64,000 nucleotides of DNA, taken from Eubacteriales bacterium. Its GTDB lineage: Bacteria; Bacillota; Clostridia; Oscillospirales; CAG-382. Below, piece after piece: positions 1-64,000 of this stretch; position 1 is the first letter of the stretch, and each line of letters starts with the position of its first letter. Where the stretch lies: NCBI GenBank assembly GCA_041672465.1, contig JBAYZO010000007.1, positions 367 through 64,366 of the forward strand, written 5' to 3'. The notes beneath the pieces were generated by a model that saw nothing but the letters and a program-made list of their open reading frames with translations, did not search any database and had not been told where the DNA came from. Position numbers and translations under genes: made by a program.

Positions 1-2
1 TA

Positions 3-917
3 AGGATATACACTCAAAACGCCGAAATAGAAGCGGAAAAAACAAGAATCGAAAACTTGCTCGCGCTTTTCGACAGTTACGGACTCCTTGACCCCGATTG
101 CATTTTGAAGTTTTCTCACCATATAAGCCTTACGGATCGAATAAACTCGCTTATGAAAATCCGTCAAAACATCATCGACATAGCCGGCGGCGATTTGTCC
201 GTTTTCGGGAACAGCGAGAAAAAGATTGAGGACAATCTGGTTTTCGCCGTGAAAATGTGGTTGCTTTACGGCAAGGACAGAGCCGGGTTGTACGGCTGGA
301 TGCGGGAACAGGGTTATCTTGAAAAAACCGCTGAAATCAGAGAGGGGTATTGGCAGTTTGTAAGAAGCTTTGAAAGCGACTATATAACGTATGACGATTC
401 AAATCCTAATTATATCAGCGCTTGGAGCGGCGGAAACGGCACATATACTTTCAATTGCAAATTTATCGGACATTACTCCTATATCGGCAGCACACATGAC
501 GATTGTCACGGCGAGTTTGTAAATAACACCGCGATTGCCTCCATACCGAAAGACCGTTATTACGGCGGCGAAACGGTTGTGATTGACTTGACGGTATCGG
601 CGGAAACTTCTTCAAATATATGCTTGCACCTCGGCGCCAGTTTGGGGGCGTATATTACTCCGGTAAATAAGGATAACGCTTTTGCTTCATACGGCACTGA
701 TATTACACTTTGCGATATTACCGGCGAGCATACGAAATCTTTTATAAACACTTATAAAAATGATACCAACACGGGTTATCTTGGAATGAGCGTGACGGTA
801 AGCGGCGTTATGCCAAAAGGTTATAAAGACGGGGATAAAATCTATATTGTCACCGGCATGGGGGCGGGAAATCAATCGGTTGAAACCGCTTACGAATATA
901 AGTGGCACTCGCCGTAA
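3..917 (+). CDS. hypothetical protein, 5'-truncated by the window edge (beta-rich C-terminal region)
   Basis: The frame of ORF 57..917 stays open back to nt 3, so the gene probably starts upstream of the window. A hairpin terminator follows. No recognisable motif. Confidence 0.5.
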   Translation, partial: RIYTQNAEIEAEKTRIENLLALFDSYGLLDPDCILKFSHHISLTDRINSLMKIRQNIIDIAGGDLSVFGNSEKKIEDNLVFAVKMWLLYGKDRAGLYGWMREQGYLEKTAEIREGYWQFVRSFESDYITYDDSNPNYISAWSGGNGTYTFNCKFIGHYSYIGSTHDDCHGEFVNNTAIASIPKDRYYGGETVVIDLTVSAETSSNICLHLGASLGAYITPVNKDNAFASYGTDITLCDITGEHTKSFINTYKNDTNTGYLGMSVTVSGVMPKGYKDGDKIYIVTGMGAGNQSVETAYEYKWHSP

Positions 918-940
918 ATAAAAGATAAGCAAAAAAATAA

Positions 941-983
941 AACAAATAGCGCGCTTCATAAAAATGGGGCGCGCTTTGTTTAT
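941..983 (+). terminator. rho-independent terminator
   Basis: Stem AGCGCGC (948-954) pairs with GCGCGCT (969-975), followed by TTTGTTTAT. Confidence 0.6.
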
Positions 984-1096
984 GTTAATTTTTAACTTTG
1001 ATATAATGAAGAGGGGTTTTTTATTAAGTCAGCCAAAAAAGCAGTCTCGAGCGCGAGGTATTTTGCTGATAGAATTACCTCAATATTTAAAATTAT

Positions 1097-2053
1097 TTAT
1101 TCGCCTTTAATGCTTTCAAGCGCCTTTTTAAGCGCGGTATAGCCGTCTTTCGGGTCGCTGATGTTTTTAACGGCGGTTTCCATTGGGCAGACGCCGTCGC
1201 CGCTTCGATTTTGAATAAATTCCGCGAGCGTTTCATACCCGGCGCCGATACCGTGGGTTTTTAAAAGCTCTTTCGCGCCCTTTGACATGACGACGCCGTA
1301 ACAGCCCTCCGCGCCGCCAAGGACCAGCAGCATCGCCGCCGCCCTGCCGATAATTTTATCCACCACATACGCGCCCTTCAGTTCGCCTTTCTCGTAAAGC
1401 TCCATAACGGGGGCGACTCCGCGCTCGTTTTTAACCTTGACGATTTTGCCGTCTTTAATAACCACACAGCCCGCGCCGCGCTCGATAAGGCTTAACGCCG
1501 ATAACCTGACGGCGCATTTATGCTGTTTTGGCGACTTTTCAATTATTTTAACGATTGGGGGGATAAAAACCAACTGAACCGCCACTCCCGGCAGCCCGGT
1601 GGCAAAAGTCTGGAAGATAGCGAGGAATTTAAGGTCGGCTATAAAGAGCGAAAAGATATAAAACACGCCCATGTAAACGGCTCTCCCCGAAAACAGCGCT
1701 ATTATAAGCGCCGGGTAAACGCCGTATTTATATCCGCCAAGCTTTGTTTTATAAAGTAAAAGCCCGCTTATAAGACCATAAGTGACAAGCTCGCACACCA
1801 TCATCGGCAGGGTCGGGAACATCGCCGGCATGCCTGTCAGCATAGTGCTTAGAAATGGGATAAGCCCCCCGCCCATGGCTCCGTACATCGGGCCGCATAA
1901 AAGACCCATCAAGAGGACGGGAATATGCATGGGAAGGAAAATAGTGCCTTTAACGCCGAACGAGTGAGAGGTGGCGTAGGGGAGAATAACCCCCGCCGCG
2001 ACGAGAAGCCCCGCTATGGTTAGCCTTTGAATGTTGATTTTTTGTTTTAACAT
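1097..2053 (-). CDS. ECF-transporter S-component-like membrane domain fused to a C-terminal DUF1893 (TM1506-like) domain
   Basis: Lies within ORF 1097..2173. The ATG at 2053 (MLKQKINIQRL) is preceded by an AAGGGTGGG RBS. Several hydrophobic helices (LPMHIPVLLMGLLCGP...) are followed by a soluble tail with DKIIGRAAAMLLVLGG and GDGVCPME motifs. Confidence 0.7.
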   Translation of the reverse strand: MLKQKINIQRLTIAGLLVAAGVILPYATSHSFGVKGTIFLPMHIPVLLMGLLCGPMYGAMGGGLIPFLSTMLTGMPAMFPTLPMMVCELVTYGLISGLLLYKTKLGGYKYGVYPALIIALFSGRAVYMGVFYIFSLFIADLKFLAIFQTFATGLPGVAVQLVFIPPIVKIIEKSPKQHKCAVRLSALSLIERGAGCVVIKDGKIVKVKNERGVAPVMELYEKGELKGAYVVDKIIGRAAAMLLVLGGAEGCYGVVMSKGAKELLKTHGIGAGYETLAEFIQNRSGDGVCPMETAVKNISDPKDGYTALKKALESIKGE

Positions 2054-2129
2054 TGAACCCACCCTTTTTATTTGGTAGAAATTAACTAAACATACGCCGC
2101 CGCTCTTTGTTTTTGTGACACAAGTGACA

Positions 2130-2158
2130 TTGCTTTTTAAAGTCCGCGATGCTATAAT
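2130..2158 (+). promoter_or_regulatory. sigma-A type promoter for the ABC exporter
   Basis: TTGCTT (2130-2135), 17-nt spacer, TATAAT (2153-2158). Confidence 0.5.
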
Positions 2159-2218
2159 CCGCTTGAGAGGCAAGAAAAACGAATACAGCTAAAGCGGTCA
2201 CAACTGTGAGGGAAACTT

Positions 2219-4069
2219 ATGGCGGACAAACAACAGACAGGTTCGGATATACACAAAAAACACTCCGCGGAAAACGTGATACCCGACTACGAGCATTTAT
2301 TTACCGACGAAACACGCCCTAAAAAGGGAAAAAGCGGCATACTATATAGGCTTTATAAAATGAACAGCAAAAAGCTTATAGCCGCTCAGTTTGTTTACAT
2401 AATTAAGGCGTCGCCGGTGTGGATAATACCGCTTATCACCGCGCAGATAATCACTCTCGCAATGGGTAAAACCGAAAGCAATCCGTTTGGGAAAATTATA
2501 ATTTACTGCGGGGTGTTGGCGGTTGTTCTTTTACAAAACGTCCCCACCCATGTCCTTTACGCCCGGATAATCAACGGCGTGATGCGACGGGTCAACGCCG
2601 GGCTAAAGAGCGCGCTTGTCCGCAAACTGCAGCGGCTTTCAATAACATATCACAAAGAAATGGAATCGGGAAAACTCCAGTCAAAGTTTATCCGCGACCT
2701 TGAGGCTGTCGACGCGATGGTTCGCAACTTTGTGCTTGTGCTTGTCCCGGCGCTTATCGGGGTGATTATTTCCGTGGGTATTTCCACTTTCAAAGCCCCT
2801 GTTATGACCTTGTTTTTTATCGCCGTGGTGCCGCTTAACATAATTGTCGCCAAGGCGTTTGAAAAACGCATAAGAGCCGAAAACCGCGACTTCCGGCTGG
2901 CTAACGAGGACGTCTCCGCTAAGTTTACCTCAATGCTCACGCTTATCCCCGTCACCAAAGCGCACGGGCTTGGGGAAACCGAGATATCTTCTTTTGAGCG
3001 CTATATGGAACGCCTTATGAGCAAGGGATTGAAAATCGATAACACCAACGCTTATTTCGGCTCATGGTCATGGGTTATCAGCAACATTGTCAGCGCGCTT
3101 TGTCTGGTTTTCAGCGCGTTTCTTGCCATCAGGGGCGTTATTAATGTGGGGGATATTGTGCTGTATCAATCCCTTTTCGGGGGGATCAACGGCAACGTCA
3201 TGGCTATTATCAACGCCTATCCCTCCCTTATCACGGGCGCGGAGTCGCTTAGCTCGGTTTCGGAAGTTATGGTTTCGGGGGATGTCGAGAGAGAGGGGGA
3301 GCTTTCAGCCTGCTGCATAAAAGGCGGGGTGAGTTTTGAAAACGTGTCTTACAGCTACCCCGATGACGCCGAAAGCTATGTGATAAACAACTTTTCGCTT
3401 GACGTTAGCCCGGGCGAGTGTATCGCGTTTGTGGGTCCGTCGGGCTCGGGCAAATCGACTATAGTAAATATGATTATCGGGTTTTTAACCCCGACAGAGG
3501 GGAAACTCACCATTGACGGCGAAGATATAAAAGACCTTAACCTCACCGCTTACCGGCACCATATTTCGGTGGTACCCCAAAACAGCATTTTGTTCCCCGG
3601 GACAATACGGGAAAACATCACCTATGGGCTTGAGCATTATACGGAATCCCGGCTTGAAGAAGCGCTTGAGACCGCAAACGTAAAGGAATTTTTGCCTTTA
3701 CTCCCCGAAGGGCTGGAGACGGAAGTCGGCGAGGGCGGGGGGAAGCTCTCGGGCGGGCAAAAGCAAAGAATAACGATTGCTCGGGCAATTATCAGGAACC
3801 CGAAAATACTTATCCTTGACGAGGCGACCTCCGCGCTTGACAACATATCCGAGTTTCACGTCGGCTCGGCGATAAACAAGGGCAAGCGCGGGAGAACCAC
3901 GTTTATAGTCGCTCACCGGCTGTCAACAATCCGTTCGGCCGACCGCATTGTTGTGATGGAACGCGGGCGAATCGCCGAATGCGGCACTTATGACGATCTT
4001 ATAAATAAAAAAGGGAGCTTTTACAATCTTAAAGAGCTAAGTGAGTCAAAACTTGAGGATTTTGCCTGA
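2219..4069 (+). CDS. ABC transporter permease/ATP-binding protein (MsbA/multidrug exporter type)
   Basis: N-terminal multi-TM domain followed by an NBD with Walker A GPSGSGKST, signature LSGGQKQR, Walker B ILILDEATSALD and H-loop AHRLST. RBS GAGGGAAA. Confidence 0.9.
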   Translation: MADKQQTGSDIHKKHSAENVIPDYEHLFTDETRPKKGKSGILYRLYKMNSKKLIAAQFVYIIKASPVWIIPLITAQIITLAMGKTESNPFGKIIIYCGVLAVVLLQNVPTHVLYARIINGVMRRVNAGLKSALVRKLQRLSITYHKEMESGKLQSKFIRDLEAVDAMVRNFVLVLVPALIGVIISVGISTFKAPVMTLFFIAVVPLNIIVAKAFEKRIRAENRDFRLANEDVSAKFTSMLTLIPVTKAHGLGETEISSFERYMERLMSKGLKIDNTNAYFGSWSWVISNIVSALCLVFSAFLAIRGVINVGDIVLYQSLFGGINGNVMAIINAYPSLITGAESLSSVSEVMVSGDVEREGELSACCIKGGVSFENVSYSYPDDAESYVINNFSLDVSPGECIAFVGPSGSGKSTIVNMIIGFLTPTEGKLTIDGEDIKDLNLTAYRHHISVVPQNSILFPGTIRENITYGLEHYTESRLEEALETANVKEFLPLLPEGLETEVGEGGGKLSGGQKQRITIARAIIRNPKILILDEATSALDNISEFHVGSAINKGKRGRTTFIVAHRLSTIRSADRIVVMERGRIAECGTYDDLINKKGSFYNLKELSESKLEDFA

Positions 4070-4091
4070 ACCGCATATTAAAATAATTTCA

Positions 4092-4125
4092 AAGCCGTAA
4101 AGAGTGATTTACGGCTTATTTTTTT
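4092..4125. terminator. bidirectional hairpin terminator between the ABC exporter and nfnB-like gene
   Basis: AAGCCGTAAA (4092-4101) pairs with TTTACGGCTT (4108-4117), followed by a T-run. Confidence 0.7.
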
Positions 4126-5512
4126 ACCGCTCTTTGCCCCTTATTGCTTTATCAATGGCGAGAGCGGCTTTTTTGCCCGCGCCCATGGCGAGAATAACTG
4201 TCGCGGCCCCCGTAACGGCGTCGCCGCCGGCGTAGACGTTCTCACTTGAGGTTTTACCGTCATCGTCGGTTATAATTCCCCCCCACTTATGGGTTTCTAT
4301 CCCGGGAAGAGCTGTTTTTATAAGCGGGTTAGGGTTTGTCCCGATCGCCATTATCACGCAGTCAACCTCAAGGGTGTGTTTGGTTTCGGGTTTCGCCGCC
4401 GGAGCCCGCCTGCCGGAGGAATCATGTTCGCCGAGAACCATGTTCACGCAGACAAGCCCGTTTACAAAGCCTTTTTCGTCCCCCGTTATCTCAACCGGGT
4501 TTGTAAGGAAATTAAAAATAATTCCTTCTTCTTTAGCGTGGGCGACTTCCTCCGCCCGCGCGGGGAGCTCGTCCCCGCTCCGCCTGTAAACTATACGCAC
4601 TTCCTCGGCGCCCATTCGTAAAGCGCATCTCGCGGAGTCCATGGCGACGTTCCCGCCCCCCACCACGGCGACTTTTTTTGGCCGCAGCACGGGCGTGGAG
4701 GAATTTTTATAGGCTTTCATAAGGTTTACCCTTGTTAGGTATTCGTTGGCGGAATAAACGCCGTTGAGGTTTTCGCCGGGGATGCCCATAAATTTCGGCA
4801 GTCCCGCGCCGCTCCCCAAAAATACCGCCTCAAAACCGTCCTCAAAAAGTTCTTCCACCATAAGCGTTTTGCCAATTATCACGTTTGTGACAATTTTCAC
4901 GCCGAGCCGGATAAGGTCGTCGATTTCTTTTTTAACAACCGATTTGGGGAGCCTGAATTCCGGTATTCCATACACAAGCACCCCGCCCGGGGTATGGAGC
5001 GCCTCATAAATCGTAACGTCCCAGCCTAAGTTTGCCAGCGTGCCGGCGCAGGCGAGCCCCGCCGGCCCCGACCCGACAACGGCGGCTTTATGTCCGTTTG
5101 GGGTGGGTTTTTCCGGGTTAGCCGGGTTATTGGCGTTATGCCGATCGGCGGCAAAACGCTCAAGGCGGCCTATTGCGACAGGTTCGCCGTTTCTCCCCCT
5201 TATACACTCGGCCTCGCATTGGGATTCCTGCGGGCAAACCCTGCCGCAAACGGCGGGGAGGGTGTTTGTTTGTTTAATTGTTGAATAAGCGCCCTCATAG
5301 TCACCGTCGGCAATCTTTTTTATAAATTCCGGGATTTGCACGTTAACGGGGCAGCCATCCACGCAGTAGGGTTTCTTGCAGTTAAGGCAGCGCTCGGCCT
5401 CTGATTTTGCCAGCGCTTCAGTGTAGCCGAGGGCGACCTCATCAAAGGTTTTATTTCGCTCTTCGGGGTTTTGCGCCGGCATCGGGTTTTTATTTTTAGA
5501 CAGGTTGGCCAT
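4124..5512 (-). CDS. nfnB: NADPH-dependent glutamate synthase small-chain-like oxidoreductase (NfnB/SudA/GltD family)
   Basis: Cys clusters CLNCKKPYCVDGCP and CGRVCPQESQCEAEC. Two dinucleotide folds, VVGSGPAGLA and VVGGGNVAMD. Its start overlaps the stop of the PyrK-like partner by 1 nt. Confidence 0.75.
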   Translation of the reverse strand: MANLSKNKNPMPAQNPEERNKTFDEVALGYTEALAKSEAERCLNCKKPYCVDGCPVNVQIPEFIKKIADGDYEGAYSTIKQTNTLPAVCGRVCPQESQCEAECIRGRNGEPVAIGRLERFAADRHNANNPANPEKPTPNGHKAAVVGSGPAGLACAGTLANLGWDVTIYEALHTPGGVLVYGIPEFRLPKSVVKKEIDDLIRLGVKIVTNVIIGKTLMVEELFEDGFEAVFLGSGAGLPKFMGIPGENLNGVYSANEYLTRVNLMKAYKNSSTPVLRPKKVAVVGGGNVAMDSARCALRMGAEEVRIVYRRSGDELPARAEEVAHAKEEGIIFNFLTNPVEITGDEKGFVNGLVCVNMVLGEHDSSGRRAPAAKPETKHTLEVDCVIMAIGTNPNPLIKTALPGIETHKWGGIITDDDGKTSSENVYAGGDAVTGAATVILAMGAGKKAALAIDKAIRGKER

Positions 5513-6357
5513 TATTGATCGGCCTCCTTTTTAAACAGGTTGCAAATGTCGTCGTGGGCGCTTCGCTCTTGATTTTTATAAATGGCCGAACGCGCCATCG
5601 CCTCGTCAAAATCGACGAGATGCCCGTCAAAATCGGGGCCGTCCACGCAGGCGAATTTTGTCTCGCCCCCCACGGTAAGCCTGCACCCCCCGCACATTCC
5701 CGTGCCGTCGATCATAATGGGGTTCATTGAAATTATAGTTTTTATCCCGTACTTTTTGGTCAGCAGGCAAACAAACTTCATCATAATCAGCGGGCCTATC
5801 GCGATAACGCAGTCAAGCTTTATCCCGCTCTCGATAAGAACTTTCAGCGCGTCGGTCACAAGCCCCTTTTCGCCGGCGCTTCCGTCGTCTGTCATTAGTA
5901 TATATTTGTCCGAAATTTCCCGGAACCTATCCTCAAGTATCACAAGCTCGCGGCTTCTGAACCCCGCGATCGAGTACACCGCCGCCCCTTCGTTATAGAG
6001 CTGTTTTGCTATCGGAAGCGCTATTGCGCTCCCCACCCCGCCGCCGATAACGGCGACGCTTTTATATTCGGAAGTCTCTGTCGCTCTCCCCAAAGGCCCC
6101 GCGAGGTCTACAATATAGTCGCCGACGCCAAGCCTGTTTAGTTTTTCAGTAGTCGCTCCCACTATTTGAAAAATGATAGTGACGCTGCCCTCGGCTCTGT
6201 CATAATCCGCTATGGTGAGGGGAATCCGCTCGCCGTCTTCTTCCGCGCGGAGTATTACAAACTGCCCGGGCTTTGCTTTTTTTGCAACCAGTTCCGCGTC
6301 AACTTTCATTAAAGTGACAAAATCATTGAGGTTTTCCCTGTATATTATTCTGTTCAT
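5512..6357 (-). CDS. nfnA: FAD/NAD-binding PyrK-like electron-transfer subunit (NfnA/SudB family)
   Basis: Ferredoxin-reductase-like fold with a C-terminal 2Fe-2S motif GTGMCGGCRLTVGGETKFACVDGP. Translationally coupled to the GltD-like subunit. Confidence 0.75.
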   Translation of the reverse strand: MNRIIYRENLNDFVTLMKVDAELVAKKAKPGQFVILRAEEDGERIPLTIADYDRAEGSVTIIFQIVGATTEKLNRLGVGDYIVDLAGPLGRATETSEYKSVAVIGGGVGSAIALPIAKQLYNEGAAVYSIAGFRSRELVILEDRFREISDKYILMTDDGSAGEKGLVTDALKVLIESGIKLDCVIAIGPLIMMKFVCLLTKKYGIKTIISMNPIMIDGTGMCGGCRLTVGGETKFACVDGPDFDGHLVDFDEAMARSAIYKNQERSAHDDICNLFKKEADQ

Positions 6358-6502
6358 GAGAACCTCCCCGTAAAATTACTCATTTTATTATATCATTCGC
6401 CCGAGTTGTTGTAAATAGCTTTTTTATGTAAAACTCTCCGCGCCATTTTAAAAACTTTGTGTTGTTCTACAAAAAATAAGCTTATTATAAACAAAACAAC
6501 AT

Positions 6503-6529
6503 TAAAAAGAGCCGCCACACGGCGGCCCT
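6503..6529 (-). terminator. rho-independent terminator after the SOD-like gene
   Basis: On the minus strand, GCCGCC-GTGT-GGCGGC is followed by TCTTTTT. Confidence 0.65.
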
Positions 6530-6540
6530 TGGCATAACTT

Positions 6541-7035
6541 TTATTTTTTTATCACCCCGCATGCAATTTTTTTACCCGCGCCTCCGCTCGGCTGGGTAGT
6601 AAAATCGTCCTTGCTCTCATGTACTACCACGGGAAGACCTATGACTTCCGTTAATTTAAACCTGTCGGTGAGGAATACCAAAAAGGCGTAGCCCCCCGCA
6701 ACAAACAGCGGCGGCATATCCCCCGCGTGGGCGGGGTGGGGGCATCCGTAGGGGTTGTAGTGGCTCCCCGCGTCTTTAAAAGGGTCATCTGTATCCCCCG
6801 CGCAGCCTTTGCCGTCATGAATATGGAACGCGAGAATGTTTTCCGAACAACGCCCCGGCAGAAACGGAAGCCCTGTGAGGTATGTGACCACCACCACGCC
6901 GTTTTGGGTTTGCCAAAACTCTGCTCTTCCGGATATTCGGTTGTATTCGGGGGAACCCAAAATCAACGCGTAAGCGTCGGGGTTTCTTCTAAACAATTCG
7001 GAAAGCTGTGACGCCATAAAACTGCGGCCGGCCAT
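6541..7035 (-). CDS. sodC: Cu/Zn superoxide dismutase family protein without a signal peptide
   Basis: Motifs AFHIHDGKGC, GSHYNP, HPAHAGDMPPL, VVVHESKDD and IACGVI retain the Cu/Zn ligands and the disulfide Cys. RBS GAGGTG lies 5 nt before the ATG. The N-terminus is not hydrophobic. Confidence 0.8.
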   Translation of the reverse strand: MAGRSFMASQLSELFRRNPDAYALILGSPEYNRISGRAEFWQTQNGVVVVTYLTGLPFLPGRCSENILAFHIHDGKGCAGDTDDPFKDAGSHYNPYGCPHPAHAGDMPPLFVAGGYAFLVFLTDRFKLTEVIGLPVVVHESKDDFTTQPSGGAGKKIACGVIKK

Positions 7036-7106
7036 ATCTTCACCTCATTAGCAATATATGCCGGTGAACTTATTTTGGCTGTGTTCGCGGCAGGGTTTTT
7101 AAAATC

Positions 7107-7406
7107 CTATCCGCTTACATTTACCTTTTTTGTCATTATTATTATTCTTTCGATAAGGTCCTTTATGTAATCAAGGTCAAGCTCCAACCCCTGCTCCTTG
7201 GCGTAAGCGCCGATATTGTCAAGGACATAGCTTAACTTTTCCGAGCCGCTTTTATGCGTTGCTTCCGCTTCGGTTATAAACTGAAGTATCATCGGATAAA
7301 GCAATTTATCTTTTGAAAGCCGCAGTATCACCCTGAAAGTCTTCCATATGGATATGGTCAAAACTATCAGCGTTAAGGCAACTTCAATGGTAACTCTTAA
7401 TCCCAT
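7107..7406 (-). CDS. LL-H-family holin-like small membrane protein
   Basis: 99 aa with one N-terminal TM helix (VALTLIVLTISIW). The charged tail carries the pattern AEATHKSGSEKLSYVL...GLELDLDYIKDLIERII seen in phage holin LL-H family proteins. It starts 13 nt after the stop of the upstream csp gene. Confidence 0.55.
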   Translation of the reverse strand: MGLRVTIEVALTLIVLTISIWKTFRVILRLSKDKLLYPMILQFITEAEATHKSGSEKLSYVLDNIGAYAKEQGLELDLDYIKDLIERIIIMTKKVNVSG

Positions 7407-7419
7407 TTTTCACCCCGCC

Positions 7420-9147
7420 TTATGTTTCGCGCATTAGCTGAAAAGAATTTAGCAGGTTAAGGCTGCCGTACCCCCAGCGGTTGTTCGGGTAAACCATGTT
7501 TTCGCTTCGGTTGCACCCGCGTATTAAGTACGCCCTTATCTGATAAGAGCTTATAGTCGGGTCGTTGCCTCTCACAAGCCCCCATTGCAAAAGCAGCGCG
7601 GACGCCCCAGCCGTTATCGCCGCCGCGACGCTCGTTCCGTCCATTGCTCCCAGCCCATACGGGAAATAACCGCTTATATTCACCCCGGGCGCTACAAGGT
7701 CGGGGGCTAACTCGCCGGTTCTTGACGGCCCCCACGAAGTGGCGGAATAAAGGCTGTTTGTCCGGTAATTATACGCCCCGCAGACAATCGCGCCGTTCAT
7801 CGTCGCCGGGACGGTCACGGTAAAGTTGGGGTTGGTGGATAAAAATTCCACGTTTGGGGAGACAAATCCTGTCAGCGGAAGCCAAGAGTGATATGTGCCG
7901 TCAAGAATCAAGTCGCCAAAGACGGTAATTGTCCAGATCCCCTGCGTGGCGTTAATTATTCTGACGGCGCTTAGCTGGCTTCCCGTGCCCTCGAACGGGA
8001 AAAAATACGCTATTTGAACCGCGGCGTCTTCTAACTTCAGTTTTGTTTCGCTTGTTCTCCCCGCTATCGGGGGGACTCTCGGGACAAACTCGCCCGTCGG
8101 GGACCTCACCGCTACCGAAACCCTGTCGGAGACATTCGTCCAGACCCCGACAAGAAAATCCCCCGCGTTTTCCCCGACTTTGATATCAATGTTTTGGGTT
8201 TCGCCCTGAGCGCTTATCGTGCCCTCGGTATGATGTTTCGCTTGGCTTTCGTTCCCCGCGGCGATACACAAACACACGCCGGGGAGCCCGGAAATATCGC
8301 TTAAATATTCCTCAAACAAGGTGTAAGCGTCATGGCTCCCAAAATTCGAGCCGAGCCCGAGACAAATGGCGACCGGCTTTTTAAGCATTCGCGCCCTGCT
8401 TAATATATAATCCACGCCAAGCATTATCGCGCTTGACTCATAAGCGAATTCCTGTTCCGGCGGCACAGAAAATAAATTCAAATAATAAGGCCTCGCCTTT
8501 CTCAGCTTGACCATAATTATTTCCGCGTCGGGAGCGGCCCCCAAGAAATCCCCGACTTCCCTTCCCGCCGCCACTGAGGCTAAAAATGTCCCATGACCCG
8601 ACTCGTCTGTATGCGGCACGACAGAAGCCGGGTTGTCGCTTTGCAACGCCTCGTTGATTTGCTCGTTTGTGTACTCCACGCCGATATAATAATCTTCGGG
8701 GGGAGGCCCTGTTTCGCTTTGGTCATAAATATAGGCTATTTTGCTTGTGCCGTCCTCATATTTAAACACGTCAAGGGTGTAGTCGATTCCCGTGTCCACA
8801 AAGCCGACAAGCACGTTCTGACCTTTAAGGTTTAAAAAGGGCTGTTCCTGAACCTGAACAATCCCGCTGCCTTGAAGACTGGCTTTCCCTAACAACCCGA
8901 GCACAATTGAGTTAAAGCTTGCCGAACCCGTACCCAAACTATGCCTTACCTCATTGTAAACCTGCTGGGTAGCGTAAGCTATGGCGTATCTTCCGTTTAG
9001 TATGTACGCGATCGCGACCTCGTGGTTTTGGAGAATCGATTCGGTAAAAGAGTTTTTTTGAACTATAAAATCAACCGTTTCCGGGTCGTGAAGCAACCTG
9101 CGCAAAAGCTCTTGATTTTTTTCGCTGTTTATTGATAGTTTATCCAT
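7420..9147 (-). CDS. Csp-type subtilisin-like germination protease (S8 family), triad intact
   Basis: Asp VGFVDTGID, His GHGTFLASVAAG, Ser GTSVAAAITAGA. There is an insert of about 300 aa between His and Ser, as in Csp proteases. The gene lies in a csp-sleC neighbourhood. Confidence 0.8.
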   Translation of the reverse strand: MDKLSINSEKNQELLRRLLHDPETVDFIVQKNSFTESILQNHEVAIAYILNGRYAIAYATQQVYNEVRHSLGTGSASFNSIVLGLLGKASLQGSGIVQVQEQPFLNLKGQNVLVGFVDTGIDYTLDVFKYEDGTSKIAYIYDQSETGPPPEDYYIGVEYTNEQINEALQSDNPASVVPHTDESGHGTFLASVAAGREVGDFLGAAPDAEIIMVKLRKARPYYLNLFSVPPEQEFAYESSAIMLGVDYILSRARMLKKPVAICLGLGSNFGSHDAYTLFEEYLSDISGLPGVCLCIAAGNESQAKHHTEGTISAQGETQNIDIKVGENAGDFLVGVWTNVSDRVSVAVRSPTGEFVPRVPPIAGRTSETKLKLEDAAVQIAYFFPFEGTGSQLSAVRIINATQGIWTITVFGDLILDGTYHSWLPLTGFVSPNVEFLSTNPNFTVTVPATMNGAIVCGAYNYRTNSLYSATSWGPSRTGELAPDLVAPGVNISGYFPYGLGAMDGTSVAAAITAGASALLLQWGLVRGNDPTISSYQIRAYLIRGCNRSENMVYPNNRWGYGSLNLLNSFQLMRET

Positions 9148-9450
9148 TTAAGCGTCCGCCTTTCTGTTTGTTTTATTCGTTGACCCGGTATTTTTATGAC
9201 ATGACTTTTAATTAATACTCTAACAGGTATGACTATATAAAAATTTATAAATGTGTAATTTTGCCAATGTATATTCACGCTATTGAGGTTAACATACCTC
9301 GGCCTTTCGGCGGGAGCAAGCCCCCGCCCTACGCTGATGGATGCGGCTTGCGCGTTTAAATCAATATCGAAAATGCTATATAATCAAAAAGAAATATAAT
9401 ATATATATTTTGGGCGCCGCAACGTTTTTGCCGGTTTCGCGTTAGCGAAA

Positions 9451-9507
9451 TTGTGGTTTCAAAACCACAAAGATAAAAACTTGCAGCTGAAAAATTTATT
9501 TTTCAGC
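9451..9507 (-). terminator. two tandem hairpins after the upstream csp gene
   Basis: GCTGAAAAAT/ATTTTTCAGC (9486-9507) and TTGTGGTTT/AAACCACAA (9451-9470), each followed by a T-rich tract on the minus strand. Confidence 0.55.
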
Positions 9508-9509
9508 AT

Positions 9510-11201
9510 TTATTCACGGTATAATATAAGGTTATCCATCGTGGCTATCAGATCCAAAAGCCCATACCCCCATGATGAGTTGGGGTAGCTCACCGGGAAG
9601 GTTCTATTCGCGTTCCTGCAAAGGAAGGCTTTTACCTTCTGCCCGAATAAAAACACGTCGTTTTGGCGCACAATCCCCCACTCCATCATAAGAGCGGCGG
9701 CTCCCGTGACAAACGGCGCGGCAATGCTCGTTCCGGTAAACGTGTCGTACCCGCCGCCCACGGAAGTGGTCAGCACCGTGTCGCCCGGAGCGATAAGATC
9801 TGGCTTTTGGCCGTAAACAATATAAGGGAGCCCGCGGCCCGAAAAAAACGCGCAGGTGTTTTGTATCCCCGAATATCCGCCAACCGAAATAACGCTGAAC
9901 GCCGTCGCCGGTATTGAAAGGGTGTTTTCGGGGTTCGGCACTAAAAAAGCGGTTTTTTCAGTCACCATATCTGTCATTGGCAGCCAAATATTGATCCTGC
10001 CGTCGACAATAATTATCCCTTTTACGGTGAGCCGCCAGATTTCCGGTCTCATGGGGCCGCCTATGCCCTCCATTGTTATATATATTTCCTGACTGAAATT
10101 ATAATGCGTGGGCATTCCGAAAAGTACCGTCACCCTCACGTTGTCAAGCACAACGCGTGTGGCGCGGTTTACCGCGCTGATAACGCCCGACGATTGCCCA
10201 GAGGGGGATATCAGCTCTATTTCAAAGGTGTCGGCAAAATTCTTCCAAAACGTCAGGTAGAGCTGTCTTATGTTTTCACCTATGGAATACTCAATGCTTT
10301 GGGTGGCGTTTTGAGCAATTACTCCGTAATAGTGATGCCCCGCGGAACGCTCGTTCCCCGCCGCCACGCAAATAACCGTTTTCCACCGAGTGGACGCCGA
10401 ATCAAGGTACCCCTCAAACAAAGACGTGCCGTTATGAGCGCCGTCGTTGGTTCCGTAGCTTATGTTAATGGCGATGGGCATTTCAAGACCGACCGCCATA
10501 TCAATGCAAAACTTAACCCCCCGCATTATCGCGGTGCTTCTGGCGAACCCGGGCTCGACGTCTTCTTTTAGCTTAACCACCACAATCCCGGCTTGGGGGG
10601 CGACCCCGCTGTCCTCGCCGTTGCTTGAACGCCCGTTTCCCGCCGCGACTCCCGCGACTGCCGTCCCGTGGCCGAGGTTGTCAACCTCCGGCACAACAGC
10701 GGCGGGGTCGTCGCTTGTAAGGGCGAGGTCAATGTCTTCTTTTGTGTAGAGATGCCCGCTTATAAAGCCGTGCGGAGGCGAGCCTTCCGCGTTTTGATCC
10801 CACATATAAAGTATTCGGGTTTTTCCGTCGGATGTCCTGAAGTCGGGGTGAGTGTAGTCGATACCCGAATCAATTATCCCCACAAGCACTCCCGCGCCGT
10901 TTAAATTATATCCCCTCTCCTGCTGAACGTTTGTCACCCCCGTCAGGTTAAGGCTCCGCCTCAGCTGAAAAGTCAATGTTTTGGGGAGTTCGTAAAACTC
11001 CACTTCGTTTATGGTTAAGAGCTGGGGTAATTTATAGACGGGGATAACAATTATGGCGTAATTTTCGTTAAGCTCTTCCGCTTCCGCGGATAGCGACTGC
11101 GCGATATTGGCAAGACTGCCGTGATATTTAATGATTACCTCCACTTGTTCTTCGGGGTTAAGCCCCGGCAGCTGCCTGAGCAGGCGTTCTTGCGTATCCA
11201 T
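9510..11201 (-). CDS. Csp-type subtilisin-like germination protease (CspB-like), triad intact
   Basis: Asp VGIIDSGIDYTHPDF, His GHGTAVAGVAAGNG, Ser GTSIAAPFVTGAAALM. RBS GAAGGAGA. Divergent from sleC. Confidence 0.85.
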   Translation of the reverse strand: MDTQERLLRQLPGLNPEEQVEVIIKYHGSLANIAQSLSAEAEELNENYAIIVIPVYKLPQLLTINEVEFYELPKTLTFQLRRSLNLTGVTNVQQERGYNLNGAGVLVGIIDSGIDYTHPDFRTSDGKTRILYMWDQNAEGSPPHGFISGHLYTKEDIDLALTSDDPAAVVPEVDNLGHGTAVAGVAAGNGRSSNGEDSGVAPQAGIVVVKLKEDVEPGFARSTAIMRGVKFCIDMAVGLEMPIAINISYGTNDGAHNGTSLFEGYLDSASTRWKTVICVAAGNERSAGHHYYGVIAQNATQSIEYSIGENIRQLYLTFWKNFADTFEIELISPSGQSSGVISAVNRATRVVLDNVRVTVLFGMPTHYNFSQEIYITMEGIGGPMRPEIWRLTVKGIIIVDGRINIWLPMTDMVTEKTAFLVPNPENTLSIPATAFSVISVGGYSGIQNTCAFFSGRGLPYIVYGQKPDLIAPGDTVLTTSVGGGYDTFTGTSIAAPFVTGAAALMMEWGIVRQNDVFLFGQKVKAFLCRNANRTFPVSYPNSSWGYGLLDLIATMDNLILYRE

Positions 11202-11302
11202 TTTCAGTCTCCTTCGGCGCGGTTTGGTTTAACGGAATAAAATAACGGGTTGGACATATTTATATATATGTAAGCATATTACTTTTTTATAGAGGTGATT
11301 TT

Positions 11303-12547
11303 TTGAACAATCAAATAAACTTGACAGACACCGGACTTCTCAACGTAAACGTCACCGCCGTCCGCAATTCCATGCCCGTTCCGGAGGCAAAGGTGCGGAT
11401 ATACGAAGCCGACAAGCTGCTTGAAGAGCTCGACACCGATTCCGCTGGGCAGACGGTCACGGTTGAGCTTGGCGCCCCGCCGTTTGAGCTCTCCCAAGAG
11501 CCGTCGGAAATCAAGCCGTATTCCGTATACAACGTCGATATTGTGGCGCCCGGTTTTGAAAGAGTGTTCGTCGACGGCGTTCAAATACTCCCGCGGACAA
11601 CGGCGATTCAAGAAGTGAAGATGATACCGATTCCCGATACCGAAGACGAGGAAACTCAGCTTATCAACATAGCGCCAAACACGCTTTTTGGCGACTTCCC
11701 GCCTAAGATTCCCGAAGAAGAGGTTAAACCGCTCCCCGACGGCAGGGGATTTATTGTGCTGTCCGAACCTGTTATCCCCGAATTTATGGTGGTGCATTTG
11801 GGAGTGCCCAACGACGCCACGGCAAAAAATGTCTGGGTGCCGTTTAAGGATTATATCGCGAACGTCGCCTGCTGCGAGATATACTCGACTTGGACTCCCG
11901 AAACAATTAAGGCAAACATTCTCGCCATTCTTTCATTCGCCCTCAACAGGGTGTATACCGAATGGTACCGCGGAAAGGGATTTTCTTTTACAATCACAAA
12001 CAGCACCGCTTATGACCAGTTTTATGACCACGGGCGGAACCTTTACAGGAATATCCAAAGGATAGTCGACGAAATTTTCACCACTTACATAACGCGGCCG
12101 GGAATCCGCCAGCCCCTTTTTACCCAGTTTTGCGACGGAGTAAGGTCAACATGCCGGGGAATGTCGCAGTGGGGTTCAAAGCAGTTGGGGGATTCGGGTC
12201 TTGACGCGCTGTCGATACTCCGCAACTTTTACGGGAACGATATTTACCTCGCGCAGGCGGCAAAAGTTCAGGGCGTGCCCATGTCTTACCCCGGCGAGCC
12301 GCTGAGGGTGGGTTCGGAAGGCCTTGACGTAAGGCTTATTCAAACTCAGCTCAACAGTATTTCAAACAACTACCCCATGATACCCAAGCTTGCGGTCGAC
12401 GGAATTTACGGCCCCAAGACCGAAGAATCGGTGAGAACCTTCCAGCAGATATTTTATCTCCCCCTCTCCGGGGTAGTCGACTTTGCCACATGGTACCAGA
12501 TATCAAATATTTATGTGGCGGTGACAAGGCTTTCTGAGTTTGGCTGA
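11303..12547 (+). CDS. sleC: spore cortex-lytic enzyme SleC (pre-pro form)
   Basis: TTG start 5 nt after AGAGGTG. The N-terminal beta-sandwich pre/pro region (LLNVNVTAVRNSMPVPEAKVRIYE...PYSVYNVDIVAPGFE) resembles SleC. The central region has NVACCEIYSTWTPETIKANILAILSFALNRVYTEWYR...SQWGS. The C-terminus is a PG_binding_1 repeat (GSEGLDVRLIQTQLN...VDGIYGPKTEESVRTFQ). Confidence 0.8.
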   Translation: MNNQINLTDTGLLNVNVTAVRNSMPVPEAKVRIYEADKLLEELDTDSAGQTVTVELGAPPFELSQEPSEIKPYSVYNVDIVAPGFERVFVDGVQILPRTTAIQEVKMIPIPDTEDEETQLINIAPNTLFGDFPPKIPEEEVKPLPDGRGFIVLSEPVIPEFMVVHLGVPNDATAKNVWVPFKDYIANVACCEIYSTWTPETIKANILAILSFALNRVYTEWYRGKGFSFTITNSTAYDQFYDHGRNLYRNIQRIVDEIFTTYITRPGIRQPLFTQFCDGVRSTCRGMSQWGSKQLGDSGLDALSILRNFYGNDIYLAQAAKVQGVPMSYPGEPLRVGSEGLDVRLIQTQLNSISNNYPMIPKLAVDGIYGPKTEESVRTFQQIFYLPLSGVVDFATWYQISNIYVAVTRLSEFG

Positions 12548-12550
12548 AAT

Positions 12551-13483
12551 TTATTTCATACGCAGTCTTCGCTCGGAGAGATAAATATTTGTCCTTAAAA
12601 CCCTTTCGTTTTTAACCTTGACCCATTGGTTTTTGGGTAAAAAGTGTTCGTGCCGCACGCAAACGCAAAACATAAAAGGCGGTTTATCTTCCTCGGAGAG
12701 GTTGAGCGGGAGCTCTATGGGGATTGATAAACCCCTTGCGTTTGTCTTGCCGCGGTAAACGGGCATATGCCTGCCATGAGTTCCGTAATACACAAGCAGG
12801 TCGGCGTTTGAAACGCCCGAAGTTTTATCGTCTTCTTTTCCCACAAACACATATAAATTGCAAAAATTTCTCCTCCCCTGCGGGTAAAGCTGGAAGAACG
12901 GGCTTCTTTTCAAGGTTTCCTCACCTCCGGGCGTTCTCTCAAATGTTTCGGCAATGCCTTTCGCGATCCCGACAGCGCATTGTTCCGGGTTGTTTGACAC
13001 AAAAGTAAAATCTCTCTTATTTGTAATAAACCCCATGTTCAAAGTCATCGCGGGCATTTTAAGTCTATGTAGCAGAGCGTCGCCCCTTGCCTTAACGCCG
13101 CGGTTTTGACATTTTGAAACTTGGCTGAACCCCTCAAGCACGTTTTTGGCGAGCTTTGTTATCTCTCCCATCGGTTTTGCCACCATTGCTTCTACACCGT
13201 TGGCGTATGGGTCGCTTGACGAGGCAAGTCGAAGACTAATAAAATAATCGGCGCCCCAGTCGTTGGCGTCCGCCGCGCGGGAAGCGAACGAAGTCTGTTT
13301 TGCCATTACCGGTTCGGTAGCGGCATCCGAGCGCGACAATTTTATCTCATACCCCCGCGCCTCCAGCGAAGCGGCGAGGTGAACGCCGATTTCATAGGTT
13401 AAATCTTCTTCTTCCCTGCCGTCGGGCGACGATTTCGTATCATACCCTTTTGGGTTAAACCCTTGGTCAATGTATATTTTCAC
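12551..13483 (-). CDS. Amidase_3 (CwlD-like) domain protein with degenerate active site plus a C-terminal beta-sandwich domain
   Basis: GTG start 8 nt after AAAGGAG. The fold motifs are present but substituted: IDQGFNP for IDxGHGG, ADYFISLRLAS for SIHxN, and LNMGFITN for VExGF. Confidence 0.7.
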   Translation of the reverse strand: MKIYIDQGFNPKGYDTKSSPDGREEEDLTYEIGVHLAASLEARGYEIKLSRSDAATEPVMAKQTSFASRAADANDWGADYFISLRLASSSDPYANGVEAMVAKPMGEITKLAKNVLEGFSQVSKCQNRGVKARGDALLHRLKMPAMTLNMGFITNKRDFTFVSNNPEQCAVGIAKGIAETFERTPGGEETLKRSPFFQLYPQGRRNFCNLYVFVGKEDDKTSGVSNADLLVYYGTHGRHMPVYRGKTNARGLSIPIELPLNLSEEDKPPFMFCVCVRHEHFLPKNQWVKVKNERVLRTNIYLSERRLRMK

Positions 13484-13649
13484 TCAAATCGCTCCTTTAT
13501 TTCTCTATAATTGAGTATATGGGAAAACAGCCCAAACTGACAAAGACGGGAGTATATTGTCAAAGAATGATTAATAACGCGCTTAAAAAGCCAAAATACA
13601 ATATAACGAAAAATTATAACGCTTTTAATAAGCGGAAAGGAAAATTGAA

Positions 13650-13760
13650 ATGGCAAAGCAGGGAATGAAAAGACCCGAAACAACAAATGACAAAAGCAAA
13701 AGCAAATCAAATAAATCCCCCCCGAAAACAATTAAAGCCAAAAGCGGGGGAAAAAGCTAA
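13650..13760 (+). CDS. small basic ORF (36 aa, MAKQGMKRPETTNDKSKSKSNKSPPKTIKAKSGGKS), hypothetical
   Basis: Below the ORF-track size cut-off. The ATG lies about 8 nt after GGAAAGGAAA, and the stop abuts the hairpin terminator at 13764-13785. Confidence 0.4.
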   Translation: MAKQGMKRPETTNDKSKSKSNKSPPKTIKAKSGGKS

Positions 13761-13790
13761 AAAAAGCACCCGTCCGAGGGTGCTTTAATA
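13760..13790. terminator. bidirectional hairpin terminator (small ORF / cotJC)
   Basis: AAGCACCC (13764-13771) pairs with GGGTGCTT (13778-13785), flanked by an A-run and a T-run. Confidence 0.7.
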
Positions 13791-13811
13791 TTTATATATT
13801 TAAATACACTT

Positions 13812-14429
13812 TTACGAGCTTGACCTTGTGAGGTTTACGTCATACGCCGGGTTATAGCCGTAGAAGTTCTTTGAGTTAAGGTTATCCTGAATCACCCTAA
13901 GCCCGTCGCCAAAGCGCTGGAAATGGGTTATCTCGCGCTGGCGGAGAAAGCGGATGGGGTCAATTACGTCGGGGTCGTCCGCGAAGCGGAGGATATTGTC
14001 ATATGTGGTCCTCGCCTTTTGCTCGGCGGCCATGTCCTCAAATATATCTGTCAGCGGGTCTCCCTTTGACTGGAACGCCATGGCGTTAAACGGTATGCCG
14101 CCGGCCGACACGGGGTAAATTCCGGTGGTGTGGTCAACAAAATATGCGTCAAAGCCGGCCGCCATTATTTCCTCCGGAGACAGGTTCCGCGTGAGCTGAT
14201 ACACAATGGTGCAGACAATTTCTTGATGCGCCATTTCCTCCGTGCCAATATCGGTAAGTATGCCGACAACTTCTTTATACGGCATTGTGTACCTCTGCGA
14301 CAAATACCTCAGCGCCGCGCCAAGCTCGCCGTCGGGGCCGCCGTACTGCGTCATAACTATCTTCGCGAGCGCGGGGTTTGGATTTTTAATGTTTACCGGG
14401 TACTGCAATTTCTTTTCATATTCCCACAT
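13812..14429 (-). CDS. cotJC: spore coat protein CotJC (manganese-catalase-like)
   Basis: MWEYEKKLQYPV...YGGPDGELGAALRYLSQRY...EEMAHQEIV is the typical CotJC/Mn-catalase pattern. Its start overlaps the cotJB stop. Confidence 0.9.
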   Translation of the reverse strand: MWEYEKKLQYPVNIKNPNPALAKIVMTQYGGPDGELGAALRYLSQRYTMPYKEVVGILTDIGTEEMAHQEIVCTIVYQLTRNLSPEEIMAAGFDAYFVDHTTGIYPVSAGGIPFNAMAFQSKGDPLTDIFEDMAAEQKARTTYDNILRFADDPDVIDPIRFLRQREITHFQRFGDGLRVIQDNLNSKNFYGYNPAYDVNLTRSSS

Positions 14430-14692
14430 TACTCATTGCCCTCCCTTTCGTTCTGCCAGGGCCAGGGCTCGTTTATCCAAGTCCAGGTGTCCTGTTTTAC
14501 GTTCTCGGCCGTAACGGGCCCGAACTGCGTGGCGTATTGGTTGTAGATTTCCTTTTGTTCTTCCTGAACTGTCTTGTAATAGTCAAGTGCCTTTTTATTG
14601 TTTGGGTGACCGTCTAAATAAAGCACGGTTTCATGTATCACAAAGTCAATGTCCATAAGCTTTTTTAAAAGCTCTCTTCTTGTCATGTTCAT
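14429..14692 (-). CDS. cotJB: spore coat protein CotJB
   Basis: 87 aa. LLKKLMDIDFVIHETVLYLDGHPNNKKALDYY is the CotJB signature. It lies between cotJA and cotJC with overlapping stops and starts. Confidence 0.85.
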   Translation of the reverse strand: MNMTRRELLKKLMDIDFVIHETVLYLDGHPNNKKALDYYKTVQEEQKEIYNQYATQFGPVTAENVKQDTWTWINEPWPWQNEREGNE

Positions 14693-15030
14693 CTTCGTAT
14701 CACCTTGCTCCCTGAAAATGTTTTTACAAGGTTTCTAAACAGCGACCCGTTGTCGAGCGCGTCCGAATAAGAAGTAAAGAGGTCGTCAAACTCCTGATAC
14801 GGCACATACGCCATCGCCAGCGACTGCCCCGGTATCATTTGATTGTTTTGATTATTCGGGTCTCGGTCTCTGTTTTGATCCGGAACGTTGTTTTTGGTTT
14901 TATCAATTCCTTGATTTTTGTTTTCCTGTTCTTTCGTCAGCTCCTCCGGGCGCGGGCATTCTATTCTTTGCGCGGGTTTTAGGGGGCCTAAATCTTCCTC
15001 AAACCCGGGCTGTAAATCAAAAAGCGTCAT
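14689..15030 (-). CDS. cotJA: spore coat-associated protein CotJA
   Basis: C-terminal LAMAYVPYQEFDDLFTSYSDALDNGSLFRNL is the CotJA signature. It is the first gene of the cotJABC order. Confidence 0.8.
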   Translation of the reverse strand: MTLFDLQPGFEEDLGPLKPAQRIECPRPEELTKEQENKNQGIDKTKNNVPDQNRDRDPNNQNNQMIPGQSLAMAYVPYQEFDDLFTSYSDALDNGSLFRNLVKTFSGSKVIRR

Positions 15031-15066
15031 CTATGCGATCATATCCTTTCATTTTACTTTTCGTTT

Positions 15067-15094
15067 TTGCCCCTGCCTTGCGGGGCACGGGCAA
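15067..15094. promoter_or_regulatory. GC-rich hairpin in the cotJA upstream region
   Basis: TTGCCCCTGCC pairs with GGCACGGGCAA, giving 10 bp with one mismatch and a 6-nt loop. No U-run on either strand. It lies 37-64 nt upstream of the cotJA ATG. Confidence 0.3.
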
Positions 15095-15300
15095 ACATAA
15101 GCGCGGAATCGCTTTATTTCTCCGCTGTTAAAAGGATATGCGAAGCTGTCGAAAAAAGTCAAAGAAAGCGCAACTTTGTGGCGAATTTCAAGTTTAGCGG
15201 CGCTTTTTTGGCAAAGCGTATCAAACCGAGGGATTTTGGGAAAATAAGAAAAGCGCGAAGCGCCAAAAAAATGTGTAATAAAAGAAAGGCAAATATAGAT

Positions 15301-15510
15301 ATGGACGAAGAAATTGTAAGAAAAGAACAGACAGAAAAAAAGTCAAAAGAATCAAAGCCCTGTCCGCACTGCGCTCCAAGACCTAAAAAAACCGCCACCG
15401 ACAACGAGTGGACGCTGCAAAACGCCGGGGAGGGTTCGGGTTATCCCTTTAATAAAAATCAAACCGACGCTTCCCACGGGGAAAGACGGGACGGCCCGGG
15501 GGGAAACTAA
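15301..15510 (+). CDS. hypothetical small charged protein (69 aa)
   Basis: Internal ATG of ORF 15067..15510, 11 nt after AAAGAAAGG. Sequence MDEEIVRKEQTEKKSKESKPCPHCAPRPKK.... A terminator lies at 15579-15622. No family recognised. Confidence 0.35.
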   Translation: MDEEIVRKEQTEKKSKESKPCPHCAPRPKKTATDNEWTLQNAGEGSGYPFNKNQTDASHGERRDGPGGN

Positions 15511-15578
15511 AAACTTTAAAGCTCTTTAGCGAATCTTTTATCTTTTAACTTCCTTTTTTAAGTTTATAACGGTAATTT

Positions 15579-15622
15579 ACGCGTTTTCCGAGTGGCCAAA
15601 AAGCAGGGAAACGCGTTTTTTT
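15579..15622 (+). terminator. rho-independent terminator
   Basis: ACGCGTTTTCC pairs with GGAAACGCGT (1-nt bulge), followed by TTTTTT. Confidence 0.65.
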
Positions 15623-15703
15623 AGTTAATAAAAGAGGTTAACATACCCGATTTTCAAACAAAATTTGTTTACAAAAAAGCAAAAAAATAACCCTTTCGGG
15701 TTC

Positions 15704-15732
15704 TTGATTTTCGCTTTTCAAAGGAGTATAAT
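15704..15732 (+). promoter_or_regulatory. sigma-A type promoter
   Basis: TTGATT (15704-15709), 17-nt spacer, TATAAT (15727-15732). Confidence 0.5.
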
Positions 15733-15784
15733 CTGCCGTTAAAATAATTTATCCTGCCGAAACGGAAGTACATAAAACAAAAGC

Positions 15785-16930
15785 ATGAATTATACAGTGC
15801 CAAGCTATTTAAAAAATTTTCACTGCAAGGGCGGCGCCTGCGGGCATTCCTGCTGTGAGGGGTGGACGGTTTCAATCAGCGAAAAAGAATATTTTTCACT
15901 TTTAGGGCTTAAAGCTTCCGAGAGTTTAAAATCAAAACTCGATTTCGCCCTTAAGGTCAAGGATTTTCCCACCAAGGCGTCCTACGCCATTATCGACAAA
16001 GACTATACCGGGGTATGCCGTCTTCACGGCGAGAATGGGCTGTGTTTGCTGCAAGCAGAGCTCGGTGAGGGGGTTTTGCCTGAGATTTGCAGGATTTACC
16101 CAAGAAAAGCCGAAAAAGCGGGGATGCTACTTAAATGCGCTTGCGCCAACAGCTGTGAGGAAACGGTTGAGGTGTTGCTCGGCAGCCGCGATGAAAACTT
16201 CTTTGAGGAAATTGATCTTCCGCTCTCGCCGGACGTTTTTACCTGCTTTTCGGAAGACGAAATATCCCTATCAAGGCAGTTTGCGGAAAAGTTCAGGGAA
16301 AAAGAAAATATCACGCAATGTAAAACCCAAATTAAAACAAAAACCATTGAGGAAAAGTTTTATGATATAGCCAAAGCTTTGTTTGGCGGGGTTTATGATA
16401 TGCCGCAAGGATTTTCTAAGCACGACTTTTCAAATGGATTTATTAACGCGGTGCTTCTCACAAAATCTTTGGGGCTAAACAGCCCAAGCGTTTCGGAGTA
16501 TTGCAAAAAAACGCTTGAGGTATTAGGATTAGATAAGGACGGCAGCTTTAGCGGCGGAGAAGAAAAATACCTTTTCGCGCGGGAGAGCTTTTACACTTCC
16601 TTTAAAAACTGGGAGACGGCTTTTGAAAACCTCTTTGCCAACCATATTTTTTATACCGACTTCCCTTTTAGCGGGGACACAAAAACCGCCGGTTTCGCCG
16701 AAGTTTCGTTCGGCGGTTTAGCGGCGGCTTACGCGATTGTTAAACTCAACCTTGTGTGCTGTTTTTTTGAACTTGGCAGTTCCCTTTCGGTTTCCGGGCT
16801 TATCTCGTCGTTCTTTCGGCTTATCGAACACACCGCGTTTGAAATCAACGCGATTAAAACGATCGGAAAAAACGAAAACACAAATAGCGAAGAAAGGCTT
16901 AAAACTTTTTTATCTCTCACTTGTATATGA
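15785..16930 (+). CDS. FliB/YkgJ-family cysteine-cluster protein (flagellin lysine-N-methylase-like)
   Basis: N-terminal FHCKGGACGHSCCEGW, and later GVCRLHGENGLCLLQAELGEGVLPEICRIYPR. This is the CxxCxxCC family pattern. Confidence 0.6.
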   Translation: MNYTVPSYLKNFHCKGGACGHSCCEGWTVSISEKEYFSLLGLKASESLKSKLDFALKVKDFPTKASYAIIDKDYTGVCRLHGENGLCLLQAELGEGVLPEICRIYPRKAEKAGMLLKCACANSCEETVEVLLGSRDENFFEEIDLPLSPDVFTCFSEDEISLSRQFAEKFREKENITQCKTQIKTKTIEEKFYDIAKALFGGVYDMPQGFSKHDFSNGFINAVLLTKSLGLNSPSVSEYCKKTLEVLGLDKDGSFSGGEEKYLFARESFYTSFKNWETAFENLFANHIFYTDFPFSGDTKTAGFAEVSFGGLAAAYAIVKLNLVCCFFELGSSLSVSGLISSFFRLIEHTAFEINAIKTIGKNENTNSEERLKTFLSLTCI

Positions 16931-16932
16931 CA

Positions 16933-17595
16933 TTATGTTAACAAGGTCGCAAGCATCGCGGCTTCTGGAACAAGTATGTCGGCTCCGGCGCTAATGAGCT
17001 CTTCCCTGCCGCCGTAGCCGTACAGCACCCCCGCCGATGAAACTCCCGCTTTTTTCGCCCCGGCTATGTCGTGGAACCTGTCGCCGACCATGACGGCGTT
17101 CTTCCCCGCTTTAACGCCGAGGTTTTGAAGCGCGAAAGCAATGAGTTCCGATTTTTCGGTTCGGCTGCCGTCGATGTTTGAGCCCGCCAAAAATTCAAAA
17201 TATTTGTCAAGGTAAAACCTGCTTATTATTTTTTTCGCGAATTTCTCTGATTTTGTGGTCGCCACCGCAAGCCTTGCGCCCGACGCCTTTAATGTTTTAA
17301 GACAGTCTTCCACGCCGGGGTATGTCTTGTTTTCGTAAATTCCTTTTTCGGCGTAATATTCGCGAAACAGCTCTATTGCGCCGGTAACCTCCCCGGGCGA
17401 AACTCCAAACTCCAAAAAGCTTTCTTCAAGCGGAGGGCCGATTTTTGAACGTAATACTTTTTCCGGCGGGACAGGCAGCCCTTTAGCGTTCAGAGCGTAT
17501 GTCAGCGAATTAATAATCCCCTCCGCCGAATCTGTAAGCGTGCCGTCAAGGTCAAAAATTATTGTTTCAAATTTTAATTTTTGAATGTTTTTCAT
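16933..17595 (-). CDS. HAD-family hydrolase (phosphoglycolate phosphatase/PpaX-like)
   Basis: Motif I IIFDLDGTLTDS, motif II ATTKS, motif IV VGDRFHDIAGAKKAG. Confidence 0.8.
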   Translation of the reverse strand: MKNIQKLKFETIIFDLDGTLTDSAEGIINSLTYALNAKGLPVPPEKVLRSKIGPPLEESFLEFGVSPGEVTGAIELFREYYAEKGIYENKTYPGVEDCLKTLKASGARLAVATTKSEKFAKKIISRFYLDKYFEFLAGSNIDGSRTEKSELIAFALQNLGVKAGKNAVMVGDRFHDIAGAKKAGVSSAGVLYGYGGREELISAGADILVPEAAMLATLLT

Positions 17596-17650
17596 TGTGT
17601 CTCGCTTTTTTATGTCTTTATAAAATCTTCCGGCAGAGCCGGAAGTTTTT

Positions 17651-19363
17651 TTATATTACTGCTTTTGCCGCCTCTTCTTTTTCAAGTTCCGTGTACGCTA
17701 TTTTACCGACTAAAGTTTTTGGGAGGTCGTCCCTGAACTCAAGCTCGGCGGGGAGCGCGAATTTGGCTATATGCTTTTTACAGTGGTTTAAAATATCTTG
17801 CTTAAGCTCCTCCGAGGGAACATAGCCGTTTTTTAACACCACAAAAGCCTTCACCTTTTGGACTTTGTATAAATCCTTAATACCTATGGTGCAGGACATA
17901 GCGACAGCTTCGTGCGAGTCAAGCGCCGACTCCACTTGCGAGGGATACACATTGTAGCCGCTGGTGATGATAAGGCGTTTGAGCCGCTGTTTAAAATAAA
18001 TAAACCCGTCGTTGTCCATAACGCCGAGGTCGCCTGTATGGAGCCAGACGCGGCCGTCTTTGTGAACTTTTAGGGTATCGGCGTTTTCTTCGGGTTTGTT
18101 TAAATAGCCAAGCATAACGGTCGGACCCGAAAGGCAGATCTCGCCCTCTGTGCCGTATTCGACTTCCTCGGTTGTTTCCGGCTTGCAGATGACAAAATAA
18201 GTGTCCGGGAAAGGAAACCCGATAGAGCCTTCTTTATGCGTGTGATAAGGGGTGAGACAGCACGCGGTGACGCTTTCGGTAAGCCCGTAGCCCTCGCGAA
18301 TATGTACGGGAGAGGAGTGGTCATCAAGAAATTTGTCGAACCGCTTTTTCAGCTCCGGCGAGAGGGTGTCCCCGCCTGAAAAAACCCCTCTTAAAAAGTC
18401 AAGCTTCACGCCGTCAAAATAGCCGTTTCTGCTTATCGCTTCAAACAGCGTGGGAACTCCGGCAATAAAATTGGGTTTGTCTTTTTTAATGATATTAGCG
18501 AAAGTCTTAACGTTAAACCGCGGGACAAGTATTGAGGTGCCGCCCCCCATAAGGGCGGTATGTATGCACACGCCAAGCCCGAACCCGTGGAAGATGGGGA
18601 GCGCCGCCAAAACGGACATTCCCGCGATTTTAAAAGAAGACATAACTTCTGTCTGGAGCCCGAGCGCGTTAAAGTTGAGGTTTGACAGAAGTATACCTTT
18701 TGAAACCCCCGTAGTCCCGCCCGAAAACAAAATGACCGCGGGGTCGTTGCCTCTTTTGGCCGGGAAAGCGATTTGCTTTGCTTCCGGCGAATCCGCTTGC
18801 TTTATAAATTCGTTCCAGTTTAGCACGCCCGGCTTTTTGGGCGGGGCTTTGATTTTTCTTCCCGAAGTGAGCTTAAAAGCGGTTTTTTTAATTACCCCTA
18901 ATTCGTCGGCGGCAGACGTGACTATAAGTGTGTTTAGCTTACATTCTTTTGCGGATTCCTCAAACTTGCCGTAGAACAAATCAAGCGTCACGGCGTATTT
19001 GCTGTTTGCCTCTTTTAGATAAAAAGTGATTTCCCCCACGGCGGACAGCGGGTGAACCATTGAGGCGATGCCGCCCAATCGGTTTATCGCGTAAAAGCAG
19101 TAAATCGACTGCGGCAGGTTGGGGAGACAAATAGTCACAACATCCCCTTCCCTGACTCCGGCGGCGTAAAACGCCCGAGCGGTCTCGTTAATCTTTTCGC
19201 CGAGCGTTTTATAGGTAATCTTTTTCCCCATGTATGACAAGGCGACGTTTTCCGGGTAAGTTTTAACCATTTCATAAATGGCGTCACACATTGAAAAGTC
19301 GGGATAATTGAGCTCAAAAGGAATGTCGCCGTAATTTTTTAGCCACGGAGCTTTTAGTGACAT
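17651..19363 (-). CDS. AMP-dependent synthetase/ligase (acyl-CoA synthetase-like)
   Basis: AMP-binding motif ILFSGGTTGVSKGILLSN, plus GYGLTE and TGDLGVMDNDGFIYFKQRLKRLI. RBS AAAGGAG. Confidence 0.85.
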   Translation of the reverse strand: MSLKAPWLKNYGDIPFELNYPDFSMCDAIYEMVKTYPENVALSYMGKKITYKTLGEKINETARAFYAAGVREGDVVTICLPNLPQSIYCFYAINRLGGIASMVHPLSAVGEITFYLKEANSKYAVTLDLFYGKFEESAKECKLNTLIVTSAADELGVIKKTAFKLTSGRKIKAPPKKPGVLNWNEFIKQADSPEAKQIAFPAKRGNDPAVILFSGGTTGVSKGILLSNLNFNALGLQTEVMSSFKIAGMSVLAALPIFHGFGLGVCIHTALMGGGTSILVPRFNVKTFANIIKKDKPNFIAGVPTLFEAISRNGYFDGVKLDFLRGVFSGGDTLSPELKKRFDKFLDDHSSPVHIREGYGLTESVTACCLTPYHTHKEGSIGFPFPDTYFVICKPETTEEVEYGTEGEICLSGPTVMLGYLNKPEENADTLKVHKDGRVWLHTGDLGVMDNDGFIYFKQRLKRLIITSGYNVYPSQVESALDSHEAVAMSCTIGIKDLYKVQKVKAFVVLKNGYVPSEELKQDILNHCKKHIAKFALPAELEFRDDLPKTLVGKIAYTELEKEEAAKAVI

Positions 19364-19400
19364 GTTAATTCTACTCCTTTCGATATGTCTGTGTCTCTCT

Positions 19401-20312
19401 TTATTTATTAAGGTTTGTGTCTATTTCAATAAATGTGCTCGCCGGCAAATCAAGCAATTGAGGGTTTTCAAAAAAGTGGCGGAACACCCGAAGACTCTTG
19501 GCAAAGTAAACGCCGTCTGCGATGCGTTCGTCAATCGTAAGCCCCAGCTCGATTGAGTCTTTCATCTCATATGTGCCGTCGTCATTGAAAAACGGACGCT
19601 TTTGTTTTGCGTTTATTACGCAAAACAGCGAATTTGTTCCCCAGTTTACAAGGTGATGATAACTGGCGTGCATTTTTATGCTTCCCAAATTGGTGACAAA
19701 TGCCGTGACATGGTATGGGTCGTCGTCGGCAAGGGAGCTTGGAACTCTCCCGCGGTAGTCAAGGCTGTTAAGCACCCTCATGACTAACCTTAAAACAGGA
19801 CGGGGGATTTTTGCGAGAAAGGCGATTTTATCCATTGTTGAGGAGGCTTCTTCTGTCTTCCTGACTTTTGTCACAACTTCTTTTACTTTGCTGTTGAACT
19901 GTTCAAGGGGTGAAACGCCGCTTTCCGGGTCGTATTTCATAATGACAAGGGTTTCCGCCGCGTCGTCGGTGAAAAGCTTTTTCACCACAAATGAAAAAGA
20001 AATGTCCCGCCTTTGATAAAGCCTGTGACCCGAGTAAAACCTGTTCAGGTAAGGCCTGAACTGAATTGTTTTGGCGATAGCGGCTAAAATAAAGTGGAAC
20101 ACCGTATATTTAAATTCCGGAGCAGACAATTTTTTTTCGGCTAAAAAATCGTTAACCTTTGAAAGGTCAAGTATCTCGTTTAAAACCGCTTCGTTATCGG
20201 CGCGGTTTGGCAATATGTACGGCATGAAAGCGTGCATGCCGTCAATATCTTTAACCAAAAAGGCGTCTTTTCTGTCCTTTCGGCTGGTTTTTTTTACTTT
20301 TTTCCCCGACAT
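19401..20312 (-). CDS. 2-oxoacid dehydrogenase E2 / CAT-like acyltransferase catalytic-domain protein (variant DERxxDG motif)
   Basis: C-terminal FVTNLGS...LGLTIDERIADGVYFAKSLRVFRHFFENPQLL aligns with the E2 DHRxxDG...P..LL block. Its stop lies 37 nt upstream of the AMP-ligase start. Confidence 0.6.
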   Translation of the reverse strand: MSGKKVKKTSRKDRKDAFLVKDIDGMHAFMPYILPNRADNEAVLNEILDLSKVNDFLAEKKLSAPEFKYTVFHFILAAIAKTIQFRPYLNRFYSGHRLYQRRDISFSFVVKKLFTDDAAETLVIMKYDPESGVSPLEQFNSKVKEVVTKVRKTEEASSTMDKIAFLAKIPRPVLRLVMRVLNSLDYRGRVPSSLADDDPYHVTAFVTNLGSIKMHASYHHLVNWGTNSLFCVINAKQKRPFFNDDGTYEMKDSIELGLTIDERIADGVYFAKSLRVFRHFFENPQLLDLPASTFIEIDTNLNK

Positions 20313-20518
20313 ATTCTCCCCCGCCTGTTTTTAATTATAAATTAATTAAACCTTTTAATGTGTTTGTCAAAACATTAAGATTTCCTTAATTTTTCCTTTT
20401 CAAACAGCAGGATAACATACTTCTTCAGCGTTGTCAATGCTTTTTTCATATCTCGTTAATTATTAACTGTGGTTAACATTTCCTTTTATCCGCCAAAAAA
20501 AGCGGGAAGAACGCGTTC

Positions 20519-20893
20519 CTAAGCGTTTTTATCGGTGGGCTTGAACACCGCCGCCCAGACCGCGCCGAACACTATGGCCGCCGTGACGCCCGCCGCGGTT
20601 GAGGTAAACCCTCCCATTAAAACCCCGAGAAGCCCCTCCTTGTCGACCGATTCTTTTACGCCCTCGGCAAGCGTGAAACCAAACCCGGTCAGCGGCACCG
20701 TCGCCCCTGCCGAGGCAAAGTCGACAAGTCCCTTATAAACCCCCGCTCCCGTGAGAACCACTCCGGCGCAAACATAAAGCACAAGAATATTCGCGGGAGT
20801 TATTTTTGTTTTGTCTATTAAAATTTGAGCGATAAGGCAAAACATACCGCCAATTAAAAAAACATATAAATATTCCATTAATGAGTCAGCCAT
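20519..20893 (-). CDS. spoVAE: stage V sporulation protein AE (SpoVAEB-type)
   Basis: YVFLIGGMFCLIAQILID...GATVPLTGFG...GVTAAIVFG is typical of SpoVAE. It is the third gene of the spoVAC-AD-AE order. Confidence 0.85.
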   Translation of the reverse strand: MADSLMEYLYVFLIGGMFCLIAQILIDKTKITPANILVLYVCAGVVLTGAGVYKGLVDFASAGATVPLTGFGFTLAEGVKESVDKEGLLGVLMGGFTSTAAGVTAAIVFGAVWAAVFKPTDKNA

Positions 20894-20897
20894 TATA

Positions 20898-21887
20898 TTA
20901 TACTCTCTCCAATCCTATCAAATGCGCGACAGAGGGGATCGGCAGCTTTTGAAGCACCGTTTTGGGCGAAAGCAGCGCGCCCGTGCCGATGAGAAGTATC
21001 TTTTTAACCTCGCGCCTAAGCAGCTTGTCAAAGTAAAGCGAGGCGGAAACACAAGCCAAACACCCGCAGCCCGATCCGCCGGAGTTGACGTCCTGCTTTT
21101 CATAGTCATAAATAAGCATTCCGCAGTCGGTGAGTCTGCCGCAAAGGTCAAGCCCGCACTTAGCGAACAGCTCGGCGGCTATCTCGCTCCCCTCTCTCCC
21201 CAAATCCCCGGTGGAAATAATATCGTAGTCGCAGGGGTTTTCTTTGGTCTCGTCAAAAAACCGAAGTATGGTGTCAACCGCCGCGTTAGCCATGGCGGCG
21301 CCCATATTGTTCGCGTCTGTTATGCCGTTTTCCTTAACCTTGCCGATAACGGCGGAAGAAAGCTTAACCTCCGCCGGAGTGTTTTGAAGCAAAAACGCCC
21401 CCGCGCCCGTCACGGTGTTTTGAGAAACGGGCGCGCGGAGACTTCCATACTCCAGCGGGAACCGAAACTGCCGCTCTGACGAGCAAAAATGGGAGGATGC
21501 CACGGCGACGGCGTTATTCACCTTAAACGATTCGGTAAACATGCCGCCTATTATTATCCCCTCCGCGATAGTCGAACAGGCGCCGTACAACCCGAGATAG
21601 GGTATCGGCAGGCTTTGTGCGGCAAAAGCCGTAGCGGTGCACTGGTTTAAAAGGTCGCCCCCAAGCAGTAAGCCAATATCTTTTGCCTTTAATTTTGATT
21701 TTGACAAAAGCAGGTTTATTACCCTTTGAACCATCTCGCTTTCCGCCTGCTCCCATGAATCCTGCGAAAAATAAGGGTCGGTTTCAAACAAATCAAAATA
21801 TTCCCCGAGCGGCCCCTCGTTTTCAAGCTTTCCCACAACGCTCGCGGCTTTCGCTATATAAACATTGTTAAAATAAATAACCCCCAT
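20898..21887 (-). CDS. spoVAD: stage V sporulation protein AD (thiolase-fold)
   Basis: 329 aa with SWEQAESEMVQ...GGDLLNQ...LGLYGACST motifs. It lies between spoVAC and spoVAE. Confidence 0.85.
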   Translation of the reverse strand: MGVIYFNNVYIAKAASVVGKLENEGPLGEYFDLFETDPYFSQDSWEQAESEMVQRVINLLLSKSKLKAKDIGLLLGGDLLNQCTATAFAAQSLPIPYLGLYGACSTIAEGIIIGGMFTESFKVNNAVAVASSHFCSSERQFRFPLEYGSLRAPVSQNTVTGAGAFLLQNTPAEVKLSSAVIGKVKENGITDANNMGAAMANAAVDTILRFFDETKENPCDYDIISTGDLGREGSEIAAELFAKCGLDLCGRLTDCGMLIYDYEKQDVNSGGSGCGCLACVSASLYFDKLLRREVKKILLIGTGALLSPKTVLQKLPIPSVAHLIGLERV

Positions 21888-21893
21888 AACACA

Positions 21894-22337
21894 TTACCCT
21901 TCAAAACATTTGCATATATAATAAATAATCCCGTACGCCACCGCGGTGAGGTTGCCGTAAAGTATAACGGGACCCGCGATTTTAAATATTTCCGCGCCCA
22001 CCCCCATGATAAATCCCTCGCTTCTCGCCTCTATCGCCGGGGCGCCCACGGCGTTGGAAAACCCCGTTATCGGTACCAACAGCCCCGCTCCGCAGAACTT
22101 TGACACCTTGTCAAAGCACCCTATTCCGGTAAAAAGCCCCGCTAAAAATACCAGCGTCACCGAGGCAAGCACCACAGAAGGTTTTTCCCCCATCCCCGCC
22201 GATTTATAAAGGTCGGCGAAACCCCTCCCCATAACGCAAACAAGCCCGCCCGAAACAAACGCGAGGATACTGTTTTTAATCACAGGCGACTTTTTTTCGC
22301 GGTCTTCGACATATTTTACATATTCTTGCTTATTCAT
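21894..22337 (-). CDS. spoVAC: stage V sporulation protein AC
   Basis: YVKYVEDREKKSPVIKN...GAGLLVPITGFSNAVGAPAIEARSEGF...IAGPVILYG is the SpoVAC signature. Confidence 0.85.
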   Translation of the reverse strand: MNKQEYVKYVEDREKKSPVIKNSILAFVSGGLVCVMGRGFADLYKSAGMGEKPSVVLASVTLVFLAGLFTGIGCFDKVSKFCGAGLLVPITGFSNAVGAPAIEARSEGFIMGVGAEIFKIAGPVILYGNLTAVAYGIIYYICKCFEG

Positions 22338-22482
22338 AATAGAAGTTGACCCTTTCGATATTCGGTTGTTTTTGACTCTTTTTTGATCTTTACGCTATTA
22401 ACCGTCAGTTATTATGAAAACAGTCAAAAAGCTTTTCTTTTTCATATTATCTTTGCAAATTGTAAAAAATATACTAAAACTC

Positions 22483-22510
22483 TTGACATATTATTTTTTG
22501 CAATTATAAT
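22483..22510 (+). promoter_or_regulatory. sigma-A type promoter
   Basis: TTGACA (22483-22488), 16-nt spacer, TATAAT (22505-22510). Confidence 0.6.
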
Positions 22511-22688
22511 TTAGCTATATATTTGTAGGCAAAGCTGTGTTGGGCTTAGTCCTTAACACTCCGCGAAGGTTAGCGCGCCAACGCGCAAAACCTGTGTCTT
22601 GCCCCGGCCGCGGAACACAAAGCGCGGTTTTATGTGTTTTTGGGGAACGGCATTTGTTATTTTACTTAAAAAGGATCTGATTTATTTG
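22511..22688 (+). promoter_or_regulatory. long GC-rich structured 5' leader (candidate attenuator or riboswitch, class unknown)
   Basis: About 170 nt lie between the promoter and the ATG. Competing GC stems are present (CGCG..CGCG, GCGCG-CCAA-CGCGC), and CCGCG-GAACACAAAG-CGCGG is followed by TTTTATGTGTTTTT. Confidence 0.35.
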
Positions 22689-24404
22689 ATGAACTTAGTT
22701 AAAAACCAATACTCCCGCCATTTAAACCTTCGGCAGATGTTTTATGACCTTTCCGATAAATACGGCGATAAACCCTTCCTAAAATATATTAAGGGCGATG
22801 ATAACACTGTCGGCGAGGTTACCTATCGCCGCTTTACAGAAATGATGGAAAGCTTAGGAACTTACTTTTGCGTCACTTCCCCCGAAGTTTCAAGGGTTGC
22901 CATTTTGTCTGAAAACCGCTATGAGTGGCTTGTCGCCTACGCTGCCGTTATCGCCGCCGGTAAAACCGTTGTCCCCCTTGACAAAGAAATTGAGTTTGAG
23001 CAAATAAAAAAATTCATAGATCTCGCCGAAGTCGACACGCTTGTTTACTCACCGGATTTTTCCGCCGAAGTGGTTAAAATGGCGGAAAGCTCCCCGGCTG
23101 ACTTTTCTTTTATAAATTTTGAAAACGTCGATAAACACGATGACAAACGCTTTACATCGTTCCGCAAATGTATTGCCGCCGGTGAAAAAGCCCTTGATTC
23201 CGGCAAGTTTTCGTTTAAAAAAATCCGTTCCAACTCCGCGAGAGTGTGCGCGATTATCTTTACCTCGGGTACCACGGGAACAAGCAAGGGCGTTATGCTC
23301 ACCGAAGACAACCTGCTGTCCTGCGTTCAGGCCGCCGCCAATATGGTCAACGTGGACGAAAACGCCGTTCTCCTTTCGGTGCTCCCCTACCACCACACAT
23401 ATGAGACCTGCTGCGGGCTTTTAACCCCCGCCTCCATCGGCGCGACCATTTGCATAAATAATAACCTTAAATACTTTACAAGGAACCTTCAAATCTTCCG
23501 CCCCACCGCCATGACTTTGGTTCCGCTTTTTATCGCCACCATGTCAAAAAAGATCGAGAGCGAAATCAAAAAATCCAACCGCGAGGCAATTGTCAAGGGC
23601 GGCGTTTTTGTGACAAAAAACCTTAACCGCGTTGGCGTGGACGTCAGGCGTTATGTTTTTTCAAGCATTCATAAATTTTTGGGCGGCAGGCTTGACACCA
23701 TTGTTTCGGGCGGCGCCGCGCTTGACCCCGAATATATTAAACGCTTTGAGGAATTCGGAATTCTTATCACCCAAGGGTACGGAATTACCGAGTGCTCCCC
23801 GCTTGTCACCGTTGTCCCTTGGAAGAAAGTCAAGTACGCGTCGGTGGGTATACCTATCCCCGGCAGTGTAATTAAAATAATGGCGGAAGATGAAAACGGC
23901 GAGGAATATGACCTGCCCGCGGGTGAGATCGGCGAAATTTGCATAAAAGGCCCGCAAGTTATGGTGGGTTATTACAAAAACCCGGCTGCGACGGCGGAAG
24001 CGTTTAATAAAGAAGGGTTCTTTAAGTCCGGCGACTACGGTTATCTTGACGAGGACGGATTTTTATTCATAACCGGGCGAAAGAAGAATATAATAATATT
24101 TGACAACGGCAAAAACATCTATCCGGAAGAAATTGAGGAATATCTCTATCGGCTGGACATAATAAAAGAATGTATCGTCATAGCCCGCAATATTAACGGC
24201 GAGGATATGATAACGGCCGTTATTTACCCCAACTATGAACTTCTCGAAGGGCTTACCGACGACCAGATCAAAGACCGTTTTAAAAGCGAGGTCGCGCTCG
24301 TCAACCGCAAGCTCCCCGCTTTTAAGCAAGTGCATCACATTGAAATTAAAAAGACGGAATTTGATAAAACCTCTTCCAAAAAAATTATAAGATACAAAGT
24401 CTAA
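22689..24404 (+). CDS. AMP-dependent synthetase/ligase (long-chain acyl-CoA or acyl-ACP synthetase-like)
   Basis: Internal ATG of ORF 22599..24404 (MNLVKNQYSRH). Motifs IIFTSGTTGTSKGVMLTEDN, GYGITE and SGDYGYLDEDGFLFITGRKKN. Confidence 0.85.
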   Translation: MNLVKNQYSRHLNLRQMFYDLSDKYGDKPFLKYIKGDDNTVGEVTYRRFTEMMESLGTYFCVTSPEVSRVAILSENRYEWLVAYAAVIAAGKTVVPLDKEIEFEQIKKFIDLAEVDTLVYSPDFSAEVVKMAESSPADFSFINFENVDKHDDKRFTSFRKCIAAGEKALDSGKFSFKKIRSNSARVCAIIFTSGTTGTSKGVMLTEDNLLSCVQAAANMVNVDENAVLLSVLPYHHTYETCCGLLTPASIGATICINNNLKYFTRNLQIFRPTAMTLVPLFIATMSKKIESEIKKSNREAIVKGGVFVTKNLNRVGVDVRRYVFSSIHKFLGGRLDTIVSGGAALDPEYIKRFEEFGILITQGYGITECSPLVTVVPWKKVKYASVGIPIPGSVIKIMAEDENGEEYDLPAGEIGEICIKGPQVMVGYYKNPAATAEAFNKEGFFKSGDYGYLDEDGFLFITGRKKNIIIFDNGKNIYPEEIEEYLYRLDIIKECIVIARNINGEDMITAVIYPNYELLEGLTDDQIKDRFKSEVALVNRKLPAFKQVHHIEIKKTEFDKTSSKKIIRYKV

Positions 24405-24458
24405 AGCAATTGTTTTAATTAAGTTATTCTAATTTACACAAGCATAGAGGTATTTTGC

Positions 24459-24683
24459 ATGTATGAAAAACTAAAAGAAATTCTCATTGAGGAAATGAGC
24501 ATCAACCCCGCGGATATCAATCCGGACGCCGAATTTATAAGGGATTTAGGCTTTAATTCCCTTGAGCTCGCCGACCTTGTGGTTATCTGCGAAGAAAAGT
24601 TTGACATTGAGTTTGACGACGAAGTGCTCCCCTCGCTCTCCACCGTTCGCGACGTAGTGAATTACCTGGAACTTCAAACCTGA
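24459..24683 (+). CDS. acyl carrier protein
   Basis: 74 aa. DLGFNSLELADLV holds the phosphopantetheine Ser, here in an NS rather than DS context. RBS AGAGGT. Confidence 0.8.
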   Translation: MYEKLKEILIEEMSINPADINPDAEFIRDLGFNSLELADLVVICEEKFDIEFDDEVLPSLSTVRDVVNYLELQT

Positions 24684-24700
24684 TAAGTCTTCCCAAATAA

Positions 24701-24729
24701 AAAGCCCGCTGTTAAACGCGGGTTTTTTC
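24701..24729 (+). terminator. rho-independent terminator after the ACP gene
   Basis: AAAGCCCGC-TGTTAAA-GCGGGTTTTTT. Confidence 0.7.
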
Positions 24730-24826
24730 ATTTGTAAAAAATTCCCCGCGCCAATTTCTCTTACCGTCAAAAGCCGGACAGGCATTTTAAGGGCGAAATA
24801 TGAATAGTATAACCGGGGGGGATTTT

Positions 24827-25528
24827 ATGTTTTCGCTTTTTATTAGTTTTCTTTCCAAAGCGGTGGCTTTATTTTTAAGGTCGCAGCGCACCGGTTCTTT
24901 TCCCCCGCCGCTGGACAAAAAAAGAGAGCGGGAGCTGTTTATAAAAGCCAAAGACGGCGATATGAAAGCCCGCAACACGCTTATAGAGCATAACCTTCGG
25001 CTTGTCGCCCATATCGTTAAAAAATATTATACCTCATACAAGGATCAGGACGATTTAATCTCCGTCGGGACGATAGGGCTTATAAAAGCCATTGACACAT
25101 ACGACATTGAAAACGGCGCCCGTTTCGCTACATACGCGGGGAAATGCCTGCAAAACGAGATACTTATGTACTTCCGCGCCCAAAGGAAAAACAGCCTTGA
25201 AAACTCCCTGAACGATCCCGTCGACACCGACAAAGAGGGCAACCCGCTGACTTATCTTGATATCCTCTGCGACGACGACGATATAATTGACGAGATTGAT
25301 ATCCGTATCAAGTCAACGCTTGTCTACAAGGCGCTAAGAGAGGCGCTCAACGAAAGGGAACGAAAAATAATAGCCATGAGATACGGCCTTGACGGCAGCG
25401 GGCACTATCAGGCGCAGCGCGAAGTAGCCGCCGCGCTGGGGATCTCCCGCAGTTATGTTTCAAGAATCGAAAAAACAGCGCTGGACAAAATCAACGTCTA
25501 TATGACCAAAAGAGGGGGAAACTGCTGA
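24827..25528 (+). CDS. sigK: RNA polymerase sporulation sigma factor SigK (pro-form, uninterrupted)
   Basis: LIEHNLRLVAHIVKKY, DDLISVGTIGLIKAIDTY and ATYAGKCLQNEILMYFR. The hydrophobic pro-sequence MFSLFISFLSKAVALFL precedes GSFPPPL. The ATG at 24827 lies 5 nt after GGGGGG; an alternative start is at 24800. Confidence 0.85.
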   Translation: MFSLFISFLSKAVALFLRSQRTGSFPPPLDKKRERELFIKAKDGDMKARNTLIEHNLRLVAHIVKKYYTSYKDQDDLISVGTIGLIKAIDTYDIENGARFATYAGKCLQNEILMYFRAQRKNSLENSLNDPVDTDKEGNPLTYLDILCDDDDIIDEIDIRIKSTLVYKALREALNERERKIIAMRYGLDGSGHYQAQREVAAALGISRSYVSRIEKTALDKINVYMTKRGGNC

Positions 25529-25581
25529 GGTTTTCCCCGCTTTGTTAAATATTTATCAGCCGATAAAGCTTTTTTGAAGTA

Positions 25582-25610
25582 TTGACATAACAAAAGCTTG
25601 AGTATATAAT
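25582..25610 (+). promoter_or_regulatory. sigma-A type promoter
   Basis: TTGACA (25582-25587), 17-nt spacer, TATAAT (25605-25610). Confidence 0.6.
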
Positions 25611-25658
25611 AATGTCGTATCAGCAGATTGACAATGAAAAAAACGGAAGTATAAATCT

Positions 25659-26114
25659 ATGTTGTTTAATACCCTTGTCGTCCTTTTTTTAAGCATGGTG
25701 CCGGTTATTGAGCTGAGGGGCGCGATCCCCGTGGGGCTGATTTCGGGTTTAGGCTACCCGCTCACCCTTACCACCGCGATTATCGGCAACTTAGTCCCCA
25801 TTCCGTTTTTAATTGTCTACGGGCGGAGAGTACTTGTGTTTTTGGCGGGGCAAAAAAGTTTCGGCGGACTTTTCAGGTGGATGCTGAATCTTGGCGAAAA
25901 GAAAGTCGCCTCGCTTAAAAAAACCCTTTTTTTAAGCCTTTGGGTCTTTGTGGCTGTCCCCTTGCCGGGGACGGGAGCTTGGACGGGGGCGCTTATCGCG
26001 ATAACGCTTAACCTTAAATTAAAGCAATCTCTCCCCGCCATCGCGCTTGGAGTGCTCACCGCGGCGGCAATTGTCACGGTGATGTACTTTGCCTTTGATA
26101 TTATGTTATTTTAA
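25659..26114 (+). CDS. small multidrug-export-like membrane protein (COG2426 / PF06695-like)
   Basis: 151 aa with 4 TM helices. The N-terminal MVPVIELRGAIPVGL motif is characteristic of this family. Confidence 0.65.
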   Translation: MLFNTLVVLFLSMVPVIELRGAIPVGLISGLGYPLTLTTAIIGNLVPIPFLIVYGRRVLVFLAGQKSFGGLFRWMLNLGEKKVASLKKTLFLSLWVFVAVPLPGTGAWTGALIAITLNLKLKQSLPAIALGVLTAAAIVTVMYFAFDIMLF

Positions 26115-26193
26115 TTTTTGTTTTTTTGGCTGACCGAACTTTTTAAGCTTGGCTTATATAAATTATATCAATAAAGAAAAGGATGGTAAGATC

Positions 26194-27888
26194 ATGGCAA
26201 ACAGGTTTAAAATAGGAGTGATGACAGATTCGTTCAGAACTTCTTTCGGTGAGTCCCTTGACAAGGCGGCGGCCGTCGGCGCGGAGGGGATTCAGCTTTA
26301 TGTCACGGGGGGCGAAACCCATTACACAAAGTTTGACGAACAAAAAATTGCCGAGACAAAAACCCTTCTAAAAGAGCGTTCTCTTGTGGTTGCGGCCGTT
26401 TGCGGCGATTTCGGCGGGCACGGCTTTGAGACGGACGAGGAAAACGTCTGGAAGATCCCTGCTTCAAAAAAGGTCGCGGATCTCGCCAAAGCGCTTGACA
26501 GCACGGTAGTTACCACCCATATCGGGGTTGTGCCGGAAGAAAAAAACGAAACCTACCAAAGGATGAAAAACGCCTGCAAGGAGATAGGCGACTACGCCGC
26601 GAAAATCGGCGTGACTTTTGCCATTGAGACCGGCCCTGAAAAGCCCGAGACGCTGCGCGACTTTATTCTTGATGTGGGCTCAAAGGGTATCGGGGTAAAC
26701 CTTGACCCGGCGAACTTGGTTATGGTAACCGACGAAGACCCCGCGAAAGCCGTGCGTACGCTTGGGGACTTTATCGTCCATACCCACGCCAAAGACGGAG
26801 TGCTTATCAAAAAAACCCGGCCGAAACTCATTTACACCTTCTTTGCCGAGGGCGGAATTGAAGACATGAGAATGGAAGACTATTTTAAAGAGCTTCCGCT
26901 CGGCGAGGGCGGGGTCAACTATGACGAATATTTAAAAGCGCTTGACGATATAGGATACACCGGTTTTCTTACAATCGAGCGCGAGTGCGGGGAAAACCCC
27001 TATGACGACATTAAAAAGGCGGTGGATTTTTTGAAAGAAAAGTCAAGGATTAAAAAAATAGGTTTTATTGATTACTTTCTTGACGAATGGCACGCGCTCA
27101 ACTACCCCAAATTTATTAAAGACGCCGCCGGGCGCGAGTTTGAGGTAGCTTATGCCTACGGCGAAATCGATTCCCCCAAGGGCGGGATGACAACCGACGA
27201 GTGGTGTAATAAGTTCGGAGTTCAAAAATGCGGTACGATTGACGAAATCGTGGAAAAATCCGACGTTATTATAGTCCTCTCCCCCGACCACCCCGAACGC
27301 CACTGGGACCTTTGCCAGAAACCGCTGAGAAGCGGAAAACGCGTTTATGTAGACAAGACCTTCGCGCTGTCAAAAGAAGTCGCCCAAGATCTTGTAGATT
27401 TGGCGGCCGCCCACTCCACCCCGTTCTTCTCAAGCTCCGCGCTGCGGTTTTCGGAAGAGCTGTCGGGCTTTGCCAAAGATGATATTTGCTTTGTTTCTTC
27501 CCGCGGGCCGGGGAGCTTTGACACCTACGCCATTCATCAAATCGAGCCGATTGTGATACTTATGGGGAGCGACGTAAAAAGGCTTATGTCCGTGGGCGCC
27601 GGCAAATACGAGTCGCTTGTAATTGAGTTTTCCGGCGGCCGCCGAGCGATTATGTCGCATTACGGCTGGGTAGGAATTGATTTTTCAATGACGGTGAGCT
27701 ATGCTGACGGCAAAACAAATATCATTCCTAAGATGTCAAATTACTTCCCCAACTTTATAACCGCGATGTGCGACTTCTTCAGAACGGGCGACATCAAGGC
27801 GGCGCACGACGAAACCGTCGCCATAATGGGGATAATCGAAGCCGGAAACAAGGCCTTGACCACCCCCGGCGTATGGGTTGAGGTATAG
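26194..27888 (+). CDS. fusion protein: sugar-phosphate isomerase/epimerase (xylose-isomerase-like TIM barrel) plus a Gfo/Idh/MocA-like C-terminal domain
   Basis: Internal ATG (MANRFKIGVMTDSF) follows AAAGGATGG. The TIM-barrel part includes HIGVVPE...FAIETGPE...NLDPANL...HAKD. The C-terminal half (IGFIDYFLDEWHALNY...VIIVLSPDHPERHWDL...GKRVYVDKTF) looks oxidoreductase-like. Confidence 0.6.
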   Translation: MANRFKIGVMTDSFRTSFGESLDKAAAVGAEGIQLYVTGGETHYTKFDEQKIAETKTLLKERSLVVAAVCGDFGGHGFETDEENVWKIPASKKVADLAKALDSTVVTTHIGVVPEEKNETYQRMKNACKEIGDYAAKIGVTFAIETGPEKPETLRDFILDVGSKGIGVNLDPANLVMVTDEDPAKAVRTLGDFIVHTHAKDGVLIKKTRPKLIYTFFAEGGIEDMRMEDYFKELPLGEGGVNYDEYLKALDDIGYTGFLTIERECGENPYDDIKKAVDFLKEKSRIKKIGFIDYFLDEWHALNYPKFIKDAAGREFEVAYAYGEIDSPKGGMTTDEWCNKFGVQKCGTIDEIVEKSDVIIVLSPDHPERHWDLCQKPLRSGKRVYVDKTFALSKEVAQDLVDLAAAHSTPFFSSSALRFSEELSGFAKDDICFVSSRGPGSFDTYAIHQIEPIVILMGSDVKRLMSVGAGKYESLVIEFSGGRRAIMSHYGWVGIDFSMTVSYADGKTNIIPKMSNYFPNFITAMCDFFRTGDIKAAHDETVAIMGIIEAGNKALTTPGVWVEV

Positions 27889-27915
27889 TTTAACTAAAAC
27901 AAGTCTTACAAAAGG

Positions 27916-27945
27916 CCGCCCGCTTTCGCGGGCGGTCGGTTTATA
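27916..27945 (+). terminator. rho-independent terminator
   Basis: CCGCCCGC-TTTC-GCGGGCGG followed by TCGGTTTAT (weak U-tract). Confidence 0.55.
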
Positions 27946-28146
27946 AACAGATTTTTTTTGCTTTATCTTTTGTTTTTTATGTTATAATATGTTTTGGCCT
28001 TGAATATTAAAGACCAAAAACCCTCCCTGCTTTTTTGCTTTAGGCAAGGAGTAATGAAGAGTGTTTGTGTTTCCGGTCCTTCACAGCCCTGAATATCCCC
28101 GTTTTTTACAACGATTTGCCTTTATGCGAAAGGTGCGCCCTGCGTG

Positions 28147-28177
28147 GCAAAAAACACCCCTCCGGGCAAAGGGGCGT
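28147..28177 (-). terminator. rho-independent terminator of the tiny Cys-rich ORF
   Basis: On the minus strand, ACGCCCC pairs with GGGGTGT (7 bp including one G-U), followed by TTTTTTG. Confidence 0.6.
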
Positions 28178-28189
28178 TTTTATGTTTTC

Positions 28190-28285
28190 TTAGCAGCAGC
28201 AGCAACAAAGGATGACAATCGCAATAAGAATGATAATCCAACAACAGCTGTTCTGGCCACCGAAGAACGAATCAAAGCATCCCAT
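28190..28285 (-). CDS. tiny Cys-rich membrane peptide (31 aa, MGCFDSFFGGQNSCCWIIILIAIVILCCCCC), YjcZ-like sporulation peptide candidate
   Basis: Absent from the ORF track because it is under 60 aa. The ATG lies 7 nt after GAAGGAGGA. It has its own terminator and a sigma-K-like promoter. The Gly/Cys head, single TM and Cys tail resemble the tiny-TM YjcZ family. Confidence 0.6.
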   Translation of the reverse strand: MGCFDSFFGGQNSCCWIIILIAIVILCCCCC

Positions 28286-28306
28286 AGTGAATCCTCCTTC
28301 CTTCTA

Positions 28307-28334
28307 TATACTATGACAAGAAGGAACCGTTGGT
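28307..28334 (-). promoter_or_regulatory. sigma-K-type sporulation promoter candidate
   Basis: On the minus strand: AC (28334-28333), 17 nt, CATAGTATA (28315-28307). This matches AC-17-CATAnnnTA. Confidence 0.45.
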
Positions 28335-28498
28335 GACACTTTACACCAAAACAGAATTTAAAATAAGACAAAAATCATCCGAAGATATGCTTTTCGCATA
28401 AATTTTGCTTTCACATTGAATGCTTTTCCCGTTTCCGCTTGTCACTCTCAGTATATTTAAAAGGCGGTAATATGTGCCGCTTAGCTTTGCTCGCTTTT

Positions 28499-29050
28499 TT
28501 ATATGGCTTTTTCAAAGTAAAGGTCGTCCGGGGTGTGGGAATAAAGCTCGGATATATCTCTCAATCTCCCGCTCACCCACTCTATCGCGATCTCTTCATC
28601 AAGCGCCAGCGGCATACGGTCGTGGAGATCCGAAATGGCTTTTTTCGGCGGGACGGTTATTATCGTAAACTCATTCTCCCCTCCGGCCCCGGGTCGGTAA
28701 AACCCGGTGAGGAAGATAGCCCTGCCGCTTTCCCGCTTTACGGCGTATTTGACTTTTTCCCGCCATTCATAGTATTTGCCGCAAAACGCCGCCACTCTGT
28801 TTTCCAAATGAGGGCGAAACAGGTTTTTTTCCTCAAGCGTTTCCCCTCTCGCGTTAAAAACCACCCCTTTTGGAATCTTAAAACCCCAGCGCATAGCGGA
28901 AACGGCAGGCATGTTTTCCCATTTAATCACCGGGGCAAGGTCAGTCGGATAAATCTCCCCGCTTTTCGCTCTCTTCCGCTCAAGGGAATCAAGATATTTT
29001 AAAATCATAAATTCGCTCATTTCTTCGGGTACATAATATCTGCAGCACAT
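28499..29050 (-). CDS. SOS-response-associated peptidase (SRAP/YedK/HMCES family)
   Basis: Internal ATG after AAGGAG gives the N-terminus MCCRYY (catalytic Cys2). Motifs FNARGETLEEK, YYEW and HDRMPLAL are conserved. Confidence 0.8.
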   Translation of the reverse strand: MCCRYYVPEEMSEFMILKYLDSLERKRAKSGEIYPTDLAPVIKWENMPAVSAMRWGFKIPKGVVFNARGETLEEKNLFRPHLENRVAAFCGKYYEWREKVKYAVKRESGRAIFLTGFYRPGAGGENEFTIITVPPKKAISDLHDRMPLALDEEIAIEWVSGRLRDISELYSHTPDDLYFEKAI

Positions 29051-29360
29051 GGTTTTTCTCCTTTTGTAATTTACTGATCGAATAAATATAAAGGCCATAA
29101 ATTTGCTGTAACAAGCTCTGCCGGGGGTTGCCGTTAAAAATAATAAATCCGCCGTTATTATTTCGGAATTTTACCGGGTTTTGCGCAAATAAAACCCACT
29201 ATTTCTTTAAATTTACAATAACTTAACATTTTATATTTTTGAGCGTGATATACTTTTTTATACAAAAATTTATGGTTTTATCACATTTGGCTAACATTTA
29301 CGGGGAGTTTGTTTTCCCAAAAGCGTTAGTAAAAACCAACTGAAAGAAAGGGTTTTGTTT

Positions 29361-30893
29361 ATGCGACTAAAAGCAATTGCCTGCCTTCTGTTATGCTTTG
29401 TTTTAATCTCCGCCATTCTTGCCGGATGCGCGGATAACGGCAATGAAAACTCAAGCGGCCAAGAAAGCGTTCCCGCCGGTTCAGAAGCTTCCCAAACCAG
29501 CGAACCGGTCAGCACCGAAGACGACCCGTATAGGGACGAGGCGGGAATATATTCCGCCAAACACCTCCCGGCGTTTGATGACGACTGGAAATCATACGAA
29601 GAGTTCCGGGTACTGGTCTATTCCGACGAATCCCAAAAAACCTATTATTCAGAAGAAATCGAACCCCTTTACGACACCACCGACCAAGCTATCATCGACG
29701 GAGTGAACACGCGAAATGCTTGGATATCCGACAATTACGGCATTACAGTCAGAGCTATCCCCGTCCCGGACGTGCTTGCCACGGTCAGAGCCGAAATGTC
29801 GGCGTACAGCGATATGTTCGACGCCGCGATGCCTTTTATGAGCGCCTGCGCGGTGCTGTCGCAGGAGGGCGTGCTTTACGACCTTTGCGAATTTTCCGAT
29901 TATATCGATCTTGACGCGCCTTGGTGGGATGACAACGCGACAAAATCCATGTCGATCGGCGACAGGGTTTATTTCACCACCGGCGATATGTCTATTATGC
30001 AAAAGATCGTGTCTTCCGGCGTGGCTTTTAACAAAACGCTGCTTAACGACCACTTCCCCGGCGTTGACTTATATCAAATCGTCGATGAGGGAAAATGGAC
30101 GCTTGATAGGCTTTACTCCATGAGCAAAGAAATCACGACTCAGCTCGTTGACGACGGCGTTATGGACGAAAACGACCTTTGGGGCTGCGTTGACACCGGT
30201 CCGTCTTTCTTCTACGGTTCGGGCGAACAGCTTGTCACCAAAGACGCCGACAACAAGCCCATGCTTTCATTGGGGAGCACGCAGAGATCAATCGACGTCG
30301 CCCAAAAGGTGCTGACTATTTCCATAGAGACAAAGACTTGGCTTGCCACGGTTGCCGACTGGACCGACAGAAGCGATATTTACGGAATGATTGTTAAAGT
30401 TTTCGGGGAAGACCGCTCGCTGTTTATGCTGTTCCACTTCTCTGCCATTAAAAAGCTAAGGCCGTATGACGCGCAGTTCGGCATTATCCCCGCCGCGAAA
30501 TATGACGAGGAACAGGACGGCTATTTTACAAAATGCTCGGCTTATTCGGCATACGGCACATGCCTGCCGCTCTGCGTAAAGGATCCTGAATTTTCCGCTT
30601 ATATGTGCGAACTCATGGCGATCGGCGGCAAAAACAATATTTCCAACGCTTATTACAACGTGGTGCTTAAGGGTAAGGATATTAAAGACGAGGCTTCCGA
30701 GCGCATGCTTGACCTTATATTCAACAATATCTTATACGACCCCGCCATTGTCTATGGCTTTTCGGGACTTAACAACATTTTCACGACTTTGATATCAAAG
30801 AAATCCACCGATATCTCTTCTACGCTTGAATCCATGAAAGACAGTATTAATCTGGCTATTGATGAAGTTATAGACGCTTACGAAAATTATTGA
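29361..30893 (+). CDS. extracellular solute-binding-protein-like lipoprotein (paralogue 1)
   Basis: Lipobox ILAGC. Motifs PWWDD, GKWTLDRL, FGIIPAAKYDEEQDGY, ERMLDLIFNN and IDEVIDAY are shared with the paralogues at 32374 and 40873. Confidence 0.75.
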   Translation: MRLKAIACLLLCFVLISAILAGCADNGNENSSGQESVPAGSEASQTSEPVSTEDDPYRDEAGIYSAKHLPAFDDDWKSYEEFRVLVYSDESQKTYYSEEIEPLYDTTDQAIIDGVNTRNAWISDNYGITVRAIPVPDVLATVRAEMSAYSDMFDAAMPFMSACAVLSQEGVLYDLCEFSDYIDLDAPWWDDNATKSMSIGDRVYFTTGDMSIMQKIVSSGVAFNKTLLNDHFPGVDLYQIVDEGKWTLDRLYSMSKEITTQLVDDGVMDENDLWGCVDTGPSFFYGSGEQLVTKDADNKPMLSLGSTQRSIDVAQKVLTISIETKTWLATVADWTDRSDIYGMIVKVFGEDRSLFMLFHFSAIKKLRPYDAQFGIIPAAKYDEEQDGYFTKCSAYSAYGTCLPLCVKDPEFSAYMCELMAIGGKNNISNAYYNVVLKGKDIKDEASERMLDLIFNNILYDPAIVYGFSGLNNIFTTLISKKSTDISSTLESMKDSINLAIDEVIDAYENY

Positions 30894-30902
30894 GCGTCCC
30901 CC

Positions 30903-30933
30903 CAAAAAAGCCCCTTTATCGGGGCTTTTTTGT
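30903..30933. terminator. bidirectional hairpin terminator
   Basis: AAAAAAGCCCC-TTTATC-GGGGCTTTTTT. Confidence 0.75.
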
Positions 30934-30937
30934 TTTC

Positions 30938-32083
30938 TTATAGCAACGGTTTGACAAACGAGCGTCTTACTTTATGTATGACATAATCAAAATATTTAAA
31001 CTGGGATCTGACTTTTTCATTTGACTCAAGGGTGAGATTTGATTCAAAATACTCAATATTTGTGGTCTTCATTATCCGCGCCAGCTCGTAAATCATAACG
31101 GAATTCACCCCTGAGTTAAGCATTTCCGGCACCAGCGCGATAAGCCCCAAGTCAATGGTTTTGGGGAAGTATTTCGTCCTCAGCAGTTTCAGTACGCAAA
31201 GAGGGGTAAGTCTTCCCCCGCTTTTCTGAAGATCCCTGCCGATACCGGGGATTCCAAGGGAAAACCCCACAAGCTTTTCGTTTTCATCGCAAATAACCAT
31301 ACAATATTTTTTGTTTATAATAAGCTTAAAGCTGTTCGCGATGCTAATGCGCATTTTTTCGGTAAGCGGAAAAGTGCCGTAAAGCCCGGAATACCCTTTG
31401 TCAAGAAGGTCAAAAACCCCGGTGAGATACTTTTTTATATAACCCCGGTTAGTCTTGGCGCTCCCTATATGAAGCTTGAACTTTTTCAGCGTCGCCTCGC
31501 TTAGCTGACGGAGCTTTTCGTAATATTCGTCTTTTGGCTTTGTCAGCCTGAGCTCAAACCAATCCACGTCTTTTATATAGCCGCAGCTCTCGATCAAAGC
31601 CTGATAATACGGGTAATTGTACTGTTCCTCAAAAGTCTGGTGCTCCTCAAAACCGCTTATCAAAAGCCCTTCCCTCTCAAGGTCTGAAAACCCCATGGGT
31701 CCGCAAATGGTGTCCATTCCCTGACCTCTCGCCCAATTTTCGGCGGCTTTCAGCAGCGCGCAGGCGACTTCTTTGTCGTCAATACAGTCAAAACGCGTGA
31801 ACCGCGCCCGTTTTTCACCGTATTTTTTGTTTGCCAAGTCCTGAACCAACACGGAAACCCTGCCGACAACAGTTTTGCCGCGGAAAGCGAGAAAATATTC
31901 CGCCCTTGCCGTCTCGTAGTAAAAATAACTCTTTTTGAATATTTTTTTCTCATCCCCGTAAATAGGGGGAACAAAATACGCGTTGTCCTTGTATAAATTC
32001 AGCACAAAGGACAAAAACTGCTTTTGTTCCCGTTTGGTGACGACCTTTTTAACTTCCACGTTTGGGGTAGTTTGAACATCCAT
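30938..32083 (-). CDS. GNAT-like acyltransferase family protein (about 380 aa, two-lobed), function unknown
   Basis: Internal ATG (MDVQTTPN) follows AGGAGA. Pattern: FVPPIYGDEKKIF...GRVSVLV...ALLKAAENWARGQGMDTICGPMGFSDLEREG. Confidence 0.5.
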   Translation of the reverse strand: MDVQTTPNVEVKKVVTKREQKQFLSFVLNLYKDNAYFVPPIYGDEKKIFKKSYFYYETARAEYFLAFRGKTVVGRVSVLVQDLANKKYGEKRARFTRFDCIDDKEVACALLKAAENWARGQGMDTICGPMGFSDLEREGLLISGFEEHQTFEEQYNYPYYQALIESCGYIKDVDWFELRLTKPKDEYYEKLRQLSEATLKKFKLHIGSAKTNRGYIKKYLTGVFDLLDKGYSGLYGTFPLTEKMRISIANSFKLIINKKYCMVICDENEKLVGFSLGIPGIGRDLQKSGGRLTPLCVLKLLRTKYFPKTIDLGLIALVPEMLNSGVNSVMIYELARIMKTTNIEYFESNLTLESNEKVRSQFKYFDYVIHKVRRSFVKPLL

Positions 32084-32137
32084 GTGTTTGTCTCCTGAAA
32101 AAAACAAAAATTTAATATAGAAAGGAAGGGTAAAAAA

Positions 32138-32377
32138 ATGCAAAATGAGAAAGTGCTTCTGCCGAAAAAGCCCGGCGATGACGACGACAGCTTAACAAAA
32201 AGCGTGGCGTCCACAACCGAATGTACGGGGCTTACCCCGCATGTCCCCGAAAGCCCGCATGAAGTCGATTCTTTTAAAGATATCTACCAAACGCCGCTTT
32301 ACTCAGGCGAAATTCAAGGCGAAAAAGAAAAGCGGGTAAAGAAACAAAAACAAAAACCAAAACCCAAAACACCTTAA
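32138..32377 (+). CDS. hypothetical small protein with Lys/Pro-rich tail (79 aa)
   Basis: ATG follows GGAAGGG. The tail reads EKEKRVKKQKQKPKPKTP. Its stop overlaps the convergent SBP gene end by 4 nt. No family recognised. Confidence 0.35.
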   Translation: MQNEKVLLPKKPGDDDDSLTKSVASTTECTGLTPHVPESPHEVDSFKDIYQTPLYSGEIQGEKEKRVKKQKQKPKPKTP

Positions 32378-33957
32378 CCGTTTTTGGTGTAAAGATCAAT
32401 AACCTCGTCTAAATCCAGCTGCGCCGCCGTGGCGATCGCCTCATAAGCGGCGGTAAAAGTGGAGCCCGGGGAGTTCATAAGGTTTTGAAGCATGGTGGGG
32501 AGACTCGTCCCGCTCGACAGCCCGATGTTGTAAATAATGCCTATGTCACAGCCGCGGGTGTCAAAGATAAGCTGAATCATATCCACCGAGTCATCGTCTC
32601 GCGTCTTCTGGTACTTCAGCGTGCGCTGAACGTATTCGTACGCCACCGTTTCGACCGAGTAATAACCCATTACGTCAAGCAGTCCCCCCGCGTAATAGGC
32701 GTCTTCTTCCGAAAGAACGGCGGGGAGGGCGAACGCGTTGCCCGTCCAAGGGTTGATAAGCGAGAAATAATCGTCCTGAGCGTCGTCAAACTTTGGCGTG
32801 GGGAGAACTCCGAATTCGTCGTCCATGCCGGCGAAGAAATGCATAAAAGCCATGTTGTCAGAGAAGAACATTACCCGCCCCTCCAAAAACGCTTTCCCCG
32901 TGCATTCGTATGTGGGCGTGCCCGAAACGTTAAAATAATTGTTGGCGGAAATATAATGGTCTGTGTCGCGGAACATTGTATACATCTTTTCGGCGACGTT
33001 TACCGAACGTCCGCCAAACATGGTGAGCTCAAGGGTTTTTTCCCCGCTTTGGGTCACTATCCGCTCCCCCGAGGCGAAAAAGAAGTTCCATGTGTCGTCG
33101 GCCTGCCCCGCCCAGCCCACTTTGTCGTTAAAATCAATTACGGCGTTATCGTCAACGTCTACGCTGAGCAGTTTTGCGTATTCATAAGCTTTGTCAAACG
33201 TCCATTTGTTGTCACGGACAAGCCCATAAAGAACCGATGGTTCAAGCCCATGATCGCCGGCGAGATTTTTGTTGAAGTAAACCACCGGTGTGGCGTTTTT
33301 ATTGAAAAGCCCGATATCGCCGAGGGTAAAATACAAACAGCCGTTAATGGTCATGGAGCTGTTGAAAGACTGATCCCACCAAGGGTTTTGGGTGTTCAGC
33401 GAGGGTATTTCAATAAGGTTTAAAAAGCTGCCCTCGGCGGCGAGCGTGCCGCAGTCATAAATAGAGGGCGCGCATATGTCAAAGGTATGCTGCCCCCCGG
33501 CAAGCTCGTTTCTGACATACGAGAGCATTTCCCTGCCCACGCGGTCAGACGTGATAGCCAATTCTTTTATGTGGCAGTTTAAATATGACTCGGCGCGGTT
33601 GTTCCGCTCCCTTATCGCCTCGTTGACGGCAACTGTCATCCAGCTCTGCTCGCCTTCGGAGAGCGTCTCGTTAAATATGACTTCCGAAACCTGATTAGCC
33701 CCGCCGATAGTCAAAAAGATAATATCCCTGTCACCGAAATCGTCTTCGATTATCGGGGACGAACTAGTGGGCTCCCCGCTTTCCGCGGCGCTGAACACCG
33801 GCGTTTCAGACTTCACCCCTTGTGACGACTCGTTCCCGGTCTTCCCCCCGCAGGACGAAAGCAGAAAACCCCCAAGCGTAAGCAAAAGGCAAATGAAAAT
33901 ACTAAGCGCGGTTGACATAATCGGGGAAGAAAACTGTTTGTTTTTAATGTGTCTCAT
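32374..33957 (-). CDS. extracellular solute-binding-protein-like lipoprotein (paralogue 2)
   Basis: Signal peptide and lipobox LLSSC, RBS AAGGAGA. Motifs PWWDQ, NKWTFDKA, FGVLPTPKFDDAQDDY and LDEVIDLY. Confidence 0.75.
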   Translation of the reverse strand: MRHIKNKQFSSPIMSTALSIFICLLLTLGGFLLSSCGGKTGNESSQGVKSETPVFSAAESGEPTSSSPIIEDDFGDRDIIFLTIGGANQVSEVIFNETLSEGEQSWMTVAVNEAIRERNNRAESYLNCHIKELAITSDRVGREMLSYVRNELAGGQHTFDICAPSIYDCGTLAAEGSFLNLIEIPSLNTQNPWWDQSFNSSMTINGCLYFTLGDIGLFNKNATPVVYFNKNLAGDHGLEPSVLYGLVRDNKWTFDKAYEYAKLLSVDVDDNAVIDFNDKVGWAGQADDTWNFFFASGERIVTQSGEKTLELTMFGGRSVNVAEKMYTMFRDTDHYISANNYFNVSGTPTYECTGKAFLEGRVMFFSDNMAFMHFFAGMDDEFGVLPTPKFDDAQDDYFSLINPWTGNAFALPAVLSEEDAYYAGGLLDVMGYYSVETVAYEYVQRTLKYQKTRDDDSVDMIQLIFDTRGCDIGIIYNIGLSSGTSLPTMLQNLMNSPGSTFTAAYEAIATAAQLDLDEVIDLYTKNG

Positions 33958-34022
33958 CGCAATGTCTCCTTATCCGCAAAATATATATAGTAAAAAATTG
34001 TTTTGATCCGAATATAATTATG

Positions 34023-35021
34023 TCAACTGAAAAAGAGCTGGAGCAAATAAACGATAAGATAAAGAACACCGAAATAAAGTAAAATCTTTGGCACTATCAT
34101 TTTATTCTTGCGCTGTTTTATTCGCTCTTCTTCCGCGAGGCGCTGAATTACCTTTTCATATGACTTTATCTTTTCTTCTATCTCTTTGTCGGTCTCTTCC
34201 CGTCTGGAATTATTAAAACCGGCTTTGTCGCGGAGGTGCGGGTCGCTCTCCCGCTTTAAAACCTTAACGGTTTCTTCAAGATTTGTCTCGTTAATGTTTT
34301 GAAGCAGCCAATCGCGGTCTCTTTCGCAGACCCGGCACTTTGTGTCGGCCAGTATATTTTTATTGCCGCAGCAGCAGAGCCAAACCTCCTGCGTGACCAC
34401 GGGAATAACCCGCGACGGGTGGAATTCCTCCGCGCCCGAGTATATGTTGACTTTGGAAAAGGCGTATTTCTTCTCGTCGTCGAGTTCGGAAATTCTCTTG
34501 CACTTATTGGCGACGATAACGCCGATTTTTTGTTCTTTTCCGCCGGCGTAGACAACATTTACTATTTCAAGCGCGGCTTTTCTGAAGTACGCCTCGGGGA
34601 TTTTAATATAAGACGCTCTTCCGAAAGACTCATAGGTTTCAATATCCCCGGCAATGCCGTCCCTTTTAAAAAGCCTTGCGTAAAAAGGCTTTTTAACTTT
34701 CCCCGGCCTTTCCCTTACGCCGAGGGTAAACTCGTCTTCCGAATAAACAAAGGGGATTTTTATGTAGGGAAGGTTTGAGTTTTGGTAGAGCAGCAGCCTT
34801 ACCGAAAGCGAAACGACGCTGTTTTTTGAGAGGTTCTGAAAGGTAAACGAGGCGAAAATTTCATTTGTCGCGATATCGCTGACGATATACCCCTCCTGAA
34901 CCTGAACGGGCGAGCCCTCTATAATCCCCGAAAAGTCAAAATACTCGACGACTCTGAGCATTCTTCTCTTGTCGTTTTTAATTCGTTTTATTCGCGCTTT
35001 TAGTTCTTTTGTTTTTTTCAT
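34023..35021 (-). CDS. hypothetical tail-anchored protein with an internal zinc-ribbon-like motif
   Basis: CCCGNKNILADTKCRVCERD, then a coiled charged segment and a C-terminal TM helix (IVPKILLYFGVLYLIVYLLQLFF). It starts 28 nt downstream of dppA. Confidence 0.5.
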   Translation of the reverse strand: MKKTKELKARIKRIKNDKRRMLRVVEYFDFSGIIEGSPVQVQEGYIVSDIATNEIFASFTFQNLSKNSVVSLSVRLLLYQNSNLPYIKIPFVYSEDEFTLGVRERPGKVKKPFYARLFKRDGIAGDIETYESFGRASYIKIPEAYFRKAALEIVNVVYAGGKEQKIGVIVANKCKRISELDDEKKYAFSKVNIYSGAEEFHPSRVIPVVTQEVWLCCCGNKNILADTKCRVCERDRDWLLQNINETNLEETVKVLKRESDPHLRDKAGFNNSRREETDKEIEEKIKSYEKVIQRLAEEERIKQRKNKMIVPKILLYFGVLYLIVYLLQLFFS

Positions 35022-35049
35022 TTAGTTTTCTTTCACTTTGTTCGGGATG

Positions 35050-35856
35050 CTAAAAGATATCTTCCGGGCTGGCAAGGGTGCCTTTGAGCGTATAGGCGTC
35101 AACCCTTTCAAACGGCTTATTGTCAAATGAGCGGAGCGGCGAGGATTCGGCGTATTCGATTCGCTTAAACCGCACTTCATACTCAAACGGCGTTTGAATA
35201 ACATATGGCTTTAACTTATGGGCTTTTTCAGCGGCCCTTAAAACACTGTTGTATATCTCCCCGCAAACCGAAGCGGGGTGATTTGAAACACAGCTGTTCC
35301 ACGCCAGCGAAATTTTTGTAGTCACCGTCTCAATACCGGCAAAGCTTTCTTTTGCTTGAGCCACACAAATGTCGTCGGACGAAAGGAAAATGACGGGAGT
35401 ATTATGTAAACCCGCTATGCTTCCGTCTATCTGAGCCTCGCCCACAAAGGCTCCGTTTATTTTCTGGTATTGGTATGTCGACGACGAATAGACATGAGAG
35501 AGGACGGCGGCTTTTTCGTCATAGGCGTGGTAGCCTATAAACAAAACGCCGTCAAAACCGGTTTCTATGAGGGGAAAGCGCTTTTTGCTCCCCGCCCCCA
35601 TAACGATTTTAACCCGCCGGTCAAGCTCGTCATAGTTAAGGTTATACCCCCTGCCGTGGCTGTCCCAAACCCAAACTTCGCTCGCGCCGCTGTCAAACAG
35701 CGCCTTTACCGCGGCGTTTGCCTCGCGGGTTGCCTGTACTCTCGCATAAGCGTAGCCGGGGGTGGAAAAGTCAAGCCCTTTGCCGGATTCCCCTATAACG
35801 CCTGTTATGCCCTCAAGGTCAACACTTATGTAAAACCTGCCGCCGTGTACCGCCAT
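35050..35856 (-). CDS. dppA: D-aminopeptidase DppA (peptidase M55)
   Basis: RFYISVDLEGITGV is the N-terminal M55 signature. About 270 aa. An alternative start is at 35868. Confidence 0.75.
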   Translation of the reverse strand: MAVHGGRFYISVDLEGITGVIGESGKGLDFSTPGYAYARVQATREANAAVKALFDSGASEVWVWDSHGRGYNLNYDELDRRVKIVMGAGSKKRFPLIETGFDGVLFIGYHAYDEKAAVLSHVYSSSTYQYQKINGAFVGEAQIDGSIAGLHNTPVIFLSSDDICVAQAKESFAGIETVTTKISLAWNSCVSNHPASVCGEIYNSVLRAAEKAHKLKPYVIQTPFEYEVRFKRIEYAESSPLRSFDNKPFERVDAYTLKGTLASPEDIF

Positions 35857-36102
35857 TTTATATACCAACCTTCCTTGTTAATTTTTAAGATGTTTGGTGT
35901 CGTCCGCCTGTAAAAATCTTCAGCGGAGCGCTCGGTCATTAAACGCTAAAAACAGTATACCATTATAATGGGTGCGTTTCAATGTTTTTTTGTATTTTTG
36001 TTTATGTTGCTTTTTTCCCCGAATTAGTATATATTTATAAGGAAATCAATAATCGGCAAAATATCAAAACGGAAAGGCGGACGGGCGAACGCCCCCAAAA
36101 AA

Positions 36103-36912
36103 ATGGAACACCCCATAAACGGAAAACTAAAAGACAAAAAGCTTTACATACTCGATATGGACGGCACAATTTATCTTGACGAAACTCCCCTGCCGGGGGC
36201 GAGAGAGTTTGTCGCGAGGGCTAAAAGGCTTGGCAAAAGAATTATCTTTTTTACCAACAACGCGTCAAAGAGCATAGGCATGTACTATGAAAAGCTTAAC
36301 AGATTAGGCTTTGAGGTAGGAGAAAACGACTTGTTTTCGTCCGCCGACGTGACGGTAGATTTTCTAAAGAAAAACCACCCCGGCAAAGAAGTTTATCTTG
36401 TCGGCACGCCCGCTCTCCAAAGCACTTTTGAAAAATCCGGGGTAAAACTGACTGACGGCGGCGGCGCGGATATTGTGGTGAGTTCGTTTGACACTACCCT
36501 GACTTACGAAAAGCTTGTCAAGGCATGTCATCTTATTAAAAACGGTTCGCTGTTTTACTCTACTCACCCCGACCTCACCTGCCCCGTCGTGGGGGGATTT
36601 ATCCCTGACAGCGGCGCGATTTGCGCCCTTATAACCGCCGCTACCGGGGTCAGCCCGCGTTATTTTGGCAAGCCGTTCCGCGAGACCGCGGACTACCTTA
36701 TAAAACAAGCCGGGGTTGATTTTTCCCCCGCTTCTTCCGTTATCGTGGGAGACAGGCTTTACACGGATATCGCGCTGGGCAAACAAAACGGCATAACTTC
36801 AGTTTTGGTGCTTTCGGGGGAGACTACAAGACATGACCTCTTAGATGTTGACGATTTGTTACGCCCTGATTTCATTTGTGAACAGATTGAAAACCTTGTT
36901 TGCGAATTATAA
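36103..36912 (+). CDS. HAD-IIA family hydrolase (NagD / sugar phosphatase-like)
   Basis: LYILDMDGTIYLDETPLPGA, FFTNNASKS and VGDRLYTDIALG. Confidence 0.8.
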   Translation: MEHPINGKLKDKKLYILDMDGTIYLDETPLPGAREFVARAKRLGKRIIFFTNNASKSIGMYYEKLNRLGFEVGENDLFSSADVTVDFLKKNHPGKEVYLVGTPALQSTFEKSGVKLTDGGGADIVVSSFDTTLTYEKLVKACHLIKNGSLFYSTHPDLTCPVVGGFIPDSGAICALITAATGVSPRYFGKPFRETADYLIKQAGVDFSPASSVIVGDRLYTDIALGKQNGITSVLVLSGETTRHDLLDVDDLLRPDFICEQIENLVCEL

Positions 36913-36929
36913 CAATTTTAGTTTTTCTA

Positions 36930-36958
36930 TTGACAAAAACCGCTAAGGACATTAGAAT
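36930..36958 (+). promoter_or_regulatory. sigma-A type promoter of abrB
   Basis: TTGACA (36930-36935), 17-nt spacer, TAGAAT (36953-36958). Confidence 0.6.
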
Positions 36959-36991
36959 ATTGTCATTTAATACCACAAACGGAGGTTCACT

Positions 36992-37234
36992 ATGAAATCT
37001 ACGGGCTATGTTAGAAAGCTCGACATGTTGGGTCGCCTTGTCGTACCGATGGAAATCCGCAAGGCGCTTGACATCAACGAAAATGATAAGCTTGAATTCT
37101 ACACGGAAAACGATTCAATCATTATCAAAAAATATGTCCCTGTCTGCGCGTTCTGCGGCAATCCGGACGACTTGTCTTATTTTCACGAAAAGCCAATATG
37201 CAAGACCTGCATTGAAGACCTTAAAGGAAAATAA
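36992..37234 (+). CDS. abrB: AbrB-family transition-state regulator with a C-terminal Cys4 motif
   Basis: MKSTGYVRKLDMLGRLVVPMEIRKALDI closely parallels the AbrB N-terminal SpoVT/AbrB domain. The tail is CAFCG...CKTC. RBS ACGGAGGT. Confidence 0.85.
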   Translation: MKSTGYVRKLDMLGRLVVPMEIRKALDINENDKLEFYTENDSIIIKKYVPVCAFCGNPDDLSYFHEKPICKTCIEDLKGK

Positions 37235-37240
37235 ACCATT

Positions 37241-37285
37241 AAACAAACGCCTTAAGCAAAAACTTAAAGCGTTTGTTTTTTTTTT
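37241..37285. terminator. hairpin terminator (10-bp stem) between abrB and the convergent membrane-protein gene
   Basis: AAACAAACGC (37241-37250) pairs with GCGTTTGTTT (37269-37278), followed by a T-run. Confidence 0.7.
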
Positions 37286-37290
37286 GCGGT

Positions 37291-38076
37291 TTATTGGGCT
37301 TTTCCCGCGCCGGCGAACCAAAGCAGGCTCATTTCGCTGTTATATTTAAATATCATAATCATAAACAACGCGTTTGAAAGCACCGCGGGGATCGAAGTCA
37401 AGAGCGCAGTTACGGAAAACTCATCCGCCGTAAACACCATTATCAGCAAAAAAGCCGCGATTATAAGCAATATAACGGCCATTAAAACGGGGATCTTCTT
37501 TGCCGAGCGGCCCGATACCGCTTTTATAAGGCGGCTGAGGGAGATTAGCGCGAACACAAAATAAACCGCGACAATCGCCCCGAGAATGAACATCGCCGCC
37601 CCAAAAACTTTTATAATAAAATCTTCCGTAAAGTTATATTCTTCAAGCAACGAACCCGCTCCGATTTCGTCAAAGTAAGCGGTCAGGCTGCCGGTTCCCA
37701 CGGCGTTAAAAAATTCAATAATAAAATAGATAAAAACCAATCCCAAAATACAAGCGAGTACAATCAGCGTGGTTTTTATCGCTTTAAGCCCCCTTGGGCT
37801 TAGCGATGATTGGCCGCCAAGACTTTTCTTCCTCGCCGAAATAAAAAAGTGCAGCAGCCCTATAAAAATAATAACCGAAGGGGCTTGAAAAATCAGCATC
37901 GTCGGGTCGAACTCGCTGTCGGCTAACAATAAAATTAAGCTTAGCAAAAAATCGACGCCGTACAAAACAGTCCCCGCCAAAAACAAAGCGCTGCTCCCGA
38001 GCCTTTTTAACGTTTCTGTTACCAAGCCGTTACCCTCCGGGACTGTTAAAGAATTTGTCTTTTCAGTTTCGCTCAT
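37291..38076 (-). CDS. polytopic membrane protein (about 6 TM), function unknown
   Basis: Repeated hydrophobic helices. RBS AAAGGAGAG. It lies directly downstream of the DUF4855-like gene. Confidence 0.6.
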   Translation of the reverse strand: MSETEKTNSLTVPEGNGLVTETLKRLGSSALFLAGTVLYGVDFLLSLILLLADSEFDPTMLIFQAPSVIIFIGLLHFFISARKKSLGGQSSLSPRGLKAIKTTLIVLACILGLVFIYFIIEFFNAVGTGSLTAYFDEIGAGSLLEEYNFTEDFIIKVFGAAMFILGAIVAVYFVFALISLSRLIKAVSGRSAKKIPVLMAVILLIIAAFLLIMVFTADEFSVTALLTSIPAVLSNALFMIMIFKYNSEMSLLWFAGAGKAQ

Positions 38077-38094
38077 TTGTTGACTCTCCTTTTA

Positions 38095-38119
38095 CAAACC
38101 CCGCTTACAGCGGGGTTTG
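38095..38119 (-). terminator. intercistronic hairpin (10-bp stem), weak terminator or mRNA stabiliser
   Basis: CAAACCCCGC pairs with GCGGGGTTTG. On the minus strand it is followed by TAAAAGGAGAG, which is the next gene's RBS, and there is no clear U-run. Confidence 0.45.
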
Positions 38120-38132
38120 TCGTTTTAGTAAA

Positions 38133-40721
38133 TTATTTTGTTATCTTAACCGTGAACTCTACAATTTCGGTGTAAAAACCATACGAAACGCTTAGGATAA
38201 AGCTATCCTCGCCCACAAAGTCCGCCATGGGGATGTAGATAAAACTGCCGTCTTTGTCGGCGGCGACCGCGCCGTATTTGGCGGCGATTTTAACGGCGGC
38301 GCCAAGCTCCTCGCCATTTGTGCCGATAAGCTTATCTTTTAGAGTTTCATTCTTTTTAACGGTAAACTCGGTTTTGGCGACTTTAAAGCCGGAATTTGTA
38401 AGCAGCCGCTTTGCGTAGAGATAGGTCACGTCGTACAAAGACCTCACATACGGGTCGCTTGAGTTATAAGCGGCGTAATACACCCCGGGGCCGGCGTCCT
38501 GATAATACATCTTAATCGCGTTCATATACCCCATCTCAACCCCCGCTTTGAGGTAAACGAGATATCTGTCGTGATATTCTACAGAGCTGATAGCCTTGCC
38601 GGAAATTTCAATCTCCACGCCCATTCCAAGCGTTTTGGTTGTGCGGGCGTTGGAGTAAACCACTTCTTCGGTATAGTCCTCGTTAAACATATAGTTTGGC
38701 TGCATGTTGGCAACGTCAAAGCCCATGGCTTTCCACTGCGTGAACCCCGGTGAGTTCAAATACGGTATCCACACGGCTTTATAACCCAGCGAGTGTATAT
38801 AATCGGTGGCAAAGAGAATAGTTTGCTTGTAGAGCGGTTCGGAGAGCGAGAGCGACTCGTCATACCAGTAAAATCCCACAAGCTTTTGGTTTTCAAAACC
38901 GCGCTCGGTATATCTCTCTATCTGTCTGTCTATCCACCATTTGACCACTTTTTTGCGGTCGGCAAGGATCGACATGTTTTCGGTTATTCCGTCGCCGTCC
39001 ACATCGCCGAAGTTTCTGCATCTGATATCGGGGTTGAAGACGCTTAAAAACACATTGACCTGATAATCCGGTTGGTTCAGTTTTGTTTTTACCTCCTCCA
39101 CCGCCGCCTCAAGCGCGTTTACGTTGACATTTTCAAAAAACAGGTCGTTTTCATAGTCCAGCCAGTCGCTTTTTATTGAATATTTCTCCTGCCCGGTAAA
39201 CAGTTTTCCGCCCGAGGGCAAGACTGTAGAGCAGGGGAGATAAAGGTACGAATCAAAAAAGAAGTCTTGCAGTTCGCCGTCGGTGTTATAATACCCCACA
39301 TAGGGCAGATATTCGGTTTTTGTCGTTCTTCCCGCGGAAACGTTTTCGGTTTTATAGTTATAGGCGAGAAGAATATTCTCGCTGCCGTCAAGCAAATCCG
39401 GCGACGGGTAGCCCAATTCTTCTTCTTTTTCGTCGGGGACGATAGTTTTCGCGGAACTTGAAATCGCCTTTGTGCCCCAGACCTCCAGCTCGTCAAGCCA
39501 AATAAGCGCAGATACAGTAAACCGGAACTTTACAAACCTTGCTTTGTAGGGGGAATCAAAATCATAACTTAGGGTAGTCCTTGAATAAGAGAGATAGGGG
39601 AAATCGGTTGAGTCTTTAGTCAGCACCGTCTGCCAGTCAACGGCGTTTTCGGATATTAACACCGAAAGCCCGTCGGGAAACACAATACCGTAATCAGTCA
39701 AAATAAATATGCCGACGGCGGCTTTGGTGACTTCTGAAATTTTCCCCAAGTCATATATAATCGAGCGCGTCGCGCCCTGAGTTATATGAAAATAAGCGGG
39801 GTTAAGGTAATTGGTATCCCCGAACTTGCCGTTTGTCAGCACTTTTGAGGCGGCGGGAGTGTTATAGTAATCGGTCTTATGAGCCGATTTTAAGGAAATG
39901 CCCGAATAAACCCGCTGGCCTAACCCGAAAATTAAGTTTTTACGGGTGTTATAATCTTCATCGGTTTCATCCCAATACTCCGCCGTTATATTTTCCGGCA
40001 GCGGTTCGTTGATATAATATTCTTGGTTGTCGGAGGAACTGTCCTGACCAACGGTAAAAACCTTTATCCCGTCCACAAGCGTCCACTGGGAGACAAATCC
40101 CGTGAGCACCACCTTGACAAAAGCGGCGTCAAAAGTGAACTGCGTATAGGCGGCATGTTTGTAAACTTGGCTGGTTCCGATAACGCTTGGATATTTAAAC
40201 GAAGTCGCCGCCTTTATATATTCAACCCCGTCGGCGGATACCCAAAATTCGGCTGTCTTTGTGACGCCTTTGCCCGAAGACGAGTCATACAGATTATTTA
40301 TTGAAAAACCGCCGAGATTTGTCTTGAGCCCGCCCAAATCGACAATTATTTCAATATCATTTTTGCCGAGAAAACCCACCCATTTGTCGCCGTCTGCGGG
40401 GAGAGCGTCGTCGTTGTCGGTCAGCTTTTTGCCGTCGTCGGGGTAATTTTTATAGCTTTCAAGGTTTATAGTATAGGAATTCCCATTAATAATATTTACA
40501 TATTCATATTTTTCGGGGAGCTCGCCTGTATAAATACCGTCTATTTTTGCCGCGAGCAATTGCGCGGCAAGTTCTTCCTCGTTATAGGAAACTTCTTGCG
40601 AGGTTTCATCCCCCGGCTCGCTGTCTTCTGAGTTCTGCCCCGCGGGGGAAGGTTTTCCGCAAGCAGTCATCAGCGGGAGTATAAGCCCGGTTAGAAGCAA
40701 TAGTGCTAAGAGTTTTTTCAT
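38133..40721 (-). CDS. lipoprotein with two discoidin (F5/8 type C)-like domains and a C-terminal DUF4855-like GH-like domain
   Basis: The ATG at 40721 gives MKKLLALLLLTGLILPLMTAC (lipobox). Discoidin-like patterns are KLTDNDD...IIVDLGG...WVSADGVEY and LTNGKFGD...IIYDLGK...ISENAVDWQ. The C-terminal part has YLPYVGYY...FFFDSYLYLP...LVGFYWYDESL...WIPY. Confidence 0.6.
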   Translation of the reverse strand: MKKLLALLLLTGLILPLMTACGKPSPAGQNSEDSEPGDETSQEVSYNEEELAAQLLAAKIDGIYTGELPEKYEYVNIINGNSYTINLESYKNYPDDGKKLTDNDDALPADGDKWVGFLGKNDIEIIVDLGGLKTNLGGFSINNLYDSSSGKGVTKTAEFWVSADGVEYIKAATSFKYPSVIGTSQVYKHAAYTQFTFDAAFVKVVLTGFVSQWTLVDGIKVFTVGQDSSSDNQEYYINEPLPENITAEYWDETDEDYNTRKNLIFGLGQRVYSGISLKSAHKTDYYNTPAASKVLTNGKFGDTNYLNPAYFHITQGATRSIIYDLGKISEVTKAAVGIFILTDYGIVFPDGLSVLISENAVDWQTVLTKDSTDFPYLSYSRTTLSYDFDSPYKARFVKFRFTVSALIWLDELEVWGTKAISSSAKTIVPDEKEEELGYPSPDLLDGSENILLAYNYKTENVSAGRTTKTEYLPYVGYYNTDGELQDFFFDSYLYLPCSTVLPSGGKLFTGQEKYSIKSDWLDYENDLFFENVNVNALEAAVEEVKTKLNQPDYQVNVFLSVFNPDIRCRNFGDVDGDGITENMSILADRKKVVKWWIDRQIERYTERGFENQKLVGFYWYDESLSLSEPLYKQTILFATDYIHSLGYKAVWIPYLNSPGFTQWKAMGFDVANMQPNYMFNEDYTEEVVYSNARTTKTLGMGVEIEISGKAISSVEYHDRYLVYLKAGVEMGYMNAIKMYYQDAGPGVYYAAYNSSDPYVRSLYDVTYLYAKRLLTNSGFKVAKTEFTVKKNETLKDKLIGTNGEELGAAVKIAAKYGAVAADKDGSFIYIPMADFVGEDSFILSVSYGFYTEIVEFTVKITK

Positions 40722-40756
40722 TAATATAACCATTCCTTAAAAAAAAATATAAACAA

Positions 40757-40832
40757 TAAAGCGCGGTTACGCGCGGCGGCCGTTACCGTTGGTACACCGG
40801 GAGCAAACCGGCTTGGCGCGCGCAACCACGCT
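40757..40832 (-). terminator. long branched GC-rich stem followed by a U-tract (terminator/attenuator) between the SBP paralogue 3 gene and the DUF4855-like gene
   Basis: On the minus strand, GCGUGGUUGCGCGCG pairs with CGCGCGUAACCGCGC (15 bp, two G-U). This encloses a 41-nt interior with small hairpins (GCCGG/CCGGU, UACC/GGUA), followed by UUUAUUGUUUAUAUUUUUUU and the next RBS. Confidence 0.5.
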
Positions 40833-40846
40833 TTTTAATTAGTTAC

Positions 40847-40878
40847 AATTAATTGAAAAATAAATTTTTCAATTAATT
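40847..40878. repeat. perfect AT-rich palindrome overlapping the stop codon of SBP paralogue 3
   Basis: AATTAATTGAAAAAT (40847-40861), AA, ATTTTTCAATTAATT (40864-40878). The arms are 15 bp. Confidence 0.8.
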
Positions 40879-42408
40879 ATTTAAGAACGCGTCTATCGCG
40901 TTTTCAATAGCTGTCTCATATATGCTTTGCTTTTGTTCATAAACAGTGGAAATTTTGTTTTCCGGTCTTTGACCCAAAAGCGAAGTATAGAACTGAATCA
41001 TAACGTCGTTGCCCACGCCGAAGTTGTAGACCGTTGACATATCATAAGTTCTGTTTCTGAAAATAAGGTCAAGCATTCTTTCGGATTCCTCATCTTTAAG
41101 CTTTTGACCCTTAAGAACCATTTCATAGTACGCGGGGGTGATAATCTTTTGCCCGTGATACGCCATCGCCTCAAGGAAGAACAAAGTGGCGTCAAGGTTC
41201 TGGTCGTTTGTAATGGGCACGCCGACCACTTTAAGCCAGTAAACAGTACCCGAGGCGGTATAGTCGTCCTGATTGACATCGAACTTTGGCATTGGTATTA
41301 TACCGTAATCGACTTCCGCCTCAAGAAGCGTCGAGCCGGTGGCGGAGCTTATAGCCTGAGGCATAAACAAAGCGTTGCCGTTAGCAAAGATTTGTGTAGC
41401 CTTTCCATAAACACCAGAAGTATAATGGCCGAAAAAGTCGGCAACACCGACATGGTCTCCGTCGGTCATAATGTTAAAAACTTTGTTCCAAGCGTTTACG
41501 TTCGCGTTTTCCATAATTCTTATAACCGGAAGGTCGTCATTATCCTTATGAACCATTGACTGTCCGCAGCCAAGCATAAACATAAGCCCGTCATATGTTT
41601 GAGAAACCATTCCCCATCTGTCTTCATCGGCCGGCTCAAAAGACATTTTGTCTCCATGCTTAAGTACAACTTCCTTTGCCATTTCATGGAGCTTATCAAG
41701 CGTCCATTCGCCGTCCTCAACAAGCGCATAGGGGTTTTCAAGCCCAAATTCGGTAATCATTCCCTTGTTAAAGAACATAGCCCATGTGGACTCGTCATCG
41801 GTAACGCAAATGTCACCGGTGAGGAAGAACAGCTTGTTTCCCATTGAAAGGTCGCGGATAGCGGTTTGATCCCACCAAGAGGCGTCAAAATTGAGGTATC
41901 CGTTTCCGCCGTTAACCTCGCCGTTGATCTCGTAAAGGTCTAAATACCAGCCGTTTAAGGTGGATTCGGCCATATACATCGCGCCGTCGGCGACAATATC
42001 CAGCTCAAGCCCGCCGCTTATGGATTTTTCAACTTCAGCCTTTGAGCTGCCTATGCCGGTGGAATATATCATGTTAAGATTTATGCCGTACTTGTCCTGC
42101 ATAAGGCGGGTGCGCTCGATAACTGCCGTGACAACGACGTCCTCTTCGGCTTCATCCCACCAAAATTCGTGTTCGCAATAATAATTGGGATTCGGCACAA
42201 GCATTATTAGTTCGGTGTTCCAATTTTTGTCCGGTAAAAGAAGCTGCTCGGAAGGTTCGGAAGTCTCCTCGGACCCATTGGAAGTGACGGGGCCGCCGTT
42301 TGAAGATTCTTCGCTCGCCTTGCTTTCACCCTCATTACCTCCGCCGCAGGCCGCAAGTGTTAAAATCACCATAAACGCGACCAGCATTAAAGCGATGAGC
42401 TTTTTCAT
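40873..42408 (-). CDS. extracellular solute-binding-protein-like lipoprotein (paralogue 3)
   Basis: The ATG at 42408 gives MKKLIALMLVAFMVILTLAAC (lipobox). Motifs SWWDQ, GEWTLDKL, YGIIPMPKFDVNQDDY, ERMLDLIFRN and IENAIDAF. Confidence 0.75.
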   Translation of the reverse strand: MKKLIALMLVAFMVILTLAACGGGNEGESKASEESSNGGPVTSNGSEETSEPSEQLLLPDKNWNTELIMLVPNPNYYCEHEFWWDEAEEDVVVTAVIERTRLMQDKYGINLNMIYSTGIGSSKAEVEKSISGGLELDIVADGAMYMAESTLNGWYLDLYEINGEVNGGNGYLNFDASWWDQTAIRDLSMGNKLFFLTGDICVTDDESTWAMFFNKGMITEFGLENPYALVEDGEWTLDKLHEMAKEVVLKHGDKMSFEPADEDRWGMVSQTYDGLMFMLGCGQSMVHKDNDDLPVIRIMENANVNAWNKVFNIMTDGDHVGVADFFGHYTSGVYGKATQIFANGNALFMPQAISSATGSTLLEAEVDYGIIPMPKFDVNQDDYTASGTVYWLKVVGVPITNDQNLDATLFFLEAMAYHGQKIITPAYYEMVLKGQKLKDEESERMLDLIFRNRTYDMSTVYNFGVGNDVMIQFYTSLLGQRPENKISTVYEQKQSIYETAIENAIDAFLNN

Positions 42409-42442
42409 ATAACCAAAATACCCCCTTGTTAATTTTCTATTT

Positions 42443-42471
42443 ATTATATAGTTTTTTTTGGTCAAAGTCAA
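42443..42471 (-). promoter_or_regulatory. sigma-A type promoter P1 for SBP paralogue 3
   Basis: Minus strand: TTGACT (42471-42466), 17-nt spacer, TATAAT (42448-42443). Confidence 0.55.
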
Positions 42472-42579
42472 TGTAATTTATAAAATTTAACCTAAAACGC
42501 CGCGATTCGTAAGCCAAATGTTGTGCCTTTTTATTTAAATAAAAATAATATAAAAAAGAATTATGGTTTGTTTTTACAC

Positions 42580-42608
42580 ATTATACAAATTATCCTATAA
42601 AAAGTCAA
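42580..42608 (-). promoter_or_regulatory. sigma-A type promoter P2 (distal, extended -10)
   Basis: Minus strand: TTGACT (42608-42603), 17-nt spacer ending in TG, TATAAT (42585-42580). Confidence 0.55.
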
Positions 42609-42711
42609 TAAAAATATATACTTTAACGTGATTATTTATAATGGCTAAAAATTTTTTATACTAACAAAGCCGTTTGATGCCCGGGCAAAAATCCGCTAAA
42701 AGCCGCCTTGA

Positions 42712-42738
42712 CAAGAAAAGCCGCTTTAAAGCGGCTTT
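42712..42738 (-). terminator. hairpin terminator after the cytidylate-kinase-like gene
   Basis: AAAGCCGC-TTTAAA-GCGGCTTT. The U-tract on the minus strand is weak. Confidence 0.5.
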
Positions 42739-42751
42739 AATATACTGTTTT

Positions 42752-43372
42752 TTATTGACGGAAACTTTCTGAATATTTTATAACGGCGGCCGCCGCGCCG
42801 CCCACCCCCACCTTTGAGGTGTTGATGACAATATCGTAATTTTTAGCGTCGCCCCACTTTTTTTGGGTATGTATGGCGTAATAATTGGCTCTTACCTTGT
42901 CGGTTTTTCTTATGAGTTTTTTCGCTTCTGACTCGTTCAGCGAAAAAAGCTCCTCGGCGCGGGACACCCTAAAGCCAAGTTCCGCCCTTACAAACACCCT
43001 GACGACGTTTTCAAGGTCTTTGAGGACATGGTCACCGCACCGCCCCACGATAACGCAGTCGCTCCCCCGCGCGAGCTTGGTGAGGGCGGCAAACTGAGCC
43101 GCCGCAATTTTAAGCCCCGGCGGAAGAATTAACGAGGGGTCGCCGGCGTACCAAGACGCGCCGTACTGATATCCGTAAATGCCCCACATCTTGGCGGGCT
43201 TTTCATCATAGTGCGCGATAATATCGGTCGCGCAGCCGAGCGCGGCGGCGGTTTCGTCAATTATTCGCTTGTCGTAATAGGGGATACCAAAGTACAAGGC
43301 GACAGCTTTGCCAATGTCGGCCCCGCCGGAACAAAACTCGCGTCCGATGGTGATAATAAGATTTTTGCTCAC
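42752..43372 (-). CDS. cytidylate kinase-like family protein
   Basis: IITIGREFCSGGADIGKAVALYFGIPYYDKRII is the family's N-terminal signature. Confidence 0.75.
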   Translation of the reverse strand: MSKNLIITIGREFCSGGADIGKAVALYFGIPYYDKRIIDETAAALGCATDIIAHYDEKPAKMWGIYGYQYGASWYAGDPSLILPPGLKIAAAQFAALTKLARGSDCVIVGRCGDHVLKDLENVVRVFVRAELGFRVSRAEELFSLNESEAKKLIRKTDKVRANYYAIHTQKKWGDAKNYDIVINTSKVGVGGAAAAVIKYSESFRQ

Positions 43373-43648
43373 TTTGTTTTCCTCCTTGCAAATAAATTTT
43401 TAACAAAGCTTATACGCCCATATTTGCGCTTATTTTTTGCCGTAGGCGGGTTTTTCGCCGCAAAGTAATATTACAATGGTATTATAGCACATAATAAAGA
43501 AAAATAAAAGCCTTTTTTTGGCGTTTTATATAAATATATTCGTTAAACACACCCTTTACATATGTCAAACGAACCAAAAAAGCCACTTTATACGTTTTGG
43601 CATAAAATGAAAATGATAAGAATTTATTGGGGGGAAAACATATAAAGC

Positions 43649-44779
43649 ATGCGTGAAATGAATAACGACCAAACCATGTATAACGCTCGGGAAGTTCAAA
43701 GCGACAGAGAAACCATCTCAAATAAAAATAAAAAAGAAAATATGGTCAGCGAAATTTTCGCCGGTATTAATTCTTCCGACGGCTATAAACCGCTGATTGA
43801 GGGGTATGTCAAAAACTGCGATTGCGTTTATATTTTAAAAGGCTCGCCCGGCTGCGGGAAGTCCACGCTGTTAAAGCGCCTTTTCGCCAAAGCGGTGGTT
43901 AAAAACGAACGCGTCACCGCCGTCAAATGCTCGTCTGACCCGCAGTCTTTTGACGCGGTTGTGTTTGGAGACCGCGGAATCGCCGTCGCCGACGGCACAA
44001 AACCGCATGTCCTTGAACCCTCGCTGCCGGGCGTGCGGGAAGCGCTAATTAATCTTTCGGAAAACCTTGACGCCGAAGTGCTTTTAACAAATAAAGAAAC
44101 CCTTGAACGGCTGAACTCAAAGAAAAGCCTGTCATATGACTGCGCCTACTCGTTTTTAACCGCCGGGGCAAAAGTGGCGGAAACGGAGGATCTTATACTC
44201 TCTGACGGCGTTGACGACGGCAAGCTTAGGGTTTTTTGCGAAAGGTTTATTAAAAACCGTCTGAAATCTCAGCCGGACTTCCGATTTTCCCTCCTCCCCG
44301 CTTTTTGCTTTTGCGGGCAGGGGTTTGTCTTTCTGCCTATCGGCTCAAAGCCCGTCACTTACGGAGTAAAAGATTTTTGCGGGCTTTCGGAACTTCTTTT
44401 GTCTCAGCTTTGTTTTCAGGCGCTTGAACGCGGAATAAACACCGCCATTGTTCCCTCTCCCGTGAATATAAATAAAATTTCCGGGCTGTTTTTTATCCGC
44501 GACAACATACTTGTACTCTCCGAGCGGTATATGGAATCCGCAAGCGAAAAGAAGATAAACCCGCTCCGCTTTGTCTACCCGGAATTCCTTAAACAAAACC
44601 GCTCTAAACTTAAGTTTCTTAACAAAATTTACGAAGAACTGCTGGGTCAGGCGCGGGAATTCTTCTCCGACGCGCGGTCCTGCCACAAGGGTCTTGAAAA
44701 TATATATACTTTCGCCAATGATTTTGCGAAAGCCGACGAGGCCGCCGATTTTTTAAGGCGGGAGATTTTCGGCGAATAA
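43649..44779 (+). CDS. P-loop NTPase, function unknown
   Basis: Walker A ILKGSPGCGKSTLLKRL. The start is uncertain (43649, or the internal Met at MVSEIF). No further family recognised. Confidence 0.5.
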   Translation: MREMNNDQTMYNAREVQSDRETISNKNKKENMVSEIFAGINSSDGYKPLIEGYVKNCDCVYILKGSPGCGKSTLLKRLFAKAVVKNERVTAVKCSSDPQSFDAVVFGDRGIAVADGTKPHVLEPSLPGVREALINLSENLDAEVLLTNKETLERLNSKKSLSYDCAYSFLTAGAKVAETEDLILSDGVDDGKLRVFCERFIKNRLKSQPDFRFSLLPAFCFCGQGFVFLPIGSKPVTYGVKDFCGLSELLLSQLCFQALERGINTAIVPSPVNINKISGLFFIRDNILVLSERYMESASEKKINPLRFVYPEFLKQNRSKLKFLNKIYEELLGQAREFFSDARSCHKGLENIYTFANDFAKADEAADFLRREIFGE

Positions 44780-44864
44780 TCCCCCTGCCGTTTGCCCTAA
44801 TTTTGCATAACGACATGCTTTTTATAATATAATTGTAGTGATGTAAAAATAAAGGGAGGCGAAC

Positions 44865-45275
44865 ATGAAAAACTCCGCTAACATTAAAAAGTTTTTGTAT
44901 TCTGTTTTAATAACAATTTCGTCGCTCGCGGCGCTGACGGTAACGCTCGCGTTTCTGCTTTATAAGAGCGACATGGGCAACGACCTTGTGGGGCTGTCGG
45001 CGGCGGGCGCCGCCTTTGTCTCTACGCTCGCGGGGAGTTACTACTACGGAAAATCAACGGGGAACCCTTACTCGTCGCTGATAAGCGCGGCTTTTGTCTT
45101 GGCGATTTTGACTTTTATAAGCTTGGGGACTTCAAAAAGCGAGTATTCGCTCCCTTTCACCGTACCCGTTTGCTGCGCCGCGGGAGGGGTCGCGCCTTTT
45201 TTCGCCTTTTCAAAATCCCCGAAAAATTCCGCCAAGAAGATTAAAAGGTTAAAAAAACTCCGCAGGGCGAGATAG
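44865..45275 (+). CDS. small membrane protein (about 4 TM) with a basic C-terminal tail
   Basis: RBS AAGGGAGG. Hydrophobic segments. The tail reads KNSAKKIKRLKKLRRAR. Confidence 0.55.
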   Translation: MKNSANIKKFLYSVLITISSLAALTVTLAFLLYKSDMGNDLVGLSAAGAAFVSTLAGSYYYGKSTGNPYSSLISAAFVLAILTFISLGTSKSEYSLPFTVPVCCAAGGVAPFFAFSKSPKNSAKKIKRLKKLRRAR

Positions 45276-45298
45276 AAAAAAATTTTTTCAAAAATAAA

Positions 45299-45348
45299 CA
45301 GCGCATATTCTAAAACAAAGGTTTGTTTAGGATATGCGCTGCGTTTTG
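45299..45348 (+). terminator. rho-independent terminator
   Basis: CAGCGCATAT pairs with ATATGCGCTG (10 bp), followed by CGTTTTG. Confidence 0.65.
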
Positions 45349-45393
45349 AATGTAATTGTCCTTTAGGCTTTGGTTTCGCTGAAAACGGCTACG

Positions 45394-46011
45394 TTAACCG
45401 TTTTTCGCGAGTTGATTTTTAGCTTTTTCAAGCACCACCGCCACCGGGGGCGCGATAATAACCGTCGAGGCGAACTCAAACACAAAATTGATGCCGGTGA
45501 GGAAGATAAATAAAATATACATAGCTCCCGCGCCCTCGCTCAACATAAAGCCGCGCATGTTCTCGTTAAACATAAGGGCGTAACACAAGAGGAAAATACC
45601 CGTGTTTATTATCGGAGCCGCCACCGAGGCGATAAGAGCTCTGAGATATCTGCTTTTGACGGCTTTTGCCGACGCCTGATAAATGACGGCCGCTAAAAAG
45701 CCAACGAGAAGCCCTCTCCCCACGCAGGCGACAAAGGTGTAAAACCAGTTTATCGACAGCAGCATGGCGCCAAACACCTGAGTGCCCGTAATACATTGAA
45801 TAAAAACTGTAATCCCAAACGCCCCGCCGGCAATCGTGCCGGCCATCTTCCCATACAGCGCGGCGGCAAGAAGTATGGGAATAAGAACAAAGTTCAGGTT
45901 AATTTCCCCCACGGTGATTAGCCCCAGCGTCACCTGCAATACAACCACAATCGCCGCGAAAAATGCCGTGACGACGAGCTTGTATAATTTATCATTATTT
46001 CTTTCAGCCAT
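45394..46011 (-). CDS. ECF transporter S component (substrate unknown)
   Basis: 205 aa with 5-6 TM helices, starting LYKLVVTAFFAAIVVVLQ.... Only 72 nt separate it from the spoVG stop. Confidence 0.6.
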   Translation of the reverse strand: MAERNNDKLYKLVVTAFFAAIVVVLQVTLGLITVGEINLNFVLIPILLAAALYGKMAGTIAGGAFGITVFIQCITGTQVFGAMLLSINWFYTFVACVGRGLLVGFLAAVIYQASAKAVKSRYLRALIASVAAPIINTGIFLLCYALMFNENMRGFMLSEGAGAMYILFIFLTGINFVFEFASTVIIAPPVAVVLEKAKNQLAKNG

Positions 46012-46083
46012 GAATATTCTCCCCTTTCTATATAAGTAGTATTAATTTAACATTATATAGCTCAAAGGGAATAAAATCAAGTA

Positions 46084-46362
46084 TTAATTTGATATAATTT
46101 CGTTGCCGGCGACCATATTTTTGTGAAAATTTACTATTTGCGCGGCGATTTTATCTCTGAACGCGGAATTTATAGGATGCGCGATGTCCTTGTATAACCC
46201 CGTTGAAAGCTTTCTGTTAGGCATCACAACCATATAATCGGTTTCCCTTTTCACAAGCTTTACGTCGTGGAGCGCAAGCTCGTTATCGAACGTTATCGAG
46301 TATATCGCCTCGAGAGCGCCCTCGGGAAAATACTTCCTCAATTTGATGTCGGTGATTTCCAT
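46084..46362 (-). CDS. spoVG: septation protein SpoVG
   Basis: MEITDIKLRKY...ALEAIYSITFDNELALHDVKLV...DIAHPINSAFRDKI parallels SpoVG. RBS AAAGGAGAAAC. Confidence 0.9.
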   Translation of the reverse strand: MEITDIKLRKYFPEGALEAIYSITFDNELALHDVKLVKRETDYMVVMPNRKLSTGLYKDIAHPINSAFRDKIAAQIVNFHKNMVAGNEIISN

Positions 46363-46410
46363 TTTGTTTCTCCTTTTTGCATAAAAATTAACTTTGCCTT
46401 ATTTTGCCGT

Positions 46411-46466
46411 CCGCCGCCGGCAAGCTTGCGGAAAGATATGATTGTTAACGGAGCGGCGGTTTTTTT
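46411..46466 (+). terminator. orphan terminator-like hairpin on the plus strand
   Basis: CCGCCGC (46411-46417) pairs with GCGGCGG (46453-46459), followed by T7. No plus-strand gene lies upstream of it. Confidence 0.3.
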
Positions 46467-46515
46467 CGTATATCCTTATTATGGAAAACCAATGTTAAAA
46501 CTATTCAACAGCCGA

Positions 46516-46543
46516 TTGCTTTTTACAAAAAACATGCTATAAT
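46516..46543 (+). promoter_or_regulatory. sigma-A type promoter of murC (extended -10)
   Basis: TTGCTT (46516-46521), 16-nt spacer ending in TGC, TATAAT (46538-46543). Confidence 0.5.
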
Positions 46544-46596
46544 AACACTAAAGGCCGGTTTTTCCGGTCATAAAATTTATGGTGAAAGAAAATTAC

Positions 46597-47934
46597 ATGA
46601 AAAAGCTATTCAATTATAAAAAGGTTTATTTTGTGGGGATAGGCGGAATCAGCATGTCTTCGCTTGCGCTTATTCTTAAATCATGGGGAAAAGAAGTTTT
46701 GGGGTATGACAAAAACTTTTCCAAAGAGACCAAAAACCTTGAGGAAAACGAGGTTGAAGTGTCTTATTCCACCTCAGACCCCAACCTTGACGGCGTCGAC
46801 CTTTTGGTTTATACCGCCGCGGTGAACCTGACCCACCCGATAATTGCCGAAGCGGCTTCCCGCTCTGTTGAGATTATAAGCCGGGCGGAGCTGCTGGGCG
46901 AGATAGCCAAAGGTTACCCCGTGTCGATCGGGGTAGCCGGCACTCACGGAAAATCCACCACCAGCGGGATGATAGCAAAAATATACGACTTCATACCCGG
47001 CAAAAACCCCACTTTCGCTGTGGGCGCGCATCTTCCCTTCGCGTCCGGCTGTCACAAAATTGGTGACGGGGACACGTTTATTTTTGAGGCCGACGAGTAC
47101 AAGGACTCGTTTTTAAAGTTTTACCCCACCACCGCCGTGGTGCTAAACGTCTTCCGCGACCACCCTGACTATTTCGCTTCGCTGGAACAGCTAATAGAGT
47201 CTTTTTCAAAATACATATCGCATTCCAAAAAAGCGATCATAAACCTTGATTCGCCAGGGGCGGTGGAATCGGCTAAAAGCTTTGGCGGCGAGGTGTTTTA
47301 CTTTTCAACACAAAACAAAGCGGATTTTTACGCCGCCGATATAACCTGCGCCGGCGGGTATGAAACCTTTGACTTGTTTTACCCGGGCGGAGACTTGAAG
47401 ATCACCCTTTCCGTGCCCGGTCACCACAATGTGCAGAACGCCGTCGCCGCTTTTGCCGCCTGCTTTGTGAACGGACTTGAGCCAAGCGATATTTCGTCGG
47501 GCTTAATGAGCTTTACCGGAGTTTCGCGGCGTTTTGAAACAATCGGGAACATAAACGGCGCCGTGGTCATAAGCGACTACGCGCACCACCCGGACGAAGT
47601 CACCGCCTGCCTCACAACGGCGAAAAAAATCGCCCCGGGGCGGGTAATAACCGTTTTTCAGCCCCATACCTTTACAAGGCTTAAGGCGTTGTTCGGGGAT
47701 TTTGTGACTTCCTTTTCCCTCTCCGACCTCCTTGCCGTCACCGAGGTTTTCTCCGCCCGAGAGGGTTACTCATGCGGGGTTGACGGGAAGACGCTCGCCG
47801 AAAAAGCGGGGGGTGTCTACTGCGGGGATTTTAACTCCGCCGCGGAATTTATAAAGTCAAACGCCCGCCCCGGCGACTTTGTGGTGCTTATGGGCGCGGG
47901 GGATATCTATAAGGTTTTTGACCTGCTCGCCTGA
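46597..47934 (+). CDS. murC: UDP-N-acetylmuramate--L-alanine ligase
   Basis: YFVGIGGISMSSLALIL, GVAGTHGKSTTSGM and DYAHHPDE. An alternative start is at 46579. Confidence 0.9.
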   Translation: MKKLFNYKKVYFVGIGGISMSSLALILKSWGKEVLGYDKNFSKETKNLEENEVEVSYSTSDPNLDGVDLLVYTAAVNLTHPIIAEAASRSVEIISRAELLGEIAKGYPVSIGVAGTHGKSTTSGMIAKIYDFIPGKNPTFAVGAHLPFASGCHKIGDGDTFIFEADEYKDSFLKFYPTTAVVLNVFRDHPDYFASLEQLIESFSKYISHSKKAIINLDSPGAVESAKSFGGEVFYFSTQNKADFYAADITCAGGYETFDLFYPGGDLKITLSVPGHHNVQNAVAAFAACFVNGLEPSDISSGLMSFTGVSRRFETIGNINGAVVISDYAHHPDEVTACLTTAKKIAPGRVITVFQPHTFTRLKALFGDFVTSFSLSDLLAVTEVFSAREGYSCGVDGKTLAEKAGGVYCGDFNSAAEFIKSNARPGDFVVLMGAGDIYKVFDLLA

Positions 47935-47990
47935 CAAAAACGGCGTTTTTGCTTTATTTTGACCCGCGGTATATAAAAATTAAAAAAAAC

Positions 47991-48019
47991 TTGACAAACC
48001 GCGTACTTTATTATATACT
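47991..48019 (+). promoter_or_regulatory. sigma-A type promoter of rpmB
   Basis: TTGACA (47991-47996), 17-nt spacer, TATACT (48014-48019). Confidence 0.6.
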
Positions 48020-48095
48020 GGGACGCTAAGAAAAATTTTTACTTTTTCTTTACGGTTTTACTTTAATTATTTTCAAAATCCTGGAGGTGTTAGAT

Positions 48096-48284
48096 ATGGC
48101 AAAGTGCATGTACTGCGGCAAGGGCGTCTCTTTTGGTCACAATGTTTCCCACTCCAACAGAAAGACCAACAGAACTTGGAAACCCAATATCCGCAAGGTC
48201 CGCGCCACTGTCGACGGTTCAAACAAGACTGTTTCCGTCTGCGCCCGCTGCCTTAAGAGCGGCAGGGTCACAAGGGCGGTCTAA
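48096..48284 (+). CDS. rpmB: 50S ribosomal protein L28
   Basis: MAKCMYCGKGVSFGHNVSHSNRKTNRTWKPN. RBS GGAGGTG. Confidence 0.95.
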   Translation: MAKCMYCGKGVSFGHNVSHSNRKTNRTWKPNIRKVRATVDGSNKTVSVCARCLKSGRVTRAV

Positions 48285-48422
48285 CTTTCCACGCGCCGGG
48301 AAAACTTCGCTTCGCTGGGTTGTCACGAGTTTTTTCGGATTGATCTCCGCCGTTTTAACCTTTGGGACTTAAAACAACCGGAAAATTACTCACATAGCAT
48401 ATATCGCTTATAGTTACAGAAA

Positions 48423-48456
48423 AATAAACGGGTAAAAATAACCCGTTTATTTTTAT
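48423..48456. terminator. bidirectional hairpin terminator (rpmB / rubrerythrin)
   Basis: ATAAACGGGT (48424-48433) pairs with ACCCGTTTAT (48441-48450), flanked by an A-run and a T-run. Confidence 0.7.
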
Positions 48457-48503
48457 TCTTAGTTTGCCGTTATGTCTTTGGTTTCGCCGCGCTTCGCCAA
48501 GCT

Positions 48504-49046
48504 CTAAAACCTAAGCAGTCTTCTCAGGTAAATAAGCGGGAAACCGCAAAGCGGGCAAAGCTCACTTCGCATGTCTCTCCGCCTGAATCTCCGCGCATAG
48601 CCGCAGTTCTGGCATTTAAACACCGCCATATCCCCGGAATCGTTTTCTTCGGGCGCGGCGTCAAAATCCCGTATCAATCGGTTAAAAGCTTCCTCGTGTT
48701 CTTTTTCAACATCCGCCGCCATAAGGAATTTGCCCGAAAGCTCGTCAAAGCCCTCGTCCTCCGCGTCGGAAGCGGCTTTTCTGTACAGCGCCTGAGACTG
48801 TGATTCCGCTTTTGCCGCGCTCTCAAGATTTTGCTTAGTGTCGCCCATCCCGCCAAGCTCGCCCAGCCACACCCCGGCGTGGCCGAGCTCGTCGCCGGCG
48901 ACTTCGGCAAACGCCGACGAAATGTCCTCTCTTCCCTGAGAGAGCGCCTCCCGCGAGTATAACAGATATTTGGTTACACCCTCCGCTTCGCCGCGGAAAG
49001 CGTCCTCAAGGTTGCCTTGGGTAAGGGTATTATTATATTTATCCAA
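48504..49046 (-). CDS. rubrerythrin family protein
   Basis: Diiron ExxH motifs (GDELGHAG, EKEHEE) plus a C-terminal rubredoxin-like CQNCG...CPLCG. Confidence 0.85.
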   Translation of the reverse strand: MDKYNNTLTQGNLEDAFRGEAEGVTKYLLYSREALSQGREDISSAFAEVAGDELGHAGVWLGELGGMGDTKQNLESAAKAESQSQALYRKAASDAEDEGFDELSGKFLMAADVEKEHEEAFNRLIRDFDAAPEENDSGDMAVFKCQNCGYARRFRRRDMRSELCPLCGFPLIYLRRLLRF

Positions 49047-49065
49047 ACTTTATCACTCCGTACTT

Positions 49066-49099
49066 CCCAAAAAGCCGCTATGCTTTGCATTAGCGGCTT
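49066..49099 (-). terminator. rho-independent terminator after the GNAT gene
   Basis: On the minus strand, AAGCCGCTA pairs with TAGCGGCTT (9 bp), followed by TTTTGGG. Confidence 0.7.
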
Positions 49100-49153
49100 A
49101 CAAGGTTAATGGTTTAATACCATTATATGCGGAAGACAAAAAATGGCGAAAAA

Positions 49154-49732
49154 TTAGTTTGCGGCGAAAAAGTCGTCGTAAAGCATCGAATAAACAATTA
49201 TTGTCCGGTATGAACCCTTGACATAGATATGGTCGCGGAAGACCCCCTCTTTTCGGAACCCCAGCCGCTCCACCAGCCTTACCGACGCGTCGTTGCCCTC
49301 CATAATCCGCGCCTGAATCCGGTGGAGCCCAAGATAGGCGAAACCCACTTTTAGTATGACTTTTACCGCCTCGGTCATTATTCCCTTGCCGTGATAGTCC
49401 GGGTTCAGCACATAGCCTATCTCCCCCCAATTATTGTTGGTGTCAAGGTTGGCGAAACCTATAGTGCCGATAAAAGCCCCGTTTTCTTTGTATGTGATCC
49501 CCCAATCCGCGTAGTTGCCGCGCTTGTATTCGCGCTGGAGGTATTCAATATACCCCTTTGTCTCGGCAAGGTTTAGGTGCGGCGACCACAGCAGATATTT
49601 TGTGACTTCGCCCAGCGAGGCGTAGGAGTACATATCCCCGGCGTTTTCGGGGACTATTTTTTTAAGTATAAGCCTTTCGGTTGTCAGTTCGGGGAGAGCC
49701 GAAAACACTTTTCTGTACTTGGTGTTATCCAT
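49154..49732 (-). CDS. GNAT family N-acetyltransferase (RimJ/RimL-like)
   Basis: TERLILKKI...WGITYKENGAFIGTIGF...GYVLNPDYHGKGIMTEA...LHRIQARIMEGNDASVRLVERLGF. Confidence 0.8.
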   Translation of the reverse strand: MDNTKYRKVFSALPELTTERLILKKIVPENAGDMYSYASLGEVTKYLLWSPHLNLAETKGYIEYLQREYKRGNYADWGITYKENGAFIGTIGFANLDTNNNWGEIGYVLNPDYHGKGIMTEAVKVILKVGFAYLGLHRIQARIMEGNDASVRLVERLGFRKEGVFRDHIYVKGSYRTIIVYSMLYDDFFAAN

Positions 49733-49817
49733 AGCGAAAACCTTTTATGGCTTTAAAACTTTCATAGAGTTTAGTTTTTTAATTAAATAATTATTATGTA
49801 TTATGTATTATACTTGC

Positions 49818-50696
49818 TTAAGGCTGAGAAAGAATTTGCGCAAGTATGCTGTCAGGGCCTAAAATGACGGTCTTCTCACCGGTGAGGGAGATTTTAAGGG
49901 CGTCCAGCGCCTTGATAAAGGCGTAAAACTCTTCTTTTTCGGAAGTGTCATACGCGGCGGTGAGGATTCTCATATATTCCGCCTCGCCCTCGGCCTTTAT
50001 CTCTTCGGCGGTCAGTTTGGCGTTTGAAATTTGGGTGTTGTAATTTCTGTCGGCGGCGTTTCTTATAACCGCCGCGGCGGCCTCTCCCTTTGCCCTGTAT
50101 TCCTGCGCTATTTGGTTTCTTTCGGATATCATACGGTTAAAAACCTCGTTTTCGTTTGACTCGGGGAGGTCAAACCGCTTAATCTTGACGTCAAGAACCT
50201 CAATGCCATAGGGTTTTGCGGCTTCTTTTACAAGGGCGAAAATTTCTTCATATATCACGTTGCGCTCGGAGGGGTCGTCCGTGTTGATAACATCGTTTTG
50301 ATTAAGGTTGCCGAGCTTTGCCTTGATATTGTTGTAAGTGATGGTGTCAAGCCTTATCTGCGCCTCATATGTGCTCCCCGAAACCTTGGTGTGGAACAAG
50401 AGCGGGTCGATAATGCGCCATGTCACATAGCTGTCGGCTATCATCGCCGTTTTATCTTTCAAGTAAACGAGCGAGGGGTTTATGTCATAAAGCTGAGCTG
50501 ATTTTAAATAAGTCGCGACTTTGTCCACAAAGGGCATTTTAAGGTAAACGCCGGCTTCGGACTCTATTTTTACAACCTTGGAAAACCTCACGACAAGGGC
50601 GTGCTGGTCTTCCCTGACCACATAAAACATATCGAACAGAGCGATTACAAGAATCACGGCAACCACTACAGCCGAATAAATAAGAAACTTTTTCAT
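49818..50696 (-). CDS. hflC: SPFH/band-7 protein HflC
   Basis: N-terminal TM helix followed by an SPFH domain (VVREDQHALVVRFSKV...). Paired with an upstream HflK-like gene. Confidence 0.75.
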   Translation of the reverse strand: MKKFLIYSAVVVAVILVIALFDMFYVVREDQHALVVRFSKVVKIESEAGVYLKMPFVDKVATYLKSAQLYDINPSLVYLKDKTAMIADSYVTWRIIDPLLFHTKVSGSTYEAQIRLDTITYNNIKAKLGNLNQNDVINTDDPSERNVIYEEIFALVKEAAKPYGIEVLDVKIKRFDLPESNENEVFNRMISERNQIAQEYRAKGEAAAAVIRNAADRNYNTQISNAKLTAEEIKAEGEAEYMRILTAAYDTSEKEEFYAFIKALDALKISLTGEKTVILGPDSILAQILSQP

Positions 50697-50735
50697 ATAT
50701 CTTTATTTCCTTTCATAAATAATAACCGAGCTTTG

Positions 50736-51710
50736 CTAATTTCCGCTTTGATTGCCTGAATCCGTTCTCCCCAGCGGCAGGAACTTAAGTATGTCGCCGT
50801 TGCCGGTTGTGTCAATATAGACGGCGATATCGGGGAGTACCGCTTGAATACATTCGTAATACATTCGGGTTTTGGTTATCCCGGGGAAGCGCGAGTATTC
50901 CTCATACATGGCGTTGAACATCGCCACTTCCTCACGCGCCTCGTTTATCCGCGCCTGTTTTAAATATTCGGCGTTTTCAAGAATCGAGTTTTCCTGCGCC
51001 GCCGCCTCGGCCTCTTTGGTGTTTTTATAAGCGTTGGCGTTGTTGACAGCGGTTTTCGCGCCGGAATCGGCGTTCTTCACCGCGGCAAACGCGTCGCTGA
51101 CGGCATTTGTCGGGGGTTCCACGTCTTGGATTTTAATATCCACAAGCGCGAGCCCTATATCATAGTTTTCAAGCTCGCTTACCACCAAAGCTTTTATTTC
51201 CGCTTGTATCATCTCTTTGCTTTCGGTTAAAATCGGGTCGATTTCATAAGAACCTATGACGTTTCTTATTTGGCTTTGGGTAAGCATTTTTAAAATTTCT
51301 TCCGGCTGAGTTGAAGCGAAGATATACTTTTCCGGGTCTGAAATGCGATATTCCACGAAAAAGTCAATGCTTACGATATTAAAGTCGCCGGTAATCATGT
51401 TGCTCTCTGAGCTCACCGAAAAAGTCGACCCGTCGGAACGTGACCGATAGCCGATTTCAATAGACTTAATCTCGTTTATCTCGGCGTAATACACGTTTTG
51501 TATCCCGAAAGGAAGTTTGAAGTGTATCCCCGCATCCTCAATGGAAGTCACCTTCCCAAAAGTGGTAAGCACGGCCACTTCTTTGTCGCTCACCGTGTAA
51601 AACATTGATGAAAACAGCGATATGGCAAAGATTGCCACCGCCGCCACGGTGATGTAGATTATCATTTTTTTCTTGTTTTTGTTAAAGTCAAAGCTATTTT
51701 TACGATTCAT
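50736..51710 (-). CDS. hflK: SPFH/band-7 protein HflK
   Basis: N-terminal TM helix, an SPFH domain (VSDKEVAVLTTFGKV...HFKLPFGIQ) and a coiled-coil tail. Confidence 0.75.
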   Translation of the reverse strand: MNRKNSFDFNKNKKKMIIYITVAAVAIFAISLFSSMFYTVSDKEVAVLTTFGKVTSIEDAGIHFKLPFGIQNVYYAEINEIKSIEIGYRSRSDGSTFSVSSESNMITGDFNIVSIDFFVEYRISDPEKYIFASTQPEEILKMLTQSQIRNVIGSYEIDPILTESKEMIQAEIKALVVSELENYDIGLALVDIKIQDVEPPTNAVSDAFAAVKNADSGAKTAVNNANAYKNTKEAEAAAQENSILENAEYLKQARINEAREEVAMFNAMYEEYSRFPGITKTRMYYECIQAVLPDIAVYIDTTGNGDILKFLPLGRTDSGNQSGN

Positions 51711-51857
51711 TGCAATGCCTCCTTTTCAAGGGTATTATATAGTATAGAGCGGGAAATTACAACCTCTTTTTGGAGGTTTTACTCATTTATTAATTTCCAT
51801 ATACAACATTTTTTTATATTCCCCACAAAAGAAGGGGCGTTAATTTTGATTTAAGTA

Positions 51858-51886
51858 TTGACATAAAACCCTTTTTAGTGTATATT
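51858..51886 (+). promoter_or_regulatory. sigma-A type promoter (extended -10)
   Basis: TTGACA (51858-51863), 17-nt spacer ending in TG, TATATT (51881-51886). Confidence 0.55.
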
Positions 51887-51927
51887 AAAAAGGAATTATC
51901 CCGTTTATTTTTTTGGAGGTCCCTCAC

Positions 51928-54720
51928 ATGAAAAAAAGATTTATTTCATTTGCTTTGATCTGCGTGATGACCGTTTCGCTGCTTCTTCTATCCGCTTGCA
52001 GCGGTGAAACCAACATTGAGGAAGTACCGGCTCAAATCTATACTTTATACACTATATGCGAAACCGGCACGACAGAAGAAGCTATCCGCGAAGTCGAACT
52101 CGCGCTTAACCGGCTTACATTTTACAAGCTCGGCTATTGCATAAAGCTGATTATGGTTCCGGAAGACGAATATGACGACTTGATCGCGTCAAAGTTGGCG
52201 GAAATTAAAGCCTATAACGACGCTAAAACAGCCAAGGGAAAAACACCGACCTCCAAAGTCAGCTCAAGCGAAGCCGATGAAACCAGCAAAGAGGTTTTCA
52301 CCGGCGAAAAATATATCTCCATGCTTGAAAGAGGCGAAGAATACGAACTAAAAGCGCCGAGACTTGATATTTTCTTGGTTCGCGGCTATGACAATTACAT
52401 AAACTTTGTCGCCGACAACATGCTCGCTCCGCTCACAGATAAACTAAACAGCGAGGCTAAGCTTATAAGGGACTTTGTTTTCCCGACTTTCCTTGACGCC
52501 GCGAACGTTCCCAACGCCAAAGGCACCCGTAAAATCTACGGCGTGCCCATGAACAAGGGCATAGGAAAATACGAATACATTCTTTTTGACAAAGAATATC
52601 TTAAAAAATACTCTATCGACGCCGACACCATGACAAACCTTGAGGACCTTGAATATTACCTTCAGATTATTTTAGAAAACGAGCCCGACGTAGTCCCGCT
52701 GGGGAACATCTTTGACTCCCCGGAGTTTGCTTATCTCTTTGAGAAAGGCTTTTCCGCTTTTATTAACGACGGGACAGCGGTCATTGACACATATTCACAC
52801 AAGGCCGTGCTTGACTATTACACCATGATCACCCGCTACCACGCCATGGGCTATCTTAAAGAAAAAGACTCGGGCGAAAAGTGGGCGGTTAAGTTTATGC
52901 TCGGCACGTTTGAGGATATCGAAACCCTTGAAAAAACCACGGGCCGCAAGTTTGACTACACAATACACTCCTACCCGATAGCGACAAACGAAGACCTGTT
53001 GGAAAACATACTCTGCGTTTCCAACTACACCATAGCGAACGAACTCACCGCCGTGTCGGAAATTCTCCAGTATATTGAAACCAGCCCGGATATCGCGAAC
53101 CTTTTGGCTTTCGGCATTGAGGGAACCAACTATAAACTCAATAACGACAACCAAGTGGTTAAGCTTAACAACACCTATAATATCAGTTTAAATTATATCG
53201 GCAACTCCTTTTTGACTTATACGCTTGAGGGCGAAAACCCCGAAAAATGGGAACACCTAAAGCGCCAAAACACCGATTCGCTTCTCACCACAAAGCTTTC
53301 CGCCTCCGTGGGTTTTGCCTATTATCCGCTTTCGCTCAAAGACCCCAACGGCAGTTCCAAAACTTACTCCGAACCCAACTATATAAATGTCATAAAACTT
53401 CACACAGATGAATTTTACCCGCAAATCATAAACGGAACGCTGCTGGACCTCAATTACGACGCCATTAAAGAGGCCGTCGTGCCCGTCGTCACACAGGCGC
53501 TTACCGCCGACATTATCCAGCGCTATACCGATTCGCTCAACGCGACCGTGACAAAAGAAATGGCGGCAAAGTACGCCGTCGGCACTTCCGTTTATAACGG
53601 CTGGATTCCTATCGCGGAAAAGCAGGCGCTTAAAAAATACAATACCGCCTCAAATCAAAAGAAGATAAAAGACTCGGTTAGGGTTGACATTAACAACAAC
53701 CCCGAATACGAAGACCTTGACAGCGACGAAGTGGAAGCTCTCGTCAATCAGATTTGCACGGAAGAATATCTCACCGAACAGGTGGCGATACGATTCGCGA
53801 CCGAAATCGAGACGGAAATAGCAAAGCTTTTGGTGAACACCCAAGAGAGCAAAACCAAAGAAGACTATAACAATTATATAAAGAGCGAGCAATACACCGA
53901 CCGCCTTTATGAAACCCTTAACTCCGGCGACTGCCTTGAGGAAATCAACTCAATCACCGGCGGGGACGTGTTTAAGTTTTACCCCGACCTTTGCCTTGAA
54001 CAGACAAACGAGCTTATAAAGGCCGAACTTAAAGATAAGATCGATGAATTTTTCGTGGGGCTCAATGACTCGCTCCGCGAGGCCTATAAAGAATTCCAAG
54101 ATGAATACCTCAAAACCTTTATTTTCTCCGACACGGAAAAACGCTCCGAGCCCGATTACAGAAGCTCAATTTCATATGTCGTCGGCAACGCGAAAAGCGG
54201 CAGAACCACAATGAAATCCGCCCTGACGACAGAGCTAAGGAGCATGGTAACCGCAGAGCTCGGCCCTGACGAGTTGCCGGAAAACATATCCGACACCGTA
54301 AAAGACCGCTTTACCCCGAAATGGATTCAGGACGTCGTTATGGACACTTTCTCGTATAACGCCGACCCCGGATTCAAATGCGCAACCGCCACCCCCGCTC
54401 TCCGCGATATTGTCAACGAATACATGACGATTTCACAGGTGGAAGCGATTTATTCAGACATTCTCCTCCAGTCCTTTGAAAAATCCGTGGGGCTTATAAG
54501 CACCATTAAAGTGGAGCTTGCCGACGGAGACGCCAACGGCTCAAACGGCGAGGAAGGCGAAGGCGAAGAGGGCGAGGAGGGCGAAGAGCCCGAGCCAACC
54601 GAAGAAGAACCCATCGACGACACCCTTGTAGACCTTGAGACTGTTGACCTCTACCCCATTATCTTTGTTAAAAGGATCCAAAAACAATACTACGTTTATA
54701 AGCCGCTCCCAACGGCCTAA
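51928..54720 (+). CDS. large lipoprotein (930 aa) with an N-terminal solute-binding-protein-like region and an acidic Glu/Gly-rich C-terminal linker (paralogue 4, distant)
   Basis: ATG 8 nt after GGAGG. Lipobox LLSAC. SBP-like patterns are LDIFLVRGYDNY...MLAPLTD and KIYGVPMNKG. The acidic tract is GDANGSNGEEGEGEEGEEGEEPEPTEEEP. Confidence 0.65.
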   Translation: MKKRFISFALICVMTVSLLLLSACSGETNIEEVPAQIYTLYTICETGTTEEAIREVELALNRLTFYKLGYCIKLIMVPEDEYDDLIASKLAEIKAYNDAKTAKGKTPTSKVSSSEADETSKEVFTGEKYISMLERGEEYELKAPRLDIFLVRGYDNYINFVADNMLAPLTDKLNSEAKLIRDFVFPTFLDAANVPNAKGTRKIYGVPMNKGIGKYEYILFDKEYLKKYSIDADTMTNLEDLEYYLQIILENEPDVVPLGNIFDSPEFAYLFEKGFSAFINDGTAVIDTYSHKAVLDYYTMITRYHAMGYLKEKDSGEKWAVKFMLGTFEDIETLEKTTGRKFDYTIHSYPIATNEDLLENILCVSNYTIANELTAVSEILQYIETSPDIANLLAFGIEGTNYKLNNDNQVVKLNNTYNISLNYIGNSFLTYTLEGENPEKWEHLKRQNTDSLLTTKLSASVGFAYYPLSLKDPNGSSKTYSEPNYINVIKLHTDEFYPQIINGTLLDLNYDAIKEAVVPVVTQALTADIIQRYTDSLNATVTKEMAAKYAVGTSVYNGWIPIAEKQALKKYNTASNQKKIKDSVRVDINNNPEYEDLDSDEVEALVNQICTEEYLTEQVAIRFATEIETEIAKLLVNTQESKTKEDYNNYIKSEQYTDRLYETLNSGDCLEEINSITGGDVFKFYPDLCLEQTNELIKAELKDKIDEFFVGLNDSLREAYKEFQDEYLKTFIFSDTEKRSEPDYRSSISYVVGNAKSGRTTMKSALTTELRSMVTAELGPDELPENISDTVKDRFTPKWIQDVVMDTFSYNADPGFKCATATPALRDIVNEYMTISQVEAIYSDILLQSFEKSVGLISTIKVELADGDANGSNGEEGEGEEGEEGEEPEPTEEEPIDDTLVDLETVDLYPIIFVKRIQKQYYVYKPLPTA

Positions 54721-54734
54721 TCAAACAGACCGGC

Positions 54735-54765
54735 GCGGCGGACGTTTTATCGTCCGCCGCTTTCA
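54735..54765 (+). terminator. intercistronic hairpin terminator (10-bp GC stem)
   Basis: GCGGCGGACG (54735-54744) pairs with CGTCCGCCGC (54751-54760), followed by TTTCAT. Confidence 0.6.
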
Positions 54766-54801
54766 TATACAATGAGCGTAATAAAATTACCGGGGGTTAT
54801 T

Positions 54802-56538
54802 ATGACAAAAAAACATTATTTGCTGACTTTTTTAGCGGGCGTTTTGATTTTTCCCCTCTTTTTGTTTTCGGCGAACGCCGGCGGCGGAAAATTATATGAA
54901 AAGCAACCCGAGCCAAAACCGGAAAGCCTTTTGTCAAAGGGGATTACCCCTATCACCGGCACATTCATTCAGCCGTGGCTGTATACGCACTTCACCCCGG
55001 AGAGGTGGGAAAAAGAGCTTGACTTTTGGGAAGAGCTGGGCGTGGAATATATTATTATGGGGGACACCCTCACCTGCTCCGCCACTCCGATAAACGACCC
55101 GTCAAAGTGGGTTATCACCGCGTATTACGACACAAAAAACCCCTCTTTTAATAAGGGGAAGGATTATTTAAGCCTTATTTTTCAAAAGTGCTCCGAGCGG
55201 GGGATCAAAGTTTTTTCGGGTATAGGCAACACGCTTGACCTCTGGCCATATCTCGGCCCCTCCGCGCCGGGCTTTGACAACGTTTGTACGCTGTTTGCCG
55301 AGGTTGCCGAGGACTTGTACAGCTCTTATTATGAAAAATATCCCGAAACCTTCGCGGGGTTTTATTTCGTGCCGGAATTGTTTAACTCGTCAGCCTTTGA
55401 CACAGAAGCGGCGCGGGGAAAATATGTAACTAAAATCGCCTCCGGTTTTAATATTATTTTTGAAACAATAAACCGCGTTGACAGCTCATTGCCGTTTATT
55501 CTCTCGCCTTATGTCAATATGTTCGGCGGGGATTGGGTTTCAAAGTCACCTCAGAACATATCGCTGTTTTGGAAAGAACTGCTGGCGGAGAGCGGGTTCC
55601 GCGACGGCGACATCCTCTGTCCTCAGGACAGCATGGGAGCCGGCGGGGCTGATTTAACGCTGCTGGGCGAGGTTACCGCCGCGTACAAAGCCGCCGTCGA
55701 CGGCTGCGGGAAAGACATAAAGCTTTGGTCAAACTGCGAGATATTTGAACAGCCGACAGGCAAGTTTTATGATAACTATGACGGCTACGGGTACTGGGGT
55801 TCCGCCACCATTGACAGGATGACAAGCCAGTTTCAGGTTGTCGCGCCGTATGTGGAAAGAATTTTCGCTTTTGCCGCCCCCCATTATCTCTCCCCCAACA
55901 ACACGGTGGACGGGTATTACGACTCTTATAAATTTTATTTGGAACACGGAATACTTGACCCGTCGCCCCCAACCCCGCCAACTGAGTTCAGAACGATTTA
56001 TCAGTTTGTCTCGGGTAAAAAGACGCTTTGCGTTTGCTTTTCGGGGATGTATGACAACCTTGGGATACATAAAGTAAATATTTACAAAGACGGCGAGCTT
56101 TTTACCTACCGTCTCGCCACGCGGAACGAGAGCGGATCTGTGGGCGAAATTTACCCCAACAATTTTATTGACCTTGATTATGACCCGCAAACAAATGAAT
56201 CTGTAACGTATGAGTTTGAGGTGATTGACTGCTCCGGCAATAAAAGCGGCCGGGTTTCATTTACGGTTGAACCCGGCTCGGTGCCTAACAATATCCGCCT
56301 GTCGCCTTTTTACAACGGCCCGACCGAAAACAAGCCGTTTTACCCCGGCGATATTGACGGCGACTTTAAGCTGACGTCTTCGGATCTGGCAAAAGTTAAA
56401 CTGCATATCTTGGGTCTTGACGCCATGGACGATGGCGGCGTAAAGTCCGCCGATATGGACTCAAACGGAGCGGTAAATATAACCGATTATATCACTCTCT
56501 GGCGCGAAGTTAAAAAGAGCGCTGAAACCGATGAGTAA
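54802..56538 (+). CDS. secreted DUF4434-like (GH-like TIM barrel) protein with a C-terminal type-I dockerin
   Basis: Signal peptide ...FLFSANA. ITGTFIQPWLYTHFTPERWEKELDFWEELGVEYII and FAGFYFVPE match the DUF4434 pattern. The dockerin repeats are DIDGDFKLTSSDLAKV and DMDSNGAVNITDYITL. Confidence 0.7.
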   Translation: MTKKHYLLTFLAGVLIFPLFLFSANAGGGKLYEKQPEPKPESLLSKGITPITGTFIQPWLYTHFTPERWEKELDFWEELGVEYIIMGDTLTCSATPINDPSKWVITAYYDTKNPSFNKGKDYLSLIFQKCSERGIKVFSGIGNTLDLWPYLGPSAPGFDNVCTLFAEVAEDLYSSYYEKYPETFAGFYFVPELFNSSAFDTEAARGKYVTKIASGFNIIFETINRVDSSLPFILSPYVNMFGGDWVSKSPQNISLFWKELLAESGFRDGDILCPQDSMGAGGADLTLLGEVTAAYKAAVDGCGKDIKLWSNCEIFEQPTGKFYDNYDGYGYWGSATIDRMTSQFQVVAPYVERIFAFAAPHYLSPNNTVDGYYDSYKFYLEHGILDPSPPTPPTEFRTIYQFVSGKKTLCVCFSGMYDNLGIHKVNIYKDGELFTYRLATRNESGSVGEIYPNNFIDLDYDPQTNESVTYEFEVIDCSGNKSGRVSFTVEPGSVPNNIRLSPFYNGPTENKPFYPGDIDGDFKLTSSDLAKVKLHILGLDAMDDGGVKSADMDSNGAVNITDYITLWREVKKSAETDE

Positions 56539-56553
56539 TGGATATAATACAGC

Positions 56554-57096
56554 CTATTTGCTTAGCTTTTTTGCGTAAACGCTTTGCTGCTTTATAACCT
56601 TTTTAATATATGCCGCGGTCTCGGCGATTGGGATCAAAGTCAGCTTTTCGCCGTCGGGTGAGTATAACGGGTCGGCAAGCCAGCCTGTGACGTTCCCTAT
56701 CCCGGCGTTATAAGCGGCGAGAGCGGTCTCCCAGTTTGACGTCATGCTATAAAGGATTGACAAATAATAAGTGCCGAAGCGAATGTTTGTCTCGGGGTCG
56801 AGTATGTCATATTCGGCAACGCCCAGCCTTTGCGCTATCTCGCCCGCGGTGGCGGGTAAAATTTGCATAAGCCCGACAGCTCCCGCCCTTGACACCGCGT
56901 CTGGGTCATAGCCGCTTTCAACGTTTATCACGGCGCAGATTAAATCCCCCGGGACAGAATAAATATCCGAATACATAAGTATTTCCTCTTTATACCTAAG
57001 CGGGTACTCAACCGCGAAAAAGAGCGAAAACACCGCGAGCGCGACGACAGCAACCACTAAAACGGCCGCAAGGGTAAAGAGCAGCTTTTTCTTCAA
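56554..57096 (-). CDS. lytic transglycosylase (SLT domain) with an N-terminal membrane anchor
   Basis: VINVESGYDPDAVSRAGAVGLMQILPATA and AYNAG motifs. Confidence 0.85.
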   Translation of the reverse strand: MKKKLLFTLAAVLVVAVVALAVFSLFFAVEYPLRYKEEILMYSDIYSVPGDLICAVINVESGYDPDAVSRAGAVGLMQILPATAGEIAQRLGVAEYDILDPETNIRFGTYYLSILYSMTSNWETALAAYNAGIGNVTGWLADPLYSPDGEKLTLIPIAETAAYIKKVIKQQSVYAKKLSK

Positions 57097-57097
57097 T

Positions 57098-57685
57098 TTA
57101 ACCCCCTTTTATACGGGCAAAAACATTTGCCGCTTGTCTTAGCAGTTCGGATATATCGGCGTTGTTTTCAATTATAAAGTCGCAGTTTTTCCTTAGAAAC
57201 GCTGCTGACTTTTGTTTTTTAAGTCTTTTTTCAATCACTTCCCCGCTCACTCCGTCGCGAAGCGAAGCGCGGAGCGCGGCGGCTCTTTTTTTTGACACAA
57301 CCCCGACAGTGTAGTCGCATTCTTTGTCAAAACCCGATTCAAACAGCAGGGGCGCGTCAACGACGGCGAAAGGCGCGCCGGAGGCGCTCAGCCGTTTTTT
57401 TACTTCTTCAATTATATAGCCGTGGGTTATGGAATTTAGCTTTTTATAACTTTCTTCTCCCGACATCGCCAGCGTGAAAAGCTTTTGCCTGTCAAGACAG
57501 CCTGAAGGCTTTAGAATATCCCCGCCGAAATAATCGGCAAGCTCACTCAGGCACTTGCTCCCGCGCGAGGTGACAGCTCTTGCCGCCTCGTCGGTGTCTA
57601 TATAAAACGCGCCGAGGCTTTCCCAATATCGCCCCACGGTCGACTTCCCGCTCCCCGTGGCGCCGCAAAGCCCGATAACCTTCAT
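57098..57685 (-). CDS. coaE: dephospho-CoA kinase
   Basis: MKVIGLCGATGSGKSTV is the P-loop. About 195 aa. The coaE-slt gene order is typical. Confidence 0.85.
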   Translation of the reverse strand: MKVIGLCGATGSGKSTVGRYWESLGAFYIDTDEAARAVTSRGSKCLSELADYFGGDILKPSGCLDRQKLFTLAMSGEESYKKLNSITHGYIIEEVKKRLSASGAPFAVVDAPLLFESGFDKECDYTVGVVSKKRAAALRASLRDGVSGEVIEKRLKKQKSAAFLRKNCDFIIENNADISELLRQAANVFARIKGG

Positions 57686-57705
57686 TTTAACCCCCCGCTT
57701 TTCTT

Positions 57706-58359
57706 TTACTCAAGCGCTTTTTTAATTTGGGACAGACTTATTCCGCCCTCTCTTATCACTTTAATTTCCCCGCCCAAAAGCGATACAATGGTGGAGGGCG
57801 TTCCGCTCCCCGTATTGCCGCAATCTAAAATTGCGTCAACCTTACCGAGAAAATCTTTTTTTATCCCCTCCGGGTCAGTCGGTATGGTTTCCCCAGATAT
57901 ATTCGCCGACGACGCCGCGACGGGAAAGCCCGCCGCCGTAATAAGTCCGACAGCCTCTTTGTTTGAGGGGAACCTCAGTCCGACCGTGCCGCCGCCGCCC
58001 GAGACGACCATACCGATAACGGGTTTTTTCTTCGCGATGACGGTCAGCGGCCCGGGCGTGAATTTACCTATCAATATACGCTCTTTTTCCGTGAGATATG
58101 CTATTTCCTCCGCCTGGTGCAAAGAGGCGACATGGCAGAGCAGCCCTTTTTCAGGCGGGCGGTTTTTAGCGGTAAATATTTTAAGGCAGGCCGTCTCGTC
58201 AAGGGCGTTTGCCCCGATTCCGTACACGGTTTCGGTGGGGAAGATCGCCACTCCGCCTCTCTTTAAAATCCCCGCCATTTCGGCAACGCTTAGTTGCAAT
58301 AAATTGTCTTTTTCGCCGTCTTCGCCGCCGTATGGCGTATATATTGTCGTTTTCATCAA
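57706..58359 (-). CDS. tsaC: L-threonylcarbamoyladenylate synthase (YrdC/TsaC type)
   Basis: GGVAIFPTETVYGIGANALD and SANISGE motifs. Confidence 0.85.
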   Translation of the reverse strand: MMKTTIYTPYGGEDGEKDNLLQLSVAEMAGILKRGGVAIFPTETVYGIGANALDETACLKIFTAKNRPPEKGLLCHVASLHQAEEIAYLTEKERILIGKFTPGPLTVIAKKKPVIGMVVSGGGGTVGLRFPSNKEAVGLITAAGFPVAASSANISGETIPTDPEGIKKDFLGKVDAILDCGNTGSGTPSTIVSLLGGEIKVIREGGISLSQIKKALE

Positions 58360-58450
58360 TTAACCTTTCCTTTTGGCATATTATAGCATAGAACAAGTTT
58401 TTTTCCAAGATAAATTTACTAAAACAAACCCTCTCTTTTGTTAAAAGCCC

Positions 58451-58479
58451 TTGCCTATTTTTTGGCATAATGCTATAAT
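58451..58479 (+). promoter_or_regulatory. sigma-A type promoter of metA
   Basis: TTGCCT (58451-58456), 17-nt spacer, TATAAT (58474-58479). Confidence 0.55.
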
Positions 58480-58529
58480 ATGTGTGAAACCCGATAACTT
58501 TGTTTTTATTATCTGAAAGGATAGATATA

Positions 58530-59450
58530 ATGCCGATTAAAATACCCCAATCGCTCCCCGCCGCGGAAATACTTGAGAGTGAAAATATCTTTGTTATGGA
58601 CGAGGCGCGGGCGGTTTCCCAAGACATTCGCCCGCTTAAAATAGCCATTCTTAATTTAATGCCCAACAAGGAAGTTACCGAAACGCAGATTTTGCGTCTG
58701 CTCTCAAACACTCCGCTTCAAATAGACGTGCAGTTTCTCACCACCGCGTCATATGTGCCTAAGCATACGAGCAAAAAGCATTTGGTCTCTTTTTATAAAA
58801 CATTTGACGAGATTAAACATCAAAAGCAAGACGGCCTTATTGTCACGGGCGCCCCGGTTGAATATCTTGAGTTCGACCAGATCTACTATTGGGATGAGCT
58901 CTGCGAGATAATGAGCTGGGCAAATGAAAACGTCTTTTCCACCCTTTATGTCTGCTGGGGGGCTTATGCCGGGCTCTACCATAACTGCGGCATTAAAAAG
59001 CACCCGCTCGCCGAAAAAATCAGCGGCATCTTCACTCATCGCTCGCTTTTACCCTCGAATCCCCTGCTCCGCGGCTTTGACGAATTCTTTGCCGCTCCTC
59101 ACTCGAGATACTCGTATGTAAAAGAAACGGATATTCAAAACCACCCCGATCTCCTTCTCCTCGCGTCGTCAAGGGAGGCGGGGGTGTATCTCGCCGCGTC
59201 AAAAACCTGCCGTCAGGTTTATGTGATGGGTCACCCCGAATATGACGATATCACGCTTAAGCTTGAATACGAGCGCGACAAGCAAAAGGGACTAAGCGTT
59301 GAGCTGCCAAAAAACTATTTCCCGGCGAATAACCCCAAAAACAAACCCTTTAACACTTGGAGATCTCATTCGCATTTACTTTATTCAAATTGGTTGAATT
59401 ACTATGTCTATCAGATAACGCCATATAACATTGAGGAGATCGGCAAATAG
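58530..59450 (+). CDS. metA: homoserine O-acyltransferase (MetA family)
   Basis: MPIKIPQSLPAAEILESENIFVM...RPLKIAILNLMPNK...VCWGA...HSRY is the MetA signature. RBS GAAAGGA. Confidence 0.9.
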   Translation: MPIKIPQSLPAAEILESENIFVMDEARAVSQDIRPLKIAILNLMPNKEVTETQILRLLSNTPLQIDVQFLTTASYVPKHTSKKHLVSFYKTFDEIKHQKQDGLIVTGAPVEYLEFDQIYYWDELCEIMSWANENVFSTLYVCWGAYAGLYHNCGIKKHPLAEKISGIFTHRSLLPSNPLLRGFDEFFAAPHSRYSYVKETDIQNHPDLLLLASSREAGVYLAASKTCRQVYVMGHPEYDDITLKLEYERDKQKGLSVELPKNYFPANNPKNKPFNTWRSHSHLLYSNWLNYYVYQITPYNIEEIGK

Positions 59451-59451
59451 T

Positions 59452-61002
59452 ATGGAGAGAAGATATCTTCCGGACTTTAAAAACGAGAAAATAAACATTC
59501 ACAACTATGACGTTATCATCGTGGGCGCGGGGATAGCCGGGCTTTACGCCGCGCTCCATATCTCACCGGAAAAAAGCGTCGCCGTGCTGGCGAAAACGCA
59601 TATTGAAGAGAGCAACTCATATCTCGCCCAAGGGGGAATCGCCGCCGTTACCACAAAAGACGACACCTATGTGGCGCATATCGAGGACACTCTGACGGCG
59701 GGCGCGTGGCTGGGGAACAAAAAAGCGGTCGAGGTGCTTGTCGAGGAAGGTCCCTCCGACATTGAGGAGCTTATAAAATTAAAGGTTCCCTTTGACGTCA
59801 ACGCCGACGGCGACCTGCTTATCACCCGCGAGGGGGGGCACCGCCAGCGGAGGATTCTCCACTGCGGCGGCGACGCCACCGGGCGGGAAACCACCAAACA
59901 GCTCGGGATGATAGCCCTCCAGCGTGAAAACCTTGACTTTCACTTTAACACTTTCCTTGTCGATATCCTCACCGAAGGTTCAAGAGCGGTGGGGGTGTTA
60001 GCTAAAAAAGACGATATTTACACGATTTACCGCGCCGAAAGCGTTATTATCGCCACCGGCGGCATCGGGCAGTGTTATAAATACACCACAAACCCCACGG
60101 GCGCGGTTGGCGACGGGATTGCCGCCTGCCGCAGAGCCGGGGCTGTTGTCGCCGATATGGAGCTTATTCAGTTCCACCCCACCACGTTGATTTCAAAGGG
60201 CAACACCGACAGGCTGTTTTTGGTTTCGGAAGCCGTCAGGGGCGAAGGCGCGGTGCTTGTCAATTCAAAAGGCGAAGCTTTTATGAAGGACAAGCATGAG
60301 ATGGCGGATCTCGCGCCGCGGGATATCGTGACCCGCGGGATTATCGAAGACCTTGCGCGAACGGGCGACACCTTTGTTTTTCTTGACTGCTCGTCAATGA
60401 CAAAAGAATTTTTTTCCGGGCGGTTCCCGACTATTTATCAGGAATGCCTGAGGCGTTCAATTAATATCCCAAAAGACCCAATCCCCGTCCGACCCGCCCA
60501 GCATTATCTTATGGGCGGGGTAAGAACCGACCTTGACGGTCAGACAAATATAAGCGGGCTGTTTTGCTGCGGCGAATGCGCGGAAACGGGTATTCACGGC
60601 GCGAACCGCCTTGCCTCTAATTCGCTCCTTGAGTGTTTGGTTTTCGGCAGGAGAGCGGCGACATATATAAACAATAACTACGGAAAAAACTACTCGTCAA
60701 AATTGATGCAAAAAATGACTACAATAAAACATCACGCCCCCATTGATGAGGAAACGCTAAGGGAGTTCGAGCAAAAGATAAAGCAAATCACCCAGTCATA
60801 CGCGGGGGCGATACGAAAAGTTTCAGGTCTTGAAAAAGCCGAAAGTGCCCTTGAACCAATGCGGGAAGCGTTCGGCAAGGCGGAACTGAGAACCGTTTAC
60901 GGCTTTAAGGTGTTTAATATGCTAAGCATTTCGTCGCTGATAATAGACGGCGCGAAAAACAGGCGGCAAAGCGTGGGGGCGCACTATATACTGGAAGAGT
61001 AG
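59452..61002 (+). CDS. nadB: L-aspartate oxidase
   Basis: YDVIIVGAGIAGLYAAL (FAD), HCGGDATG, IQFHPT and RLASNSLLE. It starts 1 nt after the metA stop. Confidence 0.9.
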   Translation: MERRYLPDFKNEKINIHNYDVIIVGAGIAGLYAALHISPEKSVAVLAKTHIEESNSYLAQGGIAAVTTKDDTYVAHIEDTLTAGAWLGNKKAVEVLVEEGPSDIEELIKLKVPFDVNADGDLLITREGGHRQRRILHCGGDATGRETTKQLGMIALQRENLDFHFNTFLVDILTEGSRAVGVLAKKDDIYTIYRAESVIIATGGIGQCYKYTTNPTGAVGDGIAACRRAGAVVADMELIQFHPTTLISKGNTDRLFLVSEAVRGEGAVLVNSKGEAFMKDKHEMADLAPRDIVTRGIIEDLARTGDTFVFLDCSSMTKEFFSGRFPTIYQECLRRSINIPKDPIPVRPAQHYLMGGVRTDLDGQTNISGLFCCGECAETGIHGANRLASNSLLECLVFGRRAATYINNNYGKNYSSKLMQKMTTIKHHAPIDEETLREFEQKIKQITQSYAGAIRKVSGLEKAESALEPMREAFGKAELRTVYGFKVFNMLSISSLIIDGAKNRRQSVGAHYILEE

Positions 61003-61030
61003 GGATTTTTTAAAAATTGAAAGGGGACAG

Positions 61031-61891
61031 GTGAGAAACACAATGGCATTTGCATTTGCATTTACGCTTAATATGTTTGACGACATTATTTACGGCTCGC
61101 TTAAGGAAGACGCCCCGAACGGCGACATAACCTCGCAAATAACGCTTGAACCCGGCGAGAAGATTTCCGGCAGTTTTATTTCCAAAGCCGACGGCATTAT
61201 CTGCGGCATCCCCATCATCAAAAGAACCTTTGAAATTATCGGCGGCGAATTTGAAATCGAGGAAAAACTACGCGAGGGCGACTTCATTAAAAAAGGCACT
61301 GTCATCGCCCGGGTGTTCGGCTCGGCGCGTACCATACTCCTTGGCGAAAGAACGGCGCTCAACCTTATTCAGCGCGCCTCCGGGATTGCCACCGCCACAC
61401 GAAAAGCCTGCGAAGAAGTCGCGGGGTTTAACGCGAAGATTGCCGACACAAGAAAAACCATGCCGCTGCTCCGCGCGCTTGACAAATACGCCGTCCGGAT
61501 CGGCGGGGGGGTAAACCACCGCTTTGGCCTTTCGGACGGCATACTAATTAAAGACAACCATATAAAAGCCGCCGGCTCGGTTAAAAACGCCGTTGAAAAG
61601 GCAAAGCTGACCTGTCCCCACACCTTGAAAATAGAGGTGGAAGTGGAAAACTTAAAACAGCTTGAGGAAGCGCTTTCGGCGGGCGCCGATATTATAATGC
61701 TTGACAATATGTCAAACGCACTTATGCGCCGCGCGGTAAAAATAACAAATAAAAGAGCGCTTCTCGAGGCATCGGGAAACATGGGGGATAAAAATCTTAG
61801 AGAAGTCGCCAAAACAGGGGTTGACATAATCTCGATCGGCGGGCTTACACATTCGGTAAAGGCGCTTGATATAAGCCTTAAATTTGACTAA
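61031..61891 (+). CDS. nadC: nicotinate-nucleotide diphosphorylase (carboxylating)
   Basis: EDAPNGDITS, LLGERTALNLIQRASGIAT, DTRKT and MLDNM motifs. The start is uncertain (GTG 61031 or ATG 61043). Confidence 0.85.
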   Translation: MRNTMAFAFAFTLNMFDDIIYGSLKEDAPNGDITSQITLEPGEKISGSFISKADGIICGIPIIKRTFEIIGGEFEIEEKLREGDFIKKGTVIARVFGSARTILLGERTALNLIQRASGIATATRKACEEVAGFNAKIADTRKTMPLLRALDKYAVRIGGGVNHRFGLSDGILIKDNHIKAAGSVKNAVEKAKLTCPHTLKIEVEVENLKQLEEALSAGADIIMLDNMSNALMRRAVKITNKRALLEASGNMGDKNLREVAKTGVDIISIGGLTHSVKALDISLKFD

Positions 61892-61905
61892 GTCTTGTTG
61901 TTTAT

Positions 61906-61936
61906 TTAACGCCCCGCATGCCTGCCGGGGCGTTAA
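61906..61936. terminator. bidirectional hairpin terminator (nadC / mutS2)
   Basis: TTAACGCCCCG (61906-61916) pairs with CGGGGCGTTAA (61926-61936), an 11-bp stem. Confidence 0.7.
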
Positions 61937-64000
61937 ACTTTAAGTTCCACAACGGTGACTCCGGTGTCGCCCTCGCCGTAAAAACCGCTGCGGAATGTTT
62001 TAACCCGCTTGTCGCGGCGGAGGTTCTCCCACACCGCCGCTCTCAGCGCGCCGGTGCCTTTCCCGTGGATGATGCTGACGGACCCATAGCTCGCGAGGAT
62101 CGCCGCGTCAAGGTATTTGTCAAGCGCGAAATAAGCCTCGTCGCCGGTAAGCCCGCGAATGTCGAGCTCGTTTTTAACCGCCTCGCTCCGCCTGAAAGTC
62201 ACGGCGGATTTTTTTATTTCGGGCTTTTCCTCAAGAAGCCGAAGATCGGAAACCGCCACTTTCGTGGTGATTATCCCGGCTTTGACCGTCGCGGTTTGGC
62301 CGTCGATTTGCTCTATAAAGCCTTTTTTATTTATACCGGCAATTTTCACCGCGTCGCCGGGGCGGTAGGGCCTTGGCGGGGAATAATCTTTTTCTTCCCT
62401 TTGGCTGTCTTGGGAAATCGCGGCGTGGCTTTTTTTAAGGCGGTCTTTTATCGACTGCCGCGCAAGCTCAAGGTTTGTAAAGTTTTTTTCTTTTTCGGCT
62501 TCTTTTTTCAGCTTGTTCAGCTCGTCGAAAATAAATTCGCTCGATGACCTCGCCTGTGCTATGATTCGATTTGCTTTTTCGTTTGCCTTTTCCGTTTGGG
62601 TTATTATTTCTTCTTCCGCTCTTGCCATTTTTTCCTTTGCCTCGGCAAGCAGCGCCTCCGCCTCCCGCCTTAGCCCAACGGCTTTTTCATGGTCTTTGGC
62701 ATAGGCGGACTCGGTCAGCTCAAGCTTTGAGATAACGCTGTCCAGCCTCAGCGTTTTGGCGCTCAGCCTTTCTCTGGCGGCGTCTATAAGCCTTTCCGGC
62801 AGCCCAAGGCGGAGCGAAATGGCAAAGGCGTTGGACTTCCCCGGCAGCCCCGTGACAAGCCGAAAAGTGGGGCGGAGCGTTTCAAGGTCAAATTCAAGCG
62901 ACGCGTTTACCACGCCCTCGCGCTCAATGGCATAAACTTTAAGCTCGGCGTAGTGGGTGGTGGCGGCCACGAATGCCCCCCTTTGCCTCAGTTCCTCAAG
63001 AATTGCTATCCCCAGCGCCGCCCCCTCCGCCGGGTCTGTGCCGGCGCCAAGCTCGTCGAGGAGCACAAGCGAGTTTCGCGTGGCGCTGCCGATTATCCCC
63101 ACGATATTTTTCATATGGGACGAAAAGGTTGACAAAGACTGCTCTATTGACTGCTCGTCGCCGATATCGGCGAGGATTTTGTCAAACACCGGGAGCGCGC
63201 TCCCCTCTTTGCAGGGGATTTCCAGCCCCGACTGCGCCATCAGGGCAAACAGCCCCAGAGTTTTAAGCGTGACCGTCTTCCCCCCCGTGTTCGGGCCGGT
63301 TATGACAAGCGACTTCCCTGTTTCCTCCCCAAGGCTAAGGCTTACGGGGACAACCTTGTCTTTGTCAATCAGCGGGTGGCGGGCGTTTTGAAGATCGATA
63401 ACCCGCTTTTTATCACTCATCTTAGGGGAAACCCCGCCGTTATCAAGCGAATACGCCGCTTTGCCGAAGATAAGCGAAAGCTCTGCGATTGAATTGTAGT
63501 CAGCCAAAAGCGCCTCGCCGCTAAGCGCCGCTTTTTGGGAGAGAAGCGTTAAGATTTTCTCTATTTCTTTCTTTTCGGCGGATTTTAACTCCCTTAGCTT
63601 GTTGTTGCCCTCAAGAACCGCCAGCGGCTCTATAAAAAGCGTGGCGCCGGACGCCGAGGTGTCGTGTAAAAAGCCTTTTATCTCGTTTTTATACTCGGCT
63701 TTCACGGGGACGACAAAGCGTCCGTTCCGTTGGGTGACGATGTTTTCCTGAAGATATTTGCCGAAAGCTCCCGAAGTATATTTTGAAAGCGAATTGCGTA
63801 TTTCAAGCTCGCATTTCGTTATACTCCTCCTGATTTTAAGGAGCGCCGCCGAGGCGCTGTCGGCGACAGAATCCCCCGTTATGGCTTCAGTTATTGCTTT
63901 TTTGAGTATGTTTTCCTCGCTCAGTGATAAAAAATATTCGCCGAGTGTTTCTAAATCTTCTGATTTTGTCGGGTAAGACTTGACGGCTTTCGCGCTTTGA
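61933..64000 (-). CDS. mutS2: endonuclease MutS2, 5'-truncated by the window edge
   Basis: Walker A ITGPNTGGKTV, LLDELGAGTDPAEG and a C-terminal Smr domain (LDIRGLTGDEA...IIHGKGTGALR). My own translation shows the frame stays open upstream of the tracked GTG at 63705 to nt 64000 (…IVTQRNGRFVVPVKAEYK…). Confidence 0.9.
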   Translation of the reverse strand, partial: QSAKAVKSYPTKSEDLETLGEYFLSLSEENILKKAITEAITGDSVADSASAALLKIRRSITKCELEIRNSLSKYTSGAFGKYLQENIVTQRNGRFVVPVKAEYKNEIKGFLHDTSASGATLFIEPLAVLEGNNKLRELKSAEKKEIEKILTLLSQKAALSGEALLADYNSIAELSLIFGKAAYSLDNGGVSPKMSDKKRVIDLQNARHPLIDKDKVVPVSLSLGEETGKSLVITGPNTGGKTVTLKTLGLFALMAQSGLEIPCKEGSALPVFDKILADIGDEQSIEQSLSTFSSHMKNIVGIIGSATRNSLVLLDELGAGTDPAEGAALGIAILEELRQRGAFVAATTHYAELKVYAIEREGVVNASLEFDLETLRPTFRLVTGLPGKSNAFAISLRLGLPERLIDAARERLSAKTLRLDSVISKLELTESAYAKDHEKAVGLRREAEALLAEAKEKMARAEEEIITQTEKANEKANRIIAQARSSSEFIFDELNKLKKEAEKEKNFTNLELARQSIKDRLKKSHAAISQDSQREEKDYSPPRPYRPGDAVKIAGINKKGFIEQIDGQTATVKAGIITTKVAVSDLRLLEEKPEIKKSAVTFRRSEAVKNELDIRGLTGDEAYFALDKYLDAAILASYGSVSIIHGKGTGALRAAVWENLRRDKRVKTFRSGFYGEGDTGVTVVELKV

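Follow-up and report, generated by a model that had tools for sequence, protein, structure and literature searches.

The gene at positions 12551 to 13483 of the window (the whole 64,000-nucleotide stretch of DNA that was analysed) encodes a pseudo-amidase, a protein in which an Amidase_3 fold with a degenerate active site is joined to a domain homologous to the N-terminal 'pre' domain of the cortex-lytic enzyme SleC. The gene lies tail-to-tail with sleC. We infer, with a probability of roughly 0.55, that the pseudo-amidase, with its two domains, serves the SleC/Csp cortex-lysis cassette as a non-catalytic accessory protein. The features of the locus are as follows.

12551..13483, minus strand: pseudo-amidase coding sequence, 310 aa, with a GTG start at 13481-13483 and a TAA stop at 12551-12553
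12926..13483, minus strand: pseudo-amidase residues 1-186, Amidase_3 fold with degenerate active site (Pfam PF01520, PDB alignments, family table, AF2 with Foldseek, and codons)
13457-13459, 13409-13411, 13229-13231 and 13037-13039, minus strand: codons of Phe9, Glu25, Arg85 and Asn149, respectively
12887..12925, minus strand: disordered linker, residues 187-199 (AF2 pLDDT below 50)
12554..12886, minus strand: residues 200-310, transthyretin-like seven-strand beta-sandwich (hhalign, AF2, Foldseek, invariant columns and dN/dS)
11303..12547, plus strand: sleC, 414 aa, convergent with the pseudo-amidase gene (phmmer to pre-pro SleC 9h68, E 1.1e-130; Pfam)
11321-11632, plus strand: SleC 'pre' domain, the N-terminal beta-sandwich, at about residues 7-110
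9510..11201, minus strand: cspB-like subtilase with CspB prodomain, divergent from sleC (Pfam PF18425 and PF00082)
7420..9147, minus strand: second csp subtilase of the cassette (Pfam PF00082; synteny)
13763..13786, minus strand: predicted terminator-like hairpin 3' of cotJC, between the cotJABC operon and the pseudo-amidase gene
13514..13543, minus strand: promoter-like site, TTGTCA-18-TATACT, some 30 nt 5' of the start codon, a consensus match only (10/12)

The coding sequence is identical, letter for letter, to cluster P0001/P0095, and its GTG start is preceded by AAGGAG 8 nt upstream. The stem of the predicted hairpin is 9 bp long, 5 of the pairs being GC, and a T-run comes after it on the minus strand. 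The cotJABC genes lie just upstream of the pseudo-amidase gene in the window, and the region is rich in spore genes. Assignment of a sigma-E or sigma-K promoter to the pseudo-amidase gene was dropped as the by-eye match was unconvincing. In SleC, the 'pre' domain is followed by a SpoIID-like lytic transglycosylase domain and PG_binding_1, according to Pfam.

The N-terminal domain belongs to PF01520 in both sequence and fold. The Pfam Amidase_3 profile, run as the preliminary description had proposed, matched residues 3-178 over essentially its full length (profile positions 1-173/174) with an E value of 1.2e-25 and 91 bits against a cut-off of 27. The AF2 model of the protein (pLDDT 85) has the alpha/beta fold of the family and, in Foldseek, matched CwlV, CwlD and Rv3717 with E values of about 1e-13 and TMt values of 0.79-0.86 to 1jwq, 7rag and 4rn7, the match to CwlV (1jwq) having a TMt of 0.86 and an E value of 6.6e-14. 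Motifs that define the fold and the groove (KIYID, ANxWGADY, QNRG, MPA and GFITN) are kept. The protein begins directly at strand beta-1; no signal peptide was read from the sequence, and no transmembrane segment or hydrophobic N-terminus was found. The CwlD equivalog TIGR02883 gave 43.8 bits against a cut-off of 221.55, and with no hydrophobic N-terminus an identity as CwlD was rejected. The genome has another gene that is CwlD-like, scoring 175.5 bits and encoding a transmembrane segment, as well as an intact amidase-only paralogue, and the pseudo-amidase is thus not its only amidase.

An active amidase requires a His-Glu-His set of zinc ligands and a general-base Glu in the VExGF strand, and in the pseudo-amidase three of these four residues are replaced. 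The positions were read from residue-level alignments to the solved amidases 4rn7, 5emi, 1jwq and 7rag and from a 98-sequence family alignment, all of which agree. The first zinc His is Phe9 (IDQGFNP), the second is Arg85 (SLRLAS) and the catalytic Glu is Asn149 (LNMGF), while the Glu ligand, Glu25, is the only one retained. This is the pattern that the preliminary description had read by eye, and neither the profile nor the structure-based alignments restore His, His and Glu. That description had also set IDQGFNP against a canonical IDxGHGG; the His-to-Phe change stands, but the remaining differences do not count, because the motif of the protein's own subfamily, whose other members are canonical, is IDQGHNP. 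The codons for Phe9, Arg85 and Asn149 are TTT, CGA and AAC, and for Phe9 and Asn149, each of which differs from the ancestral codon at two bases, single read errors are excluded. The strain variants P0096 and P0097 have all three replacements as well, so that the state is present in three independent assemblies, and all 86 of the 86 relatives outside the sleC-linked clade keep H-E-H-E. Since only one zinc ligand of three remains and the catalytic Glu is gone, the domain is, judged from its sequence, unable to cut the MurNAc-L-Ala bond. That the protein is still a hydrolase, acting by a non-canonical mechanism or through other residues, is very improbable. Glu25, the fold and the groove motifs are kept and two members of the clade are canonical, but the change of two metal ligands and the general base to Phe, Arg and Asn, the deletion of the Glu-ligand segment in other clade members (states Y-ND and Y-HD), and the lack of any replacement His or Asp apparent in the alignments all argue against it.

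The sleC-linked clade to which the protein belongs is rare, at about 15 clusters with intact open reading frames of conserved length. Its carriers are uncultured Clostridia of anaerobic digesters and the gut, amounting to 3 of the 401 sampled genomes of the order and 5 of the 12 species of the genus. In all 11 species-level loci the gene is tail-to-tail with sleC-cspB-csp, a conserved linkage to a germination lytic enzyme, while the upstream flanks are unrelated. The cspB-like gene is part of this conserved cassette and adjoins sleC in every full-length locus. Where gene calls give both ends, the stops of the pseudo-amidase gene and sleC are separated by 1-110 nt. Most genomes with a canonical sleC do not have the gene, which is therefore dispensable for SleC function in general.

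All four catalytic residues are kept in only 2 of the roughly 15 clusters of the clade, P0002 and P0006, and at least 9 different degenerate active-site patterns are found. The two intact clusters suggest that the sleC-linked proteins probably descend from an active amidase, and that death of the site was lineage-specific and repeated. They also mean that the role shared by the clade may not be a non-catalytic one.

In the window, the TGA of sleC (12545-12547) lies 3 nt from the TAA of the pseudo-amidase gene, in agreement with the coordinates given previously. The earlier statement that no terminator fits between the two stops agrees with terminator prediction, which gave no terminator-like site at the junction. 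A hairpin spanning both stops was considered as a candidate and rejected, as it is no better than shuffled sequence (z -0.89). An overlap of the sleC and pseudo-amidase mRNAs at their 3' ends, which the preliminary description had regarded as a necessity, is plausible.

The C-terminal domain shares homology with the 'pre' domain at the N-terminus of SleC. In the AF2 model, the last ~110 residues form a seven-strand beta-sandwich with a pLDDT of about 88 (87.7), and the top four Foldseek matches in the PDB all come from 9h68, the C. difficile pre-pro-SleC zymogen, one for each of its four chains (TMq 0.72-0.75, E 3.5e-5), so that the best structural match is SleC itself, as the preliminary description had led one to look for. 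The part of 9h68 aligned to the sandwich would be the SleC N-terminal domain. With hhalign, the profile of the pseudo-amidase C-termini matched SleC N-domains with a probability of 96.7% (E 3.7e-10, 76 columns), and the C-termini of the sister clade did so with 99.1% (E 1.5e-18). An HMM of SleC N-domains matches the C-termini of relatives at E values of 1e-4 to 1e-17 (1e-4 to 1e-6 within the clade), while the C-terminus of the window protein itself was not matched when searched as a single sequence; only the relatives and the profile were. No alignment to SleC residues 1-132 was obtained when the C-terminus was compared by pairwise BLASTP, and profiles and structure are thus needed to see the resemblance.

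Pfam gave no family for the sandwich, only sub-threshold matches to CarboxypepD_reg and bMG3. In a library of 1.84 billion proteins, the matches of the clade C-terminal profile comprised the rare clade itself, two variants with long linkers and a number of repeat proteins; SleC proteins were not reached at a library-wide E of 1e-3 or less. Within the clade the sandwich has 26 invariant columns, and its clade-specific invariant residues are Cys208, Cys273, Cys275, Arg277 and His278. The resemblance to a SleC pre/pro region noted previously is to the 'pre' domain, and does not extend to the propeptide that is cleaved by Csp. In C. perfringens the 'pre' domain is removed during sporulation (PMC3567191), and the prepeptide is needed to make active enzyme (Okamura 2000, pmid 10972804, as cited in PMC3567191). 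YabG (PF05582) was not found in a search of this 97.5%-complete genome, and removal of the pre domain by YabG should therefore not be assumed here.

The pre-domain fold is a portable module that accompanies SleC catalytic domains. In all 30 of the 30 fetched loci with a SleC N-domain match, the match is followed immediately, on its own strand, by a SleC catalytic domain. When the C-terminal profile was run over the 401 genomes, it retrieved, beyond the orthologues, small beta-sandwich open reading frames, and 8 of the 9 fetched loci of this kind have a SleC catalytic domain directly downstream. The module thus takes different forms: it may be fused within SleC as the N-terminal 'pre' domain, encoded immediately upstream in a small gene of its own (in many genomes, upstream of a truncated SleC), or attached to the C-terminus of an active amidase whose gene lies immediately upstream. 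Five loci have an active amidase of this type whose gene overlaps the start of a SleC gene that is without its own pre/pro region. Sister clade B likewise carries the module on the same strand, directly before the SleC catalytic domain. The pseudo-amidase of the window does not share this position: its module is encoded on the other strand and converges with a sleC gene that already includes a pre domain. Among the separate polypeptides that bear the module is an amidase that has been inactivated repeatedly and that selection maintains beside sleC.

In terms of selection, the strain-level dN/dS of the pseudo-amidase gene is 0.11 overall, a value indicating that the gene is maintained and not decaying, and that purifying selection acts on it despite the dead site. 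The two domains differ considerably. The dead amidase domain has a dN/dS of 0.16-0.18 (about 0.17) with its amino-acid changes clustered in residues 14-60, and the beta-sandwich has a dN/dS of about 0-0.03 (0-0.025), with 0-1 amino-acid changes against 11 base changes at the strain level. For the neighbours, the values are 0.039 for SleC and 0.018 for CspB. The pseudo-amidase changes faster than every neighbour and is the fastest gene of the cassette; its species-level identity is 37-54%, compared with 77-82% for the SleC catalytic domain, and the branch of the window protein is 3 times the median length. Mirror-tree style distances over 9 loci gave partial r values of 0.44-0.58 with the SleC N-domain and 0.10-0.29 with the SleC catalytic domain, figures that carry no significance test and include one control sequence that is a fragment.

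The long branch, the rate of change, the patchy distribution in the genus (5/12 species) and the repeated loss of catalytic residues could also describe a former SleC-partner amidase that is now functionless, not yet disrupted and on its way to loss. Such a fate is quite improbable for a gene that persists as intact reading frames of conserved length in about 15 clusters, with 26 invariant columns in the C domain and an overall dN/dS of 0.11 that falls to about 0 there; compared with L132, the C domain has 11 base changes and no amino-acid change.

The uneven constraint, together with the many different states at the active-site positions, the stand-alone module genes upstream of truncated SleC and the very different linker lengths of P0101 and P0102 (in these relatives and in P0098 the linker is a long Pro-rich stretch), would fit a protein in which only the beta-sandwich works. 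The sandwich would then be a trans-acting copy of the SleC pre domain, serving as a chaperone or inhibitor, and the amidase domain a vestigial carrier that does not bind peptidoglycan. We regard this as unlikely. Constraint on the N domain persists (omega 0.17), its fold-defining and groove motifs are kept, and no clade member has shed it; P0099 (151 aa), which starts inside the amidase domain, looks like a cut gene call.

The cotJABC genes just upstream, the richness of the region in spore genes and the conjectural nature of the SleC contact would also suit a structural protein of the spore coat or cortex with no specific link to SleC, its adjacency reflecting a shared sporulation neighbourhood. 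This is improbable. The proximity of cotJABC does not hold across loci, since L001 and L002 have 3.6 kb in between and L115-L119 lack cotJ, whereas the linkage to sleC holds in 11/11 loci and the C domain is a homologue of the module that precedes SleC catalytic domains (30/30 and 8/9 loci).

An accessory role in the SleC/Csp cassette is therefore the reading that we prefer. The Amidase_3 fold, having lost catalysis, probably survives as a scaffold or as a surface that may bind peptidoglycan. The strongly constrained beta-sandwich would most likely contact SleC, through either its catalytic domain or its pre domain, and by this contact the pseudo-amidase, presumably expressed during sporulation, may assist the folding or placement of pro-SleC, or hold it back, while the spore develops or lies dormant, and so influence germination. 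The preliminary description had likewise proposed a non-catalytic partner of SleC rather than an amidase. That proposal is partly supported, since none of the three refuting observations it had named was made: the alignments do not restore the active site, the synteny with sleC is present in 11/11 related loci and the C-terminal domain does resemble SleC in structure.

A broader scheme, which is speculative and rather unlikely, would make the 'pre' domain a general trans-acting module of SleC control, whether fused, encoded separately or carried on an amidase. The pseudo-amidase would then represent a new class of germination regulator, its dead groove reading the state of the cortex peptidoglycan and its beta-sandwich passing that state to SleC by keeping pro-SleC inactive, or fixed in position, up to the time of germination. 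The folding, placement and silencing of SleC in dormant clostridial spores are only partly understood, and the job of the pre domain is unsettled. The locus offers the hypothesis that the module acts in trans on SleC, for which the split, fused and amidase-borne variants are a natural set. The practical impact is limited for now, because the carriers are uncultured digester and gut Clostridia.

Compared with the Amidase_3 (MurNAc-LAA) enzymes CwlD, CwlV, Rv3717 and AmiA/B/C of PF01520, the pseudo-amidase has the same fold across the whole domain, but differs in the absence of two zinc ligands, the catalytic Glu and any transmembrane segment or signal peptide, and in its extra C-terminal beta-sandwich. 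CwlM of mycobacteria, also an Amidase_3 homologue, reportedly has a regulatory function and not that of a wall hydrolase (Boutte et al. 2016, eLife); it is cytoplasmic, controlled by phosphorylation and an activator of MurA, and is not known to have a beta-sandwich or a link to spores. Carboxypeptidases D and N (M14) have the same layout, in which a transthyretin-like sandwich comes after a zinc-hydrolase alpha/beta fold, and Foldseek aligned 264-272 columns over both domains to 1qmu and 2nsm at 11-13% identity. This likeness is architectural only, as these are eukaryotic peptidases that are functionally unrelated.

The closest relative of the C-terminus is the SleC 'pre' domain itself (9h68; the C. 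perfringens prepeptide), which is encoded in the same cassette. The copy in the pseudo-amidase is carried on a dead amidase and not on a lytic transglycosylase, is a diverged sub-type with invariant Cys208, Cys273, Cys275 and His278 and an FFQLYP lead-in that are absent from SleC, and, unlike the SleC domain, is not known to be cleaved. The CspA and CspC pseudoproteases of C. difficile are likewise catalytically dead paralogues that the germination machinery has retained for regulation (PMC13434707, PMC3567191), and the pseudo-amidase adds an Amidase_3 case to this short list; CspA and CspC are subtilases whose roles were shown experimentally, whereas for the pseudo-amidase we infer a role. 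Finally, YpeB is a non-catalytic protein encoded beside SleB in Bacillus and needed for the stability or control of SleB (PMC13393411), and it shares with the pseudo-amidase a gene that adjoins that of a cortex-lytic enzyme. YpeB is co-transcribed with sleB and consists of unrelated domains, whereas here the two genes are convergent and the protein combines a dead enzyme with a copy of a domain of the lytic enzyme itself.

The gene that converges on sleC encodes a protein that is Amidase_3 by sequence and fold, and that lies outside the catalytic definition of that family. The features of this part of the window are as follows.

11303..12547, plus strand: sleC, spore cortex-lytic enzyme gene
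12551..13483, minus strand: pseudo-amidase ORF, 310 aa, GTG start, AAGGAG 8 nt 5′ of the start
13484-13731, minus strand: hydrophobic, low-complexity 83-aa ORF that looks spurious; overlaps the pseudo-amidase promoter region, its end overlapping the GTG start
13763-13786: strong terminator-like hairpin between cotJC and the pseudo-amidase gene, 3′ of cotJC

The Pfam Amidase_3 model covers residues 3-178 (profile positions 1-173 of 174) and scores 91 bits, where the cut-off is 27. CwlD was the top NCBIfam model, yet its 43.8 bits fell far below the cut-off of 221.55, and identity as CwlD was therefore rejected. The window's genome has a separate gene for a membrane-anchored CwlD-like amidase, and also a paralogue from the same IDQGHNP subfamily that consists of the amidase domain only and has an intact active site. 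The active-site positions were read from phmmer residue alignments to 4rn7, 5emi, 1jwq and 7rag, and read again from a family alignment of 98 sequences. Both readings concur that Phe9 is found at the position of the first zinc His, Arg85 at that of the second zinc His, and Asn149 at that of the catalytic Glu, and that the Glu ligand is retained as Glu25. The active-site loss reported in the preliminary description was thus correct, and no His, His or Glu was restored by either alignment; the motif from which the first His was lost is, however, the subfamily norm IDQGHNP rather than the IDxGHGG given there. The replaced residues are encoded by TTT, CGA and AAC; the codons for Phe and for Asn each lie two substitutions away from the ancestral one. 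The same three replacements occur in two strain variants from independent assemblies (P0096 and P0097), while H-E-H-E is found in 86/86 relatives outside the sleC-linked clade. That a protein with these three replacements and a retained Glu25 works as a non-canonical hydrolase is highly improbable.

The sleC-linked proteins form a single clade with 100/100 support, within which H-E-H-E is retained only in P0002 and P0006. Ordered as first His, Glu ligand, second His and catalytic Glu, with a dash for a deleted Glu-ligand segment, the states in the clade include FERN (the window), HEHN, Y-HD, Y-ND, YKQE, YELG and YEQG. At the first His, second His and catalytic Glu, P0100 has Ser, Thr and Glu, P0101 has His, Gln and Glu, and P0102 has His, His and Asp. 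Because P0002 and P0006 are intact and the other members are variously degenerate, the ancestor of the clade was probably an active amidase, and catalysis was probably lost many times after it. P0101 (691 aa), P0102 (544 aa) and P0098 have the same two domains and partly degenerate active sites, with Pro-rich low-complexity linkers between the domains; in P0101 and P0102 these linkers are a few hundred residues long, with PTPAP-type repeats, and the P0098 linker is shorter.

Two strain-level variants with flanks (L132 and L133) gave dN/dS values of 0.11 for the pseudo-amidase gene overall, 0.16-0.18 for the dead amidase domain and 0-0.025 for the beta-sandwich, compared to 0.039 for SleC, 0.018 for CspB and 0 for CotJC. 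The gene is maintained, and tight constraint falls on the beta-sandwich, where 11 base changes are accompanied by 0-1 amino-acid changes. The amino-acid changes between strains are concentrated in residues 14-60, where the model has low-confidence loops surrounding the dead site. A reading in which the sandwich alone is functional, which this distribution of changes favours, is doubtful. Between species, the pseudo-amidase gene evolves faster than the rest of the cassette (identity of 37-41% for its N domain and 43-54% for its C domain, against 49-57% for the pre domain and 77-82% for the catalytic domain of SleC). Decay of the gene, which this rate favours and the strain-level ratios speak against, is quite improbable.

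The preliminary description had also likened the C-terminal region to the N-terminal region of SleC. BLASTP of the pseudo-amidase C-terminus against SleC residues 1-132 gave no match, and Pfam had no family over the beta-sandwich. An HMM built from 30 SleC N-terminal domains gathered across the order matched the C-termini of the sister-clade active amidases (E 1e-10 to 1e-17) and of most relatives in the sleC-linked clade (E 1e-4 to 1e-6), with no match to the window's own pseudo-amidase sequence. Profile-profile comparison with the SleC N-domain gave 96.7% probability (E 3.7e-10, 76 columns) for the window's clade and 99.1% (E 1.5e-18) for the sister clade. In the AF2 model of the whole protein (pLDDT 85), residues 187-199 form a disordered linker that is followed by a 7-strand sandwich; modelled alone, the C-terminal domain reached pLDDT 87.7 and pTM 0.80. 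When searched against the PDB with Foldseek, the full model matched Amidase_3 structures at ~1e-13, and its first match that is neither amidase nor carboxypeptidase was 9h68, C. difficile pre-pro-SleC. For the C-terminal model, the four chains of 9h68 were the top four matches (TMq 0.72-0.75), followed by carboxypeptidase D and N transthyretin-like domains (TMq ~0.5). Residues 10-412 of the window's SleC align with 9h68 (E 1e-130), whose sole sandwich of matching size is the N-terminal domain, and the Foldseek alignment would fall on that domain. The likeness is therefore supported by profile, profile-profile and structural comparisons, with BLASTP blank. Cys208, Cys273, Cys275, Arg277 and His278 (encoded at 12650-12667 and 12860-12862) are invariant in the sleC-linked clade. 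Neither SleC pre domains nor the sister clade have these three Cys and the His, which may form a metal or disulfide site.

The stops of sleC and the pseudo-amidase gene are 3 nt apart, as first noted; no terminator was predicted at the junction, and a hairpin across the two stops was not significant. The two mRNAs may overlap at their 3′ ends, a point that the preliminary description stated as necessary. The synteny holds in relatives, the two genes lying tail-to-tail in 11/11 loci that could be examined (the window, L001, L002, L003, G122, G366, L115/G091, L116, L117, L118 and L119), with a stop-to-stop gap of 1-110 nt in the eight with gene calls at both ends; cspB and then a second csp lie beyond sleC wherever the contig extends far enough. 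Against this arrangement, a spore structural protein unrelated to SleC is unlikely.

The upstream flanks carry TetR, GerA-type receptor genes, AP endonuclease or cotJABC, and since they change between loci, conserved cotJ linkage was ruled out. The hairpin at 13763-13786 is terminator-like on both strands, but only the minus strand, which is the cotJC side, has a T-run after the hairpin.

Full-length relatives are rare: nine clusters were found in a word-indexed search, and among 1.84 billion representative proteins there were six at E <= 1e-30, with two long-linker variants besides. Good matches beyond the amidase domain came from only four loci in the genome collection, three of them full-length clade members. 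The gene occurs in 5/12 sampled species of the genus and 3/401 sampled genomes of the order, and it marks a subset of sleC genomes; canonical sleC was present in ~16 of 301 genomes sampled from the order. The same amidase-sleC-csp cassette is found in a genome of another GTDB family (G091, L134/L115), whose SleC pre domain is 54% identical to the window's, versus 48% for a same-family genome; these identities hint at lateral transfer of the cassette.

A SleC catalytic domain lies directly downstream on the same strand in 30/30 loci fetched for SleC N-domain matches, and in 8/9 weaker loci from the clade C-terminal profile. The module is fused in canonical prepro-SleC (410-540 aa; csp adjacent in 12/18 loci). 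It is split where a 134-190-aa gene precedes an N-terminally truncated SleC, a natural 'split' prepro-SleC seen in the same order in L104, L105, L110, L111 and L138-L143. It is amidase-borne in five loci (L004, L010-L012 and L020), where it forms the C-terminus of an active amidase; the amidase gene overlaps the 5′ end of a SleC gene that corresponds to canonical SleC from about residue 150 onwards. This sister-clade amidase has H-E-H-E of the IDQGHNP type, and the overlapped gene (pairs at 2710-5371 in L004 and 5935-8365 in L010) is without a pre/pro region, has several PG_binding_1 repeats and has no csp nearby; the pair resembles an operon of two cortex-lysis enzymes that is free of Csp control. 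In long forms of 600-930 aa, PG_binding_1 is repeated several times. The window's own genome encodes one such form on contig C42 (L146, 1464-3212), apart from the csp cassette; this second SleC-like gene specifies 582 aa, in which an N-terminal beta-sandwich is joined by the SleC catalytic domain and further PG_binding repeats. The window gene presents a fourth arrangement, a diverged module on a dead amidase that converges on a sleC with its own copy.

Since the module always accompanies the SleC catalytic domain and can be encoded in trans, the simplest view is that it serves to bind, fold or control SleC, and the pseudo-amidase is therefore read as a non-catalytic accessory of SleC, with a probability of roughly 0.55 and with every binding step one that we infer. 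The beta-sandwich would make contact with SleC, and the role left to the dead amidase fold would be that of a scaffold or of a peptidoglycan-binding surface.

In C. perfringens, the SleC prepeptide is lost while the spore forms, and Csp cleaves the propeptide when it germinates (PMC3567191); active enzyme is obtained only with the prepeptide, according to Okamura 2000 as cited in PMC3567191. In C. difficile the pre/pro cut is made by YabG (bioRxiv 10.1101/2024.06.10.598338); YabG (Peptidase_U57, PF05582) was not found in the window's own genome, which is 97.5% complete. Our literature search found no paper on a sleC-linked dead amidase, and the public names of family members are automatic only, such as 'N-acetylmuramoyl-L-alanine amidase'. 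Conceptually, the pseudo-amidase resembles the CspA/CspC pseudoproteases, YpeB with SleB, and CwlM, an Amidase_3 homologue that serves as a regulator.

Follow-up and report, generated by a model that had tools for sequence, protein, structure and literature searches.

A Gram-positive PUL places an enzyme, a transport system, and a regulator at one locus, and the cassette described here raises the question of what a sugar-binding lipoprotein does when it is encoded beside a putative surface enzyme and no translocator. The analysis covers a 64 kb window from an Eubacteriales bacterium (GCA_041672465.1 JBAYZO010000007.1:367-64366); the host has been described as an uncultured gut/digester Clostridia bacterium. 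Cassette 1 (37291-42608) consists of three minus-strand genes, referred to here as A, B, and C, with structured hairpins in both intergenic gaps (Table 1). No permease, ATPase, or regulator was found between 37.2 and 42.7 kb, which leaves the SBP as the sole transport component, and no ABC components were found in cassette 1 or anywhere else in the window. The complete transport system and regulator of a Gram-positive PUL are thus absent from the locus, and the preliminary description of this DNA was right to call the cassette permease-less and to state that its downstream genes are not ABC components.

Table 1. Features of cassette 1, cassette 2, and the paralogous genes in the 64 kb window.
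Feature	Position	Strand	Basis
Promoter P1, distal, sigma-70-like TTGACT-17-TATAAT	42580..42608	-	11/12 match
Promoter P2, proximal, sigma-70-like TTGACT-17-TATAAT	42443..42471	-	11/12 match
Gene A, 510-aa lipoprotein, CUT1-type sugar SBP fold, no adjacent permease	40873..42405	-	AF2, Foldseek
AT-only inverted repeat, perfect over 15 bp, across the gene A stop codon	40847..40878	-	RNA fold
Branched GC-rich helix and U-rich tract in the gene A/gene B gap, terminator-like or attenuator	40757..40832	-	RNA fold
Gene B, lipoprotein, CBM32 – CBM32 – DUF4855 – Ig-like tail	38133..40733	-	Pfam, profile search, AF2
12-bp GC hairpin directly upstream of the gene C ribosome-binding site	38095..38119	-	RNA fold, z -4.5
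Gene C, 261-aa protein, six predicted TM segments	37291..38076	-	Hydropathy
Terminator-like hairpin closing cassette 1, convergent with an 80-aa plus-strand ORF	37241..37278	-	
Orphan SBP-family lipoprotein, gene A paralogue at 30% identity	29355..30893	+	BLASTP 2e-57
Orphan SBP-family lipoprotein, gene A paralogue at 25% identity	32374..33957	-	BLASTP 2e-36
Cassette 2 promoter	51858-51886	+	11/12
Cassette 2 935-aa lipoprotein, SBP domain at residues 156-477, long C-terminal extension	51913..54720	+	PDB matches
Cassette 2 hairpin, 10 bp, 9 GC, between the SBP-like and DUF4434 genes	54735..54760	+	
Cassette 2 secreted DUF4434 protein with type I dockerin	54772..56538	+	Pfam DUF4434 2e-27, Dockerin_1 4e-7

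The AF2 model of gene A (pLDDT 88.9) has the two-lobed type II periplasmic-binding-protein fold. Foldseek matched the model to UgpB, MalE, RafE, CbpB, and AbnE (E ~1e-13, target-normalized TM ~0.55-0.70), with M. tuberculosis UgpB at E 8e-14 and a target-normalized TM of 0.70, and nearly all of the top 50 PDB matches (E 1e-13 to 1e-11) are sugar or glycerophosphodiester SBPs of ABC importers. The family profile matches the sugar SBPs 6q5g/6h0h at 5e-5, and many gene A homologues (37-61% identity) carry PF01547/PF13416. Gene A itself has no Pfam match at E ≤ 0.01, so neither SBP_bac_1 nor SBP_bac_8 is assigned, and the earlier SBP-like call stands on the fold but not on a direct Pfam match. The Gram-positive form of SBP anchoring is a lipoprotein signal peptide, which is present here as the signal sequence MKKLIALMLVAFMVILTLAAC with the lipobox LAAC and an invariant Cys. 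The putative functions of gene A are sugar binding and delivery of the sugar to a translocator. Gene A is not accompanied by two BPD_transp_1 permease genes, none being present in the 64 kb, and no translocator for it was identified in the window. With respect to the related lipoproteins in the window, the plus-strand paralogue is followed by a canonical terminator at 30903-30932, and the minus-strand paralogue has an orthologue at the same syntenic position in locus L005.

To place gene A in its family, permeases were sought within 10 kb in 69 related genome loci (1.02 Mb) that contain ~100 family members. BPD_transp_1 permeases appeared in a single locus, L034, where ATPase – permease – permease – SBP – 295-aa gene – DUF4855 form one co-directional run. 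No CUT1 permease was found among the 88 immediate neighbors of family SBP genes, and CUT1 permeases are sparse across ~2 Mb of related DNA, which extends the permease-less description from the locus to the family. That an orphan SBP can work with a translocator from another locus is an established idea (PMC3173086, PMC8110962); E. coli MppA docks on OppBCDF, which is encoded elsewhere (PMC3173086), and orphan LT-SBP homologues are known from Bifidobacterium (PMC8110962). Similar to MppA and LT-SBP, gene A has a conventional SBP fold and no adjacent permease or ATPase genes, and paralogue expansion would give one translocator several specificities. Unlike these proteins, the gene A family is orphan as a whole (68 of the 69 loci lack a CUT1 permease in the surrounding 10 kb) and has several copies per genome, which often stand in tandem, two to four in a row, and gene A has a predicted surface enzyme as a partner rather than nothing and a translocator that is putative.

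Gene B most likely starts at the ATG at 40721 and has the lipobox MTAC. Its DUF4855 domain (PF16147) was assigned at E 4e-96 and 322 bits, compared to a cutoff of 27, and covers model positions 1-312 of 313. Domain 2 is an F5_F8_type_C domain (PF00754, E 1e-8, 35.3 bits versus a threshold of 28.2), and the profile of domain 1 matches the CBM32 of 6q63 at 9e-8, as well as 4a42 and 2w1q. Foldseek returned tandem discoidin proteins and the ZmpB CBM32 pair (E ~1e-11). Pfam, profile search, and Foldseek therefore confirm what had been read from the DNA, which is two discoidin-like domains and a DUF4855 domain with the motif LVGFYWYDE. In the AF2 model (pLDDT 87.1), strands and helices alternate over residues 453-775 in a beta/alpha-barrel pattern, with invariant Glu residues after strand 4 (E626) and on strand 7 (E707 and E709). 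E626 together with E707/E709 is a candidate catalytic pair, and the predicted activity is that of a hydrolase. Glycoside hydrolases of clan GH-A have a (beta/alpha)8 barrel with Glu at the ends of strands 4 and 7, and the DUF4855 domain is a candidate for the glycoside hydrolase-like fold that had been suggested for it, but structure and profile searches gave no independent match to a GH family. By itself the DUF4855 domain could not be paired with a solved glycoside hydrolase, the Foldseek matches being dominated by the discoidin domains, and sequence and profile searches found no PDB relative.

Two known systems provide context for gene B. In Bacteroides thetaiotaomicron, the DUF4855 protein BT0442 is listed right after a block with a GH89-type alpha-N-acetylglucosaminidase and a SusC/SusD pair (PMC10434189). 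Gene B has the same Pfam domain in a similar context of glycan capture and uptake, but its partner is a Gram-positive SBP lipoprotein instead of SusC/SusD, and the protein further carries two CBM32 domains, an Ig-like tail, and a lipid anchor. Xyloglucan use by Ruminiclostridium cellulolyticum relies on a cellulosome and ABC oligosaccharide import (PMC4780118). As in such PUL-type systems, an extracellular CBM-bearing putative enzyme is encoded with an oligosaccharide-binding lipoprotein, and a dockerin-bearing enzyme occurs here in cassette 2. In contrast to these systems, the cassette 1 locus has no permeases, ATPase, regulator, or cytoplasmic glycosidase, and the enzyme domain of gene B is an uncharacterized DUF that does not belong to a CAZy family.

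Gene C had been described as an unknown polytopic membrane protein, and its six hydrophobic segments and lack of any Pfam or NCBIfam match agree with this. Only six clusters among 1.84e9 representatives matched gene C, and its homologues are limited to the closest loci (28-32% identity). Gene C is thus lineage-specific and travels with neither the SBP nor the DUF4855 family; any role in the cassette would be putative.

The sequence upstream of gene A was analyzed for promoters. The exact pattern TTGACT-N17-TATAAT occurs twice in the 64 kb window, as P1 and P2, compared to an expectation of 0.01. Both copies are upstream of gene A, with P2 ~38 nt from the start codon, as expected from the claim that tandem near-consensus promoters precede the SBP gene only. 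P1 and P2 have ~45 bp of similar upstream sequence in common, and both have an upstream module GTTAAA..TAT..ATTGACTTT. No promoter-like site was found between either hairpin (40832-40757 or 38119-38095) and the next start codon, the gap from the hairpin at 40757 to the gene B start being ~36 nt. The proposed layout, in which a strong promoter is followed by the SBP gene, a structured hairpin, and downstream genes without their own promoters, is therefore present in cassette 1.

The element between genes A and B (40832-40757) is a strong stem of 76 nt, and the 161-nt segment that contains it folds at -57 kcal/mol with a z of -4.76. The branched GC helix folds as had been described, with a U-rich tract after it; UUUAUUGUUUAUAUUUUUUUUU follows the helix, UUUAUUGUUU was the tail of the stem in the intrinsic-terminator test, and no Rfam family matched the element. 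The second hairpin (38119-38095) is likewise present before the gene C ribosome-binding site, with a stem of 12 bp and not the 10 bp given previously. No U-tract follows it on the coding strand, and it does not qualify as an intrinsic terminator because its tail is AAAAGGAG. Given the weak U-tracts, terminator function is uncertain. Among the relatives, a hairpin stands directly 3' of the SBP gene at the same position in the orthologous loci L009, L005/L077, and L014/L079, with unrelated sequences, and another directly 5' of the gene C orthologue in L003, L005, L009, and L011; no hairpin was found between the SBP and DUF4855 genes of L003. In E. coli malEFG, an intercistronic hairpin leads to binding protein in excess. 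Cassette 1 is similar to malEFG in that a stable hairpin stands right after a leading SBP gene and the genes downstream lack their own promoter. The difference is that these downstream genes do not encode transporter subunits and that the element is a branched GC helix with a U-rich tail, for which an effect on expression is presumed.

The explanation that we favor, and to which we give roughly an even chance, is that cassette 1 is a minimal surface glycan-use module without its own translocator genes and that gene A uses a shared, distally encoded CUT1 translocator. Gene B would encode an enzyme anchored by lipid outside the cell, in which the two CBM32 domains hold a complex glycan while the DUF4855 barrel cleaves or trims it. 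The lipid-anchored oligosaccharide-binding protein encoded by gene A would capture the released oligosaccharide and hand it to a CUT1 ABC translocator whose genes we assume to lie elsewhere in the genome, beyond the 64 kb of DNA read, and which would be common to the many paralogous orphan SBPs of the lineage. The flow from enzyme product to SBP is the conventional order and the reverse of the hand-off from SBP to enzyme suggested in the preliminary description. The two strong promoters would drive gene A, with genes B and C presumably transcribed by read-through, and the two structured elements, one 3' of gene A and the other 5' of gene C, may reduce downstream transcription or stabilize the upstream mRNA. 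From the promoters and structured elements, we propose that the binding protein is produced in excess of both enzyme and 6-TM protein.

An alternative is that the three genes are unrelated neighbors, brought together by genome kinship and high copy number, with the hairpins acting as ordinary terminators of separate units. Synteny with L003 and L005 reaches through unrelated housekeeping genes (HAD, M55) and therefore partly reflects relatedness, and neighboring genes in the relatives are served by TTGAC(T/A)-17-TATAAT promoters and terminators of their own. Moreover, the SBP and DUF4855 families are both multi-copy, so that finding the two within 10 kb of each other does not by itself clearly exceed background. 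An SBP is missing from the 10 kb around most DUF4855 loci, and the independence of gene C from both families fits this alternative as well. Nevertheless, we consider it unlikely. Immediate SBP–DUF4855 adjacency occurs in at least three separate SBP clades and in two orientations, co-directional and divergent, with a gap of ~4-21 nt in L003/L008. DUF4855 and F5/8C are the top immediate-neighbor families among the 86 seen, and no carbohydrate-related neighbors of family SBP genes recur apart from DUF4855 and discoidin proteins. The absence of a promoter-like site ahead of gene B also argues against separate units. The association implied earlier thus recurs across clades but is not universal, as several DUF4855 orthologues, those of L006 and L007 among them, stand alone without an adjacent SBP.

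A second alternative, that of the preliminary description, is that an SBP-fold lipoprotein captures a glycan at the surface without any ABC translocator and holds it for the DUF4855 enzyme or presents it, in a loose parallel to the SusD-like proteins of Bacteroidota. The lack of permeases beside the ~100 family members (L034 excepted), the low CUT1 permease density, and the recurring SBP–DUF4855 adjacency are all consistent with it. In addition, family member P0066 has an N-terminal dockerin in place of the lipobox and lipid anchor, which implies attachment to a cohesin scaffold and would suit capture on a scaffold no less than transport, and the cassette 2 enzyme also bears a dockerin. We regard this alternative as unlikely, however, since an ABC-independent hand-off finds no support in gene A, whose fold is that of an ordinary CUT1 transport SBP, or in L034, where DUF4855 belongs to a complete ABC operon. 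Most family members have housekeeping neighbors and no enzyme partner, and enzyme presentation therefore cannot be their general role. The closed cleft of type II binding proteins buries the ligand, which would make for poor substrate presentation to an enzyme. As for SBP-family lipoproteins acting as extracellular glycan sensors to membrane kinases or regulators within a sensing-plus-enzyme unit, a HAMP/HisKA histidine kinase adjoins family members in L004/L012, AraC-type regulators do so in L007 and L034, and SBP-activated sensor kinases are documented (PMC11113362), but this is very improbable given that histidine kinases make up only two of 88 immediate neighbors, that no kinase or regulator was found in cassette 1 or beside the three paralogues in the window, and that the pair of near-consensus promoters points to abundant expression, as would sooner be expected of a capture protein than of a sensor.

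The second cassette is organized as had been described, with a promoter, an SBP-like lipoprotein, a hairpin, and a DUF4434 protein. The 935-aa protein matches PDB 5suo/5mlt/5swa at E 6e-13; it was rejected as a gene A paralogue, its similarity to the gene A family being confined to the signal peptide. DUF4434 occupies the slot in cassette 2 that DUF4855 occupies in cassette 1, and the GFY..E motifs look alike, but the parallel drawn between LVGFYWYDE and FAGFYFVPE does not amount to homology (hhalign probability 3%) and the resemblance is one of layout only. The profile of the DUF4434 (PF14488) family has a match at 2.5e-9 to PDB 4h41, a structure that was deposited under the name 'putative alpha-L-fucosidase'.

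Cassette 1, the minus-strand run of the SBP-fold lipoprotein gene A, the CBM32–CBM32–DUF4855 lipoprotein gene B and the 6-TM gene C, could represent a stripped-down glycan-use module that combines a surface enzyme of predicted activity, an abundant substrate-binding protein (SBP) and a putative shared, distal translocator of the CUT1 class of sugar ABC importers, a reading to which we give about even weight for and against. Here, a complex glycan would be processed at the cell surface by the lipid-anchored CBM32–CBM32–DUF4855 enzyme, and gene A, a lipid-anchored protein made in abundance to bind oligosaccharides, would take up the released products. These would be handed to a putative CUT1 translocator encoded elsewhere and common to many orphan SBP paralogues, and the ratio of SBP to enzyme would be set by the layout of promoters and hairpins. 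The use of a distal translocator by an orphan SBP is established for MppA with OppBCDF (PMC3173086) and has been proposed for sugar SBPs of Bifidobacterium (PMC8110962). Relative to known orphan-SBP and Gram-positive glycan-use modules, cassette 1 is a variant of the same type; the modules described here are built on two uncharacterised enzyme domains, DUF4855 and DUF4434.

Features of cassettes 1 and 2, the gene A paralogues in the window and a discoidin-only gene of related loci (positions refer to the window unless a fetched locus, L003 to L011, is named)
Feature	Position	Strand	Remarks
Promoter P1	42608-42580	minus	TTGACT-17-TATAAT, 11/12 consensus match
Promoter P2	42471-42443	minus	TTGACT-17-TATAAT, 11/12 consensus match
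Gene A (510 aa)	40873-42405	minus	ATG at 42405; N-terminus MKKLIALMLVAFMVILTLAAC, lipoprotein signal
AT-only inverted repeat	40847-40878		perfect, 15 bp, AATTAATTGAAAAAT / ATTTTTCAATTAATT; overlaps gene A stop codon, just 5' of GC helix
Long branched GC helix	40832-40757	minus	A-B gap; followed by UUUAUUGUUUAUAUUUUUUUUU
Gene B (866 aa)	38133-40733	minus	lipobox LMTAC
12-bp hairpin	38120-38094	minus	56-nt B-C gap; z -4.5
Gene C (261 aa)	37291-38076	minus	six hydrophobic segments
Hairpin at cassette 1 end	37278-37241	minus	faces convergent 80-aa ORF
Gene A paralogue	29355-30893	plus	30% identity; canonical terminator after it at 30903-30932
Gene A paralogue (527 aa)	32374-33957	minus	25% identity
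Cassette 2 promoter	51858-51886		11/12
Cassette 2 lipoprotein (935 aa)	51913-54720		residues 156-477 resemble Streptococcus pneumoniae SBPs 5swa and 5mlt, E 6e-13
Cassette 2 GC hairpin	54735-54760		10 bp
Cassette 2 second gene			DUF4434 protein with type I dockerin
Discoidin-only gene	L003 15887-17251; L005 12762-14165; L009 7452-8903; L011 11696-13123		

The sequence of gene A itself gave no match in Pfam, NCBIfam or the PDB. Many of its 161 homologues carry SBP_bac_1 or SBP_bac_8, and the family profile matched the sugar SBPs 6q5g and 6h0h at 5e-5. An AlphaFold model built from 42 sequences (pLDDT 88.9) was searched with Foldseek, and nearly all matches were carbohydrate or glycerophosphodiester SBPs of ABC importers (E 1e-13 to 1e-11), among them UgpB, MalE1-3, RafE, CbpB, AbnE and GltA, with target-normalised TM scores of about 0.55-0.70. 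Structure, profile and homologue domains thus confirm the label "SBP-like" that gene A had received in the preliminary description.

Gene B more likely starts at the ATG at 40721, since an identical database protein has 862 aa. Pfam matched DUF4855 across the whole model (E 4e-96) as well as F5/8 type C, and a profile search resolved the two discoidin/CBM32 domains that had been proposed, residues 91-243 resembling the CBM32 modules of 6q63, 4a42 and 2w1q and residues 310-420 resembling neuropilin b domains. The model (pLDDT 87.1) consists of two jelly-rolls, a region of strand/helix alternation (453-775) and an all-beta tail (789-865) with weak Big_9 and Cadherin_5 matches. Tandem discoidin proteins, the CBM32 pair of Clostridium perfringens ZmpB among them, dominated the full-length Foldseek results, which contained no structural match to the DUF4855 barrel alone; sequence and profile searches found no solved DUF4855 relative. 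Five acidic residues of the barrel (D494, E626, D673, E707 and E709) are invariant in 26 homologues, with E626 just past strand 4 (LVGFYWYDE) and E707 and E709 on strand 7 (GMGVEIEI). A retaining hydrolase of the clan GH-A type would be expected to have acidic residues after strand 4 and on strand 7, and we infer that the DUF4855 barrel is a candidate for such an enzyme. Our literature search for DUF4855, DUF4434, PF16147 and BT0442 found a single incidental mention of each and no functional studies. BT0442 of Bacteroides thetaiotaomicron, a DUF4855 protein, is listed directly after the block BT0438-40, which comprises an alpha-N-acetylglucosaminidase and a SusC/SusD pair (PMC10434189), and this context fits a role for DUF4855 in glycan foraging.

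Gene C had no match among family models and has five relatives only (6 clusters in 1.84e9 representative proteins), which rules it out as a general partner of the SBP family. Among the fetched loci it is confined to the closest relatives, at 28-32% identity versus 56-73% for its neighbours. Gene C is a fast-evolving, lineage-specific predicted membrane protein, and it is tied to genes A and B by position alone.

The two tandem promoters described ahead of gene A are both present, and they are the only exact occurrences of TTGACT-17-TATAAT in the window of 64 kb; shuffled sequences give an expectation of 0.01. Both share an AT-rich module upstream of the -35 hexamer, GTTAAA..TAT..ATTGACTTT (window 42423-42640, minus strand), so that the promoters look like a duplicated unit; the shared stretch may mark a promoter module that was duplicated or an operator that is repeated. 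The gene 5' of gene A is cytidylate-kinase-like and has, just past its stop codon, a GC-rich inverted repeat and then a T run, and a new transcription unit is taken to start at gene A.

Two structured elements lie within the 139-nt A-B gap. The AT-only palindrome that overlaps the end of gene A may bind a protein or form a second hairpin. The branched GC helix is where it had been reported and is single-copy in the window; a 161-nt segment containing it folds at -57 kcal/mol compared to -37 ± 4 in shuffles (z -4.8). The foot of the helix lies ~36 nt from the start codon of gene B, and a search of this interval gave no promoter-like site, in keeping with the earlier statement that gene B lacks one. 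The coding-strand 3' side of the B-C hairpin is the ribosome-binding site AAAAGGAGAG, with no U-tract, and for this reason the hairpin does not qualify as a simple terminator on that strand. A search of the whole window for Rfam families and riboswitches returned no match. In orthologous loci, a strong GC hairpin with a short U run is found 3' of the SBP gene in L009, L005/L077 and L014/L079, and a hairpin immediately precedes the gene C orthologue in L003, L005, L009 and L011. The hairpin between the SBP and DUF4855 genes is absent from L003, where the SBP is duplicated and its last copy nearly abuts DUF4855. Position is thus kept across these loci and sequence is not, which supports the proposal that the cassette 1 hairpins serve as functional punctuation; they may attenuate transcription or stabilise the mRNA on their 5' side.

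A Pfam scan of every large ORF in the window found no BPD_transp_1, the permease domain of CUT1 importers, and no permease lies beside either gene A paralogue. The 292- and 324-aa genes at 49.8-51.7 kb, divergent from cassette 2, were considered as ABC permeases and are really SPFH/Band 7 proteins. At the family scale, one genome per GTDB species yielded 69 loci (1.02 Mb), all from uncultured gut or digester Clostridia (e.g., Ruminococcus sp. CAG:382 and Clostridiales bacterium UBA1389), with ~100 SBP-family members that often form tandem arrays of 2-4. An iterative HMM search found BPD_transp_1 permeases within 10 kb in a single locus, L034, and a Pfam scan of all 100 polytopic ORFs confirmed this. 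Convergent BPD_transp_2 pairs occur in 4 of the 69 loci and were judged unrelated, being convergent and of a different transporter class. No CUT1 permease occurs among the 88 immediate neighbours (gap ≤ 400 bp); the commonest families are F5/8 type C (7) and DUF4855 (6), and the remainder is housekeeping, with radical-SAM/DUF3362 and other housekeeping enzymes recurring in the per-family counts. Membrane genes of ~280 and ~807 aa after distant SBP paralogues, candidates for permeases, are really BacA and FtsK. In L057, L058, L060 and L061, arrays of 3-4 SBP paralogues are flanked on both sides by same-strand genes of ~620-650 aa. An assignment of the 620-650-aa genes as YesM-like kinases looks wrong, with kinases making up 2 of the 88 neighbours; the per-family counts indicate that they are probably radical-SAM/DUF3362-type housekeeping genes.

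Direct SBP-DUF4855 adjacency recurs in at least three separate SBP clades on a neighbour-joining tree. The pair is co-directional in the gene A clade (the window, L008, L009 and L010/L077), in L014/L079 and in a deep-branching SBP clade where the DUF4855 paralogue is shorter (L138, L141, L142 and L148); it is divergent in L029 and L023, and in L013 the two genes are one gene apart. The pairing is not universal, since no SBP adjoins the orthologous DUF4855 genes of L006 (45% identity) and L007 (29%), and when metagenomes were scanned with DUF4855 as anchor (78 loci, 0.96 Mb), most loci lacked a family SBP within 10 kb and many contained tandem DUF4855 arrays. As both families are multi-copy, finding them together within 10 kb does not clearly exceed background, and the excess is in direct adjacency. 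Synteny with L003 and L005 runs on through HAD, peptidase M55 and other genes, and this extended part mirrors relatedness, not function. That unrelated genes lie together by chance is rather improbable, given that the pairing recurs across clades and orientations and that there is too little room for a promoter before gene B. From gene order, the linkage is judged to be real but facultative.

L034, from an Oscillospiraceae MAG, contains a co-directional run (12743-19967) that opens with a complete CUT1 ABC operon, made up of an ABC ATPase with TOBE, a pair of BPD_transp_1 permeases and a 533-aa SBP from a subfamily other than that of gene A, and goes on with a 295-aa gene without a Pfam match and a 548-aa DUF4855 gene. 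A gene A-family member lies 2.4 kb upstream of the run, and a NUDIX gene is also found just upstream. This locus sets DUF4855 directly in an ABC sugar-import context and shows that CUT1 translocators do exist in these lineages.

The preliminary description had proposed that the SBP captures glycan without an ABC importer. Its permease-less part holds in the window and in 68 of the 69 loci, and the family-wide lack of permeases speaks to some extent for the whole model, as does P0066, a 575-aa gene A homologue that has, in place of the lipobox, a cleavable signal peptide plus a two-repeat dockerin at its N-terminus, implying anchoring via cohesin and not lipid. Against the model stand the transport-SBP fold of gene A, the lack of an enzyme gene beside most family members, and L034, where DUF4855 is linked to an importer. 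Independence of an ABC importer is the less likely reading, and we regard the model as unlikely. Its broader form, in which a large undescribed SBP-fold clade in uncultured Oscillospirales-like Clostridia has left ABC transport and consists of lipid- or dockerin-anchored, free-standing proteins that capture glycans at the surface alongside DUF4855-type enzymes, is distinctly unlikely; if true, it would constitute a Gram-positive functional analogue of SusD-like proteins. A sensor role for SBP-family lipoproteins, to which occasional kinase or AraC neighbours would point, is very unlikely.

For MAGs from guts and digesters, it is routine to deduce ABC importers and substrate range from the sugar SBP genes. 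Because the whole SBP family is multi-copy per genome and without permeases, SBP counts would overestimate transporter number in these lineages. If many SBPs share one translocator, as in the favoured module with a distal CUT1 system, duplicating SBP genes is a cheap way to evolve a broader substrate range; if they work without one, the fold would have a new role in Gram-positive glycan foraging. The recurrent pairing also suggests a handle on DUF4855, in that the product of the enzyme is expected to be similar to what the neighbouring SBP binds, and the same reasoning extends to DUF4434, which is paired with a different SBP-like protein.

That pairing is found in cassette 2, where the layout of cassette 1 recurs as described but the proteins are not homologous. 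BLASTP and hhalign align only the signal peptide of the 935-aa protein with gene A, which rejects it as a paralogue, and it is predicted to be SBP-like via a different lineage. A shared GFY..E motif had raised the possibility of DUF4855/DUF4434 homology, which was rejected (hhalign probability 3%, no cross-hits at Pfam E <= 10). On these alignments, the two cassettes appear analogous, not homologous. The DUF4434 profile resembles PDB 4h41, deposited as a putative alpha-L-fucosidase (2.5e-9), and the gene pair is kept in L155 and L157 and not in the more distant L156. The C-terminal half of the 935-aa lipoprotein is a ~400-aa extension past the SBP domain with no family match and an acidic end, EEGEGEEGEEGEEPEPTEEE.

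Several further observations were made. The discoidin-only gene (454-483 aa) lies between the DUF4855 and 6-TM genes in orthologous loci, and the window has no copy of it; a TTGAC(T/A)-17-TATAAT promoter of its own precedes it in L003 and L005, and in L011 it directly follows the SBP gene, with no DUF4855. Contigs from human gut and other metagenomes (L081-L092) carry head-to-tail arrays of 2-4 full-length CBM32–CBM32–DUF4855 paralogues, with no SBP or permease seen in the fetched DNA, several contigs being just 4-9 kb. Between peptidase M55 and the 527-aa SBP paralogue, the window (34023-35021, minus strand) encodes a 332-aa protein that matched no family and carries a TM anchor at its C-terminus; this protein occupies the same position in L003 and L005 (52-57% identity). 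Finally, the window contains sporulation and germination genes (7420-11201, 20898-21887 and 24800-25528), including a CspB-like subtilase with a Csp prodomain, SpoVAD and a sigma factor, so that the organism looks like an endospore-forming member of the Clostridia.
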